Part shown: one piece after another, positions 1-64,000 of the stretch
Position numbering within the stretch: position 1 is the stretch's first letter
How the letters are laid out: every line of letters begins with the position of its first letter
Origin: Patescibacteria group bacterium
Lineage (GTDB): Bacteria > Patescibacteriota > Patescibacteriia > CAIXNZ01
Length of the DNA stretch: 64,000 nt
NCBI GenBank assembly: GCA_041651155.1
Contig: JBAZJU010000004.1
Location: forward strand, 39,427-103,426
Reading direction: 5' to 3'
The notes under the pieces: model-generated
The model's input: the letters and a program-made list of their open reading frames with translations, nothing else
What the model was told of the DNA's origin: nothing
Database searches by the model: none
Made by a program: the position numbers and the translations under genes

Positions 1-17
1 TTAAAGAAAACAGCAAT

Positions 18-1685
18 ATGGCTTATTCCTTGCAAGGCTTGAATAATCATGTTGCTTCGGCTGTTTCAGCCCATTATTGGCTGCACAAAGTTTATCCGCA
101 AGAAGTCAGAGACGCACATTCAAATGCGGATATTCATATTCATGATTTGCAGACTCTGGCAGCTTATTGCTGTGGCTGGGATTTGCGTGATTTATTAATG
201 AAAGGCTTTGGCGGGGTAATGGGGAAGGTTTCTTCTAAGCCAGCTAAGCATTTTAGAACAGCTTTGGGCCAGATCGTGAATTTTTTTTATACCTTACAAG
301 GCGAAACAGCAGGCGCTCAGGCTTTTTCCAGCTTTGATACGTATTTAGCGCCTTTTATTGCTTTTGATAATTTAACTTACGGCGAAGTGAAGCAATGCAT
401 ACAGGAATTTTTATTTAATATGAATGTGCCAACACGCGTTGGCTTTCAAACGCCCTTTACCAATATAACGATGGATTTGATTATTCCAGACATGATGAAA
501 GACGAGCCTGTCGTGATTGGCGGTAAATTCCAGGATAAGACTTATAAGGAATTTGCCAAAGAAATGGATATGATTAATATTGCTTTTACGGAAGTTATGA
601 CTGCAGGAGATGCGAGCGGGCGTGTTTTTACTTTTCCAATCCCGACTTATAATATTACCAAGAATTTTAGCTGGGATAATGAAGTAGTTGATAAAATCAT
701 GGAAATGACAGCGAAATATGGCATCCCATATTTTTCCAATTTTATTAATAGCGATATGAAACCAGAAGATGCGCGTTCTATGTGCTGCCGTTTGCGCTTG
801 GATAACAGGGAATTAAGAAAAAGAGGCGGCGGACTTTTTGCGGCTAATCCTTTGACCGGCTCAATTGGCGTAGTGACTATTAATTTGCCGAGATTAGGCT
901 ATACTTCAAAAGATAAAGGTGAATTTATGGAAAAATTAGAGCGGATGATGAATATTGCTAAAACTAGTTTAGATATGAAGCGCAAGGTAGTAGAGAAATT
1001 TACTGACGATGGCCTGTATCCGTATTCCCGTTATTATCTGCAGGATATTAAAAGTAAATTCGGCGAATACTGGAAAAATCATTTTAATACCATTGGCATT
1101 AATGGGATGAATGAAGCGGCTTTAAATTTGCTTGGCAAAGATATTACCACCGAAGAAGGCCATAAGTTTGCAGAAGAAGTTTTGGATTTTATGCGGGAAA
1201 AATTAATGGATTACCAAAATGAAACCAATAGTTTGTATAATTTAGAAGCTACGCCTGGAGAAGGTATCACTTATCGCTTTGCCAAAATTGATAAACAGAA
1301 ATATCCGGATATTATTGCAGCCAATGAAAAATCTTATCGTGAAAGCGGGGCAGATCCTTATTACACTAATTCTTCGCATTTGCCGGTTGATTATACTGAT
1401 GACATTTTTGAAGCGCTTGATTTGCAGGATGGCCTGCAAACGCGCTATACTGGAGGTACAGTGTTACATGGCTTTATTGGCGAGAAATTACCAACCATTG
1501 AAGCAACTAAAAAATTGGTGAAAAAGATTGCAGAAAATTACCATTTGCCGTATTATACAATTACACCTACATTTTCTGTCTGTCCGGTTCATGGTTATAT
1601 TGCAGGTGAGCATTATTTTTGTCCAAAATGCGACGCGGAAATAGGTTATGTGGAAAAAGTTGGCAGTATCCATTCAGCGAGCTAA
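18..1685 (+). CDS. nrdD: Anaerobic (class III) ribonucleoside-triphosphate reductase NrdD; large body with C-terminal zinc ribbon; probably 5'-truncated by the window edge
   Basis: 555-aa ORF with NrdD-like segments (SMCCRLRLD catalytic Cys pair, C-terminal CPVHGY...FCPKC zinc-ribbon). The reading frame stays open back to position 3, so the true start is probably upstream of the window. Confidence 0.85.
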   Translation: MAYSLQGLNNHVASAVSAHYWLHKVYPQEVRDAHSNADIHIHDLQTLAAYCCGWDLRDLLMKGFGGVMGKVSSKPAKHFRTALGQIVNFFYTLQGETAGAQAFSSFDTYLAPFIAFDNLTYGEVKQCIQEFLFNMNVPTRVGFQTPFTNITMDLIIPDMMKDEPVVIGGKFQDKTYKEFAKEMDMINIAFTEVMTAGDASGRVFTFPIPTYNITKNFSWDNEVVDKIMEMTAKYGIPYFSNFINSDMKPEDARSMCCRLRLDNRELRKRGGGLFAANPLTGSIGVVTINLPRLGYTSKDKGEFMEKLERMMNIAKTSLDMKRKVVEKFTDDGLYPYSRYYLQDIKSKFGEYWKNHFNTIGINGMNEAALNLLGKDITTEEGHKFAEEVLDFMREKLMDYQNETNSLYNLEATPGEGITYRFAKIDKQKYPDIIAANEKSYRESGADPYYTNSSHLPVDYTDDIFEALDLQDGLQTRYTGGTVLHGFIGEKLPTIEATKKLVKKIAENYHLPYYTITPTFSVCPVHGYIAGEHYFCPKCDAEIGYVEKVGSIHSAS

Positions 1686-1744
1686 TAAAAATATTTAAAT
1701 AAGTTTGTCTATTTTTAACAAATAGGCAAAACTGGGGAATTATT

Positions 1745-1885
1745 ATGAATACAAAAATGCAACGCACACCCTGTGAGGTGTATTCCCGAGTAGTCGGCTA
1801 TATTCGCCCTGTCAATCAGTGGAACAAGGGGAAAAGAGCAGAATTTGCAGACAGAAAAGAATATAACAAGCAGCTAGCCGGGTAA
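1745..1885 (+). CDS. Small ORF encoding an NrdD-type glycyl-radical C-terminal motif (MNTKMQRTPCEVYSRVVGYIRPVNQWNKGKRAEFADRKEY...)
   Basis: A 46-codon ORF not in the supplied track (below its size cutoff). The RVVGY...NxGK...E motif is the class III RNR glycyl-radical signature. It lies in a different frame from nrdD, 60 nt after the nrdD stop. Confidence 0.45.
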   Translation: MNTKMQRTPCEVYSRVVGYIRPVNQWNKGKRAEFADRKEYNKQLAG

Positions 1886-1923
1886 TGGTTCCTTAAAGGA
1901 GGACAGTCTAGTTCTTTAAAGAT

Positions 1924-2032
1924 AAAAACCAGTCCGCGCAGAAATTTTGGGTACAGTTAACCCATAAAAGCGTCAGATAATTTGGCACTCTTATGAGTTA
2001 ACTGTATTCTCCTTGCAGAGACTGGTTTTTTT
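1924..2032 (+). terminator. Nested long hairpin with 3' T-run in the nrdD-nrdG intergenic region (terminator or structured RNA)
   Basis: Outer stem aaaaaccagtc (1924-1934) pairs with gactggttttt (2020-2030), followed by tt. Inner stem acagttaac (1953-1961) pairs with gttaactgt (1997-2005). Confidence 0.4.
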
Positions 2033-2073
2033 AATTAAAATGAAACTACGAATAAGGATACCCGGCTAATTTA

Positions 2074-2108
2074 CAAACCTTCGTTCCGCATGGCGGGACT
2101 ACGGTTTG
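2074..2108 (-). repeat. REP-like structured palindromic element, instance 1 (caaacc-TTCG-ttccgc-atg-gcggga-CTAC-ggtttg on the plus strand)
   Basis: Same architecture as instances at 9512, 30367, 43321 and 63312, with covarying stems. Confidence 0.5.
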
Positions 2109-2216
2109 CAAAGGCAAATTCAATACAAATATTACAAATTAGTTTTTAGTAGTTTTGTAAATTATAAATTGGACAAATATTAGTATAATTAGTATTAAAT
2201 TAGTAAATTAGTATCT

Positions 2217-2912
2217 ATGTTAAAGATCGGCGGTTTGCAAAAAATAACTTTAATTGATTATCCTGGCCATTTAGCAGCTACGATTTTTTTAGCTGGCTGT
2301 AATTTTCATTGCGGTTTTTGCCATAACCCTGGTTTGGTAGAAATTAAACCCGGCCGAGAGTTTATTTCTGCCCAAGAAATTTTAGATTATTTATGCAAAA
2401 GAAAAGGGATTTTGGAAGCTGTCTGCATTAGTGGCGGTGAACCCTTAATCCAGCCGGATTTAAAGGATTTTTTAGCTCAAATTAAGTCTTTGGGTTATTT
2501 AATTAAACTGGACACCAATGGGTTTAACCCCGCTTTCTTAAAAGAATTACTAGCCCAGAATTTAATAGATTATATTGCCATGGATATTAAAGCTTCGCTT
2601 GCTAAATATGGGGAGATTACAAATGTAAAATCTGATTTTAAAAATATAGAAGAAAGCATCAAGATAATTTTGGCAGGGAACTTGCCATATGAATTTAGAA
2701 CAACTGTTTTGCCAAAATTTCATGACCCAAAGGAGATGGCAAAAATCGGGCAAATGATTACTGGCGCAAAAAATTACTATTTGCAAAATTTTAGAAATTT
2801 TAAAACTCTGGATCCCTCTTTTGCGCAAGAGCAGGCTTTTACCGAGGCTGAATTGCAAAAATTAAGAGAAATAGCCTTAAAATACGTTAAAAATTGTGAA
2901 ATCAGGAATTAG
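2217..2912 (+). CDS. nrdG: Anaerobic ribonucleotide reductase activating protein (radical SAM)
   Basis: CNFHCGFCHN radical-SAM CxxxCxxC motif near the N-terminus; 231 aa; immediately downstream of nrdD. Confidence 0.8.
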   Translation: MLKIGGLQKITLIDYPGHLAATIFLAGCNFHCGFCHNPGLVEIKPGREFISAQEILDYLCKRKGILEAVCISGGEPLIQPDLKDFLAQIKSLGYLIKLDTNGFNPAFLKELLAQNLIDYIAMDIKASLAKYGEITNVKSDFKNIEESIKIILAGNLPYEFRTTVLPKFHDPKEMAKIGQMITGAKNYYLQNFRNFKTLDPSFAQEQAFTEAELQKLREIALKYVKNCEIRN

Positions 2913-2938
2913 ATTTAAGATATTTGAGATGAATTAAA

Positions 2939-3244
2939 ATGACGATTTTAGAAAAAAAGATTTTATCTTTAGTTAACAAAATCCCCAAGGGGAAAGTAAC
3001 AACTTATGGCCTTTTAGCGTTAAAAATAGGTAATAGCCGTTTAGCGCGTGTTGTAGGAAATGCTGTACATAAAAATTTAAATATAATCGTGGTTCCTTGC
3101 CATCGGGTAGTCAAAAGTGATGGCCAGATCGGCAATTATCGCCTGGGTATTGCCAAAAAGACAGAATTGTTGCAAAATGAGGGTATAAAAATAAAGGCAG
3201 GTAAAATTTTAAATTTTACTGATGTCCTTTATAATTTTAATTAA
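2939..3244 (+). CDS. Methylated-DNA-protein-cysteine methyltransferase (MGMT/Ogt) DNA-binding/active-site domain protein
   Basis: VVPCHRVV active-site PCHR motif. The 101-aa size matches standalone MGMT C-terminal domain proteins. Confidence 0.75.
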   Translation: MTILEKKILSLVNKIPKGKVTTYGLLALKIGNSRLARVVGNAVHKNLNIIVVPCHRVVKSDGQIGNYRLGIAKKTELLQNEGIKIKAGKILNFTDVLYNFN

Positions 3245-3296
3245 ATTTAAAGTTTAGTTAAAATCTGTCCAGGTTTTGACTATTAAAAGGAACTAT

Positions 3297-3524
3297 ATGA
3301 AAAAATGTAAAAAATGCGGGGCGCCTTTGGAAGGTTTTCTTTATAATACCATTGGCAAATTAATGGGCATTAAGCCATCTGCTTCAGATCCAGAAACATG
3401 TAATAAATGCGCTGAAGATAAGACTGAAGAAGCGCCAAAGGCAGAAGAAAAAACTCCAGAAGTTGCCACTCCAGCTGAACCAATAGAAACTCAAGCAGAA
3501 GAAAAAGAAGATACTTCACTTTAA
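3297..3524 (+). CDS. Small hypothetical protein with CxxC...CxxC zinc-ribbon-like N-terminus and an acidic Pro/Glu-rich tail
   Basis: MKKCKKCGAP...CNKC. ATG at 3297 with AAAGGA 8 nt upstream; the track ORF begins at an upstream TTG. Confidence 0.4.
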   Translation: MKKCKKCGAPLEGFLYNTIGKLMGIKPSASDPETCNKCAEDKTEEAPKAEEKTPEVATPAEPIETQAEEKEDTSL

Positions 3525-3548
3525 AAATTTTTATTTAAAAAATTAAGG

Positions 3549-3577
3549 GACAGGAAAAATTTATTTTTCCTGTCTTT
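3549..3577 (+). terminator. Intrinsic terminator (perfect 12-bp hairpin gacaggaaaaat/atttttcctgtc plus T-run)
   Basis: Perfect inverted repeat with a 2-nt loop, followed by tttaatt. Confidence 0.6.
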
Positions 3578-3591
3578 AATTGGGTAAAATT

Positions 3592-4857
3592 ATGTTTGCA
3601 CAAAATAATAGTCAGGAGAAAATTTTTTCTAAAAATTTAATAGTTTTGGTTTTGATTTTTAGTTTGATTTTTGGCGGTTTAGCCGGAGCAGGCACAACTT
3701 TTTTAATTTTAAATAATTCAGGCAAGGCGGGTATTTTAAATATTCAATCCCAAGAGCAGAATAATTCTAATTTGACTAATAATGCAGGCACCTCCGGCAT
3801 TGACTTAGAAGCGGCAACTATCAGCGCAGTTAAAAAAACTCAACCTTCAGTTGTCAGTATAATTATTTCCAAAGAAGTCAGCGCTGTGCAGACTCCCAAT
3901 TTTAATGATTTTTTCCAGCTTGGTTTTCCTTTTCAATTTAATTTTGGCGAACCTGCCCAGCCTGCTCCTTCTCAAGATCAAAAGCCGCAAAAGCAGGAGA
4001 TTGGCGGTGGTTCTGGTTTTATTGTTTCCAATGATGGCTTAATCATTACCAACAAACACGTGGTGGCAGATGATGCCGCAAGTTATACTGTTTTAACCAA
4101 TGATGGCAAAAAATATGAGGCTAAAGTTTTAGCCAAAGATCCAACAAATGATTTGGCGGTCATAAAAATAGAGGCCAAAGATTTAACCCCATTAACTTTA
4201 GGCGATTCTGATAATATTGAAGTTGGCCAAACAGTGATTGCGATTGGCAATGCCCTGGGAGAATATAGAAATACTGTTACCAGAGGTGTAATTAGTGGGA
4301 TTAACAGGACAGTCCAGGCTGGCGGCCAGGGATTTACAGAAACTCTGGAAGAAGCGATCCAGACTGATGCAGCTATTAATCCGGGCAATTCAGGCGGTCC
4401 GCTTTTAAATTTAAAAGGCGAGGTCATTGGCATGAATACCGCAATTTCCCAATCAGGCCAATTAGTTGGCTTTGCCATACCGATCAATGAAGCCAAACAA
4501 GACATAGAGAGCGTGCAAAAAACTGGCAAAATTGTCAGGCCATATTTGGGTGTGCGTTATGTTCTTATCAATAAAGAAATTGTTGAGGCTAATAAATTAT
4601 CAGTTGATTATGGCGCTTTAATTTCCCGAGGCCAGACAGCAGATGAACTGGCTGTGGTGCCTGGTTCTCCGGCTGATAAAGCGGGCTTGGTTGAAAATGA
4701 TATTATTTTGGAAATAAATGGCCAGAAAATTGATGAGAGCCATTCATTGGCCAGACTTTTGGCAAAATATGCGCCGGGCGATGAAGTTGAACTTAAGATT
4801 TCACACAAAGGGGAAGAAAAGACTGTTAAGGTTAAATTGGAGGAAAGGAAGGATTGA
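3592..4857 (+). CDS. HtrA/DegP-family serine protease with N-terminal membrane anchor and C-terminal PDZ domain
   Basis: Trypsin-like GNSGGPL motif, HV...D catalytic segments, PDZ-like C-terminus. An alternative TTG start lies at 3580. Confidence 0.85.
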   Translation: MFAQNNSQEKIFSKNLIVLVLIFSLIFGGLAGAGTTFLILNNSGKAGILNIQSQEQNNSNLTNNAGTSGIDLEAATISAVKKTQPSVVSIIISKEVSAVQTPNFNDFFQLGFPFQFNFGEPAQPAPSQDQKPQKQEIGGGSGFIVSNDGLIITNKHVVADDAASYTVLTNDGKKYEAKVLAKDPTNDLAVIKIEAKDLTPLTLGDSDNIEVGQTVIAIGNALGEYRNTVTRGVISGINRTVQAGGQGFTETLEEAIQTDAAINPGNSGGPLLNLKGEVIGMNTAISQSGQLVGFAIPINEAKQDIESVQKTGKIVRPYLGVRYVLINKEIVEANKLSVDYGALISRGQTADELAVVPGSPADKAGLVENDIILEINGQKIDESHSLARLLAKYAPGDEVELKISHKGEEKTVKVKLEERKD

Positions 4858-4917
4858 TAAATTGTTAAACTGTTAAATGATTAAATTATTAAACTGATAA
4901 ATTGTTGAATTGTAAAA

Positions 4918-4947
4918 AGAACAGTCTCGCAATATGGGGCTGTTTTT
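4918..4947 (+). terminator. Terminator-like hairpin plus T7 run after the htrA-like gene
   Basis: aacagtctcgcaatatggggctgttttttt. Confidence 0.45.
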
Positions 4948-4981
4948 TTGTATAATATTAGCCACAAATGGGCCTTAATAC

Positions 4982-5010
4982 TTGACTGAATTATATAAAT
5001 ATGCTATAAT
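4982..5010 (+). promoter_or_regulatory. Consensus sigma70-type promoter (TTGACT, 17 bp, TATAAT) driving the GC-rich ORF
   Basis: TTGACT at 4982-4987, a 17-nt spacer, TATAAT at 5005-5010. AGGAGG RBS 8 nt before the ATG at 5062. Confidence 0.6.
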
Positions 5011-5061
5011 AACAAATCTAGTAAATTAACAAGTAATAAGCTCAAAAATAGGAGGATTTGG

Positions 5062-5787
5062 ATGAGAAAATTTGAATTAGCCGATCTGGGCGGGTGCTTC
5101 CGCGAGGAAGTAGAACAAAATGGTGTTTTTGGAAAGATAATTTCTAGGCATCTCTGCGAAGTCCCCATCATTGATGGGGTATATGCCGATGAAAGATGCA
5201 AGGAACCGATTGCTCGTTTGGACGGATGCGTCGAAGATTTGCTTTCAGCCGCTGATCCAGATCTGGATGAGATTTGGACACTGGTAAAGCGTGAGCAAAA
5301 GGCCAGGTCTGACGCCATGAATCGGGAGCTTTCCGTATGGGATGCTCAAGCAGAGGCGGACTTTGACCGAGAGGGTGAGATGGAAGAACCAGACGAGCTG
5401 AGTTTTACAATCAGCGGGCGATATTTCGCCAACCTTGAAAAGCTCGATGAATTCATCGGAATCTCGGCCGATCTGCATTGGCCGAGTGATACCTGGTGTC
5501 CTGAGGAAATGAAGGAACCTGATCCCCAGGAACAATTTCCATTGCCAAAACGTCCCAAGCAGATATATGAGGAGGGGACGCCTCCGAGATTCATGGGTTC
5601 CTCTAGGCGGAATTGCGGGCGAAAGCCACGCGGCATTCAAAATTGCCGGGTGAAAATTCGCAGAGCCCGTCATGAGAAGAGGAATGAATTTCGATCTTTG
5701 GCAGAGGAAGAAATTATCGAGCAGGAATGCCAAATAGAAGAGGATTATGCTGCGGCTCTGGACTTTGCCCAGCATGGTCAAGTCTGA
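5062..5787 (+). CDS. Hypothetical acidic protein encoded in a GC-rich (~50% GC) compositional island
   Basis: 241-aa ORF with strong promoter and RBS. No recognisable family. GC content is far above the flanks, and antisense ORFs overlap as expected in GC-rich DNA. Confidence 0.5.
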   Translation: MRKFELADLGGCFREEVEQNGVFGKIISRHLCEVPIIDGVYADERCKEPIARLDGCVEDLLSAADPDLDEIWTLVKREQKARSDAMNRELSVWDAQAEADFDREGEMEEPDELSFTISGRYFANLEKLDEFIGISADLHWPSDTWCPEEMKEPDPQEQFPLPKRPKQIYEEGTPPRFMGSSRRNCGRKPRGIQNCRVKIRRARHEKRNEFRSLAEEEIIEQECQIEEDYAAALDFAQHGQV

Positions 5788-5804
5788 CACTCATAACTTT
5801 ACGT

Positions 5805-5872
5805 GCGGCGCATTGATAATCAATGTGCCGCTTTTCTTTTTAATTTAGCTCTTTTCAAAGGAGCTTTTTTTT
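5805..5872 (+). terminator. Two tandem intrinsic terminators closing the GC-rich island
   Basis: gcggcgcattg/caatgtgccgc hairpin plus ttttcttttt (5805-5841); agctcttt/aaggagct hairpin plus T8 (5847-5872). Confidence 0.55.
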
Positions 5873-5892
5873 GTTAGAATTAAGGTAAGTTT

Positions 5893-5921
5893 GAAAGTTA
5901 TAAAGTTTATAAAGTATAAAG
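5893..5921 (+). repeat. Left inverted-repeat arm (gaaagttataaagtttataaagtataaag) flanking the four-helix-bundle gene
   Basis: Its reverse complement actttataactt recurs at 6282-6293. A near-identical arm occurs at 54541-54570. Confidence 0.55.
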
Positions 5922-5929
5922 AAAATATT

Positions 5930-6274
5930 ATGAAATTTGAACGATTTGAGGATATTATTGCTTGGCAAAAAAGTAAAGAATTAGTCATTTCTGCCTATGC
6001 TTGTTTTAAAGAATGCATAGATTATAGTTTTAGGAATCAAATACAAAGAGCTGTTATTTCAATTATGAATAATATTGCCGAAGGATTTGAGAGAAAAACA
6101 AACAAGGAATTTATAAGATTTTTATATATGGCCAAGGGTTCGTGCGGAGAAGCAAGATCAATGTTATATTTAGCTTTAGAATTAAAATATATTTCAAGAG
6201 AAGATTTTGAAAAAAATTATAATATGGCATTAGAAATTTCAAAAATATTATCAGGATTAATAAAATCTTTATAA
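5930..6274 (+). CDS. Four-helix-bundle protein of the 23S rRNA intervening-sequence protein family
   Basis: Family hallmarks: N-terminal FEDLxxWQ-type helix (FEDIIAWQKSKEL), central NIAEG and AKGS segments, length about 115 aa. Confidence 0.7.
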   Translation: MKFERFEDIIAWQKSKELVISAYACFKECIDYSFRNQIQRAVISIMNNIAEGFERKTNKEFIRFLYMAKGSCGEARSMLYLALELKYISREDFEKNYNMALEISKILSGLIKSL

Positions 6275-6299
6275 ACTTTCTACTTTATAACTTTTTACT
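6274..6299 (+). repeat. Right inverted-repeat arm flanking the four-helix-bundle gene
   Basis: aactttctactttataactttttact contains the reverse complement of the left arm. Confidence 0.5.
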
Positions 6300-6304
6300 A
6301 AATC

Positions 6305-7399
6305 ATGAAAGAAGGAGAATTGATCGTAAAACTTAAAGATTTGCAGCAAAAAATAAAAGAAGCCTGGGGCTTTCTTGGCATTGAGGAAAAAATGCAGGAA
6401 ATTGAAAAATTAGAAGCCATGATGGGCAAGCCTAGCTTTTGGCTGGAGCAAGATAAGGCCAAAGCGATTAGCCAGAAAGCCAGTGATTTAAAAAAAGAAA
6501 CAGAAACCTGGCAGAAACTTAAAAAGGAAATTGAGGAAGCTTTAGAATTGGCAAAAATGGATGAGAAAGATCAGTCATTAAGCTTAAGGGAGGAAATTGA
6601 AAAAAAGTATCTGGAATTGGAAAAAGAATTTGCTGAATTAGAATTTTTCCTTTTATTTAGAGAGCCACATGACAAAAGCAATGCGATTTTGGCAATCCAT
6701 GCGGGCACTGGCGGAGTTGATGCCATGGATTGGGCAGGAATGCTAATGCGCATGTATTTGCGCTATTGCGACAAAAAAGGCTTTAAAACAGAAATTTTAG
6801 ATCAAAATTCTGGGTCAGAAGCTGGTATAAAAAGCGTAGTTATTGAAGTGACGGGAAATTATGCTTATGGCAATTTAAAATCAGAAAATGGCGTGCATCG
6901 TCTGGTGCGCATTTCACCTTTTGACGCAGAAAAAATGCGCCATACTTCTTTTGCCTTGGTTGAAGTTATTCCGGAAATTGACGAAGAGCTTGATTTGGAA
7001 ATTAAGCCAGAAGATTTAAGAATTGATACATATCGCGCGTCAGGCCATGGCGGGCAAAATGTGCAGAAAACTGAAACAGCAGTACGGGTAACTCATTTGC
7101 CGACAAAAATTGTAGTTGCTTGCCAAAGCGAGCGTTCACAAGCCCAAAATAAAGAGCGCTGTTTAAAAATTTTAAAATCAAAATTGCAAAAGCTGGAAGA
7201 AACAAAAATTGAAGCAGAAAAAAAACAGCTGCGCGGCGAATTTACAGAAGCTGTCTGGGGCAATCAGATTCGCTCTTATGTCTTGCAGCCATATCATCTG
7301 GTTAAAGACCATCGCACTGATTTTGAAAAAGCTGACGTAGATGCGGTTTTGGACGGAAATTTGGAAGGATTTGTGGAGGCATATTTAAAGCAAAAATAA
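6305..7399 (+). CDS. prfB: Peptide chain release factor 2 (single continuous ORF, no programmed +1 frameshift)
   Basis: SPF tripeptide (RISPFD) and GGQ motif (GHGGQNVQ). The N-terminal region is contiguous, with no in-frame TGA. Confidence 0.85.
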   Translation: MKEGELIVKLKDLQQKIKEAWGFLGIEEKMQEIEKLEAMMGKPSFWLEQDKAKAISQKASDLKKETETWQKLKKEIEEALELAKMDEKDQSLSLREEIEKKYLELEKEFAELEFFLLFREPHDKSNAILAIHAGTGGVDAMDWAGMLMRMYLRYCDKKGFKTEILDQNSGSEAGIKSVVIEVTGNYAYGNLKSENGVHRLVRISPFDAEKMRHTSFALVEVIPEIDEELDLEIKPEDLRIDTYRASGHGGQNVQKTETAVRVTHLPTKIVVACQSERSQAQNKERCLKILKSKLQKLEETKIEAEKKQLRGEFTEAVWGNQIRSYVLQPYHLVKDHRTDFEKADVDAVLDGNLEGFVEAYLKQK

Positions 7400-7401
7400 T
7401 T

Positions 7402-8346
7402 ATGGAAGGAAAAAGTAAAATTTTAGTCACGGGTGGCGCCGGTTTTATCGGTTCGCATTTAACCGATATATTAATCTCCGAAGGCTGCCGGGTTTATATT
7501 ATTGATAATCTTTCAACAGGACAAAGGCAGAATATTCATCCTGGAGCAAATTTTTTCAAATTTGATATTCAAGATAAAAAAGTTGAAGATTTGTTTAAAG
7601 ACATAGGTTTTGATTACGTCTTTCATACAGCCGCTCAAGTGAATTTGCGCAAATCAGTTGATAATCCTGTTTTTGACGCCAAGACAAATATTCTAGGCAC
7701 TTTGAATATTTTAGAAAACTGCCGCAAATACGGGATTGAAAAAATTATTTTTTCTTCAACTGGCGGAGCAATTTATGGCGAAGCAAAAATTGTTCCTACC
7801 CCGGAAACTTATGAAGCTAAACCTGTTAGTCCCTATGGCGTAGCCAAATTGACAATTGAAAATTATTTGTATTACTATCGTCGTGTATTTAATCTGAATT
7901 ATACTATTTTGCGTTATGCCAATGTTTACGGGCCACGGCAGAATAGTTTAGCCGAAGCTGGAGTAGTTTCAATTTTTATTAATAAAATTTTACAAGATGA
8001 ACAGCCGATTATTAATGGCGATGGTCTGCAAACGCGTGATTATGTTTATGTTGACGACGTAGTTAGAGCCAATTTGCTGGCAATGACTGTAAAAGATATT
8101 GGAATTTATAATGTGGCTACTGGCCAGCAAAACACCGTTAATCAGATTCTCAAATTAGTCGCAGCCGGTTTTTTTGATAAGAAAGTTGAAGAAAAGCATG
8201 GGCCGGCCATGCTGGGAGAACAGCGCATAAGCTGTTTGGCGATTGATAAAATTAATAAATATTTAAATTGGCAGCCCAAAATCAGCTTAGATCAGGGTAT
8301 AAAATTAACAGTTGAGTGGTTTAAACAAAATTATGATAGACAATAA
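7402..8346 (+). CDS. NAD-dependent sugar epimerase/dehydratase (UDP-glucose 4-epimerase-like)
   Basis: N-terminal GGAGFIGSH Rossmann motif; YxxxK-type SDR fold; 314 aa. Confidence 0.8.
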   Translation: MEGKSKILVTGGAGFIGSHLTDILISEGCRVYIIDNLSTGQRQNIHPGANFFKFDIQDKKVEDLFKDIGFDYVFHTAAQVNLRKSVDNPVFDAKTNILGTLNILENCRKYGIEKIIFSSTGGAIYGEAKIVPTPETYEAKPVSPYGVAKLTIENYLYYYRRVFNLNYTILRYANVYGPRQNSLAEAGVVSIFINKILQDEQPIINGDGLQTRDYVYVDDVVRANLLAMTVKDIGIYNVATGQQNTVNQILKLVAAGFFDKKVEEKHGPAMLGEQRISCLAIDKINKYLNWQPKISLDQGIKLTVEWFKQNYDRQ

Positions 8347-9007
8347 AGTTTGGATAATTATTCCAGCCCACAATGAACAAGAAAATATTTTTGGTGTAAT
8401 TAAAAGCGTTCAAGAATTAACGCCCAATATTGTAATTGTAAATGATGCCTCAACCGACAGGACAGGGGATATTGTTAAGGCTTTAAATTGCTATATGTTA
8501 GAACACATGGTAAATCGCGGCCAAGGCGCGGCTTTGCAGACCGGCACGGAGTTTGCTCTAGCCAATGGCGCTGAGATAATTGTGCATTTTGACGCTGACG
8601 GCCAGATGCAGGCCAAGGATATTTACCGCATCATTAATCCAATTTTAGACAGGCAGGCTGAGATTGTATTTGGCACGCGTTTTTTAGGAAAAAAATCAAA
8701 AATGCCCTGGACAAAAAAATATTTCATACTAAAACCGGCCATAATTTTCAACTGGTTTTTTACGGGAATTAAATTAAGCGATGCGCACAATGGCTTTCGC
8801 GCGCTTTCCAGAAAAGCAGCTGAAACGATTAAAATTACTCAGGATAACATGGCTCATGCCACGGAAATTTTAGATCAGGTCAGAGCGCATGATTTAAATT
8901 ACACTGAAGTGCCGGTAGAAATTGTTTACAATCAGTATGGTCAGAAATTTACTAGTGGTTTTAAAATTATCCGTGATTTAATTTTTGCGAAAATATTTGG
9001 AAAATGA
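8333..9007 (+). CDS. Family 2 glycosyltransferase (Dpm1-like)
   Basis: IIIPAHNE...VNDASTDRT GT2 N-terminal signature. ATG at 8333 overlaps the end of the epimerase gene. Confidence 0.75.
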   Translation: MIDNKVWIIIPAHNEQENIFGVIKSVQELTPNIVIVNDASTDRTGDIVKALNCYMLEHMVNRGQGAALQTGTEFALANGAEIIVHFDADGQMQAKDIYRIINPILDRQAEIVFGTRFLGKKSKMPWTKKYFILKPAIIFNWFFTGIKLSDAHNGFRALSRKAAETIKITQDNMAHATEILDQVRAHDLNYTEVPVEIVYNQYGQKFTSGFKIIRDLIFAKIFGK

Positions 9008-9086
9008 AAATTAATTTTTTAATTTCAAACTTAAATAAAAAATTTAATCCTTAATTATCTAGTTTCTAATTTCTTATTTCAAACCC

Positions 9087-9428
9087 ATGATTATTCAGAT
9101 ATTTTTAATCCTCTTTATAATTTACGTGGTGATTAAAGTCGCGCTTCGGTACCGCGATAAAATAATTTCTCTGCAGGAATTTGTGCTCTGGACGATTTTT
9201 TGGTTTTTGGTCGGTTTTGTGGTAATTTTGCCTGATACAACTTCAATGGTGGCCAATATAGTCGGTGTCGGACGCGGTGTGGATTTAGTGACTTACATTT
9301 CCATCCTTATTCTTTTTTATCTAGTCTTCAGGATATTGGTGCGAATGGATAAAATTGATAAAGATGTGACTAAGATTGTGCGCAAAATCGCCTTGGGATC
9401 CAAAGATGAGGAAGATGAGCAATCTTAG
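9087..9428 (+). CDS. Small integral membrane protein (GT-associated, DUF2304-like)
   Basis: 113 aa with 3-4 predicted TM helices, directly downstream of the GT2 gene. Confidence 0.45.
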   Translation: MIIQIFLILFIIYVVIKVALRYRDKIISLQEFVLWTIFWFLVGFVVILPDTTSMVANIVGVGRGVDLVTYISILILFYLVFRILVRMDKIDKDVTKIVRKIALGSKDEEDEQS

Positions 9429-9511
9429 AAAAACAAAAATCAAAATCCAAAAAACAAAACAATTTCAAAATTCAAAAGACAAAATAAATTCTAAATTCAA
9501 ATGACAAATGA

Positions 9512-9537
9512 CCTGCCTTCGCCAAGGCTACGGCAGG
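9512..9537 (+). repeat. REP-like element, instance 5 (degenerate): cctgcc-TTCG-ccaagg-CTAC-ggcagg
   Basis: Same TTCG/CTAC internal-loop architecture, about 35 nt upstream of ksgA. A GC-rich cctgcc/ggcagg stem also occurs at 53076-53118. Confidence 0.35.
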
Positions 9538-9570
9538 CAGGCAAATAATGAATATTAAAATTATTTAGGC

Positions 9571-10440
9571 ATGACAATAAATGAAATTAAATATCTTTTA
9601 GAACAATATGGAATTAGACCGAGCAAAAGCAAGGGGCAAAATTTTTTAATCAATAAAGAGATCTTAAAAAAAATTGTTGCAGCAGCTGATTTGAAAAATG
9701 ATGATAATGTCTTGGAAATTGGCCCGGGTCTGGGAATTTTAACTGAAGATTTAATCAAAAATTCAAAAAAAGTTTTAAGTGTAGAATTAGACAAGCGTCT
9801 AATCTTTTTTTTAAAGCAAAAATTTGCTCATCAGAAAAATTTGGAAATTTTTGAAGGTGATATTTTGAGGATTAAAAACAGCCAAATAGCAAACCTGCTT
9901 GATTGCCAAAAGGCTGGTTACAAAGTAGTGGCGAATTTGCCCTATAATATCACAAAACCGGTTTTGCGAAAATTTTTAACTTATGAGCCGAGGCCAAAAC
10001 TAATGGTTGTTCTGGTGCAAAAAGAGGTAGCCCAAAAAATCACAGCCAAGCCAGGGGAGATGAGCCTTTTAAGCTTATCAGTGCAACTTTATGGCCAGCC
10101 AGAAATAATTGGCTATGTTGGCAAGGAAAATTTTTATCCCCAGCCAAAGGTAGATAGTGCGATTTTAAAAATTGTGTTTTGGCCGCAAAATTTGGCGCCG
10201 GAAATAAGCCAAATTTTAGACAAAAACATGCAATTTGCAGCCAATAAGTTCTGGCAAATGGTAAAATTTGGCTTTAGTTCGCCAAGAAAACAGTTGCAGA
10301 ATAATTTATCAGCCGGTTTTAAGATACCTAAAGATGAAGTCATTTTGAGGTTAAAAACAGCTAAGTTAAGTGCAAAAATCAGGGCTCAAGACCTGGCTTT
10401 GAGTGATTGGCTCAACCTTTATCAGAAATTTGTAGTTTAA
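9571..10440 (+). CDS. rsmA: 16S rRNA (adenine1518/1519-N6)-dimethyltransferase
   Basis: KSKGQNFL N-terminal motif, LEIGPGLGILT SAM-binding motif, 289 aa. Confidence 0.85.
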   Translation: MTINEIKYLLEQYGIRPSKSKGQNFLINKEILKKIVAAADLKNDDNVLEIGPGLGILTEDLIKNSKKVLSVELDKRLIFFLKQKFAHQKNLEIFEGDILRIKNSQIANLLDCQKAGYKVVANLPYNITKPVLRKFLTYEPRPKLMVVLVQKEVAQKITAKPGEMSLLSLSVQLYGQPEIIGYVGKENFYPQPKVDSAILKIVFWPQNLAPEISQILDKNMQFAANKFWQMVKFGFSSPRKQLQNNLSAGFKIPKDEVILRLKTAKLSAKIRAQDLALSDWLNLYQKFVV

Positions 10441-10520
10441 AGAAGCTTTTTGTGTTATAATTATATTCAGAGATCTGAGAGAAAGGCCCAGGAAGTTTTA
10501 AAATTTAAAAGATAAATATA

Positions 10521-11375
10521 ATGGCCTTTGGTAAAGAAAAAATTAAAGAATTTCTTGAGGGAAAAACTGAAAAAATAAGTGAAAAAATTGAAAAGACTCC
10601 CATTGACAAGTTCTTCCTGTTTTTTTTGATTTTAATTACAATTTCAGCCCTAGTTTTGGGTTACCTGCAGTTTAAGAAAAATCTGGAGTCGCCTTTAGCA
10701 GACAGTTATTTAAGGGAAAAAAGAGGCCAGCTAAGGGACCAGTATGGTTTGCTTAATTTAATTAATGGCAATGAAAATACCAACCAAAATTTAAGCCAGG
10801 CAGATATTGATAAATTAAAAAGCCAGGATAGTGATTTGGACGGCCTGAATGATTATGAAGAAATATATATTTACCATACCAATGCTTATAACGAAGACAC
10901 TGATGGAGATGGCCTTAGCGATAAGCAGGAAGTTTTAAATAACACTGATCCTAATTGCGCCCAAGGCCAGGATTGCACTGCCTTACAAACAGCAGGCACT
11001 GTTACTTCTGCAGGGGATAATATAAATACAAATCAAGACTCGTCTGCCAGCCAGCCAGATTTAGCAAGCCTGGATCAGAATGCAATTTTAAATTTGGAAA
11101 CCCAGCTTTTATCAGGCGAAATTACTTTGCAGGATTTGGGCATTGATGACCCTGAATTGCAAAATACTTTTGATCAGATTAGAAACGGGCAAGCCACTGA
11201 TTTGAGCCAACTGCAGCCAGAGGAAAAGAGCGCGGCAATTGAGACTTTAAAAAATTTAACTCCGCAGCAAATCAGAGATGAATTGATCAAGCAAGGAATG
11301 TCTGAGGCTGATTTGGATAAAATAGATGATCAGACTTTGCAAAAAGTATTTTTGGACACAATAGGCAAATATTAA
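10521..11375 (+). CDS. Membrane-anchored protein with calcium-binding-like DxDxDG repeats (thrombospondin type 3-like)
   Basis: N-terminal TM segment, DSDLDGLNDYEE and DTDGDGLSDKQE motifs, acidic Gln-rich tail. Confidence 0.5.
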   Translation: MAFGKEKIKEFLEGKTEKISEKIEKTPIDKFFLFFLILITISALVLGYLQFKKNLESPLADSYLREKRGQLRDQYGLLNLINGNENTNQNLSQADIDKLKSQDSDLDGLNDYEEIYIYHTNAYNEDTDGDGLSDKQEVLNNTDPNCAQGQDCTALQTAGTVTSAGDNINTNQDSSASQPDLASLDQNAILNLETQLLSGEITLQDLGIDDPELQNTFDQIRNGQATDLSQLQPEEKSAAIETLKNLTPQQIRDELIKQGMSEADLDKIDDQTLQKVFLDTIGKY

Positions 11376-11410
11376 AAATTTTAAATAGAAAAATAAAAAG
11401 CCTTTTGACC

Positions 11411-14400
11411 ATGCAAAAGACAAAAAAAACAAAATTGCGTAAAGTAATAATCGGGTTTATTGCCGTATTTTTTGTTGTAAATAGTTTCAGCGCAATATTG
11501 ATTTTTAATGTTGAACAGGCAAGCGCTCAAGATAAGGCGGGGTCTGAAGTGGGAGTGACAGCAGGCATACCGGTTACAAATCAGGCATATGCAATAGAAA
11601 GATTTTTGGGCAGTGTAACTGATGAACTAAAAGCAGTGTTTTTCAAAAATATTTTAGGCAATTTGCTTAATAAAATCGCTTCCCAGACAGCTACTTGGAT
11701 TGCCACAGGCGCCAAAGGCAAAGGCCCATACTGGATTACCAATCTAAAGCAATTTACCACTGATTATGCTCAAGGCGCGATCACTGATATGGTCGTTGAA
11801 TCCATTAAGAATGTGACGGGCATAAATATCTGCGAATTTGATCCGCGCATGGCTATTGATTTAGCCCTGCAAATTCCCATGTTCCCGGAATATAAAGGTT
11901 ATCAGCCTAATTGCGATTACACAAAATTAAAAAATCATTGGGATGAAATCGGCAAGTCAAATTTGCTGACTTTTAATTATAGCATTACTGCCGGCGGAGA
12001 ATTTCAGAAAAATTCAGCTCAGCTTTCCAATTCAGTAAGCGTTGACAGGACTTTGTTGGTCTGGGATAAATCATTACTGCAATATCTTTTAAAACTGTCT
12101 CCTTGTGAGCCAAGCGGCATTGGCGAAATTACCTGCGTTGCTCCTGGAATGACTGAGAATCCAGAACAATATATTAAGTCCCAATTGCAGCAAATAGCTG
12201 ATGCTTTGGATACTTTAACTGGCAAATTAGCTTCTGATGTTGAGCTGATGACTAAAAATGCCCAATTAAATACGCCTGTGCAATTATATGTCGGTTCTTT
12301 TATTATCCAGCCGGAAAGAATAAATGACATTAAAGATGCCTGGAATAAAGAAATGGATATATGGGTGACCAAGGCTAATAAAATTAATGATCAATTCAGC
12401 AAATGCCAGAATAAAACCAGGGAGCAGCTTTTAGCTGATCCTAATTGCGTTTCTGTCTTGATTGAATTAGGGTTTGGAGCTTTAGATGTGCCTGGTGCGC
12501 AGTCATCTGTGCTTGTGCCAGATCCTGCGGCACAAACCGAATGCCAAATAATTGCTGGTTGTATGAAAGCTGATGATTGCGCAAATATCCCTGCTTGCAC
12601 AGGCGGTGATCCAATATGCCCGCCAGAATGTACTCAAGCAGATTGCAAAGAAACGCCAAAGCCATTGGGATGTATAAGGACTCAAAATTGCCAGGATTGC
12701 CTGGATAATATTGACGATTGCAGTAAGGTTCCTGCACGATGCAAAATAAGCGGATCTCAGGCTGTTAATACTTTCCAGAGCGAAGTAACAGCCAAAACAA
12801 CTTATGTCGCGGCCACAGCCACTTCTTTGATTAGCGGTTTTAATTATTTGAAAACTCAGATGAATGACAATCTCAACCCTGCCAATTTTGAAGGCGGGGC
12901 AGCTTACAGCGCTAAATTAGCCCAGGGACTTTTTGATCCTCAGGCCAACCAGTTTAATACCTATAAAACTTTATATGAGCAAATGGCCAAGGAAGGTTTA
13001 GGGACATTTGCCGAAAAGCAATTGCAGGCTACGGTTAATCAAGGCTGGAAAAATGCAGAGGACAAAATTTCCGGTTATATTAATACGCCGGCAGAACTTT
13101 TAAAAGCCAAGGCAGTTGAGGATTTGACCAAAAATGATACTTCATTAACCTATACCAAAAGCATAATCGCTGATTCTTTGGGTGTATTTTTAAAAACTTT
13201 GTGGAATAAATATATGCAAAAGCTTTTGAGTTCGCTTTCAAATTCCCACCAAGAACAAAACACCCAGCAATCTTTGGCAGCTCTTTCCGGAACGTCTGTG
13301 ACTGCGCCCCAATCATCAAGCGATCAATATACGCAAAGGATTATAAGCGCCCAGGGAGTGGAAAATTATATTACCAAATTAGCCCAGCAGTTTACAGTTA
13401 ATTTTTCATTTAAAGATGTGGATCTTTTAAGCGCCTTCCAGACAAATTTAAGCGGCGAAGTTAATCCGGATCTTTATAATAATGTCATTGATCAGAATTT
13501 AGCCCAGGCTATCAATGATAAATTAACCATCAAAGAGGCTCTGGCTCAAAATAAATTAATCGGCACATATACATTTTCCTGGAATGAAAAAGCAGATTTG
13601 GGGACATATAACTTAGCTAATCTGAAGAAATTAAGAAAAGCGCGCGTTATCCCTCTGGGTTTGGAATTAGCCGCTGAATTAGTCAGGGATTGCAATTATC
13701 GCCAAGATTTGGGGGCTGATTATGCGCAATATAAAGATTTAGATTTTGATGATACGAATTTTTCCAATGCTTCATTGCAGGGCTATAGCAATACAGCAGA
13801 TCCTTTAAAATACCAAAGGTTAAGAAATTGTTTATTTAAGCCTTTGACAGAAAGTACTTCAGATGCGGCTGCGGTCAGGAATTATAACAGTAAACGATTA
13901 AATGAATCAGTTAAGGCAACTTTGGCTGAGGTGGTCTCTGGGTTTGATAAGTCTGGGACAGGCGCTTGCGGCGGCAATGATTTAGATGAAGAGGAGTCTC
14001 CTTTCTGCAATTTAGTCAATCCCAACTGGGTTTTAAAATTGCCAGTGACTAAATGTTCCCTGCCGACTGAGGCTGAGCCATATGGTGAGATATTGCAATC
14101 AAATAATGATGTCTCACGCTATTCCCATTGTCCGGATTTTGCCAGCTGTTTGCAGGACGATGGCAAAGGCGGCTGTGTCGGTGAAAATTATGGCTTCTGC
14201 GTGAAGGAAAAAAACGTCTGGCAATTCAATGTCAATACTTGCCCGGCTGACTTTAATAGCTGTCAGACTTTTAAAACAGATAAGTCAGATAACGCCAGCC
14301 TGGTTTCATATTTAAAAAATACCTTAAGCGGCAGTGATGTTTGCAGTGCGGCCAATGCCGGTTGCACTTCGTATTTAACTAAAACAGATCAGGCCAGCGC

Positions 14401-17400
14401 CTGGAAAGATCCATTTGTAATTTATAAAAACAGACAGGACTGTGAAACGGCTGGTTTTGGCTGGTTAGCTGAGCAAAATGTTTGCGATCCGTCTAGGATC
14501 TATCTGAATAGAAATGTTAATAGCTGCGTAGTAGCTGATGAAGGCTGCCATGAATTTATGTATTACCGCAATCCGACGAATAATTTACTGCCTGATTCCA
14601 GTTTTGAATTCGCCCAGGATAATACTTTTCCGGCTCATTGGGATTTACTCCTGCAAAGCGAGGTTAGCCAGGATATTTGTACTAATTTGAATGACCCAGC
14701 GAAAAATGTAGGCTGTCAAAGAGAAGGCAATTGCGGATATATCAAAACTTGTTTGAATTATAATTATAAGGATAAAGCTTTGTGCTCAGAAAATAACGGG
14801 CAGTGGTTTCCTGGCGGGTTTTGCAGTGATGGCTCAAGCCCTGATCAAGCTGCTTGCGCTGCTAATTCTGGCCAGTGGTTATATTGCGTTGGTGGCATCA
14901 AGGCCAATGCTGAAAAAAATGATTGTGCCAATAATGCCGGCCAGTTCAGGGAGTATTGTTTAACCAGTTTATTAAAATATAATCTTTGCTCAAATCCTCA
15001 ATATGATAACCAAGCTGCCTGCACAAGTCAGAATGGCACCTGGCATGAAGAATGCCAAAAAGGAGGCCAGGTCGTTACTAATTTGCTGAGACAAGATGAC
15101 TGCGAAGATCCAAATAACGGCGGAACCTGGGTGAGTTTTTGCCAAGGCGCGCAATTATATAATTCCACTAAAGCGCAGTGTCAAAAACTTTTAGGCGCCT
15201 GGCAAGGCGAAGGGCCTTTTACAAGTTTGGGCAGCGTTTCTAAAAATGGCAATGATACCGAGCAAGGCCTGGGCAAATTGCAGATTAATATCGGCAGCCT
15301 GACAGCTGGCCAGGAATTAAGATTAATTTACAAAAATAGCTTTAGCGATACTAGTAAAGTCTTAACCAAAGCAGGTGATGTGTATACCGCTTCAGTTTAC
15401 ATTAAATCCGATCAGGCTTTAAGTTCTCCGATAATATTTAGCTTAATCGGCGGTCAAGGTGAAAGCGAAATTAGCAGTAATAGTATAACCGTTGGGCAAT
15501 CATATGAGCAGGTTAGCAGTACGCTAATTACTTCCAGTCCGGGCAATGATTTAGAGTTGCGTATAAATTTACCAGCGGAACAAACCGGCGCAAATATCTT
15601 TATTGATACTGCTTCCTTGATAATGAATTCACTGGATCAGGTTCGCAGTTATGATTTTGTCCAGTCTTACCAGGATTATGACCTGAATAGCAAGGTTTAT
15701 TATAAAAAACCTGCAGAAAATTTATCTTGCCATGGTTACGGGCCGAATGATCCTCCTCCAAAATTAGAATCAAACGGCTGTTCTGATAATGGCCAAACTT
15801 ATTGTGAAAATACATGCAACGGCTATTGGGATGGAACCAATATTTATTCCACTGCCAAGTTCTGCTATCAGTACGCGCCAGACAATCCTTCATGCAGTAA
15901 TTTTATGAAAATGTGCGAGCCAGAAGAAGTCGGCTGCCAAATGTATACGCCTGTAAATGGCGATCCGTCTATCCCAGGCGTGGTTAGTTTGACTGACTAT
16001 TGTCCGGCTGAATGCGTTGGCTTCCAAACATATAAGCAAGATCCGACATTGTATGAGCCAGAACCCGATCCTTTATTTAATAATTTTATTTCCGAAACTG
16101 CAACAAGTTGTACTTTGGATGAAGTCGGTTGTTCGCAATTTACAAACTTAGACTCTGTAGCTCAAGGCGGAGAGGGCATTGAATATTATTCTTACATCAG
16201 GCAGTGTATTAAGCCAAATCTAGGTTTGGGCGAAAAGACCTTTTTCACCTGGCAAAGCTCAGCCAGCGGGCCGCCTCAATTAGTAAAATACCAATACCAA
16301 AGCGATAAAATAACAGGTGCGCCGAAAACCATTGATAATTCCGGCGATTGCACAATATCATTGGGCGCAGAAGATTTTAATTGCATTAAATTTTTTGACA
16401 GCGCAGGCATAGAATATTACCGCGATAATCGAAAAACTATTACAGTGGCTGATGATTGCCATCCCTACAGAAAGACAGAATCTACACAGGCTAATTGTGT
16501 GGCAACCAATGGACGCTGGCAAGCCGACATTAATGCCTGCCTTTATGATGCGATCCCAAGTGAAGGCTTAGCTTGCAGCGCAGCCTCTAATAATTGCCGG
16601 GCTTATGTGGGTAATCGCGGCAATAATGTATATTTCCAGATTTATGATACTTTTGAAAATGGCCAGATATCAGATTGGTTTACCGGAACTGACGGGACTG
16701 GTACAGAAGGTTTGTTGCCCTCAAGCGAATCTTTAGTTCTGGGCGGACATTCATTGTCTGTTGCAAATTCAGTCAGGGAAATTCATAAATCTGTGAGTCT
16801 GGCCAAAGGCAATTTATACACTTTGTCTTTTTGGGCGAAAACTGACAATTCCGCCGGCAATAATATAGGTGTAAAATTTAATGCGGGTCAGGCTAAATCT
16901 TTTGCCGCGGTTGATGATAAAAAAGTTGCTTTAACAACTAATTGGAAAAATTATAATTTAGGCCCGATTCTAATTGACTGGGATCCAAGCGGCAATGACA
17001 GTTTAAATTTTAGCGGCTTAAACAGCAAAATTTATCTGGACAATATAGTTTTGAAAGTCGTTAAAGATAATGTTTATGTGGTCAAAAATAGTTGGAATAC
17101 GCCTGATTCTTGCAACCAAAATTTCTTTGGGGCAAAGGCAGCTTCTGATGAAATTCCGCCAATGCTTGGTTGCCAGGCTTATACTGATACTTTAGGCCAA
17201 ACGCATAATCTCAAATCATTCACCAGCTTATGCCGTTCAAGCGCGGTCGGTTGCCAGCTGCTGATAGATACGCAAAATTCAACAAGTCCAAATCAGCAGA
17301 TATTTAATGGTGATAATGCTTCTTATCTTGATGATTATACTGTTTCCCAAGATCAATTGGCTGCCTATATTCTGAATGATAGTAATCGTTGCACTGCTGA

Positions 17401-19756
17401 AAATAAAGGCTGCCAAAAATTAGGCTTGCCAAGCTATGGAACGACAGGTGACCCGACATTTTCGGATAAATATCTGAAAAACGATCCCAACCTTTATGTT
17501 AACGCGCCAAACTCCATCATGTGCAGTGAAGAATCATTGGGTTGCAGTGAATTAATCAATGAGTCAGGAACTCCTGAATATTATAAAATAGACCAGACAA
17601 AACTCTGTGAATTCAAAACAGGTTTAGTGGCTGGAGTGAGTGTTGACGGCTGGTTTAAAAAAGGCAGTGCAACTTTGGGTTGCGGTTCTCTGCCGTATGA
17701 CCAGGCTAATTGTCCAGTTGGTGCAGGCGTTTGGAGCGAGAAATACAACCAGTGCGTGATTGTTTTAAATGATGTAACCAGCCAGGATATCTGCGTAGCT
17801 GGCAAGGGCGAATGGCTGGGCAGCAAATGTCTGGCTAATCCTTTTACAATTTATAAAATAGCTGAAGCCAATAAATATAATGGCTATGTTGGAATTTGTG
17901 AAAATAAATGGAATGGCTGTACCCAGTTTACAGATGTTAATCCAAATTTTGTCGCTAATAATAGTTTTGAAACAACAAGCGAAGGCGCGCTTTTGTCCTG
18001 GAATTCAGCAGCATCTGAGAGCTTGGGAATTTACAGGGTAGTTAGCGACAGAGTCCAGGAAGGCAATAATGCTTTGCAATTAATAAAACGAACAGAGCAA
18101 AATGCAAGCGGAGATACTTACGGGTTTGGCCAAACCATTTATCGTTTAGAAAAAGGCAAAACTTATAAAGTTTCTTTTTATTATCGTGTGCCAGCTGAGG
18201 CCAGCGGACGTGGCGAGAGCTGTCTGAGTCCGAGCGCTGCTTTTTCTTTTAATTCCTCAGACGGTATCTGTTCCAACCCTAATCATTTGACCAAAGAAAC
18301 ATGCACAGCCACAGAAACATGGAAAGCTGCGCCGCAAACTGCGGTAAATTATTATAACGCAGAAGGCGACTGGAAAAAAGTAGAAGTTTTGTATTCTGTG
18401 CCTCTGGGGATTTGTTCCACTCCTGGCAGACTGACTCAGGCAGATTGTCTGGCAGGCGGCGGCAGCTGGCAAGACCTTAAGCAGCTGCAGGATTATAAAT
18501 TGGTTTTATACGCGCCAGCTAATGCAAATTGTCCGGATTCTTATGTTTTATATGATCAGGTTGAGGTTAAAGATTATCAGGAAGACAGCTATTATGTCAT
18601 TGATCAAGGAGATAATCTTGATCGCTCCAGCTGCAATAGCATCAATTGGGATTCAGGTTGCGTGCAATTTTTGAATTCAAATACTAATTCTTACGAAATA
18701 ATTCAGGTTGCCAACGACCGCAATTGCGAGGAATGGGCAGTTTGCACCAGTCATTGTTCTGACACCGTGTCTGCCACAGAAGCGGACTGCAAAGCTAATG
18801 GACAAACCTGGAATGCTAGTCTCTGCACTGCCACGAATTTGTGCACTCAAGGAACAACAGATAACTGTACGGCCTATGCGCCTAAAAAAGATAATGTGCG
18901 CTATGGTTTAGACAGCGCGCCATTGGATGTAAAAAGAATAAGCGATTTTACAAACCAACAAGGCTATATTTACCGTTATGGCGCGGGTCCTTTGAGCCAG
19001 CTGACAGAGTGGCGGGCAGGTGACTATTCCGGCTATACAATTCCTGACCGTTTGCCGATTGAAGAGGAAATTAGTTTAGCGCCTGATCAGCAATTTAAGA
19101 CATTCCAGCCGGTTAATGATCTGGGAACCAATACTGATGATAGGCGCTATACTGAAGCGATTTGCAAAATTTTTCCCAGCGCTGACTCGCCAGTGCCTTA
19201 TGTTTTATCCCAGCAGCCGGGCTATGAAAATTTGAAGAGTTTATACAGTCAGACTTATGGTGAAAAATCCATGTCTTTTGAAGTGCTGCAAAGTAATTTG
19301 AATAAAATCGGCACAGGCTGTTTTTATGCCAAGGCAGAAGGCTCTGGCGTAACTACTTATGTGCCGCGCCTCCTGAACCCAGCCGCTGTCTGCACCTCGC
19401 CTTTAGATTTGCAAGGGAAAGTTTGCGAGATTAATGCGAATAATTGTAAAACCAGCTTTGGCGGGATTGAAACAGATGCCTGCAGTAATATTGAAAAAGT
19501 CACTGAGTTTAACGGCCTGGAAGGCATGTGTTTGGAATTTGACACTTTAAATCCGCTTTTTAGCACGATTTATAAAGATTTATATAAATCACTTGATGAA
19601 TCAGAAAATTTAACCGGGTCTGATTATCAGCCTTATGCGTGTTTAACATATTATCCGTTTTTGACTGATACCTGCCCGTTTCACGATGCAAATAATTGCG
19701 CTGCTGATCCCGGCTGCAATTGGACTGAGCCTTCAGGCCCTTGTATCCATAAATAA
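11411..19756 (+). CDS. Giant (~2780 aa) secreted/surface cysteine-rich protein with Cys-repeat arrays and CBM4/9-like beta-sandwich domains
   Basis: N-terminal signal/anchor. More than 100 Cys residues. Tandem C-x3-N-x-G-x-W repeats at about 14.76-15.2 kb. Three NxSFE...W carbohydrate-binding-like modules. ATG at 11411; the track uses TTG at 11405. Confidence 0.7.
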   Translation: MQKTKKTKLRKVIIGFIAVFFVVNSFSAILIFNVEQASAQDKAGSEVGVTAGIPVTNQAYAIERFLGSVTDELKAVFFKNILGNLLNKIASQTATWIATGAKGKGPYWITNLKQFTTDYAQGAITDMVVESIKNVTGINICEFDPRMAIDLALQIPMFPEYKGYQPNCDYTKLKNHWDEIGKSNLLTFNYSITAGGEFQKNSAQLSNSVSVDRTLLVWDKSLLQYLLKLSPCEPSGIGEITCVAPGMTENPEQYIKSQLQQIADALDTLTGKLASDVELMTKNAQLNTPVQLYVGSFIIQPERINDIKDAWNKEMDIWVTKANKINDQFSKCQNKTREQLLADPNCVSVLIELGFGALDVPGAQSSVLVPDPAAQTECQIIAGCMKADDCANIPACTGGDPICPPECTQADCKETPKPLGCIRTQNCQDCLDNIDDCSKVPARCKISGSQAVNTFQSEVTAKTTYVAATATSLISGFNYLKTQMNDNLNPANFEGGAAYSAKLAQGLFDPQANQFNTYKTLYEQMAKEGLGTFAEKQLQATVNQGWKNAEDKISGYINTPAELLKAKAVEDLTKNDTSLTYTKSIIADSLGVFLKTLWNKYMQKLLSSLSNSHQEQNTQQSLAALSGTSVTAPQSSSDQYTQRIISAQGVENYITKLAQQFTVNFSFKDVDLLSAFQTNLSGEVNPDLYNNVIDQNLAQAINDKLTIKEALAQNKLIGTYTFSWNEKADLGTYNLANLKKLRKARVIPLGLELAAELVRDCNYRQDLGADYAQYKDLDFDDTNFSNASLQGYSNTADPLKYQRLRNCLFKPLTESTSDAAAVRNYNSKRLNESVKATLAEVVSGFDKSGTGACGGNDLDEEESPFCNLVNPNWVLKLPVTKCSLPTEAEPYGEILQSNNDVSRYSHCPDFASCLQDDGKGGCVGENYGFCVKEKNVWQFNVNTCPADFNSCQTFKTDKSDNASLVSYLKNTLSGSDVCSAANAGCTSYLTKTDQASAWKDPFVIYKNRQDCETAGFGWLAEQNVCDPSRIYLNRNVNSCVVADEGCHEFMYYRNPTNNLLPDSSFEFAQDNTFPAHWDLLLQSEVSQDICTNLNDPAKNVGCQREGNCGYIKTCLNYNYKDKALCSENNGQWFPGGFCSDGSSPDQAACAANSGQWLYCVGGIKANAEKNDCANNAGQFREYCLTSLLKYNLCSNPQYDNQAACTSQNGTWHEECQKGGQVVTNLLRQDDCEDPNNGGTWVSFCQGAQLYNSTKAQCQKLLGAWQGEGPFTSLGSVSKNGNDTEQGLGKLQINIGSLTAGQELRLIYKNSFSDTSKVLTKAGDVYTASVYIKSDQALSSPIIFSLIGGQGESEISSNSITVGQSYEQVSSTLITSSPGNDLELRINLPAEQTGANIFIDTASLIMNSLDQVRSYDFVQSYQDYDLNSKVYYKKPAENLSCHGYGPNDPPPKLESNGCSDNGQTYCENTCNGYWDGTNIYSTAKFCYQYAPDNPSCSNFMKMCEPEEVGCQMYTPVNGDPSIPGVVSLTDYCPAECVGFQTYKQDPTLYEPEPDPLFNNFISETATSCTLDEVGCSQFTNLDSVAQGGEGIEYYSYIRQCIKPNLGLGEKTFFTWQSSASGPPQLVKYQYQSDKITGAPKTIDNSGDCTISLGAEDFNCIKFFDSAGIEYYRDNRKTITVADDCHPYRKTESTQANCVATNGRWQADINACLYDAIPSEGLACSAASNNCRAYVGNRGNNVYFQIYDTFENGQISDWFTGTDGTGTEGLLPSSESLVLGGHSLSVANSVREIHKSVSLAKGNLYTLSFWAKTDNSAGNNIGVKFNAGQAKSFAAVDDKKVALTTNWKNYNLGPILIDWDPSGNDSLNFSGLNSKIYLDNIVLKVVKDNVYVVKNSWNTPDSCNQNFFGAKAASDEIPPMLGCQAYTDTLGQTHNLKSFTSLCRSSAVGCQLLIDTQNSTSPNQQIFNGDNASYLDDYTVSQDQLAAYILNDSNRCTAENKGCQKLGLPSYGTTGDPTFSDKYLKNDPNLYVNAPNSIMCSEESLGCSELINESGTPEYYKIDQTKLCEFKTGLVAGVSVDGWFKKGSATLGCGSLPYDQANCPVGAGVWSEKYNQCVIVLNDVTSQDICVAGKGEWLGSKCLANPFTIYKIAEANKYNGYVGICENKWNGCTQFTDVNPNFVANNSFETTSEGALLSWNSAASESLGIYRVVSDRVQEGNNALQLIKRTEQNASGDTYGFGQTIYRLEKGKTYKVSFYYRVPAEASGRGESCLSPSAAFSFNSSDGICSNPNHLTKETCTATETWKAAPQTAVNYYNAEGDWKKVEVLYSVPLGICSTPGRLTQADCLAGGGSWQDLKQLQDYKLVLYAPANANCPDSYVLYDQVEVKDYQEDSYYVIDQGDNLDRSSCNSINWDSGCVQFLNSNTNSYEIIQVANDRNCEEWAVCTSHCSDTVSATEADCKANGQTWNASLCTATNLCTQGTTDNCTAYAPKKDNVRYGLDSAPLDVKRISDFTNQQGYIYRYGAGPLSQLTEWRAGDYSGYTIPDRLPIEEEISLAPDQQFKTFQPVNDLGTNTDDRRYTEAICKIFPSADSPVPYVLSQQPGYENLKSLYSQTYGEKSMSFEVLQSNLNKIGTGCFYAKAEGSGVTTYVPRLLNPAAVCTSPLDLQGKVCEINANNCKTSFGGIETDACSNIEKVTEFNGLEGMCLEFDTLNPLFSTIYKDLYKSLDESENLTGSDYQPYACLTYYPFLTDTCPFHDANNCAADPGCNWTEPSGPCIHK

Positions 19757-19764
19757 AAAAATAA

Positions 19765-22700
19765 ATGTTGGCTAAAATAAAAAATTTTTTTCTGCACAAT
19801 AAGACTGCCCAAATATATTTATTAAATGTGGGGCTGGTTGTTTTTATTTTGTTAATTGTTTTTTATCCGTTAACTGTCCATGCAGATATACTAAGCGGTA
19901 TTGTTAGCAATGCTTTTAATTCCGGCATTTCTATTATTATATTTATCCTGAATGCTTTTATTAAATTGTTCGGCTCGCTTTTAACAGTGGTCATGGGCGT
20001 TTTGACCTGGATTGCCCAGTATAATAAATTTATTGATAATCCATACGTCAATGAGGGCTGGGTGATTTTGCGCGATTTGGTCAATATGTTTTTTGTTTTA
20101 GGCCTGCTTTTTATTGCTTTTGTGACTGTTTTGGGCATTGAAAAACAGCCCTGGAATAAGCTTTTAGCCAGGCTTTTGATCATGGCGATCATGGTTAATT
20201 TTAGCAAGACCATTTGCGGCTTAATCATTGATTTTTTTCAGGTTTTAATGCTGACGTTTGTTAATGCTTTTAAAGATATAACTTCAGGTAATATTGAAAA
20301 AGCTTTAGGTATGGAAAATTGGTTTAAAATTCTTCCAACTGCTACTGGTGCCCAAGGAGAAATTACAGGAGGTACAGACTGGAGGCAGGGTTTAACAGCA
20401 GTGGCCGGCAGTTTATTAGGTCTGATTTATGTGATGGTTGCGTTTATTGTTGTCCTTATTTTTTGTGTGGTTTTGGCTTTTAGAATGGTTGCTTTGTGGA
20501 TTTTGGTAGTTTTTTCACCTTTGGCATTTTTTGCCTGGGCCTTTGAAGGCGCTGCTGGCAAGGTTGGCAAATTTGCCAATGAATGGTGGGATCAATTTTT
20601 CAATTATTGCGTGGTGGGACCTTGCATTGCTTTTTTCTTATGGATCTCTCTAATTACCATGGCGAAATTAAATTATGATCAGATGAATACATCTGTCACG
20701 GCAGCTGATCGGGCAAAGATAAATGCTGATATAGGAGCTGGTTCCAGCATGGATCAAGTTTTATCAGTTTTAATCGGCATTATAATGCTGGTTTCTGGCT
20801 TAACAATGTGTTCAAAATACGCTGGCGCAGCAGCCGGAGTCATGACCAAAGGCGCTAATTTTATCAAAGATCAGACAGCAGGCAGGCTGGAGCGGGCGGC
20901 AACTAGAGTTGGACGCGAAACTGCTGGAGTAGTTGGTGCGCCATTCAGAGCAGCTGGCGCAATGGCTAAATTGCCTTTTAAGGCTTTAAAGCCATTTGCC
21001 ACCGGGGCGGCTGAAGGTGCAAAGGAAAGATTGCAGAGAGGTCCTTTTTCAAGACTTTTAACAAAAGAAGGTCGCGCTCAAACAGCTGAAGCTATGAGAG
21101 AAAGAGGCAGAGCTCTTGTTCCAGGCGTCGGTCGTTTGGGTATTAGAGAAATGCGTGCTAAACAAGCGGAAGATTTTAAAAAAATCAGAAAGGATATAAA
21201 TTGGGAAAATCCAGATCAAATTAGAAAAATACAAGAAGCAGCCATAGAAAGAGATCCAAAAACCAGTAAAATTACCAGAGTAGAAAATAAAGACAGGCGT
21301 TTTTGGGAATCAACTTATACAGCTTTGGCTGATGCCGGCAAATTAAAATACAGTGATATTGAAGACATGAAAAGTTTACCTTTTTACCAAGAAATGCAAA
21401 CGGAGTCAGGCGATAGAGGCAGACAAGTCTTTTTAGAAGATATGGAAAAAAGATATGAAAAGAAGACTCAAATTAAAAAAGCTTTTTCCTCCTTGATTTA
21501 TAATGCCGATACTAATGAATACGATGATATTGAGGATTTAGAAGAAAGAAGCGACACTGCCAAAAGCAGAGCCAAAACAGCTGGTCGTGATTTAAGCGGC
21601 ATTGATTTTAATAAAATAAGACGCAAAAAAGACGATGGGACATATGAATTTGATGTTAATAGTGATGAGTACAAAAATTTGGCCAAAAATGACCCTGATA
21701 ATTTAGCATATTTACAAAATCTTCAAGCACAAGGAACCGGAACCAAATCGGATTTTTATGCTTTAGCCAGATCAACGGAAATTAGGGAGAAAAAATTCAA
21801 TGAGATTAGAAAAGCAGCCGCTACTGCTTCAGAACCCAATCTTAATGAAGCAGGGAAACAGGCTAATTTAGGCGATATTATTCAAAATCCGCCCGATTAT
21901 GCAGTGGCAGAAATTGACGGCTTTACAGACCAAATACCCAGAATTGGCAAACTTGATAAAATTGCCCGGGATAATGTCAATGCCAAGGCCAGATTTTTAA
22001 TGGGAGATAATCGTGAGCGGGCGGCTTTAATTGAAGCCAATAAAAATCTTTTTGATAAATCTTTGCATCGTCAGGAAAATGAAACAGAAAATGAGCATGC
22101 AACGCGGTTAGGGGGCATGTCGCAAATTAAAAAAATTGATGATATTAAAGGTAAAATGAAAGAGGAACAGCTTGAAAAATTTCAGAATTTAATCATTGAA
22201 TCAAGCTCACAATTTAATGCCATCGGCCAGAAATTACCAGGGGGAGAAGGCCAATCAAGCGCTAACCTGGATTCCATAATACGCCAAAAGAGAGTGCAAA
22301 GTGGTGTCACAGCTGGCCTTAAAGCATTTATACCGAATGTTAATGATTTGGAATTTGTTGATGCCCAGGCAGCGCAAATGTTAGCTCAAACAGCAGACTT
22401 CCCAAGAGAAGACAGGATAAACAAAATTTCAATTCGCTTGGCGGTTAGAAAAAACCTGCCAGAAGAAAATAGGAATAAAATTGCAGAATATTTGATTGAC
22501 AATGAAGTTATTGTTAGAACTCGCGAGAAAAAAGAGGAAGCTGTGAAAGAAAAAGTAAAAGTAAATATCAAGACAACCATTGATGAAGTGAAAAAGCAGG
22601 TGCAAAGCAGAGTAATTGATCAGGGTAAAATAGAATTTGCCATTGATAATATTATTTTCAGGATAAATAAAGAAATTACAGAAGGCGCTTTGCCAGAGGA

Positions 22701-22863
22701 AACTTTTAAGCCCGAGTTATTAAAGCAAGAGTTATCAAAGCTGGTAGAGATGTTGGGTAAATTTGAAAGTAAAGAAGAGGCAACTTCAGCAGTCAAAAAA
22801 GTTGAAGACGCTGTTGAGGCCTTGGGTTATAAAGTTAAAACTCAAAAAGGGAAAAAGAAATAA
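19765..22863 (+). CDS. VirB6/TrbL-like polytopic membrane protein with long C-terminal charged (K/E-rich) domain
   Basis: About 8 TM helices in the first ~340 aa, then ~690 aa of hydrophilic coiled-coil-like sequence. Sits beside the VirB4 ATPase. Confidence 0.5.
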   Translation: MLAKIKNFFLHNKTAQIYLLNVGLVVFILLIVFYPLTVHADILSGIVSNAFNSGISIIIFILNAFIKLFGSLLTVVMGVLTWIAQYNKFIDNPYVNEGWVILRDLVNMFFVLGLLFIAFVTVLGIEKQPWNKLLARLLIMAIMVNFSKTICGLIIDFFQVLMLTFVNAFKDITSGNIEKALGMENWFKILPTATGAQGEITGGTDWRQGLTAVAGSLLGLIYVMVAFIVVLIFCVVLAFRMVALWILVVFSPLAFFAWAFEGAAGKVGKFANEWWDQFFNYCVVGPCIAFFLWISLITMAKLNYDQMNTSVTAADRAKINADIGAGSSMDQVLSVLIGIIMLVSGLTMCSKYAGAAAGVMTKGANFIKDQTAGRLERAATRVGRETAGVVGAPFRAAGAMAKLPFKALKPFATGAAEGAKERLQRGPFSRLLTKEGRAQTAEAMRERGRALVPGVGRLGIREMRAKQAEDFKKIRKDINWENPDQIRKIQEAAIERDPKTSKITRVENKDRRFWESTYTALADAGKLKYSDIEDMKSLPFYQEMQTESGDRGRQVFLEDMEKRYEKKTQIKKAFSSLIYNADTNEYDDIEDLEERSDTAKSRAKTAGRDLSGIDFNKIRRKKDDGTYEFDVNSDEYKNLAKNDPDNLAYLQNLQAQGTGTKSDFYALARSTEIREKKFNEIRKAAATASEPNLNEAGKQANLGDIIQNPPDYAVAEIDGFTDQIPRIGKLDKIARDNVNAKARFLMGDNRERAALIEANKNLFDKSLHRQENETENEHATRLGGMSQIKKIDDIKGKMKEEQLEKFQNLIIESSSQFNAIGQKLPGGEGQSSANLDSIIRQKRVQSGVTAGLKAFIPNVNDLEFVDAQAAQMLAQTADFPREDRINKISIRLAVRKNLPEENRNKIAEYLIDNEVIVRTREKKEEAVKEKVKVNIKTTIDEVKKQVQSRVIDQGKIEFAIDNIIFRINKEITEGALPEETFKPELLKQELSKLVEMLGKFESKEEATSAVKKVEDAVEALGYKVKTQKGKKK

Positions 22864-22878
22864 TTTTCAAATAAAGAT

Positions 22879-24210
22879 ATGCCGGAAAGAAATTATAAAA
22901 TAGAAAATTTAGGGAATTTTCAAGACATATTTTTTCAGGTATTAAAAAAAAATAATGTGGAAGCCGAAACTGAAAAGATTTTTGATTTTTTAGTCCAAAC
23001 AATTTTAGGCAGGTTTAACGTTTTGCAGTTGAGCAATTCATTTGAAAGTGATTTGAATCTTGATTTTGAAACCGCCAATAGTTTGGCATATGATTTAAAA
23101 ATTAAGATTTTGGATAAAAAATCTGATCTGGACGAGGTAAAAAACAAGTTGCAAGGCAAAACCTGGCAAAAATATTCTCCGCTGGCCATTGCTGATGAGT
23201 TTTTGGCTAAATTAAATTATTCGCTAAAGGATGAAAATAAGAAAAAAAGATATTACGAAGCGATTTTGAGCTGGCTAAAGGAAGTGCGCGATCTGCCTGA
23301 ACTGAAAGATATTTTGACCCGTTCAGAAAAAATTGGCGGCATAGGCATGAGTGAAGAAGTTTTTAATCGACTTTATGATTTGCTTGTTGCTAAAAAAGAG
23401 GAAATCAGAAAAGAAAAGGTTGATTTGATCAAAATAATTGCGGATTATGAGTTAGGACAGAAAAAAGAAACTGTGGCTATGCCAAGTGGAATTAAGGAAG
23501 AAGAGATAGATGTTTCGGCCAGACCAAAACAAATTTCCATTGTTAAAGAAAATCCAACCGGGGGTGATGTTACCATTGACCATTTACTAAAGGAAAAAGG
23601 GGTGCCCTTTGAGGAATTAGCGCAAAAGGAAGAGATAAAGAGGCAGCTTGGCGAAATAGCAAAAATTGCTTCCAAGCCGGAAGCCCCCTTAGTTGAAGAG
23701 ATTAAGGCGAATGAAGAATTCATAGAAAGCCGAAAAGAAATTGAACCGCCAGCCCAAACAAATTACCAGCTCAGGCAGCCAGTTATACATCCAGAAATGC
23801 CGATACCTTCAGAGCTTAAAACCGAATTTAAGCAGCCGATGGTTAAAAACACTGACAACGAGATCAGGCCGAAATTAGATGACGTGAAATTTACCCCTCA
23901 ATTATACGGGCCCGTTGATGAATTAGGAGCCTTTAAAATTGAGGATCTGCGCCGCTTATCTAAAGATCCGCAGGTCGCAGTCCAGAAAATAAAATCCAAA
24001 ATTGAACTTTTAGAAGACGATTCGCTTGTTAAGAGAAATGAAGGCCTCAAGGCCTTAAAAAACAGTCCGCTTTATAAAGCTTATGCTGAAATTATGAACA
24101 CAGCAATTAAAGAAGGCAAATCATTTGCTCAAGTCATAGCAGCGAAGCCAATTATGACTCTGGCCGAGTTTAAAGCAGTAATGGATTTAAATAAAAGTCT
24201 AAAGTATTGA
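22879..24210 (+). CDS. Hypothetical charged/coiled-coil protein (T4SS-locus associated)
   Basis: 443 aa, K/E-rich, no recognisable motif. Confidence 0.45.
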   Translation: MPERNYKIENLGNFQDIFFQVLKKNNVEAETEKIFDFLVQTILGRFNVLQLSNSFESDLNLDFETANSLAYDLKIKILDKKSDLDEVKNKLQGKTWQKYSPLAIADEFLAKLNYSLKDENKKKRYYEAILSWLKEVRDLPELKDILTRSEKIGGIGMSEEVFNRLYDLLVAKKEEIRKEKVDLIKIIADYELGQKKETVAMPSGIKEEEIDVSARPKQISIVKENPTGGDVTIDHLLKEKGVPFEELAQKEEIKRQLGEIAKIASKPEAPLVEEIKANEEFIESRKEIEPPAQTNYQLRQPVIHPEMPIPSELKTEFKQPMVKNTDNEIRPKLDDVKFTPQLYGPVDELGAFKIEDLRRLSKDPQVAVQKIKSKIELLEDDSLVKRNEGLKALKNSPLYKAYAEIMNTAIKEGKSFAQVIAAKPIMTLAEFKAVMDLNKSLKY

Positions 24211-24331
24211 AGCCTATAGGCTATTTTGTGGAATTAAAATTACCTTCGGCGTATTTGAAATCCGCCGAAGCAAAAGAAGGTTATCTAATAGATTTATTTT
24301 TGTAACATTCCGCGTAGGCGGATAAAAATTT

Positions 24332-24778
24332 ATGGCTGATGAAGTACAGGAGACGCAATCATTATCGCATTTTTTAGTGCCGCAATTCATTGATATAGAA
24401 TCAAAAATTATCGGGCCAATCACCACCAGGCAATTTCTGATTATGATGGTTGCCGGCATGCTGGATTTTATTTTTTATAAGATATTTTATTTTAATACAT
24501 TTTTAGCCGTGGGGATCATAGTTTCAGGCATTTTTGGCGTAGTTGCTTTTGTAAAAATTAATGGCATGCCTTTTCACTTTTTTTCCCTGAATGTAATTCA
24601 GACATTAAAAAAATCCAAACTAAGGCTGTGGTCAAAAGAAGCAATTACGGCTCTGCCGCCGGTTGAAAAGGCAGAGGTTAAAAAAGAATTTATAGCCAAG
24701 CCTGCTTTGGTCAGTTCCAGGCTGTCCAGCTTATCTTTAGTGGTCAATACAGGCGGCGCTTATCGGGAAGAAGAATAA
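24332..24778 (+). CDS. Small two-TM membrane protein (possible VirB3/PrgI-like T4SS component)
   Basis: 148 aa, two adjacent hydrophobic helices, immediately upstream of the VirB4 pieces. Confidence 0.35.
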   Translation: MADEVQETQSLSHFLVPQFIDIESKIIGPITTRQFLIMMVAGMLDFIFYKIFYFNTFLAVGIIVSGIFGVVAFVKINGMPFHFFSLNVIQTLKKSKLRLWSKEAITALPPVEKAEVKKEFIAKPALVSSRLSSLSLVVNTGGAYREEE

Positions 24779-24794
24779 TTATAATTAACCGCAG

Positions 24795-24850
24795 ATTTTA
24801 TTCACAGATAACACAGATTTGTGAATAGTATCAGTGTAAATCTGTGATAA
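24795..24850 (+). promoter_or_regulatory. Operator-like TCACAGA/TCTGTGA direct and inverted repeat cluster upstream of the virB4 N-terminal ORF
   Basis: attcacagataacacagatttgtgaat, then repeated aatctgtg. The same heptamer family occurs at 58131-58195. Confidence 0.35.
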
Positions 24851-24882
24851 TTAATCTGTGTTTAAGATATCAAATCAAATCT

Positions 24883-25536
24883 ATGGCAAAATCATCAACC
24901 CAAAAATATCTGGATATTGCGGAAATAAGGGAAGATACGGTTATTTTAAAAGACGGCACCTTACGCTCGGTAATTTTGTGTTCCAGCATTAATTTTGCTT
25001 TAAAATCAGAAGAAGAACAAAATGCTTTGATTTTTGGCTACATAGAGTTTTTAAATTCTTTAGATCATCCTATGCAGATTGTTATCCAGTCAAGAAAACT
25101 GGAAGTTGATAATTATCTTAGAAGACTTAGAGAGGCGCAGAGAGTGCAAACTAATGAATTATTAAAAATACAAATAGCCAGCTATATTGATTATATTCAA
25201 GAGCTGATTGAAATTGGTGAAATAATGACCAAGAAGTTTTTTATTATCATCCCTTATAATCCCTTAGGTGATAAAACCAAAAGCTTTTGGTCCAGATTGA
25301 GTGAGGTTTTTAGCGCCAGCCGGTCTATTAAAATAAAAAAGGAAAAGTTTTTGGGATATAAAGAAGCTTTAAACCTGCGCTTGGCTAATGTCCAAACCAA
25401 TCTGAAAGGCATGGGTCTTGATTCAGCGGTTTTGGATACGCAGAGTTTAATAGAACTTTATTATAGCGTGTATAACCCAAAAACAAGCCAAAACCAAAAA
25501 TTACGGGATATCAGCCAGCTTGGGATTGAACGCTAA
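24883..25536 (+). CDS. VirB4/TrbE N-terminal domain encoded as a separate ORF
   Basis: IAEIREDTVILKDGTLRSVI...SEEEQNALIFGYIEFLN matches the VirB4 N-terminal region. Same frame as the downstream ATPase ORF, separated by one TAA. Confidence 0.55.
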   Translation: MAKSSTQKYLDIAEIREDTVILKDGTLRSVILCSSINFALKSEEEQNALIFGYIEFLNSLDHPMQIVIQSRKLEVDNYLRRLREAQRVQTNELLKIQIASYIDYIQELIEIGEIMTKKFFIIIPYNPLGDKTKSFWSRLSEVFSASRSIKIKKEKFLGYKEALNLRLANVQTNLKGMGLDSAVLDTQSLIELYYSVYNPKTSQNQKLRDISQLGIER

Positions 25537-25563
25537 ATTATATTTTTTAAAATAAATTTTTTT

Positions 25564-27504
25564 ATGGCCATACCAATTACACCAGAGACACAAACAGAGC
25601 TGAGACCAGCGCCTGCTCAGCTTTCAAAAAAAGAACAGCAAGCAGCGATTAAAGCCGAAGCAATTACCCTGGAAGAAGAAAGGCTTTTTCGCCAAGGTTT
25701 GATAGAGATTAAAGATTTGATTGCGCCGGCGGCTTTGGAAGTAAAACCGACTTATATGCTTTTGGGTGATCTTTTTGTCAGAACACTTTTTGTTTTAAAT
25801 TATCCGCGTTATATCTCTGTAGGCTGGTTTACGCCGATTATCAACCTGAGCAAAACCTTGGATGTCGCCATGTTTTTTTATCCTGTCAGGTCAGATATTA
25901 TTCTGAAGCAATTAAAAAAGAGAGTGGGAAATCTGGAGGCACAGCTCATGTCGGATATTGAAAAAGGCGCGCCTCGCGATCCAATTTTGGAAACAGCTTT
26001 GCGTGATATTGAAAAATTACGGGACGATCTGACTCAGGGCACTGAAAAATTTTTCCAATTTGCCCTGTATGCCACGCTTTATGCCAATACCTTGGAAGAA
26101 TTAGATGAATTAACAGCAGAAATTGAAGCGATTTTGGGAGGCAAGCTGATTTATAGCAAACGAGTTTTTTACCAATCAGAACAAGGCTTTAATTCAACCT
26201 TGCCTTTGGCTGAGGATGAATTAATGGTCTCATTTAATATGAATACTTCGCCCGTTGCCTCTTCATTCCCCTTTATTTCTTCAGAATTAACTTCAGACGA
26301 CGGAATTTTATACGGCATCAACCGGCATAATAACAGCTTAATACTTTTTGACAGATTTTCTTTGCAGAATGCTAATTTTGTGGTGTTTGCGACTTCGGGC
26401 GCAGGTAAAAGTTATACCATCAAGCTGGAAGTTTTGCGCAGCCTGATGTTGGGCGTTGACATAATAATTATTGATCCTGAAAGAGAATACCTGCATCTGG
26501 CAGAGGCAGTTGGCGGCACTTATGTGGATATTTCTTTAGCCTCAAAAAATAAAATTAATCCATTTGACTTGCCCAGAGCAATTGGCGATGCAAGTACTGA
26601 AGATATTATCCGCAGCGCGGTTATTACCTTGAAAGGCTTATTGCGCTTGATGCTGGGGAATTTGACTGTGGAGGAGGATTCTATTTTAGATCGGGCTTTG
26701 ATTGAAACTTATGCAAGCAAAGATATAACCCCGCAGTCAGATTTGTCTGTCGCCGAAGCGCCAGTGATGCAGGATTTGCAGAGTATTTTGGAAGGCATGG
26801 AGGGTGCAAAAACATTAAGTCTGAGATTAAAAAAATATACTGATGGCACATTTGCGGGCTTGTTTAACCAGCCAACCAATGTGGATATGCATAATCAGCT
26901 TGTGGTTTTTAGCGTCCGAGATTTGGAAGACGAACTCAGGCCGATTGCAATTTATAGCATTATAAATTATATCTGGAATGTGGTGCGTTCAGAAATTAAA
27001 AAAAGGGTATTAGTTATTGATGAAGCCTGGTGGCTGATGACTCATGAGGATTCAGCAAAATTTATTTATGCCTTGGTTAAGCGCTGCCGCAAGTATTATC
27101 TCGGCGTGACTACGATTACGCAGGACGTGAATGACTTTTTAAATAATCCGTATGGCAAGGCCATTGTGACAAACTCAGCTCTGCAGCTGCTTTTAAAACA
27201 ATCGCCTGCAGCTATTGATACGATTCAGGATATATTTTTGTTGACTCAGGGTGAAAAGTATTTGCTGATGGAAGGCGGCGTAGGCGAGGGCATCTTTTTT
27301 GCAGGCAATAAGCATGCGGCCATCAAAGTAGTCGCCTCATACAATGAAGACCAGCTAATAACCAGCGATCCCAAGCAGCTTTTAGAAATAGAAGCGGCTA
27401 AGCGAGAATTTGAAGAACAGACAAAAACTCCAGAGGCAGGATCCAAAAAACAATTAGTCCCGCCCAGAAAAAGAGAAGGCAGTTTTGAGGAGATGACAAT
27501 TTAA
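25564..27504 (+). CDS. virB4: VirB4/TrbE-family type IV secretion ATPase (C-terminal two-thirds)
   Basis: Walker A FATSGAGKSY, Walker B VLVIDEAWWLM, and the conserved VirB4 mid-region (YPRYISVGWFTPIINL). Confidence 0.8.
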   Translation: MAIPITPETQTELRPAPAQLSKKEQQAAIKAEAITLEEERLFRQGLIEIKDLIAPAALEVKPTYMLLGDLFVRTLFVLNYPRYISVGWFTPIINLSKTLDVAMFFYPVRSDIILKQLKKRVGNLEAQLMSDIEKGAPRDPILETALRDIEKLRDDLTQGTEKFFQFALYATLYANTLEELDELTAEIEAILGGKLIYSKRVFYQSEQGFNSTLPLAEDELMVSFNMNTSPVASSFPFISSELTSDDGILYGINRHNNSLILFDRFSLQNANFVVFATSGAGKSYTIKLEVLRSLMLGVDIIIIDPEREYLHLAEAVGGTYVDISLASKNKINPFDLPRAIGDASTEDIIRSAVITLKGLLRLMLGNLTVEEDSILDRALIETYASKDITPQSDLSVAEAPVMQDLQSILEGMEGAKTLSLRLKKYTDGTFAGLFNQPTNVDMHNQLVVFSVRDLEDELRPIAIYSIINYIWNVVRSEIKKRVLVIDEAWWLMTHEDSAKFIYALVKRCRKYYLGVTTITQDVNDFLNNPYGKAIVTNSALQLLLKQSPAAIDTIQDIFLLTQGEKYLLMEGGVGEGIFFAGNKHAAIKVVASYNEDQLITSDPKQLLEIEAAKREFEEQTKTPEAGSKKQLVPPRKREGSFEEMTI

Positions 27505-27534
27505 AACTATTTTAAAAAAATAAATAAATTCATT

Positions 27535-28173
27535 ATGGCAATCAGAGATGAATTAACAAAAAGAAAAAAAGTAATCTGGCTTATTATTATTTTATTATTA
27601 ATTTTAATTATTGGCGCGATAGTCTATCTGCTGTTGATTTATTTTAAAGTGCCTATTTTAAATAATAATACCAGCCCTAATCTTAACCAGGTTCCAGTCC
27701 AGCCCGGGGCTGCGCAGCCTATTTTTAATACTCCAAATACCGGAGTGACAGCGGAAATCCAGGAATTAAATAACACTGTTCCAGTTAATACGGACCAGCA
27801 AAATGTCATATTTATTGCTTCTTCATTTGCAGAAAGATTCGGCACATATTCAAATCAGGGTAATTATAAAAATTTTGATGAATTGGGCTCTCTGATTACG
27901 GCCAGCATGCAAACTTGGCTCACTCAGTATAAAGCGCAATTAGAAAAAGAAAATCCAGATATTAGTAGCTATTATGCTCTGGAAACAAAAGCTATTTCAA
28001 CTCAGGTCAGAAGTTTAAACTCAACAACTGGCCAGGGAGAAATTCTGGTTAAAACTCAAAGGCAGGAATTTAAAAATTCTACCTCCAATCCTCGCGTATT
28101 TTATCAGGATATACTTTTAAAATTAGTAAATGTTAATAATGTCTGGAAAGTAAACGGAGCATATTGGCAATAG
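27535..28173 (+). CDS. N-terminally anchored protein with NTF2-like C-terminal domain (VirB8-like candidate)
   Basis: Single N-terminal TM helix, ~150-aa soluble domain ending VWKVNGAYWQ. The position in the T4SS-like locus supports the call. Confidence 0.3.
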   Translation: MAIRDELTKRKKVIWLIIILLLILIIGAIVYLLLIYFKVPILNNNTSPNLNQVPVQPGAAQPIFNTPNTGVTAEIQELNNTVPVNTDQQNVIFIASSFAERFGTYSNQGNYKNFDELGSLITASMQTWLTQYKAQLEKENPDISSYYALETKAISTQVRSLNSTTGQGEILVKTQRQEFKNSTSNPRVFYQDILLKLVNVNNVWKVNGAYWQ

Positions 28174-28210
28174 CCTGGATATTGGAAATAAGAAATACGA
28201 AATTAGGATT

Positions 28211-28933
28211 ATGGAATTTAAAAAAATTAAGAATTTTATCCTGGATTTATTTTTTCCTAAAGAATGTTTTGGCTGCGGGGAGGAAGGCTTATATTTATGC
28301 CATCAATGTTTGGGGAAAATTGATTTAAATAAAAGATATTATTGCGCCTTGTGCAAAGCTGAAAGCCGGCAATCGCTTATCTGTCCGAATTGCAGGACAG
28401 GCAGTTCACTTTTAGCTGTCTGGGTGGCAACAGATTATAATAACAAAATTTTACAGGATCTAATCCATCATTTAAAATATAATTATCTGGAAGAATTGGC
28501 AGAAGATTTAGCTAATTTAGCCATCAGCTATTTGGAGACAAATAATATTTTAAATACATTTGAGCTGAATCAAGCTAATACAATAATTGTGCCGGTACCT
28601 TTGCACAAAAAGCGTTTTTTAAGCCGAGGCTTTAATCAGAGTGAATTATTAACAAAAAAAATAGGCAATTATTTCCGGTTTTCTAATAAGGGATTAATTA
28701 CTAGAAATATAAATACGCCCAGTCAGATTAATTTGAAGAGAATTGACAGGCAGGCTAATGTAAGAGACGTTTTTTCTTTAATAACTATAAAAGATTGTGA
28801 TAAAAATAAAAAAATCATCCTAATTGATGATGTAATTACCACAGGGAGTACATTAAATGAGTGCGCAAAAATTTTAAGCGAGCATGGCTTTAAAGAAATT
28901 TACGGTTTAGTAATTGCCCAGAGAGAAGATTAA
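28211..28933 (+). CDS. comFC: ComF-family protein (zinc-finger plus phosphoribosyltransferase domain), ComFC-like
   Basis: N-terminal CxxC...CxxC...CxxC cluster and C-terminal PRTase motif IILIDDVITTGSTL. Confidence 0.75.
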   Translation: MEFKKIKNFILDLFFPKECFGCGEEGLYLCHQCLGKIDLNKRYYCALCKAESRQSLICPNCRTGSSLLAVWVATDYNNKILQDLIHHLKYNYLEELAEDLANLAISYLETNNILNTFELNQANTIIVPVPLHKKRFLSRGFNQSELLTKKIGNYFRFSNKGLITRNINTPSQINLKRIDRQANVRDVFSLITIKDCDKNKKIILIDDVITTGSTLNECAKILSEHGFKEIYGLVIAQRED

Positions 28934-29141
28934 TAAGGAAATCACTATTAAGCTATTAAGCGGATCAAAATCCGCCGAAGCCCGACTCAGAAAATTTTTA
29001 TTTAAAGCCTTCCCTCTAAAACTATAGAGGGCGAAGGCGGAGCCCAGATGCAAGTTTGTGTATTTCATCGGTAAAGCCGTATAAATAATATTGATAAATA
29101 TTTTACGGTTGAATTATAAATTACACAGACTTGCATCTGGG

Positions 29142-29228
29142 CGGAGAGGGTAGGATTCGAACCCACGGCCCCGTAAACGGGGCTCCGGTTTTCAAGACCG
29201 GTGCATTCGACCGCTCTGCCACCTCTCC
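29142..29228 (-). tRNA. tRNA-Ser (anticodon TGA), type II with long variable arm
   Basis: Manual fold: acceptor GGAGAGG/CCTCTCC, 3-bp D stem, anticodon loop CTTGAAA, long variable arm, T-arm GTGGG-TTCGAAT-CCTAC. No CCA encoded. Confidence 0.8.
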
Positions 29229-29391
29229 ATATTTTATAACTATAACAAATAACTATATTATCGCCCAGCTACAAGTTTATGTGAAGGACGGAGACCCGAT
29301 AAAAGTTTATGAATTTTGTTGTTCAAATCCGTTAAATAACCATTTATTATTAAATCAGTTGCAGATATTTATTCACAGACTTTTATCGGGT

Positions 29392-29482
29392 CGGAGAGGG
29401 AGGGATTCGAACCCTCGCGCCGGGAAAACCCCGACCTACAGGTTTAGCAAACCCGCCCCTTCAGCCTCTTGGGTACCTCTCC
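29392..29482 (-). tRNA. tRNA-Ser (anticodon GCT), type II
   Basis: Acceptor GGAGAGG/CCTCTCC, anticodon stem CGGGT/ACCTG with loop TTGCTAA, long variable arm, T-arm GAGGG-TTCGAAT-CCCTC. Confidence 0.8.
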
Positions 29483-29587
29483 AAAAGCGCTTTGCTTTCT
29501 CTTATCTTAGCAGAAAAAAATAAGAGTGTCAAAAGTTTATTACCTGAATATAATCCCTTAAATCTTAAATTATTTTAGACAAAAAAT

Positions 29588-30109
29588 ATGGCAGCTGAAA
29601 TATCCAATGATAATAATGAATTACAACCGCAAGATAATGATTTTGGCGAGGTTTTATTCCAGTGGACAATTCCAGAATATATTGCCCACGAACGAAGCTT
29701 AATTTGGTATTTAATAATGATAGGTTTGGCTTTGATTTTGATTATTTATAGCATTTTTACAGCTAATTTCCTATTCGCCCTGATTATTATTGTGGCGATT
29801 TTTATTGTCTTTTTAAAAAGCTATTCTCAGCCTAAAGAATTAACATTTCAAATTACTGATCAAGGCCTGATTTTGGGCACACAATTTTTCCCATATAGCA
29901 GAATAAATAAATTCTACATTATTTACAAACCGCCAACAGTAAAAAAGATATTTTTTGATTTAAAGGGATTATCGCCAGACTTGTCGGTTTGGCTGGATGA
30001 AATGAATCCACTAGAGGTCAGAGAAACGCTTTTAGAATTTTTGCAGGAAGATTTGGAAAAAGAACGCCAGACTATTGATGATATTCTGGATACCCTTTTA
30101 AAGTTGTAA
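29588..30109 (+). CDS. Hypothetical membrane protein
   Basis: 173 aa with two central TM helices; no recognisable family. Confidence 0.45.
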   Translation: MAAEISNDNNELQPQDNDFGEVLFQWTIPEYIAHERSLIWYLIMIGLALILIIYSIFTANFLFALIIIVAIFIVFLKSYSQPKELTFQITDQGLILGTQFFPYSRINKFYIIYKPPTVKKIFFDLKGLSPDLSVWLDEMNPLEVRETLLEFLQEDLEKERQTIDDILDTLLKL

Positions 30110-30138
30110 ATTTTATGAAAATAGTTTATACTTTTTAA

Positions 30139-30156
30139 GGAGATATTCGTATCTCC
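30139..30156 (+). terminator. Perfect hairpin ggagata-ttcg-tatctcc after the 29588 ORF
   Basis: 7-bp stem, TTCG loop, followed by ttatt. Confidence 0.4.
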
Positions 30157-30168
30157 TTATTAGTTTAA

Positions 30169-30281
30169 GTCCTCGGATAGATGTAAGTTTATGTAAAATT
30201 TAAAATTAATGTCCCCGACCAGATAAAAGTTCGTGTATAAATTTTAATAATTGAGTCCTCGGACAGATAAAAGCTTATGTG
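30169..30281 (+). repeat. Three ~27-bp imperfect direct repeats (gtcctcggaYagatRWaagYttatgtR) with 15-17-bp spacers; an inverted fourth copy lies at 30338-30362
   Basis: Repeat 1 at 30169-30195, repeat 2 at 30211-30237, repeat 3 at 30255-30281. They are related to the trailers of both tRNA-Ser genes. Confidence 0.5.
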
Positions 30282-30366
30282 TTAGCACGTTAAACCAATT
30301 ACATTCTTCGTACACCAATAAAGGTTATTTCGACAAATACACAAGCTTTTATCTGTCCTCGTAGTT

Positions 30367-30401
30367 TCCACCTTCGCCCCGCGTTGCGGGGCTACGGTGG
30401 A
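30367..30401 (-). repeat. REP-like structured palindromic element, instance 2 (tccacc-TTCG-ccccgc-gtt-gcgggg-CTAC-ggtgga)
   Basis: Outer and inner stems covary relative to the other instances. Confidence 0.5.
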
Positions 30402-30430
30402 CGGGCAATGGATTTTATATTTTAAATTAA

Positions 30431-30502
30431 GTCCTCGTAGTTCAATGGATAGAACGCAAGATTGCGGATCTTGTGATCTAGGTTCGATTCCTAGCGGGGG
30501 CA
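30431..30502 (+). tRNA. tRNA-Arg (anticodon GCG)
   Basis: Acceptor GTCCTCG/CGGGGGC (two G-U pairs), D stem GTTC/GAAC, anticodon stem CAAGA/TCTTG with loop TTGCGGA, T-arm CTAGG-TTCGATT-CCTAG. Confidence 0.6.
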
Positions 30503-30555
30503 CAGGTTCTCAGCCAAAGGCCTGGCCTTGGCCAAGACAGGCTGATTCGCCTCTG

Positions 30556-30576
30556 GCGGAGATTCCTAGCGGGGCA
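30556..30576 (+). repeat. Direct duplicate of the tRNA-Arg 3' end (gattcctagcggggcaca), possible integration-site scar
   Basis: Near-identical to tRNA positions 30484-30503. The tRNA 5' end gtcctcgtag is also duplicated at 30353-30364. Confidence 0.45.
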
Positions 30577-30629
30577 CAATTATAATTAAAAATTCAAAGT
30601 GCGAAATTCAAAATTAAGGTTAATTTAAA

Positions 30630-32696
30630 ATGTATTCTTTGGAAACGCCAATTGAAGAGTTAACTCGAGTTGGGAAAGCGACGGCCGGCAGATTAAATCG
30701 GTTAGGGCTAAAGACAGTGAATGATCTATTGTACTATTGGCCGTTTCGCTATGAGGATTTTAGCCGCCTTATCGCTATCAAAGATTTACAGCCCAACCAG
30801 ATAGTGACAATTAAGGGCAAAATTGTTTTAATTGAAAACAGGAAAAGCCACAGGAAAAGAATGACCATAACAGAAGCTTTAATTGAGGATGAGACAGGTT
30901 CAATTAAAGTTGTCTGGTTCAACCAGCCTTATTTAATAAAAAATTTAAGAGCAGGCGAGGAAGTTTTTATTGCCGGCACGACTGAAATAAAAAACATGTC
31001 ATTGCAGTTTACTTCGCCGGCTTATGAAAAAATTTCTGATCGAGCGAGTATAAATACTGCAAAAATTGTCCCTGTTTATCCTTTAACCAGTAATTTAACT
31101 CAAAAACAATTGCGTTTTTTAATTAGTCTAATTTTAAATTCCACTAAGTTAATTACAGATTGGCTGCCAAATGAAATTAAAGAAAAATATAAATTGTTGA
31201 GTTTAAACTTAGCTTTAAACGAAATACATTTTCCTAAAAATTTGGAAACAATGGAACAGGCTCGTTATCGCCTTAAATTTGACGAGCTTTTTTTAATTGC
31301 CTTGCAAACCCAGCTTTTAAGGAAATTTTTAACACAAAATCCTGCTCCGGCCATTAAATTCCATGAGGCTAAAATTAAAAGTTTTGTAGATTCTTTGCCT
31401 TATGAATTAACAAATGATCAGAGAAAGGCTGCCTGGCAGATCATGATTGATTTAGCCAAAACCAAACCAATGAATCGTCTTTTGGAAGGCGATGTTGGTT
31501 CGGGCAAGACCGTTGTTTCTGCACTGGCAATATTAGATACTGTCTTGAATGGTTATCAGGCTGTTTTAATGGCGCCGACAGAAATTTTAGCCAGGCAGCA
31601 TTTTAATTCTCTAAGCAAATTTTTTCATAATTTTGCTATTAAAATAGCGCTCTTGACCCACAGTGAAAAGCTGGTAAATAATGATGAAAATTTAGAAAAA
31701 AACGAAGTCTTAAAAAAAATTAAAAATGGAGAAATAGATTTGATTATTGGTACGCATGCCCTGATCCAAGACTCAGTTGCCTATAAAAAAATCGGGCTGA
31801 TTGTAGTTGATGAGCAGCATCGTTTTGGCGTAGAACAGAGGAAAAAATTAAAAGATAAAAATAAAAATAAAAAATTGCCGCATTTTCTGTCAATGACTGC
31901 CACTCCTATCCCAAGATCACTAGCCTTAATTTTATACGGTGACTTAGACTTATCAATGATTAAAGAAATGCCCAAGGGCAGGAAAAAGATTATTACCAAG
32001 ATAATTGCTGAAAAAGAGCGGTCAAACGCTTATCAGTTTATCAAAGAGGAAATAGCTGCCCGCCGCCAGGTTTTTGTCATTTGTCCGCTGATAGATCCTT
32101 CGGATAAATTGGGAGTCAAATCAGTAACTGAAGAATTTAAAAAGCTTGATAAAGTAATTTTTCCTGATTTAAAAATTGGTTTGCTGCACGGCAAATTAAA
32201 AGCTAATGAAAAAGAAGAAATAATGAGAGAATTTAAAGACAATAAAATAAAAATTTTGGTTTCCACTTCTGTGATAGAGGTTGGGATTGATATTCCCAAT
32301 GCCACGATAATGATGATTGAAGGCGCTGATCGTTTTGGCTTAGCACAGCTGCATCAGTTTCGTGGCAGGGTTGGCAGGGGAGAACATCAGTCATCTTGTT
32401 TCCTGTTTACGGAAAATAATTCTCCCAAAACTCGGGAAAGACTGTCTGCCCTAACTCAATCAAATGACGGGTTCGCCTTAGCAGAATATGATCTTAAATT
32501 CCGCGGGCCTGGCGAAGTTTATGGTACGAGGCAATCAGGCCTGCCTGATATGCGGCTGGCAACTTTAAATGATTTAGACTTGATAGATCTGACGAAAAAA
32601 GTGGCTCAGGAATTTTTAGAAAAAAATAATTTAGATAATCATTCTTTGCTTAAGCTCAAATTGGAAGAAGGGAAAATGATGAATCATTTGGAATAG
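30630..32696 (+). CDS. recG: ATP-dependent DNA helicase RecG
   Basis: N-terminal wedge/OB region, helicase motifs GDVGSGKT and DEQHRFG, 688 aa. Confidence 0.85.
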   Translation: MYSLETPIEELTRVGKATAGRLNRLGLKTVNDLLYYWPFRYEDFSRLIAIKDLQPNQIVTIKGKIVLIENRKSHRKRMTITEALIEDETGSIKVVWFNQPYLIKNLRAGEEVFIAGTTEIKNMSLQFTSPAYEKISDRASINTAKIVPVYPLTSNLTQKQLRFLISLILNSTKLITDWLPNEIKEKYKLLSLNLALNEIHFPKNLETMEQARYRLKFDELFLIALQTQLLRKFLTQNPAPAIKFHEAKIKSFVDSLPYELTNDQRKAAWQIMIDLAKTKPMNRLLEGDVGSGKTVVSALAILDTVLNGYQAVLMAPTEILARQHFNSLSKFFHNFAIKIALLTHSEKLVNNDENLEKNEVLKKIKNGEIDLIIGTHALIQDSVAYKKIGLIVVDEQHRFGVEQRKKLKDKNKNKKLPHFLSMTATPIPRSLALILYGDLDLSMIKEMPKGRKKIITKIIAEKERSNAYQFIKEEIAARRQVFVICPLIDPSDKLGVKSVTEEFKKLDKVIFPDLKIGLLHGKLKANEKEEIMREFKDNKIKILVSTSVIEVGIDIPNATIMMIEGADRFGLAQLHQFRGRVGRGEHQSSCFLFTENNSPKTRERLSALTQSNDGFALAEYDLKFRGPGEVYGTRQSGLPDMRLATLNDLDLIDLTKKVAQEFLEKNNLDNHSLLKLKLEEGKMMNHLE

Positions 32697-32714
32697 ATTA
32701 TAAATCAAAAATAA

Positions 32715-32754
32715 AACCGAAGAGGCGATTGGCCAATCGCCTCTTCGGTTTTTT
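32715..32754. terminator. Bidirectional intrinsic terminator between recG and the convergent glycosylase gene
   Basis: ccgaagaggcgattgg/ccaatcgcctcttcgg 16-bp perfect stem flanked by A-run and T6. Confidence 0.7.
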
Positions 32755-32761
32755 AAGGCAA

Positions 32762-33391
32762 CTATTTTTTAGAGATAAATTCACTATTTTTTAAATAGTA
32801 CCGCCACAACTTATCTTTGTATTTGCCTGCGTAATCAACGCCAATTCTTTTGGCGCTTTTTATCTGAGAAGAATTGGTTTTAAGAGGATTTTCAGCTAAA
32901 AATAGTTTTTTGCTATTAATTAAATTTTCGCCATTTAATTTTTTATCAATTTTCAGCGCGCGACAGAGTTTGCCTGGGCCGTTGGTTAAAGAATTCTGAA
33001 TTCTGAATTCCGAATTATTAAATTTGGTTTTTATTTTGTAGTTCAGGGCGGCCTGTTTAAATCCAGAAATTGGTTGTATAGCGCGGATTAAGATCGCGGC
33101 CGGGAATTCCTTGGCTTCAGTCACTATATTAAAGCAGTAATACATGCCATAAATTAAATATATGTAAGCAGTTCCGGCTGGTCCAAACATTATTTTGGTA
33201 CGTTCTGTTTTGCCGCGTGAAGCATGTGAGGCAAGATCTTTGGACCCGTAATATGCTTCAGTTTCCACAATTTTACCAATTAAAATTTTTGAACCAATTT
33301 TCCTGACAATAAATTTGCCAAGGAGCGACTTGGCAAGTTTAAAAGTGTTTTGGTGATAAAATTTTGCTGGCAAGCGTTTTAATTTTGACAT
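32762..33391 (-). CDS. DNA-3-methyladenine glycosylase (Mpg/AAG family)
   Basis: GPAGTAYIYLIYGMYYCFN and GPGKLCRAL motifs. Start trimmed to the ATG at 33391, since the track ORF extends through an upstream hairpin. Confidence 0.75.
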   Translation of the reverse strand: MSKLKRLPAKFYHQNTFKLAKSLLGKFIVRKIGSKILIGKIVETEAYYGSKDLASHASRGKTERTKIMFGPAGTAYIYLIYGMYYCFNIVTEAKEFPAAILIRAIQPISGFKQAALNYKIKTKFNNSEFRIQNSLTNGPGKLCRALKIDKKLNGENLINSKKLFLAENPLKTNSSQIKSAKRIGVDYAGKYKDKLWRYYLKNSEFISKK

Positions 33392-33403
33392 ACCAAATAG
33401 GGT

Positions 33404-33441
33404 AATAAGAGGTTCGGCCTCCAATTTGGAGGCCGAACCTC
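33404..33441. repeat. Conserved palindromic hairpin repeat aagaggttcgGcctccaaattggaggccgaacctctt (copy 1)
   Basis: Perfect 16-bp stem. A near-identical copy lies at 45649-45686 after murI. Confidence 0.55.
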
Positions 33442-33468
33442 TTAACAAATCGCGCCTGTGTATAATGG

Positions 33469-34803
33469 TTAAAGTATTTTTTTTATAGCTTCTTCCAGGC
33501 TTTTAACCATTGTTACTTTTTTATCTGTTTTAAAAACAGGCGTAATAATATTTTTAAAATTCATTTTTTGCGCTTCTTCAATTCTTTTTTCCATTTGAGA
33601 AACTGGCCGAATTTCCCCGCCTAACCCGACTTCGCCAATTATTAAAGTATCAGGTTTAATAATTTTGTCTTTAAATGAGGAAATAATTGCCAGACAAACT
33701 GCCAAATCAGCGCCAGTTTCAATAATTTTAAGTCCGCCTGTAACATTCAGATGCACGTCTTGGTTGACCAAGGGAATATTGGCTCTTTTGATTAAGACCG
33801 CAATTAACATCTGCAAGCGATTCAAATCAAAACCCGAGGTTTTTCTTTGCGGATAGCCAAACAGGGTTTTACTGGATAATGCTTGAACTTCAATTAAAAA
33901 TGGCCTGACGCCTTCCATAATGCAGGTTAGACTAGAGCCAGAAATTGATTCCTGGTTATGAGGCAAAAAAAGTTCAGAAGGATTTTTTACTTCCAAAAGT
34001 CCAGTGCCAGTCATGCTAAAGACGCCGAGTTCATTTGTTGAACCAAAGCGATTTTTAGCGCAGCGCAAGAGCCGAAAATCATTCTGGCTGGAACCTTCCA
34101 AATACATAACAGCATCAACCAGATGTTCTAATGATTTTGGGCCGGCAACCAGGCCGTCTTTGGTTACATGGCCAATGATTAAAATTGGGATATTGAATTT
34201 TTTAGCAATTTCCAAAAGTTTTACAGTACAAATTCGTACCTGGTTAATTGAACCGGCTTCTGAGGGCAGTTCCGTGGAATATAAAGTTTGAATGGAGTCA
34301 ATAATTAACAGACTGGGTTTTTCTTCAATGGCAAAAGCCACAATTTTTTCCATGTTATTTTCACCCAGGAATTTTAAATTTGAAAAATCAAGATTCAAGC
34401 GATCAATTCTCATTTTAATCTGAGAGGCTGATTCCTCGCCTGAGACATATAAAATAGGGGACTTAATTTTATCGCAAATCTGCAAGACCAGAGTTGATTT
34501 GCCAATGCCTGGTTCGCCGCCGAGTAAAATTAAGGAGCCGACAACAATCCCGCCGCCTAGTACCCGGTCAAATTCAGAGACCTGAGTTTGCAATCGGGCT
34601 TGGCTCGGCGGCGGCGTTTTTTGAAAATCAATCAGCTGGTTTTTATCAACTTTGGTTATTGTAGATTGGAGATTTGAGATTGGGGATGAGATTTCTTCAC
34701 TTACAGTGCCCCAAGAGCCACAAGTAGTACAACGCCCAGTCCACTTGGGGAATTGGGCGCCACACTTTGAGCAGGTGAAGATGGTTTGAGGTTGTTTGGG
34801 CAT
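33469..34803 (-). CDS. radA: DNA repair protein RadA/Sms
   Basis: N-terminal C4 zinc finger (CSKCGAQF...CTTCGSW), Walker A GEPGIGKST, KNRFG motif, Lon-like C-terminal domain. Confidence 0.9.
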   Translation of the reverse strand: MPKQPQTIFTCSKCGAQFPKWTGRCTTCGSWGTVSEEISSPISNLQSTITKVDKNQLIDFQKTPPPSQARLQTQVSEFDRVLGGGIVVGSLILLGGEPGIGKSTLVLQICDKIKSPILYVSGEESASQIKMRIDRLNLDFSNLKFLGENNMEKIVAFAIEEKPSLLIIDSIQTLYSTELPSEAGSINQVRICTVKLLEIAKKFNIPILIIGHVTKDGLVAGPKSLEHLVDAVMYLEGSSQNDFRLLRCAKNRFGSTNELGVFSMTGTGLLEVKNPSELFLPHNQESISGSSLTCIMEGVRPFLIEVQALSSKTLFGYPQRKTSGFDLNRLQMLIAVLIKRANIPLVNQDVHLNVTGGLKIIETGADLAVCLAIISSFKDKIIKPDTLIIGEVGLGGEIRPVSQMEKRIEEAQKMNFKNIITPVFKTDKKVTMVKSLEEAIKKIL

Positions 34804-34915
34804 AACGGGCTTTCATTGATCGGACGCTTTAGTAGTGTCCGATGGCTATCTTCGACACTAAAGTGTCAAAGAGAGGAGGTGATATCTTTATCTTAACAAA
34901 TTCCCTTAAAAAAGA

Positions 34916-34945
34916 AAAACGTCCTATAGCTGGACGTTTTTTTCT
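34916..34945. terminator. Bidirectional terminator hairpin aacgtcc/ggacgtt with flanking A and T runs
   Basis: aaaaacgtcctatagctggacgttttttt. Confidence 0.5.
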
Positions 34946-34963
34946 CTAATATGTAAAAAGATT

Positions 34964-35260
34964 TTATAAAATTTGCGGAAAGGGCTCCATTGATAAGATT
35001 TTTTTAACATCTTCATCAGTAATTATTTTACGCTCTTTTAAAATGTCAACGAGAGCGCGTACTTTAGTATCTTCTTTACGCATGAGCACTGTTAGGTCGC
35101 CCCGCAAGTCAGCTAGTTTATCATCAAGATAATCTTTAGTGACCATTGTAGCTTCAATTTTATTAAGTCGCGACTCAACGCCGTCAAACCTTTTTTCAGT
35201 TTGATTAGCAAAATCATTTATTGACTCTAATATTTCTTGATTTGATACTTCTTTATTCAT
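34964..35260 (-). CDS. Hypothetical 98-aa coiled-coil protein inserted between duplicated radA 5' segments
   Basis: ORF with heptad-like charged sequence; no family recognised. Confidence 0.4.
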   Translation of the reverse strand: MNKEVSNQEILESINDFANQTEKRFDGVESRLNKIEATMVTKDYLDDKLADLRGDLTVLMRKEDTKVRALVDILKERKIITDEDVKKILSMEPFPQIL

Positions 35261-35332
35261 AGAAATTAAACTTATTTATAGTTTAATTATATATTGTAGG
35301 CACAATGGTGTCAAACAGCCGGATAGCGCTCA

Positions 35333-35398
35333 GTCCACTTAGGAAATTGGGCGCCGCACTTTGAGCAGGTGAAGATGGTTTGAGGTTGTTTGGACATA
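35333..35398 (-). pseudogene. Duplicated fragment of the radA 5' end (encodes MSKQPQTIFTCSKCGAQFPKWT... then a stop)
   Basis: About 93% identical to 34737-34803, the true radA start, in direct orientation about 530 bp away. Confidence 0.6.
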
Positions 35399-35435
35399 AA
35401 GGAAAAAGAATAAGAGTGGTTTTCCCTCTGATTTT

Positions 35436-37055
35436 TTAATTTGCTTCGCATTCTGCTTTATCAGCACATTTGCTAGCTCCAAAAAGAGCGCCAATGCAAC
35501 AATTAGATTGGCAAGCATATCTTGATAGAGGCCACGCTCCGCTTTCATAATCATTAACTACCCAGCCAAAGCATGCCGTACCATTCGGGGCTTTTGGCGT
35601 GCAGACTCCTGCCCCTGTGCAGCCATTGCCATCAGAAGCGATGCCAGAAAGAAAGTTATGGCAGGCACAAAATAATCCGGAAACACAATTAAGATTACTT
35701 GTGCAGACGGCACCTTTTTGGCCTTGGAAATCTTTTGGTGCGCATAAGGCTAAAGTGCCGCCAGAACAGTTTCCGCTTAAACATACTGCATTTGTCCCGC
35801 CGCCAAATATTCCTAACAGAGTGTTATATGTTGAGTCACCTAATACAAGTTCACTGCAATTTGCACCATTTTCCCTTTTTGGGAAACAAGAACCTTGTTG
35901 ATTTGCTCCTTTTGAAGCACAATACCAGTTTGCTTCGGGTTGGCATTTTGTGCTTGCATCACAGGTTAAAAGAGGTCCAATCTTTGTACAGCAGATTGGT
36001 TTAGATGTATCCAGGCAAACTCCTCCGTTAGAACTTGCTGTTAGGCCAGCGGCATCACCTTGTCCGCAAGCGCTAGCATAACATTGAGCCAAAGGATCTT
36101 TACCATTACATGTGCTGGCGAATGCTTGTTGAGCTGTGGGCACAGCAGCGCCTTGGCATTGATCAAAACTGACGATTTTACCTTTACAATCAGCCTGAGT
36201 GGAAAAATAAAAGTTTGTGCCGCTTTGGCAGCAATACTGGGCGGTTATTTGTTCAGGGGGTGTTATGGGTTGAAAGGTGATGGTGCCAGGACTAACGATT
36301 TGCAGAACAAAAATAGCAAAAAGTGAAATAAATAAGCCCAGCAAGGCTTTGATAATCGTGCTTTTGGCCTGGCCAATTTTACCGCTATCTCCGCCTGACA
36401 CGATCCAACGAACTCCGCCGATTATAATCATCACAATAGCAACGACGACAACAACCGAAGAGCCAAAAGTAAAAAGAGCTTTAATATAATCGCCAATAGT
36501 GGAGCCGGAAATGGTTAATTCTGATAAGTTGCTCAAAGGTATTTGGAGCTGTAATTTTATCGTTTCTGTCGCAACAGGCGGCGTGTAAGGTTGGATAGTC
36601 GTATCTGCTGCTGTACCTGCTGCGGGGTTTGTTGCTGGGCTAGTTGGCGTCAAGGGCTGGCAGCAATAATTATTTGGCGATTTATTATTGGCGCACCAGC
36701 TATCAAGGGTAAAGCCAGCTGTTCTATCTGGGCAGGTTTTTGATTCGCACTTATTGGGATCTGCGCAAGTTATTCCAGTAGTTTTAGGAACACAGCAATA
36801 TATCTCAAGCCCAGACTGGCAGTCAATACTATCAGCAACTGTTGGGGCAAGATCAGTTGTATCGCAAGCAGGCAAGGATTTGCAAGTACCTGTGGCTCCG
36901 GAAAGATTTTTACAGGTCGCCGCTAATACATTTTGAGGAAATAAGAATAATAAAGCCAGCAGGAATAAATATAAAAATCCCAGAATATTTTTTTTCATGA
37001 GGTTGGTATAAAATTTAATTTTAAAGGGGAGTGTTTTATTGGAGCTTGGCATCAA
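35436..37055 (-). CDS. Secreted cysteine-rich protein with a central two-helix membrane hairpin
   Basis: Signal peptide, two Cys-rich domains of about 30 Cys each, and an internal hydrophobic pair (VVVVVAIVMIIIGG...LLGLFISLFAIFVL). Confidence 0.55.
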   Translation of the reverse strand: MMPSSNKTLPFKIKFYTNLMKKNILGFLYLFLLALLFLFPQNVLAATCKNLSGATGTCKSLPACDTTDLAPTVADSIDCQSGLEIYCCVPKTTGITCADPNKCESKTCPDRTAGFTLDSWCANNKSPNNYCCQPLTPTSPATNPAAGTAADTTIQPYTPPVATETIKLQLQIPLSNLSELTISGSTIGDYIKALFTFGSSVVVVVAIVMIIIGGVRWIVSGGDSGKIGQAKSTIIKALLGLFISLFAIFVLQIVSPGTITFQPITPPEQITAQYCCQSGTNFYFSTQADCKGKIVSFDQCQGAAVPTAQQAFASTCNGKDPLAQCYASACGQGDAAGLTASSNGGVCLDTSKPICCTKIGPLLTCDASTKCQPEANWYCASKGANQQGSCFPKRENGANCSELVLGDSTYNTLLGIFGGGTNAVCLSGNCSGGTLALCAPKDFQGQKGAVCTSNLNCVSGLFCACHNFLSGIASDGNGCTGAGVCTPKAPNGTACFGWVVNDYESGAWPLSRYACQSNCCIGALFGASKCADKAECEAN

Positions 37056-37728
37056 TGATTTTTTTAAGCGTATCCACGTTTAGGTAGCCTTCAACTTTTT
37101 CATCATTGATATAAACAGTCGGGATGGAAACAATTTGTAAATTTATGGCGTCATTAATATTTTGAGTCAAGACCGGGTTGAATTTTTTAGCCTCATAGCA
37201 CTGGTTGAATTTTTCCAGATCCAGGCCTAATTGATTGGCATACTCGCGATAGATCTGTAAATTTAAGTTGTTAAGATTTTGAAAAATCAAATCTTTGTAG
37301 GGCCAAAATTTTCCTTGGTCGCTTGCGCAATAAGCAGCAGTCGTGGCATTTAGGTTTTCTGCCGTATTGGTGATGGGCAGGCTCTTATACACAAAAAGCA
37401 CCTTATTCCCGTATAATTTTTGTAATGAGGCTGAATTTTTTTCCCAGTCAGCGCAGGCCGGGCAGCCAAAATCAGTATATTCATAGACTGTGACCTTGGC
37501 GCCAGTTAGTCCAAGAGAAGGATCAAAACGATTAATTTGAGGTGAAACTCGAGTAAGCTCTTGCTGTTGCCCTTTATAATATTTATCCATCGTAGTTACT
37601 AAAGACCAGTAATTCCATGAATAGCCGACTATGATAAAAGAAAAAATAATTAAAACAATGACCGTAAAAATAATAAAATAAACAAAATAAAATTTGGTTG
37701 TAGTGAATTTACTTTTATCAAGAGGCAT
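37036..37728 (-). CDS. DsbA-like thioredoxin-fold oxidoreductase with N-terminal TM anchor
   Basis: CPAC active-site motif (DFGCPACADW) within a thioredoxin-like fold. Confidence 0.75.
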   Translation of the reverse strand: MPLDKSKFTTTKFYFVYFIIFTVIVLIIFSFIIVGYSWNYWSLVTTMDKYYKGQQQELTRVSPQINRFDPSLGLTGAKVTVYEYTDFGCPACADWEKNSASLQKLYGNKVLFVYKSLPITNTAENLNATTAAYCASDQGKFWPYKDLIFQNLNNLNLQIYREYANQLGLDLEKFNQCYEAKKFNPVLTQNINDAINLQIVSIPTVYINDEKVEGYLNVDTLKKIIDAKLQ

Positions 37729-37769
37729 AGCTTATTTTTAAAATAATTAGGGTTTTGTGCAAGGAAAAA

Positions 37770-39077
37770 TTATAAATCCATTTTTTTAATCTGGCCAGTA
37801 TTTTTTTCCAGCCAATAAAGGGTTTTGCCGTCAGTGCTGACAATCATTTTATCAATAGTAGTGGGAAATAGAGGCTGAGCTAGAAGTTGTTTAGCGCCTG
37901 TAGAAATATCTATTTTGTAAATATCATCAGGTGTTGAATTTGCCATATCTGGACTAAAGCCCGAGCCCATTTCCAAGGTGCGCGGTACGCCGCAGTAAAT
38001 AATATTTTCTGAAGAAAAAACACATTTATCTGCCCAGGTTTGCAGATCTAAATTATTGCGGCCTGTGCCAAGAATATCCGGACTTGAATTTACCACCCAA
38101 AGTTCGGGATTATAATTTGATTGGCTGTTAAATACGCTATAAACCAGCTTATTGCCGCTGGGCGTCCAGGCGAACCTTAAATCTCTGCCTTCTACAATCA
38201 GACTGGCGTAGTTTTCCCCGTTCAAACCAATAGGCAAAACTTCAGAACGGTCGCCATCTAATGGTGAACGTGCCAGGGCGACGTATGAATTATTTGGCGA
38301 CCAGGTTGTATAAACATATTCATCCTCCTCTCCCAGGCGCTCAATTTCCTTATAATTGCCGCCGTTAGAATCAGCTATTGCCAGAAATCTATTTTCGGGG
38401 TCTACGCGCATATCTTTAAAAGCGATTTTTGTCGAGTCGGGAGAAAATACAAAGTCTTTCCAATGGCTAGGCAGAGTTACTGATTTATTTTGGTTAAAAT
38501 CATAAATTAATTTTGAGCCATCAGGATATTCTAAAATTGCTTTTTGCTTATTAGGTGCAAAGATGGCGTTGGACACATTTTTGAAAATCTGGTCTGAAAA
38601 AAATTGTTTCTGTCCATCAGGCGTTAAGTCATAAAAATAACCAGTAGTTGAATCATAATAAATTAAATCTTTGCCATTTGTCGCTAAAGCAGGACTTTTG
38701 GCAGGGGTATTAATTAAAGTTTGGAATGAGGTGATGCCGCCATTGGCTTGATAGGCAATCGCTGGCGTAGATGGGCCGCTAGGCGTTAAAGGAAGACTAG
38801 GAATTTCCGGGCGTAAACCGGGCGGGATGCTGACAGTAGGAGGAATATTTAAATTTAGCGCAGGGGGAATTGTAGGCAAGCCTATGGTGGAAGGAGGCGT
38901 AACAATTGGCCCAGTGATTGTTGGAGGAGAAATGATTGGCCTAAAAAATAAATAATATATAGCTAGAGCTAATAGCAGAGTAACAACTACAAAAAGAATT
39001 ACGAGTAATATTTTTTTTGTGCGGTCAGACATAATATTTTTTTTAAAATTAAATAATTTAAGAGATAATGCCGACAA
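37770..39077 (-). CDS. Membrane-anchored beta-propeller protein (TolB/WD40-like) with Pro-rich linker
   Basis: N-terminal TM segment, a PPxxxP-rich segment, and repeated beta-propeller-like blades (YSPD, WSPN, FSSE segments). Confidence 0.45.
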   Translation of the reverse strand: MSALSLKLFNFKKNIMSDRTKKILLVILFVVVTLLLALAIYYLFFRPIISPPTITGPIVTPPSTIGLPTIPPALNLNIPPTVSIPPGLRPEIPSLPLTPSGPSTPAIAYQANGGITSFQTLINTPAKSPALATNGKDLIYYDSTTGYFYDLTPDGQKQFFSDQIFKNVSNAIFAPNKQKAILEYPDGSKLIYDFNQNKSVTLPSHWKDFVFSPDSTKIAFKDMRVDPENRFLAIADSNGGNYKEIERLGEEDEYVYTTWSPNNSYVALARSPLDGDRSEVLPIGLNGENYASLIVEGRDLRFAWTPSGNKLVYSVFNSQSNYNPELWVVNSSPDILGTGRNNLDLQTWADKCVFSSENIIYCGVPRTLEMGSGFSPDMANSTPDDIYKIDISTGAKQLLAQPLFPTTIDKMIVSTDGKTLYWLEKNTGQIKKMDL

Positions 39078-39516
39078 CTATTAAAGCCGGTGTAAATATT
39101 ATAATTAAGGCGAATAAAACCAAAATGATTAAGATGAAATCTAAAAGGAAAAGAGCGATAATTTCAAACCATTTTGGCGCGCCTCCGCCTTTTCCCGGCA
39201 TGGCCTCGCTGGCTGTTTTTGGCAGCCATTCTTCTCCGAAATCACTAAATAGATTTGAACCCGCAATATATTTGCCTAAAAAATGAAAATTAATATAGAT
39301 AAGCGTCAAACCAAAAGAATCAATCAGGTTTAACCAGGAAAATTTTAAGGCTTGAGCTGTAAATTTAGCGCCCACTTTTGAAACTGGAGATTCTGCATTT
39401 TCCTGAGTCTGATTTTGTCTCATTGCTATTAATTGTCGCTTGCGCAGCTGCAACGCTCTAGCAGTTTCGGCATTATTTTTATTCTCTGATTCTTGTTTCT
39501 GAGTTTGAGCACACAT
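39058..39516 (-). CDS. Hypothetical membrane protein
   Basis: 152 aa with a C-terminal TM pair. Confidence 0.35.
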   Translation of the reverse strand: MCAQTQKQESENKNNAETARALQLRKRQLIAMRQNQTQENAESPVSKVGAKFTAQALKFSWLNLIDSFGLTLIYINFHFLGKYIAGSNLFSDFGEEWLPKTASEAMPGKGGGAPKWFEIIALFLLDFILIILVLFALIIIFTPALIVVGIIS

Positions 39517-39535
39517 AATTCAAGACCTTATCTCA

Positions 39536-40321
39536 TTAAATATTTTTAAGTTTTTTCAAGTCCAGGTAAATGGCAAAAAGATAAGCAAAACTAAGATAAA
39601 TCATTAGGAGCAGGATAAAAGCACTGATAATTACGCCAATATATTGCAGTTTTAGAACAACCGTTGAGAGGCTGTTTAATATTAGTAAAACAAGAACCAA
39701 AATTAGGATTTTAAATAAAATATTTCTAAAAAATCCGCTAGCAAGAAGAAAAGATTTTTTTAATGATTCTAGCCAGGACAATTTTTTATCTAAAAGAATA
39801 AAAGGCGAAAAAATTAAATAGCTAGAAAAGAATAAAATTATAATTGCGCCAAATAAAAGGCAGGCAATGCCCAGCCAAGTATTTCCCGTTAATAAAAGAA
39901 AAAGTCCTACATAGAGGGGCAAAGAAAAAAGCAGTAAAGCCAGGTTTAAAATAACATTTAAACAAAGCCAGTCCCAAAATAAGTTAAAAAAGGCTCCGAT
40001 GTTTTCTCTCAATTTTATTAGGGGATTTAAAAGGTAATTGATAATTAAAAATTGAGCTAAGAGAGTAAGCAAAAAGAAAACCACAAAAGAAATTATTGTC
40101 CAGCCGAGATTAAAGGTTAAAAAATAGGATGGCTGGATCAGATTCAACATTATGCAAAGTTGCCAGATTACCCACAAAATAATTAAAATGGCGATTATTA
40201 AACCCGTGATAAAAATTATAATTGACAAAAGATTAAGCCAATTTTTTCTAATAATTTCCCAAGTATTTTGCCATATTTTAATCACGGCAAGAGGTTTTTG
40301 TTTTAAAACAGGATTGTCCAT
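39536..40321 (-). CDS. Hypothetical polytopic membrane protein
   Basis: 261 aa with 6-7 hydrophobic helices. Confidence 0.4.
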   Translation of the reverse strand: MDNPVLKQKPLAVIKIWQNTWEIIRKNWLNLLSIIIFITGLIIAILIILWVIWQLCIMLNLIQPSYFLTFNLGWTIISFVVFFLLTLLAQFLIINYLLNPLIKLRENIGAFFNLFWDWLCLNVILNLALLLFSLPLYVGLFLLLTGNTWLGIACLLFGAIIILFFSSYLIFSPFILLDKKLSWLESLKKSFLLASGFFRNILFKILILVLVLLILNSLSTVVLKLQYIGVIISAFILLLMIYLSFAYLFAIYLDLKKLKNI

Positions 40322-40362
40322 TTTATTTTTTTAATTTTTTAATTTTATATAATTTTATTTTT

Positions 40363-41298
40363 TTAAGCCATCTGCCTAAGACTGGCAATGCGTTCTTCAA
40401 TCGGCGGATGAGTGGAGAAGAGGGAACTTAAAAATCTTTTAGTCTGGCCAAAAGGATTGGCAATATAGAGATGCGCAGTGGCATTATTGGCTTTTTTCAA
40501 AGGTTCTTGATTAACTTGTGAAATTTTTGCCAGGGCGCTGGCCAGGCCTTCAGGATATCTCGTTAATAAAGCGCCGTCTGCGTCTGCCAGAAATTCTCTT
40601 TTGCGCGAAATAGCCAGCTGAATAATCTGGGCAATTAAAGGCGAGAGAATTGCCAGCGCAATGCCAACTATTAATAAAATCAAGCCCAGCTGGCTGTCTC
40701 TATCCCGATTGCCGTTTTTGCGCCAGAAAAAGCCGCGCATTAACCAATCAGAAACTAAAGCAATGATGCCGACTAAAACAATGATGACCATCATCAGGCG
40801 AGTATCGTAATTTTTTACATGCGAGAGTTCATGGGCGACAACTCCTTCTAATTCTAAATTATCTAGTTTATCCAAGGCGCCTGTGGTAATCGCCATAGAT
40901 GAGTGCTGCGGATCTCGTCCTGTGGCAAAGGCATTGATATCAGGATCATTGATTATATAAATCTGGGGCATGGGCAACCCGGCAGTAATGCATAAATTTT
41001 CCACTAACCTGTAAAGATCAAGATTTTCTTCTTTTGTAACTGGCTTAGCACCGGCTGTGGCCAGCGCAACTTTATCCCCGGCAAAATAGCTTAGGCTGGT
41101 CATAATTAAGGAAATGATGATTGCAATCGCTAAGCCAAAATAGCCGCTTTGGGAGATTTGTCCATATAGCCAGCCAATAAACAAGACAAATATTATAAAT
41201 ATCGTAATTAAAATGATTGTTTTTCTTTTGTTTGAATCTATTTGGTTATACATTTTGGCTTTATGGCTTACGGCCAATGGCAATGAAGCATTGGCCAT
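40363..41298 (-). CDS. htpX: HtpX-like M48 zinc metalloprotease
   Basis: HELSHVKN HExxH motif flanked by TM helices; 311 aa. Confidence 0.85.
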   Translation of the reverse strand: MANASLPLAVSHKAKMYNQIDSNKRKTIILITIFIIFVLFIGWLYGQISQSGYFGLAIAIIISLIMTSLSYFAGDKVALATAGAKPVTKEENLDLYRLVENLCITAGLPMPQIYIINDPDINAFATGRDPQHSSMAITTGALDKLDNLELEGVVAHELSHVKNYDTRLMMVIIVLVGIIALVSDWLMRGFFWRKNGNRDRDSQLGLILLIVGIALAILSPLIAQIIQLAISRKREFLADADGALLTRYPEGLASALAKISQVNQEPLKKANNATAHLYIANPFGQTKRFLSSLFSTHPPIEERIASLRQMA

Positions 41299-41318
41299 CC
41301 AGCCAATTTTTGGCGAAG

Positions 41319-41885
41319 TTAGAATTTAACCGCTGGCGCCATTTTTTCTTGTTCATTTTCCACCTGGAAAAATTCATAAGCTTTGAAGCCCAGCATGCCC
41401 GCCACCATATTATTTGGGAAGACCTGAATTTTGATATTAAAATCCCGGACATTGCCATTGTAAAAGCGGCGCGAAGCCTGGATTTTATTTTCAGTGTCTG
41501 ATAATTCACCCTGCAATTGTAAAAAATTCGTGCTGGCTTTAAGGTCTGGATAATTTTCAGCCACGGCAAATAATGATTTAAGAGTTTGGCTTAGCATGTT
41601 TTCCGCCTTGCCTTTTTCATCTAAAGACTTGGCTTGCATGGCAGAAGAGCGCGCTTCTGTTACTTTGGTAAAAACTTCTTTTTCATGGCCGGCATAAGCT
41701 TTAACAGTTTCAACTAAATTGGGGATAAGATCATATCTTCTTTTTAATTGCACATCAATGTCTGACCAGGCTTCATCAACGCGATTTTTACTTTTAACCA
41801 GGCCATTATAGACGGCAATTAACCAAAGAATTATTGCGCCGATAATGATAATTACAATAATCCAAAGTGGCATAGATTTTTGCAT
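41319..41885 (-). CDS. lemA: LemA family protein
   Basis: N-terminal TM segment and LemA-typical motifs (NRVDEAWSDIDVQLKRRYDLIPNLVETVK). Confidence 0.85.
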   Translation of the reverse strand: MQKSMPLWIIVIIIIGAIILWLIAVYNGLVKSKNRVDEAWSDIDVQLKRRYDLIPNLVETVKAYAGHEKEVFTKVTEARSSAMQAKSLDEKGKAENMLSQTLKSLFAVAENYPDLKASTNFLQLQGELSDTENKIQASRRFYNGNVRDFNIKIQVFPNNMVAGMLGFKAYEFFQVENEQEKMAPAVKF

Positions 41886-42020
41886 TAATTAATTAAATTT
41901 TATATACTAAAAACAGTATATGTTGTGCTTTAATTATAAAGAAAAATAAGCATTCTGTCAAAAGAAATTCAATTAATTTATATAAGCTCAAACAAGTTTA
42001 ATAAATTAGCTCTAAAAATT

Positions 42021-43205
42021 ATGAAATTTTCTTTAATGTTAGTAAAAAAGAGGCTAGGGATGCTTATTTTTTTTATAGCTGGTTTTTTGTTAATTGGCAG
42101 CGCCTGCTTGGCACAAACAGCAAATACTCCGATGAATAAGGATGTTTTTTTGCCTAACAATATAGTTATTTCTGATATCTACTTTACAGCTGGCCAAAAT
42201 GTTAATCTCAATGCGCAAATGAAAGATGATGTGTATGTCGCTGGCGTGAATGTTGAGATTTCCGGCCCGGTTGATGGAGATGTGATTGTGGCTGGTTCAA
42301 ATGTGGTAATTAATTCTGAAATTAAAGGTAATTTGAGAGTAGTCGGAGGAACAATTTTGATCAATGGTAAAATTGCGAAAAATGTCACTGTCGCAGGCGG
42401 CATGGTAACCATATCTGAGTCTGCAGAAATTGGCCAAAATCTGATAATTGGCGCTGGTAATGCTCAGATAAAAGGCAAAATTAATAAGAATTTATATGGT
42501 GGAGCAGGCAATTTGACGATAGATAGTGAAGTTTTAGGCAGCGCTTATTTAAAAATTGATCCAGAAGGCAGCCTGATTCTATATCCTAGCGCTAATATCC
42601 ATGGCAATTTAGAATATACAGCCACAAAGACAGCCGATATCATGGCCGGTGCCCAGATCCAAAATGAAGAAAAATTCAGCCAATGGCCGCAAGCGCCAAA
42701 AAGTGTTGAACCAAAATCCAAATTTACGATTTGGTTTCTGACCTGGTGGCTGGCTGGCTTATTCGGGACTTTGGTTGTAGGTTTGGTTGTGATATTTATC
42801 TTTAAAAATCAGACGTTAAAAGTTGAAAAGAAAATGTCCGGCAATATCTTTATGTCTATTTTAAAAGGTTTGGTATATTTAATTGTAACACCGCTGGCTT
42901 TGATACTATTAGGCATTACTATGATTGGACTGCCCTTAGCTTTAATTCTCGGAGCTCTCTATTTAATTTTGCTTTATTTAGCCATTATTTTTGTGGCAAT
43001 TTTTATTGGTGAAAAAATCCTGCGTCTATTTTTTAAACATCAAGAGATTCCCTTAATTTGGCCCATGATTGTAGGCACTTTAGCCATTTTTATTTTAATT
43101 GCCTTGCCTTTAGTCGGCTGGCTAATAAAATTAATTGCAATTTTGTGGGGACTGGGAGTTTTGATGACAATTATTAAAAGTGAACTTAAATTAGAAAACA
43201 CATAA
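42021..43205 (+). CDS. Bactofilin-like (beta-helical polymer-forming repeat) protein with C-terminal multi-TM domain
   Basis: Signal peptide, tandem V/I-x-V-x-G repeats (VYVAGVNVEISGPVDGDVIVAGSNVVIN...), then 4-5 TM helices. Confidence 0.5.
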   Translation: MKFSLMLVKKRLGMLIFFIAGFLLIGSACLAQTANTPMNKDVFLPNNIVISDIYFTAGQNVNLNAQMKDDVYVAGVNVEISGPVDGDVIVAGSNVVINSEIKGNLRVVGGTILINGKIAKNVTVAGGMVTISESAEIGQNLIIGAGNAQIKGKINKNLYGGAGNLTIDSEVLGSAYLKIDPEGSLILYPSANIHGNLEYTATKTADIMAGAQIQNEEKFSQWPQAPKSVEPKSKFTIWFLTWWLAGLFGTLVVGLVVIFIFKNQTLKVEKKMSGNIFMSILKGLVYLIVTPLALILLGITMIGLPLALILGALYLILLYLAIIFVAIFIGEKILRLFFKHQEIPLIWPMIVGTLAIFILIALPLVGWLIKLIAILWGLGVLMTIIKSELKLENT

Positions 43206-43320
43206 GGAATGACAAAATTAAAATGACAAAAAACAAAATAAATTCAAAATATAAAATCCAAATAACAAAATTTTTGATTTAGTTATTTTGATTTTGGTAT
43301 TATTTTGTAATTTGCCTTCG

Positions 43321-43354
43321 CAAACCGTAGTTTGCTAAGGCAAACGAAGGTTTG
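43321..43354 (+). repeat. REP-like structured palindromic element, instance 3 (caaacc-GTAG-tttgc-taag-gcaaa-CGAA-ggtttg), 30 nt upstream of the pmm/pgm start
   Basis: The upstream gccttcg (43314-43320) can alternatively pair with cgaaggc. Confidence 0.5.
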
Positions 43355-43384
43355 AGCTTTGTCATTTGTTATTAAAATAATTTT

Positions 43385-44728
43385 ATGGTATTTAATCCCA
43401 ATATTTTCAAAGCATATGATGTGCGCGGCATTTATCCCGACGAGATTAACGAAGAGGCTGTTTATCAAATTGCCCAGGCATATGTAAAAGTTTTTAAGCC
43501 AAAAGGAGCCATAGTCTTAGGCAAAGACGTGCGTTTATCATCACCAAGTTTATGGCAGTCTGCAGCCAAAGGCATTACCAATGCAGGCTTTGATGTGATT
43601 GATATTGGCACAATCTCCACAGATATGCTGTATTTTGCGGTTGCTAATTATGATTATGCCGGTGGCATGACTATTTCAGCTTCGCATAATCCCAAGGAAT
43701 ATAATGGGATAAAATTTGTCAGGGAAAAGGCAATTGCGATTTCCGCAGATACTGGCTTGGAGGATATTAAGAAAGAAGTTTTGAAAGGTGAAGAAATCAT
43801 GGAACCAGAGAAAGGCGATATTATTGCAAAAGAAATTTTGTCCGATTACGTAAAACATTGTTTGTCATTTATTGAGCCCGAAGTTATTAAGCCAATGAAA
43901 ATCGTGGCTAATGCTAATTTTGGCATGGCTGGCGTGGCAGTAAATAAAATTTTAGAGTTTTTACCAATAGAAATTGTGCCCTTGAATTTCCAGCCTGATG
44001 GCAGTTTCCCCAAAGGCAAACCAGATCCTTTGATCCCTGAAAATCGCCGGGAAACAGAGGCTTTGGTCAGGAGTGAAAAAGCCAATTTAGGCGTGGCGTG
44101 GGATGGCGATGCGGATCGCTGTTTTATTTTTGATGAAAACGGTGAATTTGTTGATGGTTATTTTTTAACTGCAATTTTGGCCGATTATTTTTTAAAAAAG
44201 AAGCCAAAAAGTAAAATTATCAGCGACCCGCGTTTAGTTTGGGCGATAGCTGAGACTGTTAAAGCTGACAATGGCAGCCTTATAATTAATAAACCGGGCC
44301 ATGCTTTTATCAAAGATCGCATGCGAAAGGAGGATGCTTTATTTGCCGGTGAAACTTCAGGCCACTATTTTTTTCGTGATAATTTTTATTGTGATAATGG
44401 CATGATCCCATTGCTTATAATATTAGAAGAATTGAGTAAAAAGGGAATTAAAATGTCTGATTTGGCCAGGCCATACCGCGAGAAATATTTTATTTCCGGA
44501 GAGCTAAATCAGGCTGTCAATGACCCAGATGCGGTTTTAAAAAATGCTGAAGAAAAATATTCTAAAGGCAGAATTGAACATATTGATGGCGTGTCTGTGG
44601 AATTTGAGGATTGGCGTTTTAATTTACGAAAATCAAATACTGAACCTTTGATTCGTTTGAATGTGGAAGCAAAGACGCAGGAATTGGTTGATGAGAAGGT
44701 TAAGGAATTGATGGAATTGATTAGATAA
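43385..44728 (+). CDS. Phosphomannomutase/phosphoglucomutase (alpha-D-phosphohexomutase)
   Basis: Active-site TISASHNP, metal-binding DGDADR, 447 aa. Confidence 0.85.
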   Translation: MVFNPNIFKAYDVRGIYPDEINEEAVYQIAQAYVKVFKPKGAIVLGKDVRLSSPSLWQSAAKGITNAGFDVIDIGTISTDMLYFAVANYDYAGGMTISASHNPKEYNGIKFVREKAIAISADTGLEDIKKEVLKGEEIMEPEKGDIIAKEILSDYVKHCLSFIEPEVIKPMKIVANANFGMAGVAVNKILEFLPIEIVPLNFQPDGSFPKGKPDPLIPENRRETEALVRSEKANLGVAWDGDADRCFIFDENGEFVDGYFLTAILADYFLKKKPKSKIISDPRLVWAIAETVKADNGSLIINKPGHAFIKDRMRKEDALFAGETSGHYFFRDNFYCDNGMIPLLIILEELSKKGIKMSDLARPYREKYFISGELNQAVNDPDAVLKNAEEKYSKGRIEHIDGVSVEFEDWRFNLRKSNTEPLIRLNVEAKTQELVDEKVKELMELIR

Positions 44729-44834
44729 ATTTAAAGTTCAAAGTTCAAAGTTTAAAAATGCATTTTAAAATTAAAAATTTCGGATTTTGATATGTAATTT
44801 TGTATTTTGAATTTTAAATTTTGAATTTATTATT

Positions 44835-45638
44835 ATGAAAATAGGAATTTTTGACTCCGGGCTCGGAGGTCTTATTATTTTAAATGAAATTATAAAAAAA
44901 CTGCCTCAATATGATTATATTTATTTGGGCGATAATGCGAGGACTCCCTATGGCAACCGCTCCCAAGATGTAATTTATAAATTCACTGAACAGGCAGTTG
45001 ATTTTTTATTTAAGCAGGATTGTGAGCTAATTATTATTGCCTGCAATACTGCTTCGGCTAAGGCCTTGAGAAAAATCCAGCAGCAATGGTTACCCTTAAA
45101 TTATCTTGACCGTCGAGTTTTGGGCGTGATTCGGCCAGTAGTTGAAACGGCTGTCGCATTTGCCAAAAATAAAATAGGAGTAATTGGCACTAAGGCTACT
45201 GTAAATTCTCAAGCTTATATTCGGGAAATTGAAAAATCAAATCCACAATTGGAGGTAATCCAGCAAGCTTGTCCATTACTCGTGCCTTTGATTGAAGAAG
45301 GCTGGGAAAAAAGGCCAGAGACAAAAAAGATTTTGCGCTCATATTTAAAACCATTGAAATTTTCCCAGGTTGATACTTTAATTTTGGGCTGCACTCATTA
45401 TCCGATTTTGTTTAAGGAAATCCAGGGAATAATGGGAAAGAAAACAAAAGTTTTAAATTCTGGACAGATTGTGGCAGATTCTTTGGCAGATTATTTAAGT
45501 AGACATCCGGAAATTGAAAATAAATTGGAAAAAAATTCTCAATATAAATTTCTTGTCACTGATTTTGCAGAACATTATCAGGAATTGGGGGAAAAATGGT
45601 TTGGTAAGGGGATTGAGTTTGAAAAGGTGGAATTGTGA
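44835..45638 (+). CDS. murI: Glutamate racemase
   Basis: IGIFDSGLGGL N-terminal motif and CNTAS/GCTHYP catalytic Cys motifs. Confidence 0.85.
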   Translation: MKIGIFDSGLGGLIILNEIIKKLPQYDYIYLGDNARTPYGNRSQDVIYKFTEQAVDFLFKQDCELIIIACNTASAKALRKIQQQWLPLNYLDRRVLGVIRPVVETAVAFAKNKIGVIGTKATVNSQAYIREIEKSNPQLEVIQQACPLLVPLIEEGWEKRPETKKILRSYLKPLKFSQVDTLILGCTHYPILFKEIQGIMGKKTKVLNSGQIVADSLADYLSRHPEIENKLEKNSQYKFLVTDFAEHYQELGEKWFGKGIEFEKVEL

Positions 45639-45648
45639 GTAGGGTCAA

Positions 45649-45686
45649 AAAGAGGTTCGACCTCCAATTTGGAGGTCGAACCTCTT
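45649..45686. repeat. Conserved palindromic hairpin repeat (copy 2): aagaggttcgAcctccaatttggaggtcgaacctctt
   Basis: Differs by compensatory G/A and C/T changes from copy 1 at 33404-33441. Confidence 0.55.
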
Positions 45687-45694
45687 AGCTCACA

Positions 45695-45903
45695 CCTACA
45701 GTGGATTTTTCGCCCGCTTTGGCAAGGCCATGTCCGCGTAAGTAAAAGGGAAACACGGGAAAAAGATTTATTCGGAATCCGATTCCGAACTCAGATTTTA
45801 AAATAGGGAACTTCAGAATGTACTTAGGAATCGGATTCCTTACTCATTCCAGAAATGTTCCTTGATGATCTAGTTACCTCACGGGGACAAAGTCTCCTGT
45901 AGG
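45695..45903 (+). ncRNA. Candidate structured non-coding RNA (unclassified) in the murI-rseP intergenic region
   Basis: A ~210-nt ORF-free segment. Its ends pair (cctacag with ctgtagg). Internal inverted repeat ggaatccgattcc/ggaatcggattcc. Strand is unknown. Confidence 0.25.
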
Positions 45904-45985
45904 AACAATCCAATTGCCTATTTGATATTTATTTTCATTTACGCTAAAATTAAAGCATAAGTCTTAATTATTTTTAAAAAAATAC

Positions 45986-47095
45986 ATGATTGTCACTGTA
46001 TTGATTTTTATAATTATTCTGGGGGTATTGGTTTTTGTCCATGAATTCGGGCATTTTATTTCAGCCAGAAAATTAGGCATGAAAGTGGAAGAATTTGGCT
46101 TTGGTTTCCCGCCAAAGATTTGGAGTAAAAAGGGCAAGGACGGAGTTGTTTATTCAATTAATGCCATACCTTTGGGCGGTTTTTGCAAGATAAAAGGCGA
46201 AGATGGTGAAAATAAGAACGAGCCAGACAGCTTTGGGGCTAAAAAGCCGTGGCGCCGGGCCATTGTTTTAACTGCAGGCGTAGCCATGAACTTTTTGCTT
46301 TGCGCTGTCTTGCTTTCAGTTGGTTTTATGGTTGGCTTGCCACAGGCAGTTGACCAACAGGCTTTGGATCAAGGCATTGTAAAAAATTATAAAATTCAGG
46401 TTGTTTCAGTTTTAGATAATATGCCGGCCAAAGAAGCAGGGATTGAAGTCGGAGATGTTATCCAATCAGTAGATGGCTCAAAGATAATCAGCGTAAAAAA
46501 CTTAATTGATTATACTTCTGGCAAGATTGGCCAACAAGTTACTTATGACATTATGCGTGGCAAGGAAGCATTGGCTAAAGAAATAAGCGTGGTTGATATT
46601 GGCCAGGGCAAGGGTGGGATTGGCATTGGCTTAGTAGAAACAGGCATTGTCACTTATCCTTTTTTTAGCGCAATTGGCCATGGATTTGTTTTAACAGGAA
46701 TTTTAACAGAGCAATTTGTCTTAGCTTTTTATAATATAATTAAAAATTTAGTGATCGGTAAGCCGGTTGGAGTACAGGTTTCAGGTCCGGTAGGTATTGC
46801 AGTTTTAACTGGCCAAGTCGCCAAATTGGGCTTTATTTATTTACTGCAGTTTACCGCGCTTTTGTCTTTGAATTTAGCGATAATAAATTTTGTTCCTTTC
46901 CCTGCTCTTGATGGCGGCAGACTTTTATTTTTAGCAATTGAAAAAATCAGAAGAAAACCCATTAGCCAAAAAATTGAAAGCGCTATTCACACCATTGGAT
47001 TTGCGTTACTAATGCTTTTGATCGTTGTTATAACTTTTCAGGATGTGATGCGCTATGTGAACTTTGGTAAAATTTTTAGCGGGTTTTTTCAATAA
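45986..47095 (+). CDS. rseP: RseP-like site-2 protease (M50) with PDZ domain
   Basis: HEFGHF zinc motif in the first TM, a PDZ segment, LDGG motif near the C-terminal TM. Confidence 0.85.
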   Translation: MIVTVLIFIIILGVLVFVHEFGHFISARKLGMKVEEFGFGFPPKIWSKKGKDGVVYSINAIPLGGFCKIKGEDGENKNEPDSFGAKKPWRRAIVLTAGVAMNFLLCAVLLSVGFMVGLPQAVDQQALDQGIVKNYKIQVVSVLDNMPAKEAGIEVGDVIQSVDGSKIISVKNLIDYTSGKIGQQVTYDIMRGKEALAKEISVVDIGQGKGGIGIGLVETGIVTYPFFSAIGHGFVLTGILTEQFVLAFYNIIKNLVIGKPVGVQVSGPVGIAVLTGQVAKLGFIYLLQFTALLSLNLAIINFVPFPALDGGRLLFLAIEKIRRKPISQKIESAIHTIGFALLMLLIVVITFQDVMRYVNFGKIFSGFFQ

Positions 47096-47131
47096 TGTAA
47101 ATATTTATTTAAAAAATAAAATCGTTTTATT

Positions 47132-47539
47132 ATGGAAAGAGCAAAGATTATTAAACCTACTACTGAACAAGCTGAGGCAATAAAAAAATGGAAAGAATCA
47201 AAAAAAGGTCATTTTGAAAGTATGGTTGATAAGATGCATAAATTAGATCCTGAGAATGATGAACTTTTTGTAGCTGTAAACAATTTAAAAACACCTGAAG
47301 AAATCAGGCAATTTATCGGTGATTACCTAAATTTAAAATATCCTGTAATAGAAAAAGGGACAATGTGGTTTGGAAGCACTGCGGAAGAAGCAAAGAAACA
47401 AAAAGAAAATTTAAACAGGGAATTTAGGAGAAATTTATATAGAAATCTGGTTGCGTTTATTAATAGTCACTATCTTGACAACCAACCTGAACTGCAAAAT
47501 CTTTGGAAAAAAATATCTCAAGAATTCGAAAGGAAATAA
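47132..47539 (+). CDS. Hypothetical protein
   Basis: 135-aa charged soluble ORF; no family recognised. Confidence 0.35.
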   Translation: MERAKIIKPTTEQAEAIKKWKESKKGHFESMVDKMHKLDPENDELFVAVNNLKTPEEIRQFIGDYLNLKYPVIEKGTMWFGSTAEEAKKQKENLNREFRRNLYRNLVAFINSHYLDNQPELQNLWKKISQEFERK

Positions 47540-47545
47540 ATATTT

Positions 47546-48571
47546 ATGGAGTTAAATCTTAAAAAACTTAAAGGGCAGGCTTTGAAAGAAATTGAGGGAG
47601 TTAGAAATTCAAAAGAGTGGCAAGAAATTGAGAATAAATATTTTTCCAGAAAAAGCGGGGAACTGGCCAAACTTTTGAAAGATTTAAAAGATGTGTCTGA
47701 GGATATGCGTCCTAAACTTGGAGCTTTAGCAAATGAAGTTAAAGTTGAAATTAATAATGCTTTGCAGAAAAAGCAGGCTGATTTAGGTATGGAATCAGAT
47801 TCAGATTTGGACAGGGATTTTATTGATGTGACTTTGGAAATTGAAAAATATAAATTGGGACATTTGCATCCCTTAACGCAGGTTCAAATGGAATTAGAGG
47901 ATATTTTTAAATCAATGGGTTTTATGATTTTGGACGGGCCGGAATTAGAATCTGATTATTATAATTTTGAAGCTTTAAATATTCCGACTTGGCATCCGGC
48001 ACGTGATTCCCAGGATACTTTTTATATTGAATCAAAAGATAAATTAGTTTTGCGCACGCAAACTTCTCCCGTGCAAATTAGGGCTATGCAAAAATATGGT
48101 GCACCTTTACGTTGCATAGTCCCAGGTCGGGTTTTCCGTAATGAAGCGACTGATGTCTCTCATGATCACACTTTTTATCAGCTGGAAGGTTTAATGATTG
48201 ATAAGGATATTGCTATCACTCATTTGGTGGCCGTGATGAAGGAAATGTTATCTGCGATTTTCAAAAAAGAAGTAAAAGTAAGATTACGGCCCGGTTATTT
48301 TCCTTTTGTGGAGCCGGGATTTGAATTGGATTTTGGCTGTTTGATTTGCCAGGGTAAGGGCTGCCCCATCTGCAAACAGAGCGGTTGGATTGAATTCGTC
48401 GGTTCTGGTTTGGTCCATCCCAATGTATTAAAAGCCGGAGGCATTGATCCAAAAAAATGGACTGGGTTTGCGTTTGGTTTGGGTTTGACTCGTTTAGTTA
48501 TGATGAAATACAAGATTGATGATATACGGTTATTACAAAGTGGAGATTTGAGGTTTTTAAATCAGTTTTAA
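47546..48571 (+). CDS. pheS: Phenylalanine--tRNA ligase alpha subunit
   Basis: Class II aaRS motifs (FRNEATD, GLGLTRLVM); 341 aa. Confidence 0.9.
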   Translation: MELNLKKLKGQALKEIEGVRNSKEWQEIENKYFSRKSGELAKLLKDLKDVSEDMRPKLGALANEVKVEINNALQKKQADLGMESDSDLDRDFIDVTLEIEKYKLGHLHPLTQVQMELEDIFKSMGFMILDGPELESDYYNFEALNIPTWHPARDSQDTFYIESKDKLVLRTQTSPVQIRAMQKYGAPLRCIVPGRVFRNEATDVSHDHTFYQLEGLMIDKDIAITHLVAVMKEMLSAIFKKEVKVRLRPGYFPFVEPGFELDFGCLICQGKGCPICKQSGWIEFVGSGLVHPNVLKAGGIDPKKWTGFAFGLGLTRLVMMKYKIDDIRLLQSGDLRFLNQF

Positions 48572-48671
48572 ATAGGATACTAATATACTAATTTAATACA
48601 AATAATACTAATATTTCATCCATTTACAATTAGTATTATTAGTAAACATTCGTTAAATTAGTAACATAAAT

Positions 48672-48950
48672 ATGGATTTGACCATAATAATCGGTTCTTT
48701 AGGCGCTTTGTTGATTCTGATCGCTTTTATCATGAATCAATTGCATAAATGGCAAGAAGATTATTTAATTTATGATTTGGTTAATGCGATTGGCAGTTTG
48801 CTTTTGGTGACTTATGCCATTATTCTGGCAAGTTATCCGTTTTTAATCTTAAATCTGGTTTGGCTAGCACTTTCTTTAAGGGATGTAGTTGTGGACTTAA
48901 AAAAGTCAGGCACAAGAAAAAAACATTTAATTTCTAAGTGGGTTAAATAA
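48672..48950 (+). CDS. Small membrane protein (hypothetical)
   Basis: 92 aa with two or three TM helices; inserted between pheS and pheT. Confidence 0.3.
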   Translation: MDLTIIIGSLGALLILIAFIMNQLHKWQEDYLIYDLVNAIGSLLLVTYAIILASYPFLILNLVWLALSLRDVVVDLKKSGTRKKHLISKWVK

Positions 48951-48954
48951 AAAT

Positions 48955-49593
48955 ATGAAAACAATATCTGAATTAAATTCAAAAGGGTGGTATAGGCTAA
49001 TAAAGGTTATTTTTATTTTAGTTTTTATAATTGTTTTAATTGGCTATAATATTTTTGTTTTTTATAATGGAGTTAGGCATGTAGATCAGAAACAAACAAT
49101 AATACAATGTAATTTAGGGGCTAAAACAAATTTTACAGCTCAAAGTATCGGGCTAGATCTGAGCGTAGATGATTTTACAAATGGACAATTTGACTATGAG
49201 GAGTTTTTTAAGGGATATAACTCTTACAAGGCTGAAGATATTGTGAGTGCCTGTTATCCCAAAAGGGAGGCTAATATTTATGATTCGCAAAAGCTGGGAG
49301 AATTATTAAATAAATATGGATTCATTGGTAATGAAAATTCATTATCCCAAGAGCAAAAAGATATACTTCTACCTGAATATAATGAGTATAAACAACAAAC
49401 GAGTAAAATATTCGGGACTGATAAAGCAAAATATTTAGATTTTAGTTTTAAGATGTTTGATATAATGCCAATTTTTACATTCAATTACTTTTTAATGTAT
49501 TTCTTTATAGGTAATGTAATAATAACACTTATTTTTGAAGGCTTAAGGCGGGCTTTTTATTATGTGGTTCTGGGCACAATAAAACCTCAATAA
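48955..49593 (+). CDS. Hypothetical membrane protein
   Basis: 212 aa with N- and C-terminal TM segments. Confidence 0.35.
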   Translation: MKTISELNSKGWYRLIKVIFILVFIIVLIGYNIFVFYNGVRHVDQKQTIIQCNLGAKTNFTAQSIGLDLSVDDFTNGQFDYEEFFKGYNSYKAEDIVSACYPKREANIYDSQKLGELLNKYGFIGNENSLSQEQKDILLPEYNEYKQQTSKIFGTDKAKYLDFSFKMFDIMPIFTFNYFLMYFFIGNVIITLIFEGLRRAFYYVVLGTIKPQ

Positions 49594-49614
49594 TAAAATT
49601 TTAATTATAAATAT

Positions 49615-49815
49615 ATGGGAATAAAATTCGGTGAAGTAGATTCAAGCCAAATAATAGAAAATGAATTTAGAATTAACGTTTTAGAGAGAGTTATTGAATT
49701 TATGGCAAATAATCAAGGGGTTCTACCTTCGATCGTGCAATTGAATGAAATAAGAAAAGAAGTGGCACGTTTGTTAAAAACCAAGTATCCTAATTCTATC
49801 AAATTACCCGAATAA
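49615..49815 (+). CDS. Hypothetical small protein
   Basis: 66-aa ORF; weak support. Confidence 0.2.
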   Translation: MGIKFGEVDSSQIIENEFRINVLERVIEFMANNQGVLPSIVQLNEIRKEVARLLKTKYPNSIKLPE

Positions 49816-49822
49816 TAAATTT

Positions 49823-50161
49823 ATGCCTATAGATTTTAATAATCCAGACGACGTAAAAAAGTTTATGGAGGAAAAAGCCGATAAAGATGATATTAATAAA
49901 TTAGCGGTTGATCTTGAACAAAGATTTGATAAAAAAACGAGGGATCTAATTTATGCTGTTGGAATTGTTTTATTAGTAATGACAATATCAATTTTATGTT
50001 CTTTGTGGATTGATTATAAAAATTCTACTAGACCTGAATGGGAATTAGTCAATAAGTTGACCGAAATTAAAACCGAACAAAATCTATTAAGATCAGATTT
50101 TGAAAATTTAAATAAAAAAGTAAAGGATTTAGAAAATTATTATATAATACCATCAAAATAA
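49823..50161 (+). CDS. Hypothetical small protein with central TM helix
   Basis: 112-aa ORF. Confidence 0.3.
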   Translation: MPIDFNNPDDVKKFMEEKADKDDINKLAVDLEQRFDKKTRDLIYAVGIVLLVMTISILCSLWIDYKNSTRPEWELVNKLTEIKTEQNLLRSDFENLNKKVKDLENYYIIPSK

Positions 50162-50162
50162 T

Positions 50163-52571
50163 ATGTACATCTCCCGCAATTGGTTAAAAGATTTTGTTAA
50201 AATACCGGACTCATTGAGCGCGAAAGATTTAGGTTTGAAATTGACCATGGCCATGGCTGAAGTAGAAAGTTTTACTGACCAAAAGGAAAGTCTTAAAGGT
50301 GTTGTGGTTGGTGAGATTTTGGAAGTAAAAAAGCATCCTAATGCTGATAAATTACAATTAACAGTGGTTGATATCGGTTCAAAGAAATTAAACATTGTCT
50401 GCGGGGCGCCAAATATTGCCAAAGGACAAAAAATTCCAGTCGCAACTCTGGGTACTGTTTTGCCAAATGGTATGAAAATAGAAAAAGTAAAAGTGCGCGG
50501 TGAGGAATCAGAAGGCATGCTTTGTGCTGAAGATGAGTTAGGTTTGGGTAAAGATCATTCAGGAATTTTGATCCTTGATAAAAAAGCCAAAATTGGAGAG
50601 CCATTAACAAAGGTTTTAGGCTTAGATGATGTTATTTATGAAATAGATAATAAATCATTAAGCCACAGACCAGATTTGTGGTCGCAATATGGCGTGGCTA
50701 GGGAAGTGGGAGCAATACTTGGTGAAAAATTGAAAGAGTACAAGGTCACCCTTCGACAGGCTCAGGGTGACAAACGATTAGATATTAAAGTTGAGGACTA
50801 TAAATTATGCCCGAGGTATATGGGAGTTGTTTTGGAAGGGATTGAAATCGCTGAATCGCCGGAATGGTTGAAAAAAAGAGTGAGCGCCATTGGTATGAGG
50901 CCGATTAATAATATTGTTGATATAACAAATTATGTGATGATGGAAATCGGCCAGCCTTTGCATGCATTTGATTATGATAAATTAGAAGGGCATAAAATCA
51001 TTGTCAGAACTGCCAAAGCAGGTGAAAAAATTAAAACTCTAGATGATCAGGAGAGAAAATTGGATGAATATATGTTAGTCATTGCCGATGCCAAAAAACC
51101 AGTGGCGATTGCAGGGGTAATGGGCGGAGCCAATACTGAAATTGATAATAAGACTAAAAAGATAATTATTGAATCAGCTAATTTTGATCATGTTTTAATC
51201 AGAAAAACTGAAGCCAAATTAAATTTAAGGACAGAAGCTTCAATCAGGTTTGAAAAATCATTAGATCCTAATATCACTGAATTAGGCATAAAAAAAGCCA
51301 TTGAATTAATCTTGCAGATTTGCCCTAAAGCTAAGGTGGTTTCTAAAATTGAAGACGTAAAGAAATTCGGTCTGAATCAGGGGCCGATTAAAGTAAACTT
51401 TGAATTTTTAAATAAAAAAATTGGTCAGGCAATTGAACCTAAAAAAATCATTGATATTTTAGAAAGCTTGGGATTTGGGATTAAAAAACAAAAAGACGGG
51501 CTCTCAATTTTAGTGCCATCTTGGCGAGCGACCAAAGATATTTCTATTCCCGAAGATATTGTGGAAGAAGTGGCGAGAATTTTCGGTTATGATAATTTAC
51601 AGATCAATATGCCCATGGTTGCCATGGAACGGCCAGAAGTAAATAAAGAAAGGGAACTGGAAAGAAAAATTAAGAATATTATGGCTTGTGGCCTGGCCAT
51701 GACCGAAGTCTATAATTATTCATTTAACAGCGAAGAACAAATAAAAAATGCTGGTCTGGATCAGGCTGATCATATTAAAGTTGCAAATCCGCTGTCTTCC
51801 TTAGCCGGATATATGAGAACTTCTTTAGTGCCCAATCTTTTGGAAAATGTCGGTTTGAATGCCAGATTTTTTGAGGAAATAAAAATATTTGAAGTCGGGT
51901 CAATTTATTTGAAAGAAGAAAAAGGCGAGAAAATTTCCGATCAGGGCAGCAAGCGCCTGCCTTTGCAGGAAAAATATATTAGCGGCCTAATTTATGAAAA
52001 AGGCAATGACACGCCTTTTTATGCGGCTAAAAATATTGCTGAAATAATTTTAAAGCAATTAAGATTTGATTATAAGCTGGCCAAATCGCCAATGGCCATG
52101 CCCTGGGGAAATTCAAAAAGATCCCTTAGAATTTTAATCGCCAATAAAATCGTGGGCTTAATAACTGAATTAAATCCAAGCATTGGCGCTAATTTTTATA
52201 TAAAAAATAAAGTGGGAATTTTTTCTTTGAATTTGAGCGAACTCGTTAATTTTTATAATGAAGAAATGATTTATCAGCCTATACCTAAATTTCCTAGCAT
52301 TGATTTGGACATTTCCATGATTGTTTCAAAGAAAATTTTGTGGGCAGAGGTTAGGCAGGCAGTAATTGGCGTAGAAAAAGATTTAATTAAAGAAGTGAAG
52401 ATTTTTGATGTATTTGAAGGTAAGGGAATCCCTGAAGGCAATAAATCAATTGCTTTTAGGATTGTATATCGCTCTGATGACAAAACATTGACCATGGCAG
52501 AAGTGCAGATTATTCAGCAGAAAGTTCTAAAAATTCTGGCAGAAAAATTTAATGCCCAAATAAGGCAATAA
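50163..52571 (+). CDS. pheT: Phenylalanine--tRNA ligase beta subunit
   Basis: N-terminal tRNA-binding OB domain (KHPNADKL), B3/4 and B5 regions, C-terminal FDBD; 802 aa. Confidence 0.9.
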   Translation: MYISRNWLKDFVKIPDSLSAKDLGLKLTMAMAEVESFTDQKESLKGVVVGEILEVKKHPNADKLQLTVVDIGSKKLNIVCGAPNIAKGQKIPVATLGTVLPNGMKIEKVKVRGEESEGMLCAEDELGLGKDHSGILILDKKAKIGEPLTKVLGLDDVIYEIDNKSLSHRPDLWSQYGVAREVGAILGEKLKEYKVTLRQAQGDKRLDIKVEDYKLCPRYMGVVLEGIEIAESPEWLKKRVSAIGMRPINNIVDITNYVMMEIGQPLHAFDYDKLEGHKIIVRTAKAGEKIKTLDDQERKLDEYMLVIADAKKPVAIAGVMGGANTEIDNKTKKIIIESANFDHVLIRKTEAKLNLRTEASIRFEKSLDPNITELGIKKAIELILQICPKAKVVSKIEDVKKFGLNQGPIKVNFEFLNKKIGQAIEPKKIIDILESLGFGIKKQKDGLSILVPSWRATKDISIPEDIVEEVARIFGYDNLQINMPMVAMERPEVNKERELERKIKNIMACGLAMTEVYNYSFNSEEQIKNAGLDQADHIKVANPLSSLAGYMRTSLVPNLLENVGLNARFFEEIKIFEVGSIYLKEEKGEKISDQGSKRLPLQEKYISGLIYEKGNDTPFYAAKNIAEIILKQLRFDYKLAKSPMAMPWGNSKRSLRILIANKIVGLITELNPSIGANFYIKNKVGIFSLNLSELVNFYNEEMIYQPIPKFPSIDLDISMIVSKKILWAEVRQAVIGVEKDLIKEVKIFDVFEGKGIPEGNKSIAFRIVYRSDDKTLTMAEVQIIQQKVLKILAEKFNAQIRQ

Positions 52572-52622
52572 ATTTTGACTTTGAGTTTTATTTAAATTAT
52601 AATAGAAACATAATATTAAAAT

Positions 52623-53042
52623 ATGCCAGAAGATAAAATTTTACAAAAATTAGAGCAACATGACCAGAAATTTGACGCAATTTTAGGTAAATTGGATGAG
52701 CATGATGTAAAATTAGATAATCATGCAAGAAAATTAGAATCCATTGATACAAAGCTGGAAGATCATGCAATAAAATTAGGATCTATTGATGTTAAACTAG
52801 ATAATCATGCAAAAAAATTAATAGAACACGACGAATTGTTGAAGCCTCTTTGTGGAGACGTTAAAACGCTTAAAACTGACGTAAAGAATATTGCAAATAA
52901 TCAGGAGCAAATGATTACAATTTTAAAACGACTTGATGAAGATCGTGTTTTTACTCATGCGTGGGTAAAAAGGATTGAAAAAGAAGTTGAGGATCACAGC
53001 CAAGAAATTAAAGACATGAAGCTGAAATTAAATATTGCCTAA
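52623..53042 (+). CDS. Coiled-coil protein with seven tandem heptad KLDxHxx repeats
   Basis: KLDEHDV KLDNHAR KLESIDT KLEDHAI KLGSIDV KLDNHAK KLIEHDE. Confidence 0.4.
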   Translation: MPEDKILQKLEQHDQKFDAILGKLDEHDVKLDNHARKLESIDTKLEDHAIKLGSIDVKLDNHAKKLIEHDELLKPLCGDVKTLKTDVKNIANNQEQMITILKRLDEDRVFTHAWVKRIEKEVEDHSQEIKDMKLKLNIA

Positions 53043-53046
53043 TTAA

Positions 53047-53070
53047 TCCCGAGCCAATCGGGATTTTTAT
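53047..53070 (+). terminator. Intrinsic terminator (atcccga/tcgggat hairpin plus T5), followed by a GC-rich cctgcc/ggcagg hairpin at 53076-53118
   Basis: aatcccgagccaatcgggattttt. Confidence 0.5.
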
Positions 53071-53124
53071 CCTGCCTGCCGCCTGCCTGTCCGGTAGGCA
53101 GGGCAGGCAGGTCTAATAATTACC

Positions 53125-54519
53125 ATGAAAAATTTATTTAAAATATTTTTGCTGCTATTAGTGGCAAGTTTGTTTTTAAATTTAAGGTCAGCAAATGCTG
53201 TCACAAGTTTAAATAATGTTACTCTGAGCATTGAGCCAAAAAACGCTAGTAGTCTGGCAACCTGGAATATTAGTTTTACTTTACCCGCTACAACCCCAGT
53301 CGGTCATGTCCTAATTTCTTTCGGCGGTTATGCGCCAGATTTAAGCCAGGCTAGTTTGTCAGTCTCTGGTTTGTCCGGGGGCACAGCAATTGTGGGTAAA
53401 AGCAATCCCAGTTGCGTGTCAAATTGTGATGATGTGCGCTATTACTTTAAGGATCCAGTGCAAATCCAAGCTAATACAAGAGTGACATTTGCCTTGAGCA
53501 AGGTTAAAAATTCTGACCAAGCCGGGCAAACAGGCCTAAATTTTATTAATATTTTTAGTTCCAAATATCCAAATATGACCTTGGCTTTTTCAACCGGCGA
53601 ACAATTAATTAATCTTGAGCCGGCCTTAGCATTAAATGAAGAAAATTTAATTCCAGCTACGGCAACAGCAGAAAATACGAATCAAGAGCCGGAACAAATC
53701 CAGCAGGTTATAATCAATGAATTATTTTATAAAGCCGGAGCTAAGACTACAAAGCTGCGGGAAATTAAGGATCCGACCAAGGTTGAAGATTTCACTTTGG
53801 ATTTATTAGGCAAAATAAAAGTTACATTTAAAGGCCCAATAGATCTTTCTAAGCCTCAGGCCATTTCTTTTATTGAGAACTTCACAGCCTATATGACTTT
53901 TGATATTTTGTATTTCAAAGTTGATAAACAGTTAATGGATTATTTCAAAGTGCCCTTGGAACTTACTTATTATGATTTGCCTTTTGTCTGGGATCCGGAT
54001 GTTTTGAAAGATGATAATGAGGTAATAACCAAAGATAAATTGGAAAATTATAGCTCTTATATTATTGATAATAAGTCTCAGGTTGCCTTTACTATCAAGG
54101 AAGCCGGGTCTTATCGTTTAGTGCCGCATTTTGAACTTTATATAGCAGACAATCAGGAAATAAATAAAGCCAGCAATTTATCAACTTTTACCGGCAGAAT
54201 TTCTGATCCAAAAGCGATTATTAAAATTTCTTTAAACGGCAAAGAGCTGACAGATATTAAGCCGACTATTGATCAGCAAAGAGGGGAATTCACTTTTTCA
54301 GTTGCCTTATTGGAAGGGCCGAATTTAATTGAAGCCCAGGCGCAAAGCGAATACGGCAAAATTAACAAGATAACAAAGATTATCCAATATCTGCCGCCGA
54401 CACCAGGTAAGGTTGCGGCCAAAAGCAGTATAAGCCCGTTAAATATTGTGGCAATTGGCCTGGCTGTTTTAGCCATAATTTTAATTATTGTTTTGCGTTA
54501 TTTGGTAAAGAAAAAATAA
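53125..54519 (+). CDS. Secreted protein with C-terminal TM anchor (hypothetical surface protein)
   Basis: Signal peptide, Ser/Thr/Asn-rich beta-type sequence, C-terminal LNIVAIGLAVLAIILIIVL anchor plus KKK. Confidence 0.45.
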   Translation: MKNLFKIFLLLLVASLFLNLRSANAVTSLNNVTLSIEPKNASSLATWNISFTLPATTPVGHVLISFGGYAPDLSQASLSVSGLSGGTAIVGKSNPSCVSNCDDVRYYFKDPVQIQANTRVTFALSKVKNSDQAGQTGLNFINIFSSKYPNMTLAFSTGEQLINLEPALALNEENLIPATATAENTNQEPEQIQQVIINELFYKAGAKTTKLREIKDPTKVEDFTLDLLGKIKVTFKGPIDLSKPQAISFIENFTAYMTFDILYFKVDKQLMDYFKVPLELTYYDLPFVWDPDVLKDDNEVITKDKLENYSSYIIDNKSQVAFTIKEAGSYRLVPHFELYIADNQEINKASNLSTFTGRISDPKAIIKISLNGKELTDIKPTIDQQRGEFTFSVALLEGPNLIEAQAQSEYGKINKITKIIQYLPPTPGKVAAKSSISPLNIVAIGLAVLAIILIIVLRYLVKKK

Positions 54520-54540
54520 AATGCTATACTTAAACAAGTA

Positions 54541-54623
54541 GAAAGTTCTTAAAGTTTATAAAGTATAAAGATTAAACAACGCAACGAAAACTTTATAAAC
54601 TTTATACTTTTAACTTTATAACT
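54541..54623. repeat. Gene-less copy of the inverted-repeat pair that flanks the four-helix-bundle gene (MITE-like)
   Basis: gaaagttcttaaagtttataaagtataaag, a 19-nt spacer, then actttataaactttatacttttaactttataact. Compare 5893-5921 and 6274-6299. Confidence 0.5.
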
Positions 54624-54629
54624 GCATCT

Positions 54630-54923
54630 ATGATTTCAACCTCCAAAGACATTTTTTATCTCATTCTTTCTTTCAGTATTCTGTTGTTTACAGTTTTTCT
54701 GTGCTGGGCAATTTATTTTATGGCCATGATTTTGCGCGAGTTTAAAAAAATAATTGCTGATGTGAGAAAGAAAATTGAATTAGTTGAAGGTTTGATCGTG
54801 GCGCTAAAAGAAAAATTAGAGCATACTTCCAGCCATATGAAATTATTAGTTGAGACCGTTTCCAATTTGGCTGAATATTTTAGAGAAAGAAGGGGAGAAA
54901 AGAAAAGCAAGAAAAAGAAATAA
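54630..54923 (+). CDS. Small membrane protein (hypothetical)
   Basis: 97 aa with an N-terminal TM helix and a K-rich C-terminus. Confidence 0.3.
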   Translation: MISTSKDIFYLILSFSILLFTVFLCWAIYFMAMILREFKKIIADVRKKIELVEGLIVALKEKLEHTSSHMKLLVETVSNLAEYFRERRGEKKSKKKK

Positions 54924-55034
54924 TTATTTTACATATTTTTTTAAGCACTCCGCTACGCGGGGTGTTTTTTTGATGCTTGACTTTTTTAATTTTTTTGCCT
55001 AAAATAAAGGCAAATTTAAAGGAGGTGCCATGTA

Positions 55035-55508
55035 GTGAAAAAAATTGTGATTTTAACAATCTGTCTGAGCCTTTTGCTGAATAGCGCCTGTCTGAAGAAA
55101 GTCTATCAGAAGCTTGACAGCCTTGATGCCAAGGTAACTCAATTCCACCAAGAAGAAATGAGTGCCATGCAAAAGAACCATCAGGAGGCTATGGCTGCAA
55201 TCTCTGACTTGAATAAGGCCATCAGTAAAAACAGCCGCAAAGTGGAAGAGCTGGGCAAAAAGTTGGATGTGCTCATTCAAAAAGGAGTCATTGTTTCTGG
55301 CCAGATGTATAGCTATGCCACTGTTCACGTGCGCGAAGGCCCTTCTGTGCGATTCAAAAGCGTTGGCTACCTAAAAGGCGGCGAAGTAATCAAAATTGAC
55401 CGCATTGAGAAGAAATGGGCCAGAATTAAAGAAGGGAAATGGCAAGGCAAATGGTGCACGCTACTTTACATGCAATTAAGCGTGGAACCGATTGCTGAAC
55501 CGCAATAA
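55035..55508 (+). CDS. Lipoprotein with coiled-coil region and C-terminal bacterial SH3 (SH3b)-like domain; GC-enriched gene
   Basis: GTG start with AAAGGAGGTG RBS, LLNSAC lipobox, SH3b-like YATVHVREGPS...GYLKGGEVIKI...W segment. GC is visibly higher than the flanks. Confidence 0.45.
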   Translation: MKKIVILTICLSLLLNSACLKKVYQKLDSLDAKVTQFHQEEMSAMQKNHQEAMAAISDLNKAISKNSRKVEELGKKLDVLIQKGVIVSGQMYSYATVHVREGPSVRFKSVGYLKGGEVIKIDRIEKKWARIKEGKWQGKWCTLLYMQLSVEPIAEPQ

Positions 55509-55702
55509 TCAGCATCAAAGGGCGAGGAGAAATCCTTGCCCTTTTTTAATTGGGATACTAATTTACTAATTTGTTACTAATATACGAATATTTCCCATAT
55601 TAATAACCTAATAGCCAAATTACCTAATAACCCAATTATCCCTATTACGTTTGAATTTTTCACTAAATTGTATTAAACTCAAGATAAGCTAAATTTTAAA
55701 AT

Positions 55703-57274
55703 ATGCTTGAAAAAATGCCGCAATTTGAGGAAAAAGAGAAACCTTTAAAAGATAAAAAGGAGGCTTTTTCATATTGGGCACTTTTAGAGTCAACTTCTGA
55801 CAAATCAGTTGCCGAATCAGTTAAAAATATTGCTAAAAGAAAAAAGGCTTTAGTAAAATTGCAGGAAATGGGCTGGGAAAATTTTGAGGATTTTAAAATT
55901 CATGGCATTAATATAGACTCTATTGTCAAAGGTTCAAGGGAAAGAAAGGGCTTATGGGAAAAGTATTCTGCCTTTGGCAATTTTCCCGCTAAAACAGTAG
56001 AAACTATTAATGGCCAGATTGATTTAAGCGGACCAGTTTTTGGTGCAAAGCCCGAGGCTTACAAATGGAAAGCTGTTTTGTCCGAAGAAAGTTTAACGCC
56101 TGAGAAAACATATTTTACATTAGATATAGCTTTGCTTGATGAAAAAAAACCTTGGGAAACTCGCGAGGGCGCAGATGAAATAATTGAGCAAATTGAAAAA
56201 AATATTAAGAAAAATAAACTGGATATAAGTTTCCCTTTTGCTCGTTCCTTGGGGCAGGAAGCTCTGCGACGCGCTTTGCCTGATATTTTTAAAGAAATAA
56301 AAAAATATATCTGGGAAAAATGTTATCCGCTTGCTGCTGTTGATAAGAATGTGGCTAATTTAGAATTTCGCTTGGAGACTGAAATTTCCAGGGAAATTGA
56401 CCAGGCAAGAGAGGCGGAAATTATTGAAGGTTTAAAAAAGAGGGAATTTGATGAAAAAATATTTTATTTAGGTGCTGGTGCGGAAAAATATTTGGAATAT
56501 TTAAAGAGCGAGGAAAACCTATTGTCTAATTTTGAATTGCAACTGATGAAAAAAAGTTTGGACAAATTAGTGCCTTTTATTAATAAGAGAACAATCTATG
56601 ATTTAGGCCCGGCAAATGCCTTGAAAGTTATTCCACTTTTAGAAAAACAGCTAGAAACACAAGAAGAAGTTGAGTATGTGCCAATTGATATAAATCCGGC
56701 CATGATTTTTGCAGCTGCGGCGAATATAAATAATCCCAAGGTTAAGGTTGAAGGTAAAATTTTAGATTTTACAAAGCCAATGGCCGGGAAATTAGAGATC
56801 GGCTCTAAATTTTTTACTTTGCTCGGCAACACCCTGGGTAATGGGGATGAAAATTATCAGAAAGGACTTTTGAAAAATATAAATCAGGCCATGACTGCGG
56901 CTGATTATTTAATGGTTGGCATTCATTTAAAAAGCGATTGGCAAGAGATATTAAAAAGTTATGAGTCAAAAAGCGGCAGGGAAGTGTTTTTAACTGCAGT
57001 TGAGAATATTGGCTTTCCTTTGGCTAAAATTGATTTAGAAATAATTGCTGACCAAAAAAATAGGCAGATTAAAGCCATTGTTAAAATTAAAGAAGATTTA
57101 CAGGTTAAAGGGGTTGATTTTAAGCAGGGAGAAAATTTAACAATTTTTGTCTCGCAAAAATATGAGGTGGGTGAATTGGCCAAATTAGCGCAAAGCGCTG
57201 GTTTGGATGTTGAGAAAACTTTTTTGGATGAGAAGAATCAATATGAGTTGGCTGTGTTGAGGAAAGGGAAATAA
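55703..57274 (+). CDS. Hypothetical protein with C-terminal EgtD-like (histidine-specific methyltransferase family) SAM-MTase-like domain
   Basis: YDLGPANALK...YVPIDINPAM...LLGNTLGNGDENYQ resembles the EgtD-family LGSTIGN motif region. The N-terminal ~250 aa are novel. Confidence 0.4.
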   Translation: MLEKMPQFEEKEKPLKDKKEAFSYWALLESTSDKSVAESVKNIAKRKKALVKLQEMGWENFEDFKIHGINIDSIVKGSRERKGLWEKYSAFGNFPAKTVETINGQIDLSGPVFGAKPEAYKWKAVLSEESLTPEKTYFTLDIALLDEKKPWETREGADEIIEQIEKNIKKNKLDISFPFARSLGQEALRRALPDIFKEIKKYIWEKCYPLAAVDKNVANLEFRLETEISREIDQAREAEIIEGLKKREFDEKIFYLGAGAEKYLEYLKSEENLLSNFELQLMKKSLDKLVPFINKRTIYDLGPANALKVIPLLEKQLETQEEVEYVPIDINPAMIFAAAANINNPKVKVEGKILDFTKPMAGKLEIGSKFFTLLGNTLGNGDENYQKGLLKNINQAMTAADYLMVGIHLKSDWQEILKSYESKSGREVFLTAVENIGFPLAKIDLEIIADQKNRQIKAIVKIKEDLQVKGVDFKQGENLTIFVSQKYEVGELAKLAQSAGLDVEKTFLDEKNQYELAVLRKGK

Positions 57275-57282
57275 AAAAAAGA

Positions 57283-57367
57283 CAAACCGTCCACGTGTCA
57301 TCCAGAACGAAGTGAAGGATCCTTAACTTCAAGGATTCCACGCTTTGCTCTGAATGACGGTTTGTCT
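57283..57367. terminator. Convergent bidirectional terminator: 12-bp long-range stem agacaaaccgtc/gacggtttgtct with A/T runs and a nested hairpin
   Basis: Lies between the converging 55703 and 57377 genes. Confidence 0.5.
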
Positions 57368-57376
57368 TTTTTTATT

Positions 57377-58114
57377 TTATTTCAATTTTTCCCAAAAGAA
57401 TTTATGGATCAGGGCCATGGTTTTGGCGATTTCTTTTGATTCAATAATCACGCCCATGAGTTCATTTGCTTTAAATGACATGAAAGCGACTTTATTGCCA
57501 TAGATATTTATTTCAATGGAAAAGGGATAATCTTTTTCCGGAATTAATTTTGTTTCTCGTAATTCCTTAGTATCTCTTTCTTGATATTCTTTGGCTAAAG
57601 GCGCATCAGGCGCAATGACTTTGGCCATTATTTTTTTCTCTATTCTTTGCTGGACATATTGCTGGGTTAGATAATCTATAAGAGGGGATTTATAAGCAGT
57701 AGCCACAGAAACAAAAGCCAATATGTCTTTGCCTTCTTTAATCGTATCAGCATAAACACTTTTAATGCCTTCTTCACCTTCATAAAACCTGATTTTGGGT
57801 TTAACAGGTGAAACCTTGCTTAAGGCCTCTAATTCAGGCAGGATTTGGTTTAAGGTTTTTTGCTTTTGGGCAATTACCTGGGCTAAATGGCTTGGTTCAG
57901 CAGCTAAAAAATAACGTTTTTTGCCTTTGGGTATAACAGTAATAAGATTCTGCTTAATTAAATTTTCTAGTAATTCATAAACAGTGCTTCTTTTAATTTG
58001 GGCTTTTTTAGCAATATTTTGCACTGAAGTTAGCCCCAATTCCAGGGAGGCCAGGTAAATACTGGCTTCTTTTTGGTTTAGGCCAAGTGTTTGGAGTTGG
58101 TCTTGTAATGACAT
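57377..58114 (-). CDS. TrmB-family transcriptional regulator (HTH)
   Basis: N-terminal winged HTH (EASIYLASLELG...TVQNIAKKAQIKRSTVYELL) and TrmB-like C-terminal domain; 245 aa. Confidence 0.7.
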   Translation of the reverse strand: MSLQDQLQTLGLNQKEASIYLASLELGLTSVQNIAKKAQIKRSTVYELLENLIKQNLITVIPKGKKRYFLAAEPSHLAQVIAQKQKTLNQILPELEALSKVSPVKPKIRFYEGEEGIKSVYADTIKEGKDILAFVSVATAYKSPLIDYLTQQYVQQRIEKKIMAKVIAPDAPLAKEYQERDTKELRETKLIPEKDYPFSIEINIYGNKVAFMSFKANELMGVIIESKEIAKTMALIHKFFWEKLK

Positions 58115-58130
58115 ATGAATACTTAAACCA

Positions 58131-58195
58131 CAGAATTTAGCTCACAGAATACACAGAAAATTCAGTGTTTTTCTGTGAATTTATTCAGTGGTTTA
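58131..58195. promoter_or_regulatory. Operator-like CACAGAA/TTCTGTG repeat cluster in the trmB-like promoter region
   Basis: ccacagaatttagctcacagaatacacagaaaattcagtgtttttctgtgaattt. Confidence 0.4.
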
Positions 58196-58269
58196 TTATT
58201 TCCTTAGTTTTGTCGCCTAAAAAGACAATATTATAATCTAAAGTAATCATAGCATATCATGGCAAAAAT

Positions 58270-58339
58270 GTCAAGATTTCCGCCGACATTTGAAATTATT
58301 GTCGGAAGTATTGACAAGAATAATAATAATTGCTATAAT
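58270..58339 (+). promoter_or_regulatory. Consensus sigma70 promoter (TTGACA 58311-58316, 17 bp, TATAAT 58334-58339) overlapped by nested palindromes
   Basis: Nested pairs tgtcaag...cttgaca and ccgacatt...attgtcgg surround the -35 element. Drives ORF 58423. Confidence 0.5.
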
Positions 58340-58422
58340 TTAGTGTTTAAGAATGAATATTTAAAACAGAAACCAAATCCGCTATCAACGGGTATAAAAC
58401 CAATCTTAAAGGAGTACAAGAA

Positions 58423-58731
58423 ATGGATTTAACGCGCATTAAAGAAGAGTCAAGAAAATTTGCACTAGGTATAGTTACAGATTATCTCAAAGAAGTAAGG
58501 GTCTCCTTCATAAACGAAAAGGATGTTGTGTATTTGGTGGATGTGCAGGAAATAAAGAATTTGTTTGATGAGGTGGGCATAACTGTCCGAGAAAAAGAAT
58601 TGGCTGATATGTTGAATGAATTAATGTTCGGCCAAAAAAGGGTCGCAAACTTCAGAGTGGAGCATCTATTTCCGGAGTTTTGCAAGGACGGAACCCATTT
58701 CAGGGTAATAAAGATTTCGGAATTGGAATAA
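58423..58731 (+). CDS. Cassette-region ORF 1: small soluble hypothetical protein
   Basis: 102 aa; GGAG RBS. Confidence 0.4.
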   Translation: MDLTRIKEESRKFALGIVTDYLKEVRVSFINEKDVVYLVDVQEIKNLFDEVGITVREKELADMLNELMFGQKRVANFRVEHLFPEFCKDGTHFRVIKISELE

Positions 58732-58780
58732 ACATTCCTGAAATTTCGGGCAAGTTAATTATAAAAGTTAGCTTGCCCAT

Positions 58781-58822
58781 CGTCTTTAGCCCAGAAAATT
58801 TTTTCGTGGGTTAAAAAACGGG
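58781..58822 (+). repeat. Cassette box1 copy a (cgtctttagcccagaaaattttttcgtgggttaaaaaacgg), preceded by hairpin gggcaag...cttgccc
   Basis: Conserved ~41-bp box, then conserved aatgttctttacaaaagaaaggag RBS box, then an ATG. Confidence 0.7.
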
Positions 58823-58852
58823 AATGTTCTTTACAAAAGAAAGGAGAAAAAA

Positions 58853-59140
58853 ATGAAAAAGAAGATACATTGGGCAATTTGGCTGGTTATAATTCTGATT
58901 GTGCTTTTTGTGGTTTTGGGCAACTGTTGGTTAGCAATATTATGCGGCTATAAATTAACCGCAGATATTATTGCTATATGGAAACATCCTGAAATAATTA
59001 CGATCTGCAAAATCCTTATTCTTCTGGCGGAGGTCTGCATCATTCCGATGTGCATACTTATGACAATTTGTTTGTGCAAATCTGCCAATAAGAAAAAATT
59101 GTTAGAAGAATTTGGCGAATGGGAGGATATATCGGAATAG
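58853..59140 (+). CDS. Cassette ORF 2: small two-TM membrane protein
   Basis: 95 aa; box1 plus RBS box upstream. Confidence 0.5.
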   Translation: MKKKIHWAIWLVIILIVLFVVLGNCWLAILCGYKLTADIIAIWKHPEIITICKILILLAEVCIIPMCILMTICLCKSANKKKLLEEFGEWEDISE

Positions 59141-59197
59141 AGATTTGCAATCGCTTGTGATTTATCGGGCAGAAATTGTCCTGCAATTTTTGCCCAT

Positions 59198-59238
59198 CGT
59201 CTTTAGCCCGGGAAATTTTTTCATGGGTTAAAATACGG
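59198..59238 (+). repeat. Cassette box1 copy b
   Basis: cgtctttagcccgggaaattttttcatgggttaaaatacgg, preceded by hairpin gggcag...ctgccc-like at 59167-59195. Confidence 0.7.
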
Positions 59239-59287
59239 ACTTTAAAACAAATCAAAACTCCGCTGAAAGCGGGAAGGGAGAGAAAAA

Positions 59288-59593
59288 ATGCCCGAATTGG
59301 TAGAAGTAATATCCATAATCGTATCAGATGAAGAAGTCTACATTACAACAAAAGATGGGGAAACAACTGCGGAAAGGCAGACAACACTTGAAGAAATAGA
59401 TATAACAAATATCTTCATGTCTGATCCTGCAGCAGTTTTGTATGACACTCAAAGAAATGCAATAAGGCTGGATCATAGTTATTGGCAGGCTAAATTTTTC
59501 AGCGAAATTAACCGTGATATCTGCCGGCAAATCGCATATTTAGCCTTAATGAAGGTAATGCAGCATTCTTTCTTGAAAGCTCACAATAGGTAA
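59288..59593 (+). CDS. Cassette ORF 3: small soluble hypothetical protein
   Basis: 101 aa; GGGAGAG RBS. Confidence 0.45.
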   Translation: MPELVEVISIIVSDEEVYITTKDGETTAERQTTLEEIDITNIFMSDPAAVLYDTQRNAIRLDHSYWQAKFFSEINRDICRQIAYLALMKVMQHSFLKAHNR

Positions 59594-59660
59594 AAAAGTT
59601 AAATCCAATTCGGGCGATTTCGCTGCACCAGGCTTCGGCCTAGACAACGGAATCGCCCAT

Positions 59661-59701
59661 CGTCTTTAGCTCAGGAAATTTTTTCGTGGGTTAAAAAACG
59701 G
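59661..59701 (+). repeat. Cassette box1 copy c
   Basis: cgtctttagctcaggaaattttttcgtgggttaaaaaacgg, preceded by gggcgat...atcgccc-type hairpin. Confidence 0.7.
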
Positions 59702-59747
59702 ATTGAACTTTAAAACTAAAGGCACGAAGTGCCAAAAGGAGGAAGAA

Positions 59748-59933
59748 ATGAAAGATAAAATTATCACTCTATTTTGGCGGACAATTATTTGTCTGGGCGC
59801 GGTACGGGCAATATGTCCCATTGTTATAGGGGACTTTAACTTTGATGATTTTTTTTGGGGTTTTTTCTTTTTTAGTTGGGCTGTATGGATGTACGACATT
59901 CATAAGTGGGGCAAAAAATTAACTAAAAATTAA
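59748..59933 (+). CDS. Cassette ORF 4: 61-aa two-TM membrane peptide
   Basis: ATG at 59748 behind a GGAGG RBS; the track ORF starts upstream at 59703. Confidence 0.4.
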   Translation: MKDKIITLFWRTIICLGAVRAICPIVIGDFNFDDFFWGFFFFSWAVWMYDIHKWGKKLTKN

Positions 59934-59970
59934 CCCAAAATTATCTTTCGGGCGATCCCAAATCGCCCCT

Positions 59971-60011
59971 CGTCTTTAGCCCAGGAAATTTTTTCGTGGG
60001 TTAAAAAACGG
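59971..60011 (+). repeat. Cassette box1 copy d
   Basis: cgtctttagcccaggaaattttttcgtgggttaaaaaacgg, preceded by hairpin gggcgat-ccca-aatcgccc. Confidence 0.7.
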
Positions 60012-60042
60012 AATTGTTCTTTAAAAACAAAAGGAGGAAAGA

Positions 60043-60456
60043 ATGAAAATCAACAAAAATAGCTGGCATTATCGTTTGGTTTTAAAACAGGTAAAAAACG
60101 AAATCTGCCCTTTCAATGAAAGCTATTATATGCCTGACACCAGTTGCGCATATTTTGCCAAATTGATTAAAGTGGCTTTTCTTAATTTTTGCAAACTGGT
60201 TTTGGGCCTTTTTGTTCTGGGAATGAGCTATGGATTTTCCTGGGCCGTGATTGAAGATCCTTTACCGTTAATCTGCGTTCTCGTCTCTGTATCTTTGGCC
60301 ATCGGACTCACGATTGGATTACGTTTTCTTAGTGAGATGATTAGTGGCCTGTATTGGCCGATCAAACTAAGGTTAAAGCAATTCTGTCTGTATCGTCTGT
60401 ATTGGCCGATCAAACTAAGGTTAAAGAAATTCTGTGCCAAGATTGAATATACCTAA
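60043..60456 (+). CDS. Cassette ORF 5: membrane protein with N-terminus MKINKNSWHYRLV (paralog of ORF 62853) and an internal 16-aa tandem repeat
   Basis: 137 aa; a 48-bp tandem duplication at 60349-60435 encodes LYWPIKLRLKQFC twice. Confidence 0.5.
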   Translation: MKINKNSWHYRLVLKQVKNEICPFNESYYMPDTSCAYFAKLIKVAFLNFCKLVLGLFVLGMSYGFSWAVIEDPLPLICVLVSVSLAIGLTIGLRFLSEMISGLYWPIKLRLKQFCLYRLYWPIKLRLKKFCAKIEYT

Positions 60457-60492
60457 AAACGGAAATGTTCTTTACAAAAGAAAGGAGAGAAA

Positions 60493-60993
60493 ATGAAAAG
60501 TCTAAATGAAATGACTGGGGTAGAGGCTATTGAAGCTTTTATTGAAGGCGCTAGAAAATTTACGCTTCAAGATATTGTTTCAATTTTCGGGGCTAACGAC
60601 TTTCAAATTCTTAGCCGCAAAGCGCGAATAAGCATTATGGAATTTTTCAGTGAACAATCTTTTCTTTTTAAGCCCATGGATAGGGCGAACTACGAAGAAG
60701 AATATCTTCAAAAATTCTTTTCATTCATTGGCGTGGACTCTACCTTGCCAATAAACGAAGTAGAGATTATTGAAAAGTCAATGAAAAATGGCAACGGTAA
60801 TGCGGTGCGTAATATATTTAGCATTGTCATCCGTGCCAACCCTTTAGTCCTCGGTGATTTAAGCAAAAAAGCCAAGGAACAAATGCTTTACCATTTGCAC
60901 GATGGAAGAATTAATGCAGAAGAGGAAGTTCTTAACAAAGACAATTTCCGCTCCCCCGAATATATCGCAGGGCTAAAAGCCTTGCTTTCCTGA
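60493..60993 (+). CDS. Cassette ORF 6: 166-aa soluble hypothetical protein
   Basis: Preceded by a degenerate box (only taaaaacgg plus the RBS box retained, 60454-60492). Confidence 0.45.
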   Translation: MKSLNEMTGVEAIEAFIEGARKFTLQDIVSIFGANDFQILSRKARISIMEFFSEQSFLFKPMDRANYEEEYLQKFFSFIGVDSTLPINEVEIIEKSMKNGNGNAVRNIFSIVIRANPLVLGDLSKKAKEQMLYHLHDGRINAEEEVLNKDNFRSPEYIAGLKALLS

Positions 60994-61045
60994 TAAAACT
61001 TAAATTTTCGGTGAACCAGATTCTCTTGGGAACTGGTTCACCTTT

Positions 61046-61085
61046 CGTCTTTAGCCCAGGAAATTTTTCGTGGGTTGAAATACGG
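61046..61085 (+). repeat. Cassette box1 copy f
   Basis: cgtctttagcccaggaaatttttcgtgggttgaaatacgg, preceded by hairpin ggtgaaccag...ctggttcacc plus ttt. Confidence 0.7.
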
Positions 61086-61115
61086 AAATGTTCTTTTAAA
61101 AAGAAAGGAGAAAAA

Positions 61116-61469
61116 ATGTCTGCATTGTATGTTCTGATTATGGTTTTAGTGGCAGTAGTATTATTTCTTGTCTTAATGGGAGGTGGAGATGATGATCGAA
61201 CAAGAAGACAAAAATTTGTCCGAGACAATCCGGATCTCTGCAACATTATCACCATTGAGCCAGACAAGGAATATCTGGTGATAATCAAATCTGACGTACC
61301 AATATGGGTATTTGATGATTATGCTGTCCTAAAACAGGGTTTGGCAAGTTTAGTAGCAACTCATCCTCGCTATTATTTAACCAAAATTTGGACGACTAAC
61401 GGATCAGATAACCCAGACGAGATGATGATTAGAATGGGATACCGAGTTTTTGTTCTCAATAATACGTAA
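61116..61469 (+). CDS. Cassette ORF 7: 117-aa protein with N-terminal TM helix
   Basis: ATG at 61116 behind AAAGGAG; the track ORF starts upstream at 61011. Confidence 0.45.
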   Translation: MSALYVLIMVLVAVVLFLVLMGGGDDDRTRRQKFVRDNPDLCNIITIEPDKEYLVIIKSDVPIWVFDDYAVLKQGLASLVATHPRYYLTKIWTTNGSDNPDEMMIRMGYRVFVLNNT

Positions 61470-61517
61470 GAAAAAAAATAATCTTATCGGGCGATTCCGC
61501 TGCGCGGAATCGCCCAT

Positions 61518-61557
61518 CGTCTTTAGCCCGGGACAATGTGTCATGGGTTAAAAAACG
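61518..61557 (+). repeat. Cassette box1 copy g (variant carrying the embedded palindrome gacaatgtgtc at 61532-61542)
   Basis: cgtctttagcccgggacaatgtgtcatgggttaaaaaacgg, preceded by perfect hairpin gggcgattccg-ctgcg-cggaatcgccc. A ~75-nt hairpin-containing leader follows before the RBS. Confidence 0.7.
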
Positions 61558-61662
61558 GAAAAATGTTCTTTAAAACAAAAGTCCGCCTTTGCATCCATCC
61601 CCCGTAGAAGTAGTCTGCTAATGAGGACGAGCAAGGCTATGGCGGACAAAGGGAGGAAGAAA

Positions 61663-62109
61663 ATGAAAATTTTGTTGTTCGGTCTTGTCGTCTTAGGATA
61701 TTCAGGCGCATTAATTTGGTTAGCCCGGAGATGTAAAAGAGAGGGTCTCCCTAAAACAGTGGCTCATTCACTTCTGATTGCTACCCCCGTTTCCCTTTTT
61801 GTAGTCATGCCGCTTTTTGCCTGGAATGAAAGTCTAACACTTATTGAATATTCCGGCTGGCTTGCTTTAGGAATTATGTTGCCAATAACAGCATTGATTG
61901 CTTACGACAGAATTAACGTGGGAGATGAATCTGAGGGAATATTGGAAGAAATGGTAGCGATTAAAGATATATTGTCGCTTGTTTTTTCCAATATTTTTCT
62001 AGTTATTGCCGTTGCCATGTTTTTACTTCCCATGGCTCTGTCTCATCTGATTTTTACGCTGATATCCAAAAAAATGAGAGGCGAGTTATCTGAAGATGAT
62101 GGATTCTAA
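61663..62109 (+). CDS. Cassette ORF 8: ~148-aa polytopic membrane protein
   Basis: ATG at 61663 behind a GGGAGG RBS; four predicted TM helices. Confidence 0.45.
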   Translation: MKILLFGLVVLGYSGALIWLARRCKREGLPKTVAHSLLIATPVSLFVVMPLFAWNESLTLIEYSGWLALGIMLPITALIAYDRINVGDESEGILEEMVAIKDILSLVFSNIFLVIAVAMFLLPMALSHLIFTLISKKMRGELSEDDGF

Positions 62110-62186
62110 TTTTGAAAACCTAGCCTGAACCCTCTGTGTTTCATGCTATGCCGCAAATCCAACATGGTTTGCGGCTTCAACTCGAG

Positions 62187-62205
62187 CATAGGACAGTGTC
62201 ATATG
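62187..62205. promoter_or_regulatory. Palindromic operator-like site cataggaca-g-tgtcatatg upstream of ORF 62247
   Basis: 8/9-matching inverted repeat. The conserved tggagattg...ccttaaaaa box follows. A near-identical site lies at 62754-62776. Confidence 0.45.
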
Positions 62206-62246
62206 TTGGAGATTGAAAAAAGTACCTTAAAAAGGAGAATTAAATT

Positions 62247-62741
62247 ATGCCTATAGTAACTGGAGAATTCAGAGATCATTTTACAGTAGAAGTAGAGGAG
62301 ATGCCTAATCAATATGGTAAATACACTCTTTACGTGGATTTAGGTGAAGAAGTAAAAATTTTTATCCGCTATAGTAAAAGCGGCGAAAAATACCCTTGCA
62401 AAGAATTAAAAATGGAAATCAGCGGAATTACTAGAAGAGGATGCTGGAGAAGAATAACTAAGCCTAAAGAAAAATTGGAATCCTGGAAAAATAAACAAGG
62501 GTTAGGTCATTGTGTGGTATTTCATGATTGGCAAAGACCAGATATTCATCGGTTATTTGTTGATCTGGGAACTGAAGTAATAATTGAAATCAGGCGCTAT
62601 ACCGGTAAACTACTCTGGGGACATTGGCCGGAGCTAAAAAGCAATACTGAAATCGGCACAATAACAGCTAATGGGACTTGGAAAAGAAACATAAAACCAA
62701 AGGAGGAATCAATTTCGGTCAATCCACCTTTGGCGGATTGA
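62247..62741 (+). CDS. Cassette ORF 9: 164-aa soluble protein with two tandem ~60-aa internal repeats
   Basis: YTLYVDLGEEVKIFIRY... and HRLFVDLGTEVIIEIRRY... are paralogous halves. Confidence 0.45.
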   Translation: MPIVTGEFRDHFTVEVEEMPNQYGKYTLYVDLGEEVKIFIRYSKSGEKYPCKELKMEISGITRRGCWRRITKPKEKLESWKNKQGLGHCVVFHDWQRPDIHRLFVDLGTEVIIEIRRYTGKLLWGHWPELKSNTEIGTITANGTWKRNIKPKEESISVNPPLAD

Positions 62742-62753
62742 CCCTCAACTTGA

Positions 62754-62776
62754 GCATATGACAATGTGTCGTATGC
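62754..62776. promoter_or_regulatory. Palindromic operator-like site gcatatgaca-atg-tgtcgtatgc upstream of ORF 62853
   Basis: 9/10-matching inverted repeat sharing the GACA-n-TGTC core. Confidence 0.45.
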
Positions 62777-62852
62777 TGGAGATTGGGAAATGAACCTTAA
62801 AAAAGAAGGGTCGCTTTCGCATAAAGCTATGGCGACCAAAAGGAGGAAGAAA

Positions 62853-63221
62853 ATGAGAATCAACAAAAATAGCTGGCATTATCGTTTGGTAGAAAAAACG
62901 ATTGAAGATCACAGGTTTCATGTGGGGTGGAACCACAAATTACCTGAAAAAAAATGCAGATATTTTTTAATCTTACTGCATGGTATTTTTTCTTACGCAG
63001 TTGGGCCTGCATTAATAATGATAGGTCTTTGGCTCTTTATTATTCACCGTAAGGAATGGGTTTACATTTTACTAACATTTGCAATCTTTGCATTTGTTAG
63101 TACTGTATTTACTCTATTTGGTTACGGCTTGCATAAGCTGTATAAGTCACATGAAGAGGACTTCAAAAAATGGTTCAAAAAATGCAAAGACAAAATTTGC
63201 ACTGATGTTGAGTATTTCTAA
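62853..63221 (+). CDS. Cassette ORF 10: membrane protein with N-terminus MRINKNSWHYRLV (paralog of ORF 60043)
   Basis: ATG at 62853 behind a GGAGG RBS; two or three TM helices. Confidence 0.45.
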   Translation: MRINKNSWHYRLVEKTIEDHRFHVGWNHKLPEKKCRYFLILLHGIFSYAVGPALIMIGLWLFIIHRKEWVYILLTFAIFAFVSTVFTLFGYGLHKLYKSHEEDFKKWFKKCKDKICTDVEYF

Positions 63222-63263
63222 AAAATTTTCGGTGAGCCAGATCTAATAATCTGGTTCACCTTT

Positions 63264-63304
63264 CGTCTTTAGCCCGGGAAATTTTTTCATGGGTTAAAAA
63301 ACGG
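63264..63304 (+). repeat. Cassette box1 copy h
   Basis: cgtctttagcccgggaaattttttcatgggttaaaaaacgg, preceded by hairpin ggtgagccagat...atctggttcacc plus ttt. The REP-like element is inserted between box1 and the RBS box. Confidence 0.7.
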
Positions 63305-63311
63305 TCAATGC

Positions 63312-63346
63312 TAACCGTAGTCCCGCCAACGCCGGGACGTAGGTTG
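63312..63346 (+). repeat. REP-like structured palindromic element, instance 4 (taacc-GTAG-tcccgcc-aac-gccggga-CGTA-ggttgg) within a cassette leader
   Basis: Same architecture as the other instances. Confidence 0.45.
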
Positions 63347-63377
63347 GAAATGTTCTTTACAAAGAAAGGAGAAAAGA

Positions 63378-64000
63378 ATGGGAAAAAAAGAAATGCTTGA
63401 ACTTTTTCACAAACAAGAAAGTGTCCATGTTTCCAGGGATGATGCCAGGTTAAGTGATTTAGAAGCTGTGCTTGGTGTTAATGTTTTTGATTTAGCTATT
63501 ACAGATTTAGCAGAAATCAAAGACAGGCAAGAGGTTTTTGTTTACTTGCTAAATAATCCACAGATTTTTGATCGGCTATTTGTCGCTTGGACTGAAATTG
63601 GCAGTTGTACTGTCCCGACAGACAGCGGCCAGCAGTTTCTATCTTACTATGAAAACCTGCGCTTTAAAAATACCGATTTTTGGCTCTGGACGGAAGGGGT
63701 GCTCAAGAATCTTACAGGTGAATTGCCAAAACGGATTGAACAAGCACTCGAAGTTATTAAGCAGGAAAAAGATGATTATTGCCAGGAAGAACTAGATCTG
63801 GCTGAAGCTATGGTCGCGGATTTAACCAGGTCAATAGTCGTTGAAGGTGTTTTGGATTTGCAGGTTAAGCGCCCAGGCCAATTTTTTCAGACGTTAGACT
63901 GGTCAGAATTGGTTTGTTGTGGTGTGGATTTGTATATTTCGCCTCAAATCCCAGAGCAATTCCAGGCGCCTGAATGGCTGGGCTCAGCCGGCCGTTATGT
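63378..64000 (+). CDS. Cassette ORF 11 (3'-truncated by window end): soluble hypothetical protein
   Basis: Open frame from the ATG at 63378 to the window end (over 207 codons, no stop), behind box1 and the RBS box. Missing from the supplied track because it has no stop in the window. Confidence 0.45.
   Translation, partial: MGKKEMLELFHKQESVHVSRDDARLSDLEAVLGVNVFDLAITDLAEIKDRQEVFVYLLNNPQIFDRLFVAWTEIGSCTVPTDSGQQFLSYYENLRFKNTDFWLWTEGVLKNLTGELPKRIEQALEVIKQEKDDYCQEELDLAEAMVADLTRSIVVEGVLDLQVKRPGQFFQTLDWSELVCCGVDLYISPQIPEQFQAPEWLGSAGRY

Follow-up and report, generated by a model that had tools for sequence, protein, structure and literature searches.

A chromosomal type IV secretion gene cluster of a Patescibacteria bacterium with a separate TrsD-like gene and Cys-rich secreted proteins nearby

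The analyzed stretch of DNA, 64 kb long and hereafter called the window, carries a type IV secretion system (T4SS) gene run of an ultrasmall Patescibacteria (CPR) bacterium at positions 19765-28933. The open reading frames lie where an earlier sequence-only reading had placed them, all co-directional on the + strand, and encode from 5' to 3' a VirB6-like protein, a protein of 443 residues (p443), a PrgI/VirB3-like protein, a TrsD-like protein, VirB4, a VirB8-like protein, and ComFC. The component genes were assigned in this analysis, all assignments proposed in that reading withstood testing, and the cluster is genuine and intact. Its first gene (19765..22863, +) encodes a VirB6/TrbL-like polytopic membrane protein of 1032 aa. 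The polytopic part spans aa 1 to ~370, with hydrophobic segments at aa 15-343, and is followed by a charged C-terminal extension of 689 aa (126 K+R, 112 D+E), in agreement with the tail of ~690 aa first described. The protein's own sequence did not match the Pfam TrbL model, and its structure model was of medium confidence (pLDDT 71). The tail contains no detectable domain, is K/R/D/E-rich and quick to evolve, and can be aligned in the closest relatives only. The extended VirB6 of the Rickettsiales Rvh system (PMC12857230) likewise joins a large hydrophilic C-terminal domain to a polytopic core; the protein described here differs in the length, charge, rapid evolution, and featurelessness of its tail, and its organism is monoderm.

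Always located between the VirB6-like and PrgI genes, p443 (22879..24210, +; 443 aa) is a conserved soluble protein whose composition (16.5% K+R, 17.6% D+E) bears out its description as charged. It has no TM segment and no known domain, and sequence searches of Pfam, NCBIfam, and the PDB gave no credible match. A p443 profile search retrieved 2520 cluster representatives at E ≤ 1e-3, and the protein is present in 72/80 related loci, with two conserved modules (aa ~100-175 and ~330-443). Tests for a suspected HhH-type DNA-binding motif in p443 gave it no support. The next gene (24332..24778, +) encodes a 148-aa protein with two adjacent TM segments (aa 35-53 and aa 56-74), which the Pfam PrgI model (PF12666; 32.7 bits against a gathering score of 27) places in the PrgI family, as expected of the VirB3-like mini-protein originally proposed. 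PrgI was found in 75/80 loci at a median identity of 47%.

Two further ORFs make up what the sequence-only reading called a split VirB4. The upstream one (24883..25536, +; 217 aa, or 230 aa from a start at 24844) matches the NCBIfam TrsD/TraD family (E 5.9e-10) and also the N-terminal positions of three VirB4 models; it corresponds to the N-terminal domain of VirB4, carried here by a gene of its own. The downstream one (25564..27504, +; 646 aa) is a VirB4-type T4SS ATPase of the CD1110/MPF-FATA type, scoring 359.6 bits against NCBIfam NF045971 (CD1110 VirB4-like; cut-off 325) over profile positions 171-730 of 752. It also matches Pfam P-loop_TraG (E 2e-26) and AAA_10 and carries the anticipated Walker A (ATSGAGKS, aa 276, nt 26389-26412) and Walker B (VLVIDE, aa 482, nt 27007-27024) motifs. 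The two ORFs share a frame here and are separated by one in-frame TAA (25534-25536) plus nine further sense codons, as would be seen in an inactivated system whose virB4 had been broken at this codon, whether by nonsense mutation or through faulty assembly. However, TrsD and VirB4 occupy two distinct ORFs in 80/80 related species and lie in different frames in 57/80; the 23/80 that share a frame correspond to the third that chance alone would give, and both parts are well conserved, with median identities of 56% for TrsD and 74% for VirB4. By BLASTP, the TrsD-like protein matches (E 5e-27) an ORF of 274 aa that immediately precedes virB4 on a plasmid of Pontibacillus (Firmicutes); this two-gene layout also defines the TrsD family (PMC12102498). 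Because the ORFs are consistently separate, their frames mostly differ, and the same pair occurs on the Pontibacillus plasmid, the "split" is an ancestral two-gene arrangement of TrsD plus VirB4. The observation of two ORFs thus stands, the notion of a disruption does not, and a broken gene has a negligible probability.

Downstream of virB4, a 212-aa bitopic protein (27535..28173, +) combines one N-terminal TM helix, a disordered linker, and an NTF2-like domain; it has the VirB8 fold, and the N-anchored VirB8-like candidate was therefore correctly recognized. All related loci with the complete set of five genes, each from a different species, show the order p443-PrgI-TrsD-VirB4-VirB8 (68/68), so the arrangement is far beyond chance. 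Across 80 species, VirB4 is 69-88% identical, and its median of 74% exceeds the 53.5% that RecG reaches in these loci, which indicates strong purifying selection on the ATPase.

The order VirB6-VirB3-(TrsD)-VirB4-VirB8 is the same as in monoderm MPF-FATA systems, exemplified by TrsC-TrsD-TrsE of pGO1/pSK41, PrgH-PrgI-PrgJ-PrgK-PrgL of pCF10, and the CD1110 family of Clostridioides difficile CTn2, and both VirB4 and PrgI exceed the cut-offs of families from this group. The nearest plasmid VirB4s come from Bacillota and Actinomycetota (29-36% identity), and the Pontibacillus plasmid has a matching layout of pilin, large hypothetical protein, TrsD-like protein, and VirB4. The VirB4, TrsD, and PrgI families were first defined on conjugative plasmids and integrative conjugative elements, in keeping with an active or decaying element of the latter kind that carries a Gram-positive-type transfer module. 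Unlike MPF-FATA systems, however, the locus does not lie on a mobile element, and the scanned ORFs of the 64-kb window include no relaxase, coupling protein (T4CP), integrase, replication gene, or VirB1-like wall hydrolase. Housekeeping genes (KsgA, RF, NrdD, RecG, RadA, PheST, and tRNAs) flank it, composition is constant with no G+C shift across it, the same chromosomal context recurs in dozens of species, and its VirB4 is more conserved than RecG. An integrative element is therefore highly improbable. The lack of a relaxase, coupling protein, and integrase among the window ORFs argues for a chromosomal, non-conjugative system; very probably, the locus is a vertically inherited T4SS of an ABY1/Falkowbacteria-like group that derives from monoderm MPF-FATA conjugation machinery and no longer conjugates.

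The likeness to minimal T4SSs of episymbiotic CPR bacteria, remarked on from the sequence, agrees with what two studies describe, Quinonero-Coronel et al. 2025 (PMC12102498) and Wang et al. 2023 (PMC10633639). The locus type is already known: the former sets out all of these features, with a comF/recG/radA neighborhood of the T4SS in class ABY1 among them. The Patescibacteria repertoire given there comprises TrsD, PrgI, VirB6, and a VirB8 detectable almost only in ABY1, with few relaxases. A separate TrsD, PrgI/VirB3, VirB4, and VirB6 are common to the present locus, that clade, and Southlakia epibionticum (SEML1_0006-0019); further shared traits are VirB8, a VirB2-like pilin nearby, a chromosomal location, the lack of a relaxase, and, in ABY1, the comF/recG/radA neighborhood. 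No VirB1-like hydrolase lies beside virB4 here, in contrast to the clade. The p443 family, the long VirB6 tail, and the recurrent Cys-rich giant protein are not discussed in the sections of the two papers used.

The last gene of the run (28211..28933, +) starts 37 nt past the VirB8-like gene on the same strand and encodes a ComFC-type protein of 240 aa. Its double zinc ribbon (Pfam DZR_2, 29.6 bits) and phosphoribosyltransferase (PRTase) domain (Pfam Pribosyltran, 28.3 bits), each scoring over its cut-off, give the architecture expected from its initial annotation, and the NCBIfam models comF (E 1.5e-27) and GntX (E 1.5e-29) match below their equivalog cut-offs. ComFC directly adjoins the VirB8-like gene in 35/61 eligible loci; in most loci without it, RadA follows on the same strand. 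RecG (30630..32696, +; Pfam RecG_wedge, DEAD, Helicase_C, and RecG_dom3_C) and RadA/Sms (33469..34803, −; Zn ribbon, KaiC-like ATPase, and Lon_C/ChlI domains) lie within 6 kb of the cluster. RecG, present in 26 of the 41 loci that extend >6 kb downstream, is a conserved DNA-recombination neighbor and no T4SS part; RadA is a conserved neighbor in 25/41. The neighborhood of the three genes makes nucleic acid a plausible cargo. The sequence-only reading saw in the ComFC adjacency a pointer to a DNA-uptake role. This placement does suggest DNA handling, but 26/61 relatives lack ComFC nearby and it does not settle the function; DNA uptake has the standing of a hypothesis.

If the system imports nucleic acid, host or environmental DNA (or RNA) would be taken up and handed to ComFC, and RadA and RecG would process it for use in recombination or nucleotide salvage. 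Such a reading refines the cargo and direction of the preferred explanation and leaves the identity of the system the same. The analogy is to Helicobacter pylori ComB (with ComEC/ComFC) and the Sulfolobales Ced system (CedB), whose VirB4-type ATPases likewise come with neither relaxase nor T4CP. In H. pylori, ComFC functions after a T4SS-like importer. VirB4 here is weakly similar to CedB (E 7e-13), at 48 bits far below the family cut-off of 700, and ComB is a diderm VirB2-10 system, unlike this locus. The ABY1 comF/recG/radA association in PMC12102498 also favors import, as do the lack of a relaxase and T4CP in the window and host-RNA feeding in a cultivated relative, for which T4SS pili were suggested at the interface (2026 preprint 10.64898/2026.06.21.733656). 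On the other side, the adjacency may be inherited synteny, as an unrelated p173-RecG pair is equally conserved; the T4SS sits by dnaA/dnaN in other Patescibacteria classes (PMC12102498); and the HhH-type motif of p443 found no support. According to PMC10633639 and PMC12857230, deletion of comEC in S. epibionticum abolished competence and left viability intact, whereas T4SS genes were essential for epibiotic growth of this Saccharibacterium, so that the essential role is not ComEC-dependent transformation. We hold import to be possible but rather unlikely.

Other neighbors point to the cell exterior. Directly upstream of the run, as the sequence-only reading had noticed, lies a giant secreted protein of 2783 aa (11405..19756, +) with 114 Cys (4.1%), one N-terminal hydrophobic segment, and carbohydrate-binding modules (Pfam CBM_4_9 in two stretches, E 3e-10). 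The closest relatives likewise carry it ahead of their VirB6-like gene, and large Cys-rich ORFs (~3-8% Cys against a background of 1%) occupy this position in ~20/39 loci; from synteny, it is probably a surface or host-binding partner of the T4SS. Some 6.5 kb downstream of the cluster on the opposite strand, a second Cys-rich secreted protein (35436..37055, −; 520-539 aa, 42 Cys, start likely the ATG at 36998) has a signal-like segment and an embedded VirB2-like pilin domain (Pfam PF18895 T4SS_pilin, 33.8 bits against a cut-off of 26.6, aa 185-253) flanked by two TM segments. A membrane-anchored DsbA-like thioredoxin (37036..37728, −; Pfam Thioredoxin_4, E 7e-31, and DSBA, E 1e-11), present in 11/41 loci, is the probable maker of disulfide bonds in the Cys-rich secreted proteins, a functional link suggested by gene neighborhood. 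The pilin-domain gene is kept beside RadA and DsbA in related loci L003, L006, L007, L010, and L025.

These genes, together with the lack of the coupling protein and relaxase that DNA export requires, are compatible with a system that exports effectors into or onto the host, or that mainly builds an attachment structure, either a VirB2-type pilus or an adhesive conduit, with the neighboring DNA genes unrelated. Wang et al. favored protein export or another role (PMC10633639), and a review (PMC12857230) stresses the pilus-making potential of such systems. Weighing against this, most protein-secreting T4SSs use a T4CP and the window has none, this analysis turned up neither a candidate effector nor a secretion signal, and the pilin-domain gene is about 6.5 kb away, on the other strand, and detectable by tblastn in only 5/41 relatives. 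Export or attachment is a credible possibility that falls somewhat short of being probable.

For the preferred explanation, a non-conjugative T4SS of MPF-FATA descent, we infer an assembly model, a cargo, and a direction of transport. The VirB6-like protein would form the membrane channel base, PrgI/VirB3 and the separate TrsD, as the VirB4 N-terminal domain, may dock the VirB4 ATPase motor at the membrane, and the VirB8-like protein would be a wall-facing collar. Going by synteny for p443, this protein and the 689-aa VirB6 tail may be lineage-specific additions, probably on the cytoplasmic side. The pilin-domain protein, also placed by synteny, and the giant carbohydrate-binding protein are probably extracellular or host-contact parts, with disulfides probably made by the DsbA-like oxidase. 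The machine would most likely move macromolecules across the host-cell contact. Its p443 and pilin-like domain set it apart from MPF-FATA systems; a pilin-like domain is normally absent from Gram-positive T4SSs. Saccharimonadia have a pilin-gene array within the cluster, whereas here a single pilin domain resides in the Cys-rich protein instead.

[quoted passage not shown] The 646-aa product of 25564–27504 (+) matches the NCBIfam model NF045971 (VirB4-like conjugal transfer ATPase, CD1110 family) at 359.6 bits (cut-off 325), spanning profile positions 171–730 of 752. The same protein matches Pfam P-loop_TraG and AAA_10 and carries a Walker A motif (ATSGAGKS, aa 276) and a Walker B motif (VLVIDE, aa 482), bearing out its assignment as the VirB4 ATPase. 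Near virB4, the two-TM mini-protein suspected of being VirB3-like (24332–24778, +, 148 aa), with its two TM segments adjacent, scores above the gathering threshold for Pfam PrgI (PF12666, VirB3-like; 32.7 versus 27 bits). Directly between these genes lies a 217-aa TrsD-like protein (+, ATG at 24883 to 25536, in an ORF opening with GTG at 24844), whose match to NCBIfam TrsD/TraD is significant (E 5.9e-10) but, at 39 bits, below the curated cut-off of 200. In the NCBIfam scan, it also aligned with the N-terminal part of three VirB4 models. Together, the two proteins tile the Mbov_0397 VirB4 model, with the TrsD-like protein at positions 102–262 and the 646-aa VirB4 at 292–891, and a separate TrsD-type gene is thus present upstream of virB4.

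This arrangement had been described as a split VirB4, and in the window the TrsD-like ORF and virB4 do share a frame, separated by one TAA (25534–25536) and nine further sense codons, an appearance that might be taken for a nonsense mutation. We compared 80 related loci, one genome per species, with VirB4 proteins 69–88% identical. The two genes are separate ORFs in all 80 and occupy different frames in 57; the 23 loci in which the frame is shared correspond to the chance expectation of one in three. A pseudogene, or readthrough of the in-frame TAA, was rejected on these counts. The same layout occurs on a Pontibacillus plasmid, where a 274-aa ORF sits directly 5′ of a 621-aa CD1110-type virB4 and is 28% identical to the window TrsD-like protein over the full TrsD-like length (E 5e-27). 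Judged from these comparisons of gene sequence, the split is an old two-gene arrangement, given the separation in 80 of 80 loci, the differing frames, and the plasmid parallel. The apparent split is thus not a broken gene. A published survey ranks TrsD as the T4SS component found most often in Patescibacteria (PMC12102498).

Direct Pfam and NCBIfam scans returned no match for the VirB6-like protein (19765–22863, +, 1032 aa), the VirB8-like protein (27535–28173, +, 212 aa), or the conserved protein p443 (22879–24210, +, 443 aa). The VirB6 and VirB8 assignments nevertheless hold at the structural level: the former is a polytopic membrane protein of the VirB6/TrbL type and the latter a bitopic protein with an N-terminal TM segment and an NTF2-like domain of VirB8 fold, identities that are confirmed at the level of modeled fold in a member of the ABY1 class. 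The VirB6-like protein ends in a charged tail of 689 residues (126 K+R, 112 D+E) that aligns only among the closest relatives and in which a Pfam-type scan detected no domain. Because a very basic stretch directly follows the last hydrophobic segment, the sequence suggests that this tail is cytoplasmic. Family and sequence scans found no recognizable domain in p443 either, yet a profile search recovered 2520 cluster representatives at E ≤ 1e-3, the protein has two conserved modules, and its family is a fixed part of the T4SS operon. The p443 pattern GGxGL...A was considered as a helix-hairpin-helix DNA-binding motif but found no support, as sub-profiles of both modules searched against the PDB gave hits at chance level only (e.g., a Tyr-tRNA ligase at E 0.017) and no helix-hairpin-helix protein. 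In many relatives, a family of 290–430-aa ORFs (23 clustering members, in compared loci L014–L079, e.g., L049:6507–7493) is encoded between the VirB6-like and p443 genes; it is missing from the window and most of its closest relatives. Fusion of this ORF into a cluster protein of the window was not supported, BLASTP showing no similarity at E < 1e-3.

Comparison with relatives revealed a strongly conserved core. The order p443–PrgI–TrsD–VirB4–VirB8-like is constant in 68 of the 68 loci having all five genes, and a VirB6-like gene was found upstream in 44 loci. Across the same genomes, median identity is 74% for VirB4 versus 53.5% for the housekeeping helicase RecG. The cluster is flanked by chromosomal housekeeping genes, including NrdD/NrdG, HtrA, RF, KsgA, tRNAs, RecG, a DNA glycosylase, RadA, and PheS/PheT, and an Rfam scan of the window found three tRNAs and no other RNA. 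Low G+C content prevails (0.31–0.42) in this chromosomal DNA from a Patescibacteria MAG, with no local shift across the T4SS locus. With housekeeping flanks, even G+C, and the same neighborhood across many species, the location is not that of a mobile element. Pfam and NCBIfam scans, which covered the window ORFs except for several small ones, found no relaxase, no type IV coupling protein (VirD4/TcpA), and no integrase. The closest plasmid-borne VirB4s, from Bacillota and Actinomycetota, are 29–36% identical. An integrative conjugative element was rejected, given the lack of mobility genes among the scanned ORFs and the conserved context. Because gene order, VirB4 conservation, housekeeping flanks, missing mobility genes, and distant plasmid VirB4s all point the same way, the locus fits a vertically inherited chromosomal T4SS under strong selection, and a conjugative element does not fit.

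One difference from plasmid systems concerns the cell wall: Bacillus and Pontibacillus plasmid loci encode a peptidoglycan hydrolase directly 3′ of virB4, whereas the window has none there, and no domain that could mark a VirB1-like hydrolase (lytic transglycosylase, CHAP, NlpC/P60, or M23) was found in the window ORFs that were scanned. The Pontibacillus locus (L082; NZ_CP062975.1, 351801–361354) lies on a Firmicutes megaplasmid typed as non-mobilizable by PLSDB. Its gene series comprises a pilin-like gene (Mbov_0395 family), a 145-aa ORF, a 779-aa hypothetical protein, a 116-aa ORF, the TrsD-like ORF, VirB4, and a large peptidoglycan hydrolase. By BLASTP, neither the 779-aa nor the 116-aa product resembles the window VirB6-like and PrgI-like proteins. 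This locus is a useful outgroup for the Patescibacteria T4SS layout.

Beyond the core operon, the window encodes a VirB2-like pilin domain near virB4. The protein encoded at 35436–37055 (−) matches Pfam T4SS_pilin (PF18895) at 33.8 bits (cut-off 26.6); it is a secreted protein of 520–539 aa with 42 Cys, its pilin domain lying between two Cys-rich regions. For VirB2, a pilin domain embedded within so large a protein is unusual; the gene lies outside the operon. The adjacent gene (37036–37728, −) encodes a membrane-anchored DsbA-like oxidoreductase, and its end overlaps the pilin-domain ORF when that ORF is read from its upstream TTG. The RadA–pilin–DsbA block recurs in close relatives. At the 5′ end of the cluster, the giant Cys-rich protein (11405–19756, +, 2783 aa) contains 114 Cys and two CBM_4_9 carbohydrate-binding stretches. 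Large ORFs of ~3–8% Cys (background 1%) lie 5′ of the VirB6-like gene in ~20 of 39 loci, distant ones included. Such ORFs are seen, for example, in loci L013, L023, L033, L043, L046, L060, L061, L068, L074, and L079, and they recur even among loci whose sequences can no longer be aligned. The cited literature on Patescibacteria T4SSs makes no mention of this recurrent giant ORF. We infer that it is plausibly an extracellular, host-binding part of the system.

The 3′ end of the operon bears on the nature of the cargo; there, ComFC (28211–28933, +, 240 aa) begins 37 nt past the VirB8-like gene. ComFC was identified by an N-terminal double zinc ribbon and a C-terminal type-I phosphoribosyltransferase fold with a PRPP-loop motif. 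Both domains exceed their Pfam cut-offs (DZR_2, 29.6 versus 27 bits; Pribosyltran, 28.3 versus 26.3 bits), and the protein sequence shows CxxC pairs as well as the motif IILIDDVITTGSTL; matches to NCBIfam comF (96.8 bits, E 1.5e-27) and GntX (103 bits) are significant but below the equivalog cut-offs. The original ComFC call is thus upheld. No ComEC or ComFA was found among the window ORFs scanned. ComFC lies directly 3′ of the VirB8-like gene in 35 of the 61 loci with enough sequence, and in most of the other 26 RadA follows on the same strand, with or without an intervening DsbA gene. RecG (30630–32696, +) and RadA are also close to the cluster in the window.

The ComFC-less loci with RadA in that place are L022, L032, L039, L040, L049, L052, L053, L059, L069, L071, and L078–L080. 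In these loci, RecG and p173, a 173-aa membrane protein, follow further on in inverted orientation. The pattern resembles an inversion of the stretch running from ComFC to RadA, one of whose breakpoints would fall where the T4SS operon ends; no ComFC was detected at the opposite end of that stretch. In the window, the p173 gene (29588–30109, +), which belongs to no family, adjoins recG. The pair is kept in at least 30 species, independent of its orientation relative to the T4SS, and suggests a functional pairing of its own.

The best argument for nucleic acid as the T4SS cargo is this consistent association with proteins acting on DNA that enters the cell, with ComFC or RadA next to the VirB8-like gene and RecG and RadA nearby. 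However, the link to ComFC may be mere inherited gene order, given that the unrelated p173–RecG pair is equally stable. It is also confined to ABY1, whereas in other classes the T4SS lies by dnaA/dnaN (PMC12102498). Moreover, in the sole genetically tested relative the T4SS is essential, but ComEC-dependent competence is not (PMC10633639, PMC12857230). The adjacency on which the sequence-only reading had based a role in DNA uptake is thus real, but it does not settle function. A more specific proposal, which we regard as rather unlikely, is that the ABY1 T4SS imports nucleic acid from the host in a contact-dependent manner and passes it directly to ComFC, RadA, and RecG. The TrsD/VirB4 motor would then stand in for a ComFA-type translocase, and the Patescibacteria-specific p443 and the VirB6 tail would form a cytoplasmic substrate-receiving platform in the coupling protein's stead. 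Such import, if true, would represent a new functional class of T4SS and the way in which these auxotrophic cells acquire nucleotides.

Patescibacteria account for a large share of bacterial diversity and lack their own nucleotide, amino acid, and lipid synthesis. To our knowledge, no T4SS other than theirs has yet been shown to be indispensable to the survival of its carrier (one Saccharibacterium). A survey of 2,474 virB4 genes by Quinonero-Coronel et al. (2025) found the Patescibacteria VirB4 clade to be monophyletic and related to MPF-FATA systems, with TrsD as the partner found most often, homologues of PrgI/VirB3 and VirB6 present, VirB8 detectable almost only in ABY1, VirB2-like pilins nearby, very few relaxases, and comF, recG, and radA in ABY1 loci (PMC12102498). 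Wang et al. (2023) reported T4SS genes to be essential in S. epibionticum (PMC10633639), and a 2025 review summarizes Patescibacteria T4SS essentiality (PMC12857230). Set against this literature, the window locus is typical of a system that has already been described and not a new kind of system. What is new here is the fold-level confirmation of VirB6 and VirB8 in ABY1, how large the p443 family is and that its operon place is fixed, the way ComFC and RadA alternate immediately 3′ of virB8, and the recurrent Cys-rich giant protein with DsbA. The first three of these, drawn from a clean, complete ABY1 example, offer concrete handles for probing the idea of nucleic-acid import.

Several smaller features were also recorded. 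Promoter and terminator scans performed no better than on shuffled sequence. The PrgI–TrsD spacer (24781–24885) holds six copies of an 8–10-nt motif, CACAGAT(TT) / AATCTGTG, three per orientation, which form nested inverted repeats just 5′ of where TrsD starts. The whole window contains eight CACAGAT sites, four of them in this spacer. Because neither the spacer nor the motif is conserved in the related loci checked, the repeats could act as an operator, or form an RNA structure, specific to this lineage. The p443–PrgI spacer, among the few longer than 100 nt within the cluster, contains at 24244–24270 a 13-nt near-perfect hairpin (CTTCGGCGTATTT / AAATCCGCCGAAG, 92% complementary, loop of 1 nt) with no T-run after it, which may be an attenuator or processing site. 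Two NCBI entries correspond to window proteins (WC460_03895 and WC460_03875, Patescibacteria group bacterium). Far from the cluster, 58400–63300 contains a run of small ORFs with no family matches; it comes after a gene on the opposite strand that is the size of a TrmB-like regulator. The ORFs at 60043–60456 and 62766–63221 have in common a hydrophobic core and, at the N terminus, the segment INKNSWHYRLV, and the region may be a variable island or a set of paralogous membrane proteins.

Follow-up and report, generated by a model that had tools for sequence, protein, structure and literature searches.

What role is played by a noncoding module that recurs, with near-identical sequence, between genes that are mostly unrelated to each other? 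The question is raised by a locus in a Patescibacteria (CPR) genome at which a row of small genes, mostly encoding membrane proteins, is divided by inter-cassette modules of 70-100 nt. An earlier note on this DNA had left open whether the conserved 41-nt “box1” in these modules is a promoter, an RNA element or a recombination site; compensatory changes and a bias towards G-U pairs, described below, favour the RNA element. Because the same hairpin and boxA-like signal stand ahead of almost every gene, the locus looks like one long operon. The reading which we prefer, and to which we would give an even chance of being correct, is that the DNA from 58311 to the end of the window (the whole 64-kb stretch that was analysed, and to which all coordinates refer) is one regulated operon whose cassettes are split by RNA modules and shuffled by homologous recombination.

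Anatomy of the array

A typical unit consists, in order, of a hairpin “H1”, the box1 hairpin “H2”, a boxA-like sequence, an SD and a cassette ORF, all on the + strand, with a gap between H1 and H2 that is always 2-3 nt and a gap between boxA and SD of 4-6 nt. The combination of near-identical noncoding modules with unrelated coding content is that of a true cassette-like array, as had been proposed, and the reported set of at least ten small ORFs, many of them encoding membrane proteins, corresponds to ten complete ORFs of 61-166 aa which span 58423-63221, six of them with predicted TM segments. The array had been thought to start at 58740; it begins earlier, with a promoter at 58311 and an ORF at 58423.

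The first gene on the + strand is ORF A (58423-58731; 102 aa, soluble, family F4), of which a frameshifted copy is present in the related genome L003. It is followed by ORF B (58853-59140; 95 aa, 2 TM, family F10), ORF C (59288-59593; 101 aa, F11), ORF D (59748-59933; 61 aa, 1 TM) and ORF E (60043-60456; 137 aa, 2 TM, family F0), the last of which contains an in-frame 48-bp tandem duplication at 60349-60435. ORF F (60493-60993; 166 aa, family F1) is soluble and all-helical, ORF G (61116-61469; 117 aa, F12) has 1 TM, ORF H (61663-62109; 148 aa, F5) has 4 TM, ORF I (62247-62741; 164 aa, F13) is soluble with an internal repeat, and ORF J (62853-63221; 122 aa, F0) has 2 TM. The N-terminus that two of the ORFs were said to have in common is found in the translations as MKINKNSWHYRLV in ORF E and MRINKNSWHYRLV in ORF J.

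Contrary to what had been supposed, the ORFs are not all small: the last one, ORF K (63378-64000, +), is preceded by the same upstream modules as the small cassettes, and by homology encodes a MutS-domain-V ATPase at least 617 aa long, cut by the window end so that the N-terminus is what remains. It has 50% identity to a protein of L010 which in turn matches PF00488 at 38.5 bits. The proteins encoded by the cassettes are small and restricted to particular lineages, and over half of them are membrane proteins. Family searches gave no matches to toxin or immunity families, so that the suggestion of a polymorphic toxin/immunity array is not supported.

The H2 hairpin

Box1 occurs in seven copies, all on the + strand, at 58781, 59198, 59661, 59971, 61046, 61518 and 63264, and its 13-nt core TCGTCTTTAGCYC has seven occurrences in 64 kb, all at box1. 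Five copies have 0-1 mismatch over 41 nt, where shuffles give an expectation of 0. The seven copies that had been reported at over 90% identity are therefore real, but the figure is slightly overstated, because the copy at 61046 has a 1-nt deletion and two substitutions and that at 61518 keeps the outer arms around an apical part of the form GACA...TGTC, which leaves them at 69% and 76% over a gap-free 68-nt window.

H2 extends over 58781-58821 (60.9 bits under a covariance model) in unit 1, 59661-59701 in unit 3, where a C-to-U change keeps a U-G pair, and 59971-60011 (66.2 bits) in unit 4, which is the consensus copy. It lies at 59198-59238 in unit 2, at 63264-63304 in unit 10 and at 61046-61085 in unit 6, where the loop is 1 nt shorter, while unit 7 (61518-61558; 60.5 bits) is a hybrid with the box1 lower stem and a GACA..UGUC apical stem. 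Two boxes that had been set apart as different, those of unit 8 (62178-62216; 48.4 bits) and unit 9 (62746-62786; 49.4 bits), do differ in stem sequence, but at 48-49 bits (E about 1e-9) the model includes them in this hairpin family, as “type B” copies with the same fold. The unit that had been called degenerate (60457-60492, +) is indeed reduced: it has lost H1 and the greater part of H2, and keeps only the AAACGG of box1 together with the RBS box, that is, a boxA-like sequence and SD. The loss appears to be a deletion between two copies of TAAAAA(A), the microhomology at the ends being read directly from the sequence.

The covariance model finds H2 nine times in the window, always within 58781-63304; L013 has 15 hits, none of them outside its array, and L017 also has 15. 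A strict box1 pattern is confined to one stretch of a 332-kb contig from a relative. This confinement agrees with the view that box1 is not a generic promoter used genome-wide, and a promoter scan, which found no -35/-10 in or around box1, agrees with the earlier note that none of canonical form is present.

The pairing of H2 was evaluated in two sets of copies. In the first, of 31 copies collected by hand, pairing is seen in 88.8% of cells and eight pairs have compensatory changes (slid controls 32-48%); in the second, of 45 distinct copies aligned with the model, the paired share is 87.6% (slid controls 32-46%), and compensation is seen at 9 of 17 pairs and in 75 cells, which 0 of 500 shuffles reach. 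The type B boxes and other variants preserve the fold with different stem sequences, and compensatory evolution of this kind points to selection on the fold. The core stem contains 51 G-U against 3 A-C pairs over eight pair positions (40 against 2 in a separate tally of core pairs), an excess which points to sense-strand RNA. The hairpin has about 17 bp; its internal loop and lower stem are conserved and its apical loop is free to vary, and a few copies contain nested 28-nt hairpin insertions. The evidence favours the interpretation of H2 as a 41-nt hairpin RNA element with a conserved shape. Two other candidate identities for box1 were rejected: a promoter, because nothing in box1 is promoter-like and the fold is kept by compensation, and an attC site, because the 41-nt hairpin is of RNA type and has no RYYYAAC/GTTRRRY cores.

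The H1 and H3 hairpins

The variable GC-rich hairpin described ahead of each box was confirmed. H1 lies at 58748-58778, 59167-59195, 59950-59968, 61489-61515 and 63231-63260 (the last of GGTGAGCCAG type) in units 1, 2, 4, 7 and 10, and at 59612-59658, 61010-61042 (GGTGAACCAG type) and 62150-62175 in units 3, 6 and 8, all on the + strand; ahead of the unit 9 H2 there is a short hairpin (62720-62740, +) which overlaps the end of ORF I. The earlier identification of H1 as a terminator is not favoured. The H1s pass a loose terminator filter, but they are followed by AUCGUCUUUAG or UUCAACUCGAG and have no U-run, unlike the true terminators of this genome; long U-runs are present at the terminators at 53045, 54943 and 55517, outside the array, and at the ends of the L013 and L011 arrays. 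No strand bias was found in H1, and an RNA-level role for it is therefore without independent support. H1 is a very stable GC-rich hairpin and a poor intrinsic terminator, and would probably serve as a 3' end protector or a partial stop.

Between H2 and the SD there are optional “H3” insertions of 20-70 nt. On the + strand a small one follows H2 in unit 2 (59260-59272), another is found in unit 3 (59721-59733), a long one follows the boxA of unit 7 (61581-61647), and H3a (62808-62837) and H3b (63311-63345) belong to units 9, after its H2, and 10. One H3 type has GTAG flanks, as REPs do.

The boxA-like element

The conserved RBS box that had been reported in front of the cassettes is present in four copies within 3 mismatches and in a 1-nt-shorter copy at about 63349, but an RBS is not all that it holds. 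Within it lies GTTCTTTAAAA, which matches the boxA (NusB/S10) consensus GYTCTTTAANA, published in a study that looked for it no more than 50 nt from start codons (PMC5725501). The same GTTCTTTAAAA is identical to the boxA of L. pneumophila Lens, where the functional CRISPR boxA has exactly this sequence and increases the array transcript about 10-fold (PMC7862264). The RBS box of the array thus includes what is, on its sequence, a boxA-like NusB/S10 site.

Exact GTTCTTTAAAA occurs in the 64-kb window only at 60016-60026 and, in unit 7, at 61565-61575, both within the array. Further motif matches on the same + strand are GTTCTTTACAA at 58826-58836, 5 nt ahead of the SD, at 60467-60477 with the SD of the truncated unit, and at 63352-63362 in unit 10, a boxA-like sequence at 61090-61100 in unit 6, and the degraded GTACCTTAAAA at 62222-62232 in unit 8. 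The commonest non-SD words in 72 distinct cassette UTRs are GTTCTTT(A), and matches of at least 9/11 are found in 43 of the 72, where 0.4 are expected; boxA is degraded or absent in about 40% of units, including both type B units of the window. No rRNA operon was found in the window or in the seven larger loci scanned. Genome-wide, boxA with one mismatch, a short AT-rich word, is at chance (23 observed, 24 expected), and the argument therefore rests on position and conservation. The element is conserved in L011, a distant relative in which the H2 sequence is unrelated and the order H1, H2', boxA and SD is the same, and boxA-like sequences are also found in the array leader, most clearly in L021, L013, L011 and L010. 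The suhB gene of E. coli has its boxA 6 nt away from the SD, the same geometry as in the array, and in that one studied case a boxA this near an SD represses expression rather than promoting it.

Promoter and candidate regulator

A gene for a TrmB-family wHTH regulator (57377-58114, - strand; PF01978, E=4.6e-13) is divergent from the array, in a position that is syntenic in L013, L016/L017, L021, L003, L010 and L011. Its promoter, TTGACA-17-TATGAT (58246-58274, -), is an 11/12 match. The array promoter, TTGACA-17-TATAAT with a TG extension (58311-58339, +), is a 12/12 match to sigma-70, is conserved in relatives and is the only canonical + strand promoter within 57300-64000; weak internal promoters may be present within the array. 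Between the two divergent -35 boxes lies an operator-like palindrome read from the sequence, CCGACA-n11-TGTCGG (58283-58305), which is kept in five lineages and has the version CGACA-n5-TGTCG in L011. A palindrome near the trmB promoter, TGTCGC-n7-GACA (58211-58227), is a candidate second operator, conserved in the window, L013, L017, L021 and L003. The array is probably regulated by the divergently encoded TrmB-family protein through these CGACA/TGTCG palindromes.

Variation among related genomes

Related metagenomic genomes differ at the same locus in which cassettes they have and in how these are ordered, as is seen in the syntenic arrays of L013, L003, L004, L005, L017 and L021. Independent assemblies agree, L016 and L017 being 99.8% identical over 12 kb and L001 identical to the window. 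The F10 cassette (ORF B) and its L013 copy differ at dS 0.15, against 0.94 for the flanking methyltransferase of the same genome pair. A scan of about 43 ORFs of the window, the 58 kb upstream of the array included, gave no integrase, in agreement with the earlier note that none was visible there; nor does a recombinase flank the complete L013 array on either side, and there is no RYYYAAC...GTTRRRY core pair in any intergenic module. The resemblance to an integron-type array which had been suggested is accordingly not supported.

A model for the array and its alternatives

In the operon reading, one unidirectional transcript would start at the single consensus sigma-70 promoter (58311-58339), and the composite module would act on that transcript and not on the DNA. 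The putative boxA (RNA GUUCUUUAAAA) would load NusB/S10 and other Nus factors onto RNA polymerase, with H2 as its boxB-like partner or as a processing or protein-binding site. Repeated ahead of most cassettes (in 43 of the 72 distinct UTRs), H2 and boxA would re-arm the polymerase. It might then pass the H1 hairpins, and also those small genes whose poor translation would otherwise expose the transcript to termination by Rho, as happens with boxA in rRNA operons and CRISPR arrays. Because it is so close to the SD, boxA may additionally, or instead, damp translation as at suhB. The near-identical modules would also be a substrate for homologous recombination and for small microhomology deletions, by which cassettes could be duplicated, deleted, reordered and exchanged between strains, and such module-based recombination would produce hypervariability without a dedicated recombinase.

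A single transcript is also expected if the modules serve RNA processing and stability alone, with H2 as a cleavage site for an RNase III-like enzyme that is specific for double strands or for hairpins, comparable to the sites between phage T7 early genes, with H1 protecting the new 3' ends, and with GTTCTTTAAAA enhancing translation as an A/U-rich box that resembles boxA by coincidence. This is a possibility that we consider rather doubtful: the sense-strand hairpin of about 17 bp, conserved in its internal loop and lower stem, the constant gap, which would leave the upstream fragment ending in H1, and the many units with no good boxA are in keeping with it, but the box is kept across lineages in which H2 is wholly replaced, which points to a universally conserved partner, many copies match the boxA consensus exactly, and H2 is shorter than classical RNase III sites, which have roughly two helical turns. 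It is unlikely that each cassette is instead expressed alone, between an H1 terminator and an H2 whose DNA is a non-canonical promoter or operator, perhaps bound by TrmB. Pair-keeping compensation and a 51:3 preference for G-U over A-C are unexpected of promoters, no -35/-10 accompanies box1, H1 lacks the U-runs that real terminators here possess, and an optional H3 between H2 and SD would shift the promoter geometry; H1 does pass the loose filter, H2 is also palindromic as DNA, and the apical GACA-n-TGTC of type B resembles the half-sites by the main promoter, but the half-sites are 3-5 nt apart in H2 and 11 nt apart in the operator.

We think it improbable that H2, or H1 and H2 together, is an attC analogue, folded as ssDNA and served by a recombinase encoded elsewhere (CALIN-like), although the promoterless unidirectional cassettes behind a single promoter, the structured repeats that are uniform within a genome and divergent between lineages, and the variation in cassette content and order, with one cassette far closer between genomes than its flank, all resemble an integron. 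The integrase and the core sites were sought and not found in the places given above, H2, at 41 nt, is smaller than attC sites are, the wobble pairs are biased towards the sense strand, as for RNA, and integrons have nothing that corresponds to the conserved box near the SD, downstream of the site; moreover, H1, the halves of H2, H3 and boxA are combined in a fine mosaic that includes hybrid H2s, and not around one fixed crossover point, and the one clear deletion has microhomology ends. Very improbable indeed is the notion that H1 and H2 are selfish or neutral REP/BIME- or MITE-like palindromic elements, of no benefit to an otherwise ordinary operon. Their palindromic form, their intergenic position, the nested insertions in H2 and the REP-like flanks of one H3 type would fit, but within the 64 kb the copies are limited to this locus, and the strict pattern to one stretch of the relative's contig, all units have the same orientation and the same order with respect to the SD, L011 keeps the architecture with a different sequence, and compensatory evolution suggests selection on the fold.

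Within the operon reading, one further point concerns H2. The boxB of E. coli rrn is dispensable, so that a boxB-like role fails to explain the well-kept shape and lower-stem sequence of H2, which may have a separate partner.

Organization of the array

The organization best supported by the analysis is a single operon under a divergent TrmB-family regulator, in which small protein-coding cassettes each lie behind a GC-rich hairpin (H1), the 41-nt hairpin formed by the repeat that an earlier note had called box1 (H2), a boxA-type site and a Shine-Dalgarno (SD) sequence. The sole canonical plus-strand promoter in 57300-64000 (TTGACA-17-TATAAT with a TG extension, 12/12) lies at 58311-58339, and the promoter of the TrmB-family gene (11/12) faces the opposite way. 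The array, whose start had been placed at 58740, actually begins with this promoter at 58311 and an ORF at 58423. A CCGACA-n11-TGTCGG palindrome (58283-58305) lies between the two -35 boxes and a second palindrome, TGTCGC-n7-GACA (58211-58227), near the trmB -10; both are kept in relatives.

Seven box1 copies were counted, as had been reported: all are on the plus strand, between 58781 and 63304, with none elsewhere in the 64 kb and 0 in shuffled sequences, the copy at 61518 being a hybrid rather than one of seven like copies. A strong GC-rich H1 does stand 2-3 nt upstream of each box, and the repeats are spaced 310-1746 nt apart with ORFs as the intervals. The figure of at least ten small ORFs is matched by ten complete ones (61-166 aa), and the description of many as membrane proteins applies to the six of these ten that have predicted transmembrane (TM) segments, or to 24 of 42 across four arrays. 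The last ORF (ORF K, 63378-64000, running off the window end), also described as small, is instead the N-terminal part of a larger protein, an ATPase with MutS domain V (PF00488) and a length of at least 617 aa.

Beyond the window, the strict box1 pattern occurs in one stretch only of a relative's 332-kb contig (Ga0209777_10000015), and box1 is absent from GTDB species representatives and from viral contigs. Dispersed repeats of the REP/BIME or MITE kind were rejected, all copies in the sequences covered lying in one locus and one orientation. A CRISPR array was likewise rejected, since the spacers here are ORFs, at a repeat spacing of 310-1746 nt, as against short non-coding spacers between repeats of about 25-40 nt, usually near cas genes; the sole Rfam CRISPR-DR match lies on the opposite strand and scores 22 bits, where the threshold is 41.

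Box1 as a predicted RNA element

Whether box1 is a promoter, an RNA element or a recombination site had been left undecided, and covariation and a G-U bias now favour the RNA element. The same fold can be drawn for every copy: an outer stem of 3 bp and a bulge, followed by a stem of 9-10 bp, a 1x1 internal loop, and a stem of 3-4 bp that ends in a short loop. The boxes at 62178 and 62746 (type B), which had been set apart as different, do differ in their stem sequences but have this same fold, and the copy at 61518 is a hybrid of both types. In a MAFFT alignment of 31 copies, some from the window and some from related loci, 88.8% of the cells are paired, compared with 32-48% after the 3' partners are slid, and 8 of the 17 pairs have changed on both sides. 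The covariance model derived from this set has 9 matches in the window, 15 in a related locus with a complete array (L013) and 15 in another (L017), all of them within arrays and in the sense orientation. The 45 distinct copies aligned to the model are 87.6% paired, with 9 compensated pairs and 75 compensated cells and none of 500 shuffles as high, but this alignment leans to the structure because it was fitted to the model, and the 31-copy MAFFT alignment is the independent one. Over eight pair positions the core stem contains 51 G-U pairs versus 3 A-C pairs; G-U is thus tolerated only on the coding strand, which predicts an RNA of the sense strand and would be unexpected for a double-stranded protein site or a bottom-strand attC. 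No Rfam family matches the array RNA at the gathering threshold, and only noise was returned up to E=10.

A sigma-70 promoter within box1 was rejected, because no -35/-10-like site lies within or beside any copy on the plus strand; the hexamers that come closest, as judged by eye, are separated by 20-21 nt, whereas promoter spacing is 16-18 nt, and are without the -11A and -7T. H2 stands 4-10 nt upstream of boxA in most units, which is reminiscent of the boxB of rrn operons, an element without a defining sequence, but the conservation of H2 is far above what a dispensable boxB would need. This strong conservation of the fold, combined with a sequence that is lineage-specific, suggests that H2 may have a dedicated partner.

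Some H2 copies contain a nested insertion of about 28 nt (L003, 3299-3367 on the minus strand; L017, 6134-6202 and 9010-9078), itself a hairpin (CCCAGCACC-loop-GGTGCTGGG) on the 5' or 3' side of the apical stem, with short target duplications apparent. It resembles a tiny insertion element, or else the product of templated duplication.

A boxA-type signal ahead of the SD sequence

The module that had been described as an RBS box is present after most boxes, but it is more than a ribosome-binding site: it consists of (A)ATGTTCTTTAMAA, then 4-6 nt, then AAGGAG, and contains a boxA-like site. The sequence GTTCTTTAAAA fits GYTCTTTAANA, the boxA consensus that Baniulyte et al. (2017, PMC5725501) derived and looked for at distances of up to 50 nt from start codons. 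It is identical to the CRISPR boxA of Legionella pneumophila Lens, whose addition to a synthetic array gave about 10-fold more array transcript (Ellis et al. 2021, PMC7862264). That boxA protects long CRISPR arrays from Rho by antitermination has been documented, and the mechanism is widespread phylogenetically (Stringer et al. 2020, PMC7665894).

Only two exact boxA matches exist in the window, at 60016 and 61565, and both are in the array. Matches with one mismatch occur in the array at 58826, 60467, 61090 and 63352. When one mismatch is allowed, the genome-wide number of hits is at chance level, but six of the hits sit at the same place in array units. Among 72 distinct cassette leaders (UTRs) from nine loci, the commonest words other than the SD itself are GTTCTTT (29) and GTTCTTTA (25), and boxA matches of at least 9/11 are found in 43 of the 72 compared with 0.4 expected. 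The least variable positions are G1, C4, T6 and T7 in the 41 units with at least 9/11 matches, although this point about conservation is weak because the match was the criterion by which the units had been chosen. As judged by eye, a boxA-like box stands in the array leaders as well (most clearly in L021, L013, L011 and L010).

The syntenic array of a Parcubacteria MAG (L011), whose TrmB is 72% identical, has a wholly different H2 (CCUAAAUUGAGUCUUUUUC...GAUUCAAAAGUAGG), which is also a long hairpin, and keeps GTTCTTTAAAAC before the SD. Because H2 has been replaced there and boxA kept, the hairpin appears to be lineage-specific, while the box behaves as if it were read by something universal. 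Sequestration of the SD through pairing of boxA (UUCUUU) with AAAGGA was considered and dropped, since boxA variants are not compensated in the SD (by eye). On the basis of sequence identity, position and conservation across lineages, the array boxA is a putative Nus-factor site.

H1 and the optional third hairpin

An intrinsic terminator at H1 was rejected, since the GC-rich hairpin is there and the U-run is absent: the H1 tails are AUCGUCUUUAG or UUCAACUCGAG, while true terminators with long U-runs are found at 53045, 54943 and 55517 and at the ends of the L013 and L011 arrays. H1 may act as a weak stop or as a 3'-end protector inside a polycistronic transcript, and partial termination is possible. 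No wobble bias was found in H1 when it was examined for sense-strand RNA in the manner of H2.

Two kinds of third hairpin were observed. H3a occurs at 62808-62837 (expanded at 61581-61647), at about 8590-8620 in L013 and in the leaders of L009 and L010; it has covarying stems and a conserved loop, YNC-GCAUAAAGC-UWYG, and lies directly upstream of the SD. It is also present in more distant relatives that have no H1 or H2, and is possibly a separate small RNA motif. H3b (CCAACCGWAG, a hairpin and ACGTAGGTTGG) occurs at 63311-63345 and in L004, L005 and L008; it stands ahead of unrelated ORFs in different genomes, and its GTAG flanks recall REP elements.

Variability of the arrays and their recombination

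A box1-pattern scan of metagenome contigs gave seven stretches, and those of them that keep flanking sequence belong to this same locus. Related arrays differ from the window in both the content and the order of their cassettes. With the cassette protein families denoted F0, F1 and so on, the order in the window is F4, F10, F11, x, F0, F1, F12, F5, F13, F0, K; in L013 it is F3, F6, F18, F19, F1, F0, F10, F0, F3, F6 and onward, and in L017 it is F3, F1 and onward. Families are common to the arrays, and content and order are different again in L003, L004, L005, L008 and L021. The complete L013 array, with TrmB at one end and a canonical terminator and dapB at the other, holds about 20 ORFs in 7.7 kb, while that of L017 exceeds 7 kb, its H2 copies spanning 6134-12370 and small co-oriented ORFs continuing to the contig end. 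Over 12 kb, L016 matches L017 at 99.8% identity, and the sequence of L001 is the same as that of the window; since independent assemblies from different samples agree in this way, it is judged unlikely that the variability is an assembly artefact.

The F10 genes of the window and L013 have a dS of 0.15, far below the 0.94 of the flanking methyltransferase, which points to recent exchange or conversion. The dN/dS values are 0.22-0.83 for cassettes and 0.17 for the flank. The H1 types, the H2 halves, H3 and boxA are assorted in a fine mosaic with hybrid copies, and a deletion between TAAAAA(A) repeats accounts for the truncated unit at 60457. A single crossover site fits these arrangements less well than does recombination, homologous or at microhomologies, between repeats of 70-100 nt.

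The earlier description of a cassette-like array with near-identical modules and unrelated coding content is thus borne out, and the integron type that it brought to mind has points in its favour, namely promoterless co-oriented cassettes behind one promoter (58311-58339) whose content varies between relatives. The divergent gene, however, is a TrmB-family regulator and not the tyrosine recombinase IntI; no integrase is found among the approximately 43 window ORFs scanned, and no recombinase on either side of the complete L013 array. None of the 10 intergenic modules contains attC cores (RYYYAAC / GTTRRRY pairs) on either strand, and H2, at 41 nt versus 57-141 nt for attC, without core pairs and with its excess of G-U over A-C on the sense strand, does not qualify as an attC site. 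The other proposed membership, in toxin-immunity or orphan-module arrays, fails on coding content: neither Pfam nor PADLOC assigns a toxin, immunity or defence family to any ORF, and no large toxin gene is present in the L013 array. As far as the window and the related arrays show, the locus is a true cassette-like array, and not an integron, a toxin-immunity array or a string of promoters.

Comparison with known systems

Sedentary chromosomal integrons (the Vibrio superintegron with its VCR attC sites) and CALINs resemble the array in their unidirectional small ORFan cassettes behind one promoter, in the near-identical structured repeats between cassettes and in the variation of content between strains. 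They differ in that the window has no IntI and has a TrmB regulator in the divergent position, in that its repeats lack the cores and the size of attC, resemble a sense-strand RNA and are followed by conserved expression signals, and in that its rearrangement looks like homologous or microhomology recombination. The early RNase III sites of phage T7 and the REP/BIME stabilisers of E. coli are conserved or stable hairpins between the cistrons of one transcript; the T7 sites are known RNase III substrates, and REPs are dispersed across the genome. Like the array hairpins, they are intercistronic and able to define and protect mRNA segments, but the T7 sites are longer, and the window has two different hairpins in a fixed order, with boxA and specific to one locus. 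The put sites of HK022 (two adjacent stem-loops) and the Bacillus EAR element are cis-acting antitermination RNAs. The array shares with them two adjacent stem-loops, 1-3 nt apart, in a long operon that must read through termination signals; it shows no similarity to them in sequence or fold (no Rfam match), and the variable size and sequence of H1 are not like those of a specific RNAP-binding fold.

The closest parallels to the box itself are the boxA signals of rRNA operons and CRISPR arrays (PMC7665894, PMC7862264), which have the same 11-nt signal in the sense transcript of a long repeat-punctuated array, a single leader promoter, and an upstream hairpin as in the boxB-boxA order of rrn leaders. 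In the window, by contrast, the signal recurs ahead of most units and is not limited to one copy in the leader; these units encode proteins, and their hairpin shows both strong conservation and covariation. The array belongs to a CPR bacterium, and its boxA is predicted from the sequence. The boxA of E. coli suhB (PMC5725501) is similarly less than 50 nt from the start codon, and its 6 nt from the SD compare with approximately 4-6 nt here; it serves the translational repression and Rho termination of one autoregulated gene, whereas here dozens of unrelated cassettes are involved. Because the suhB boxA represses translation, the effect of boxA at the window array could be of either sign.

Proposed function of the module

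In the single-operon model, the H1-H2-boxA-SD module would keep transcription processive and/or tune translation, would possibly delimit mRNA segments, and would itself provide the homology by which cassettes are shuffled. A more far-reaching proposal, which is put forward tentatively and considered rather unlikely, is that the locus is a recombinase-independent analogue of the integron in CPR bacteria, a regulator-controlled platform on which module-flanked genes can be swapped and still be expressed. Any small gene with the standard module could then be swapped, duplicated or reordered by homologous recombination, and would not lose its expression, since RNA polymerase would be re-armed at every module (through Nus/boxA) and every module would mark off an mRNA segment of its own. 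A lineage-specific RNA-binding or RNA-cutting factor would recognise H2 and co-evolve with it, and such co-evolution would account for the complete difference of H2, but not of boxA, between lineages.

To our knowledge, almost no gene-regulation signals have been experimentally defined in Patescibacteria, whose genomes are tiny. The locus offers together a clear sigma-70 promoter with a candidate operator and a covariation-supported RNA element absent from Rfam, and, apparently for the first time, a boxA-type signal is seen to recur ahead of most genes in an array that codes for proteins. Should the model hold, Nus/boxA control would extend from rRNA and CRISPR arrays to accessory-gene arrays, and the locus would illustrate how a repertoire of small membrane and ORFan proteins that is strain-specific and evolves fast can be kept by a streamlined bacterium without an integrase. 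The hairpin, boxA and SD are also ready-made natural parts for tests of transcription-translation coupling in CPR bacteria.

Cassette proteins

The cassette proteins are ORFans. Neither Pfam nor PADLOC returned a match for any of the ten complete window ORFs. Among 1.84 billion proteins, only 6 cluster representatives belong to the F1 family. Immunity-protein folds, for which HMM and structure searches had been proposed, did not emerge for F1: its AF2 model, which is all-helical with a pLDDT of 76, matches no PDB structure significantly. Cassettes of greater size are found in L011, an AAA_28 ATPase and a receiver-like domain among them. An excess of small membrane proteins together with the raised dN/dS suggests that cassettes may have surface, host-interaction or phage-interaction roles.

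A homologue search with ORF K returned one fragment. The homologue of ORF K in a Buchananbacteria MAG (L010, 1-1851 on the minus strand) likewise lies downstream of TrmB and three small TM ORFs; this like placement indicates that ORF K may be an older, conserved member of the locus. ORF E contains a 48-bp in-frame tandem duplication, 97% identical, near its 3' end (60349-60435; LYWPIKLRLKQFC / LYWPIKLRLKKFC). In L013 the small 3-TM family F3 is always directly followed by the basic soluble family F6, with only an SD and no hairpins between them, and this arrangement occurs two to three times in the array (7160-7882, 10578-11295 and about 13453-13905); in the L006/L017 lineage F1 follows F3 instead of F6 (L017, 5267-5560). 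F3-F6 and F3-F1 are possible two-gene functional pairs.

Genomic setting

The window is cellular DNA with a GC content of approximately 37% and carries housekeeping genes (NrdD, RF, KsgA, RadA, RecG, PheS/PheT, RseP and tRNAs). Two array proteins are entered at NCBI as hypothetical protein WC460_04085/04090 (Patescibacteria group bacterium MAG), and the nearest named relatives of the adjacent TrmB regulator are in Candidatus Buchananbacteria and Parcubacteria MAGs. Relatives that keep the flanks, which are about 82% identical to those of the window, have the order His-methyltransferase, TrmB, promoter, array; the L009 contig ends 410 bp from trmB. No array comparable to that of the window accompanies the TrmB relatives in Saccharibacteria (L012). 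Exact-protein searches with window ORFs yielded nothing beyond a 1.4-kb Logan contig. A scan of the window and of 7 larger loci detected no rRNA gene, and neither nusB nor rho was present among the window ORFs scanned.

Elsewhere in the window, Type IV secretion-like genes (PrgI family, VirB4/TraG-like P-loop ATPase and T4SS pilin), which are commonly reported for Patescibacteria, occupy 24332-27504 and 35436-37055, and there are two very large ORFs, at 11405-19756 (2783 aa) and 19765-22863 (1032 aa). The ORF at 5891-6274 matches PF05635 (23S rRNA intervening-sequence protein), in a window without an rRNA gene. The terminator at 55517-55544, which follows the ORF at 55035-55508, has a stem, GGGCGAGGAGAAATCCTTGCCC, that is also the stem of the terminator at the end of the L013 array (about 14890-14915), and this common stem suggests that the adjoining gene has moved relative to the array between lineages.
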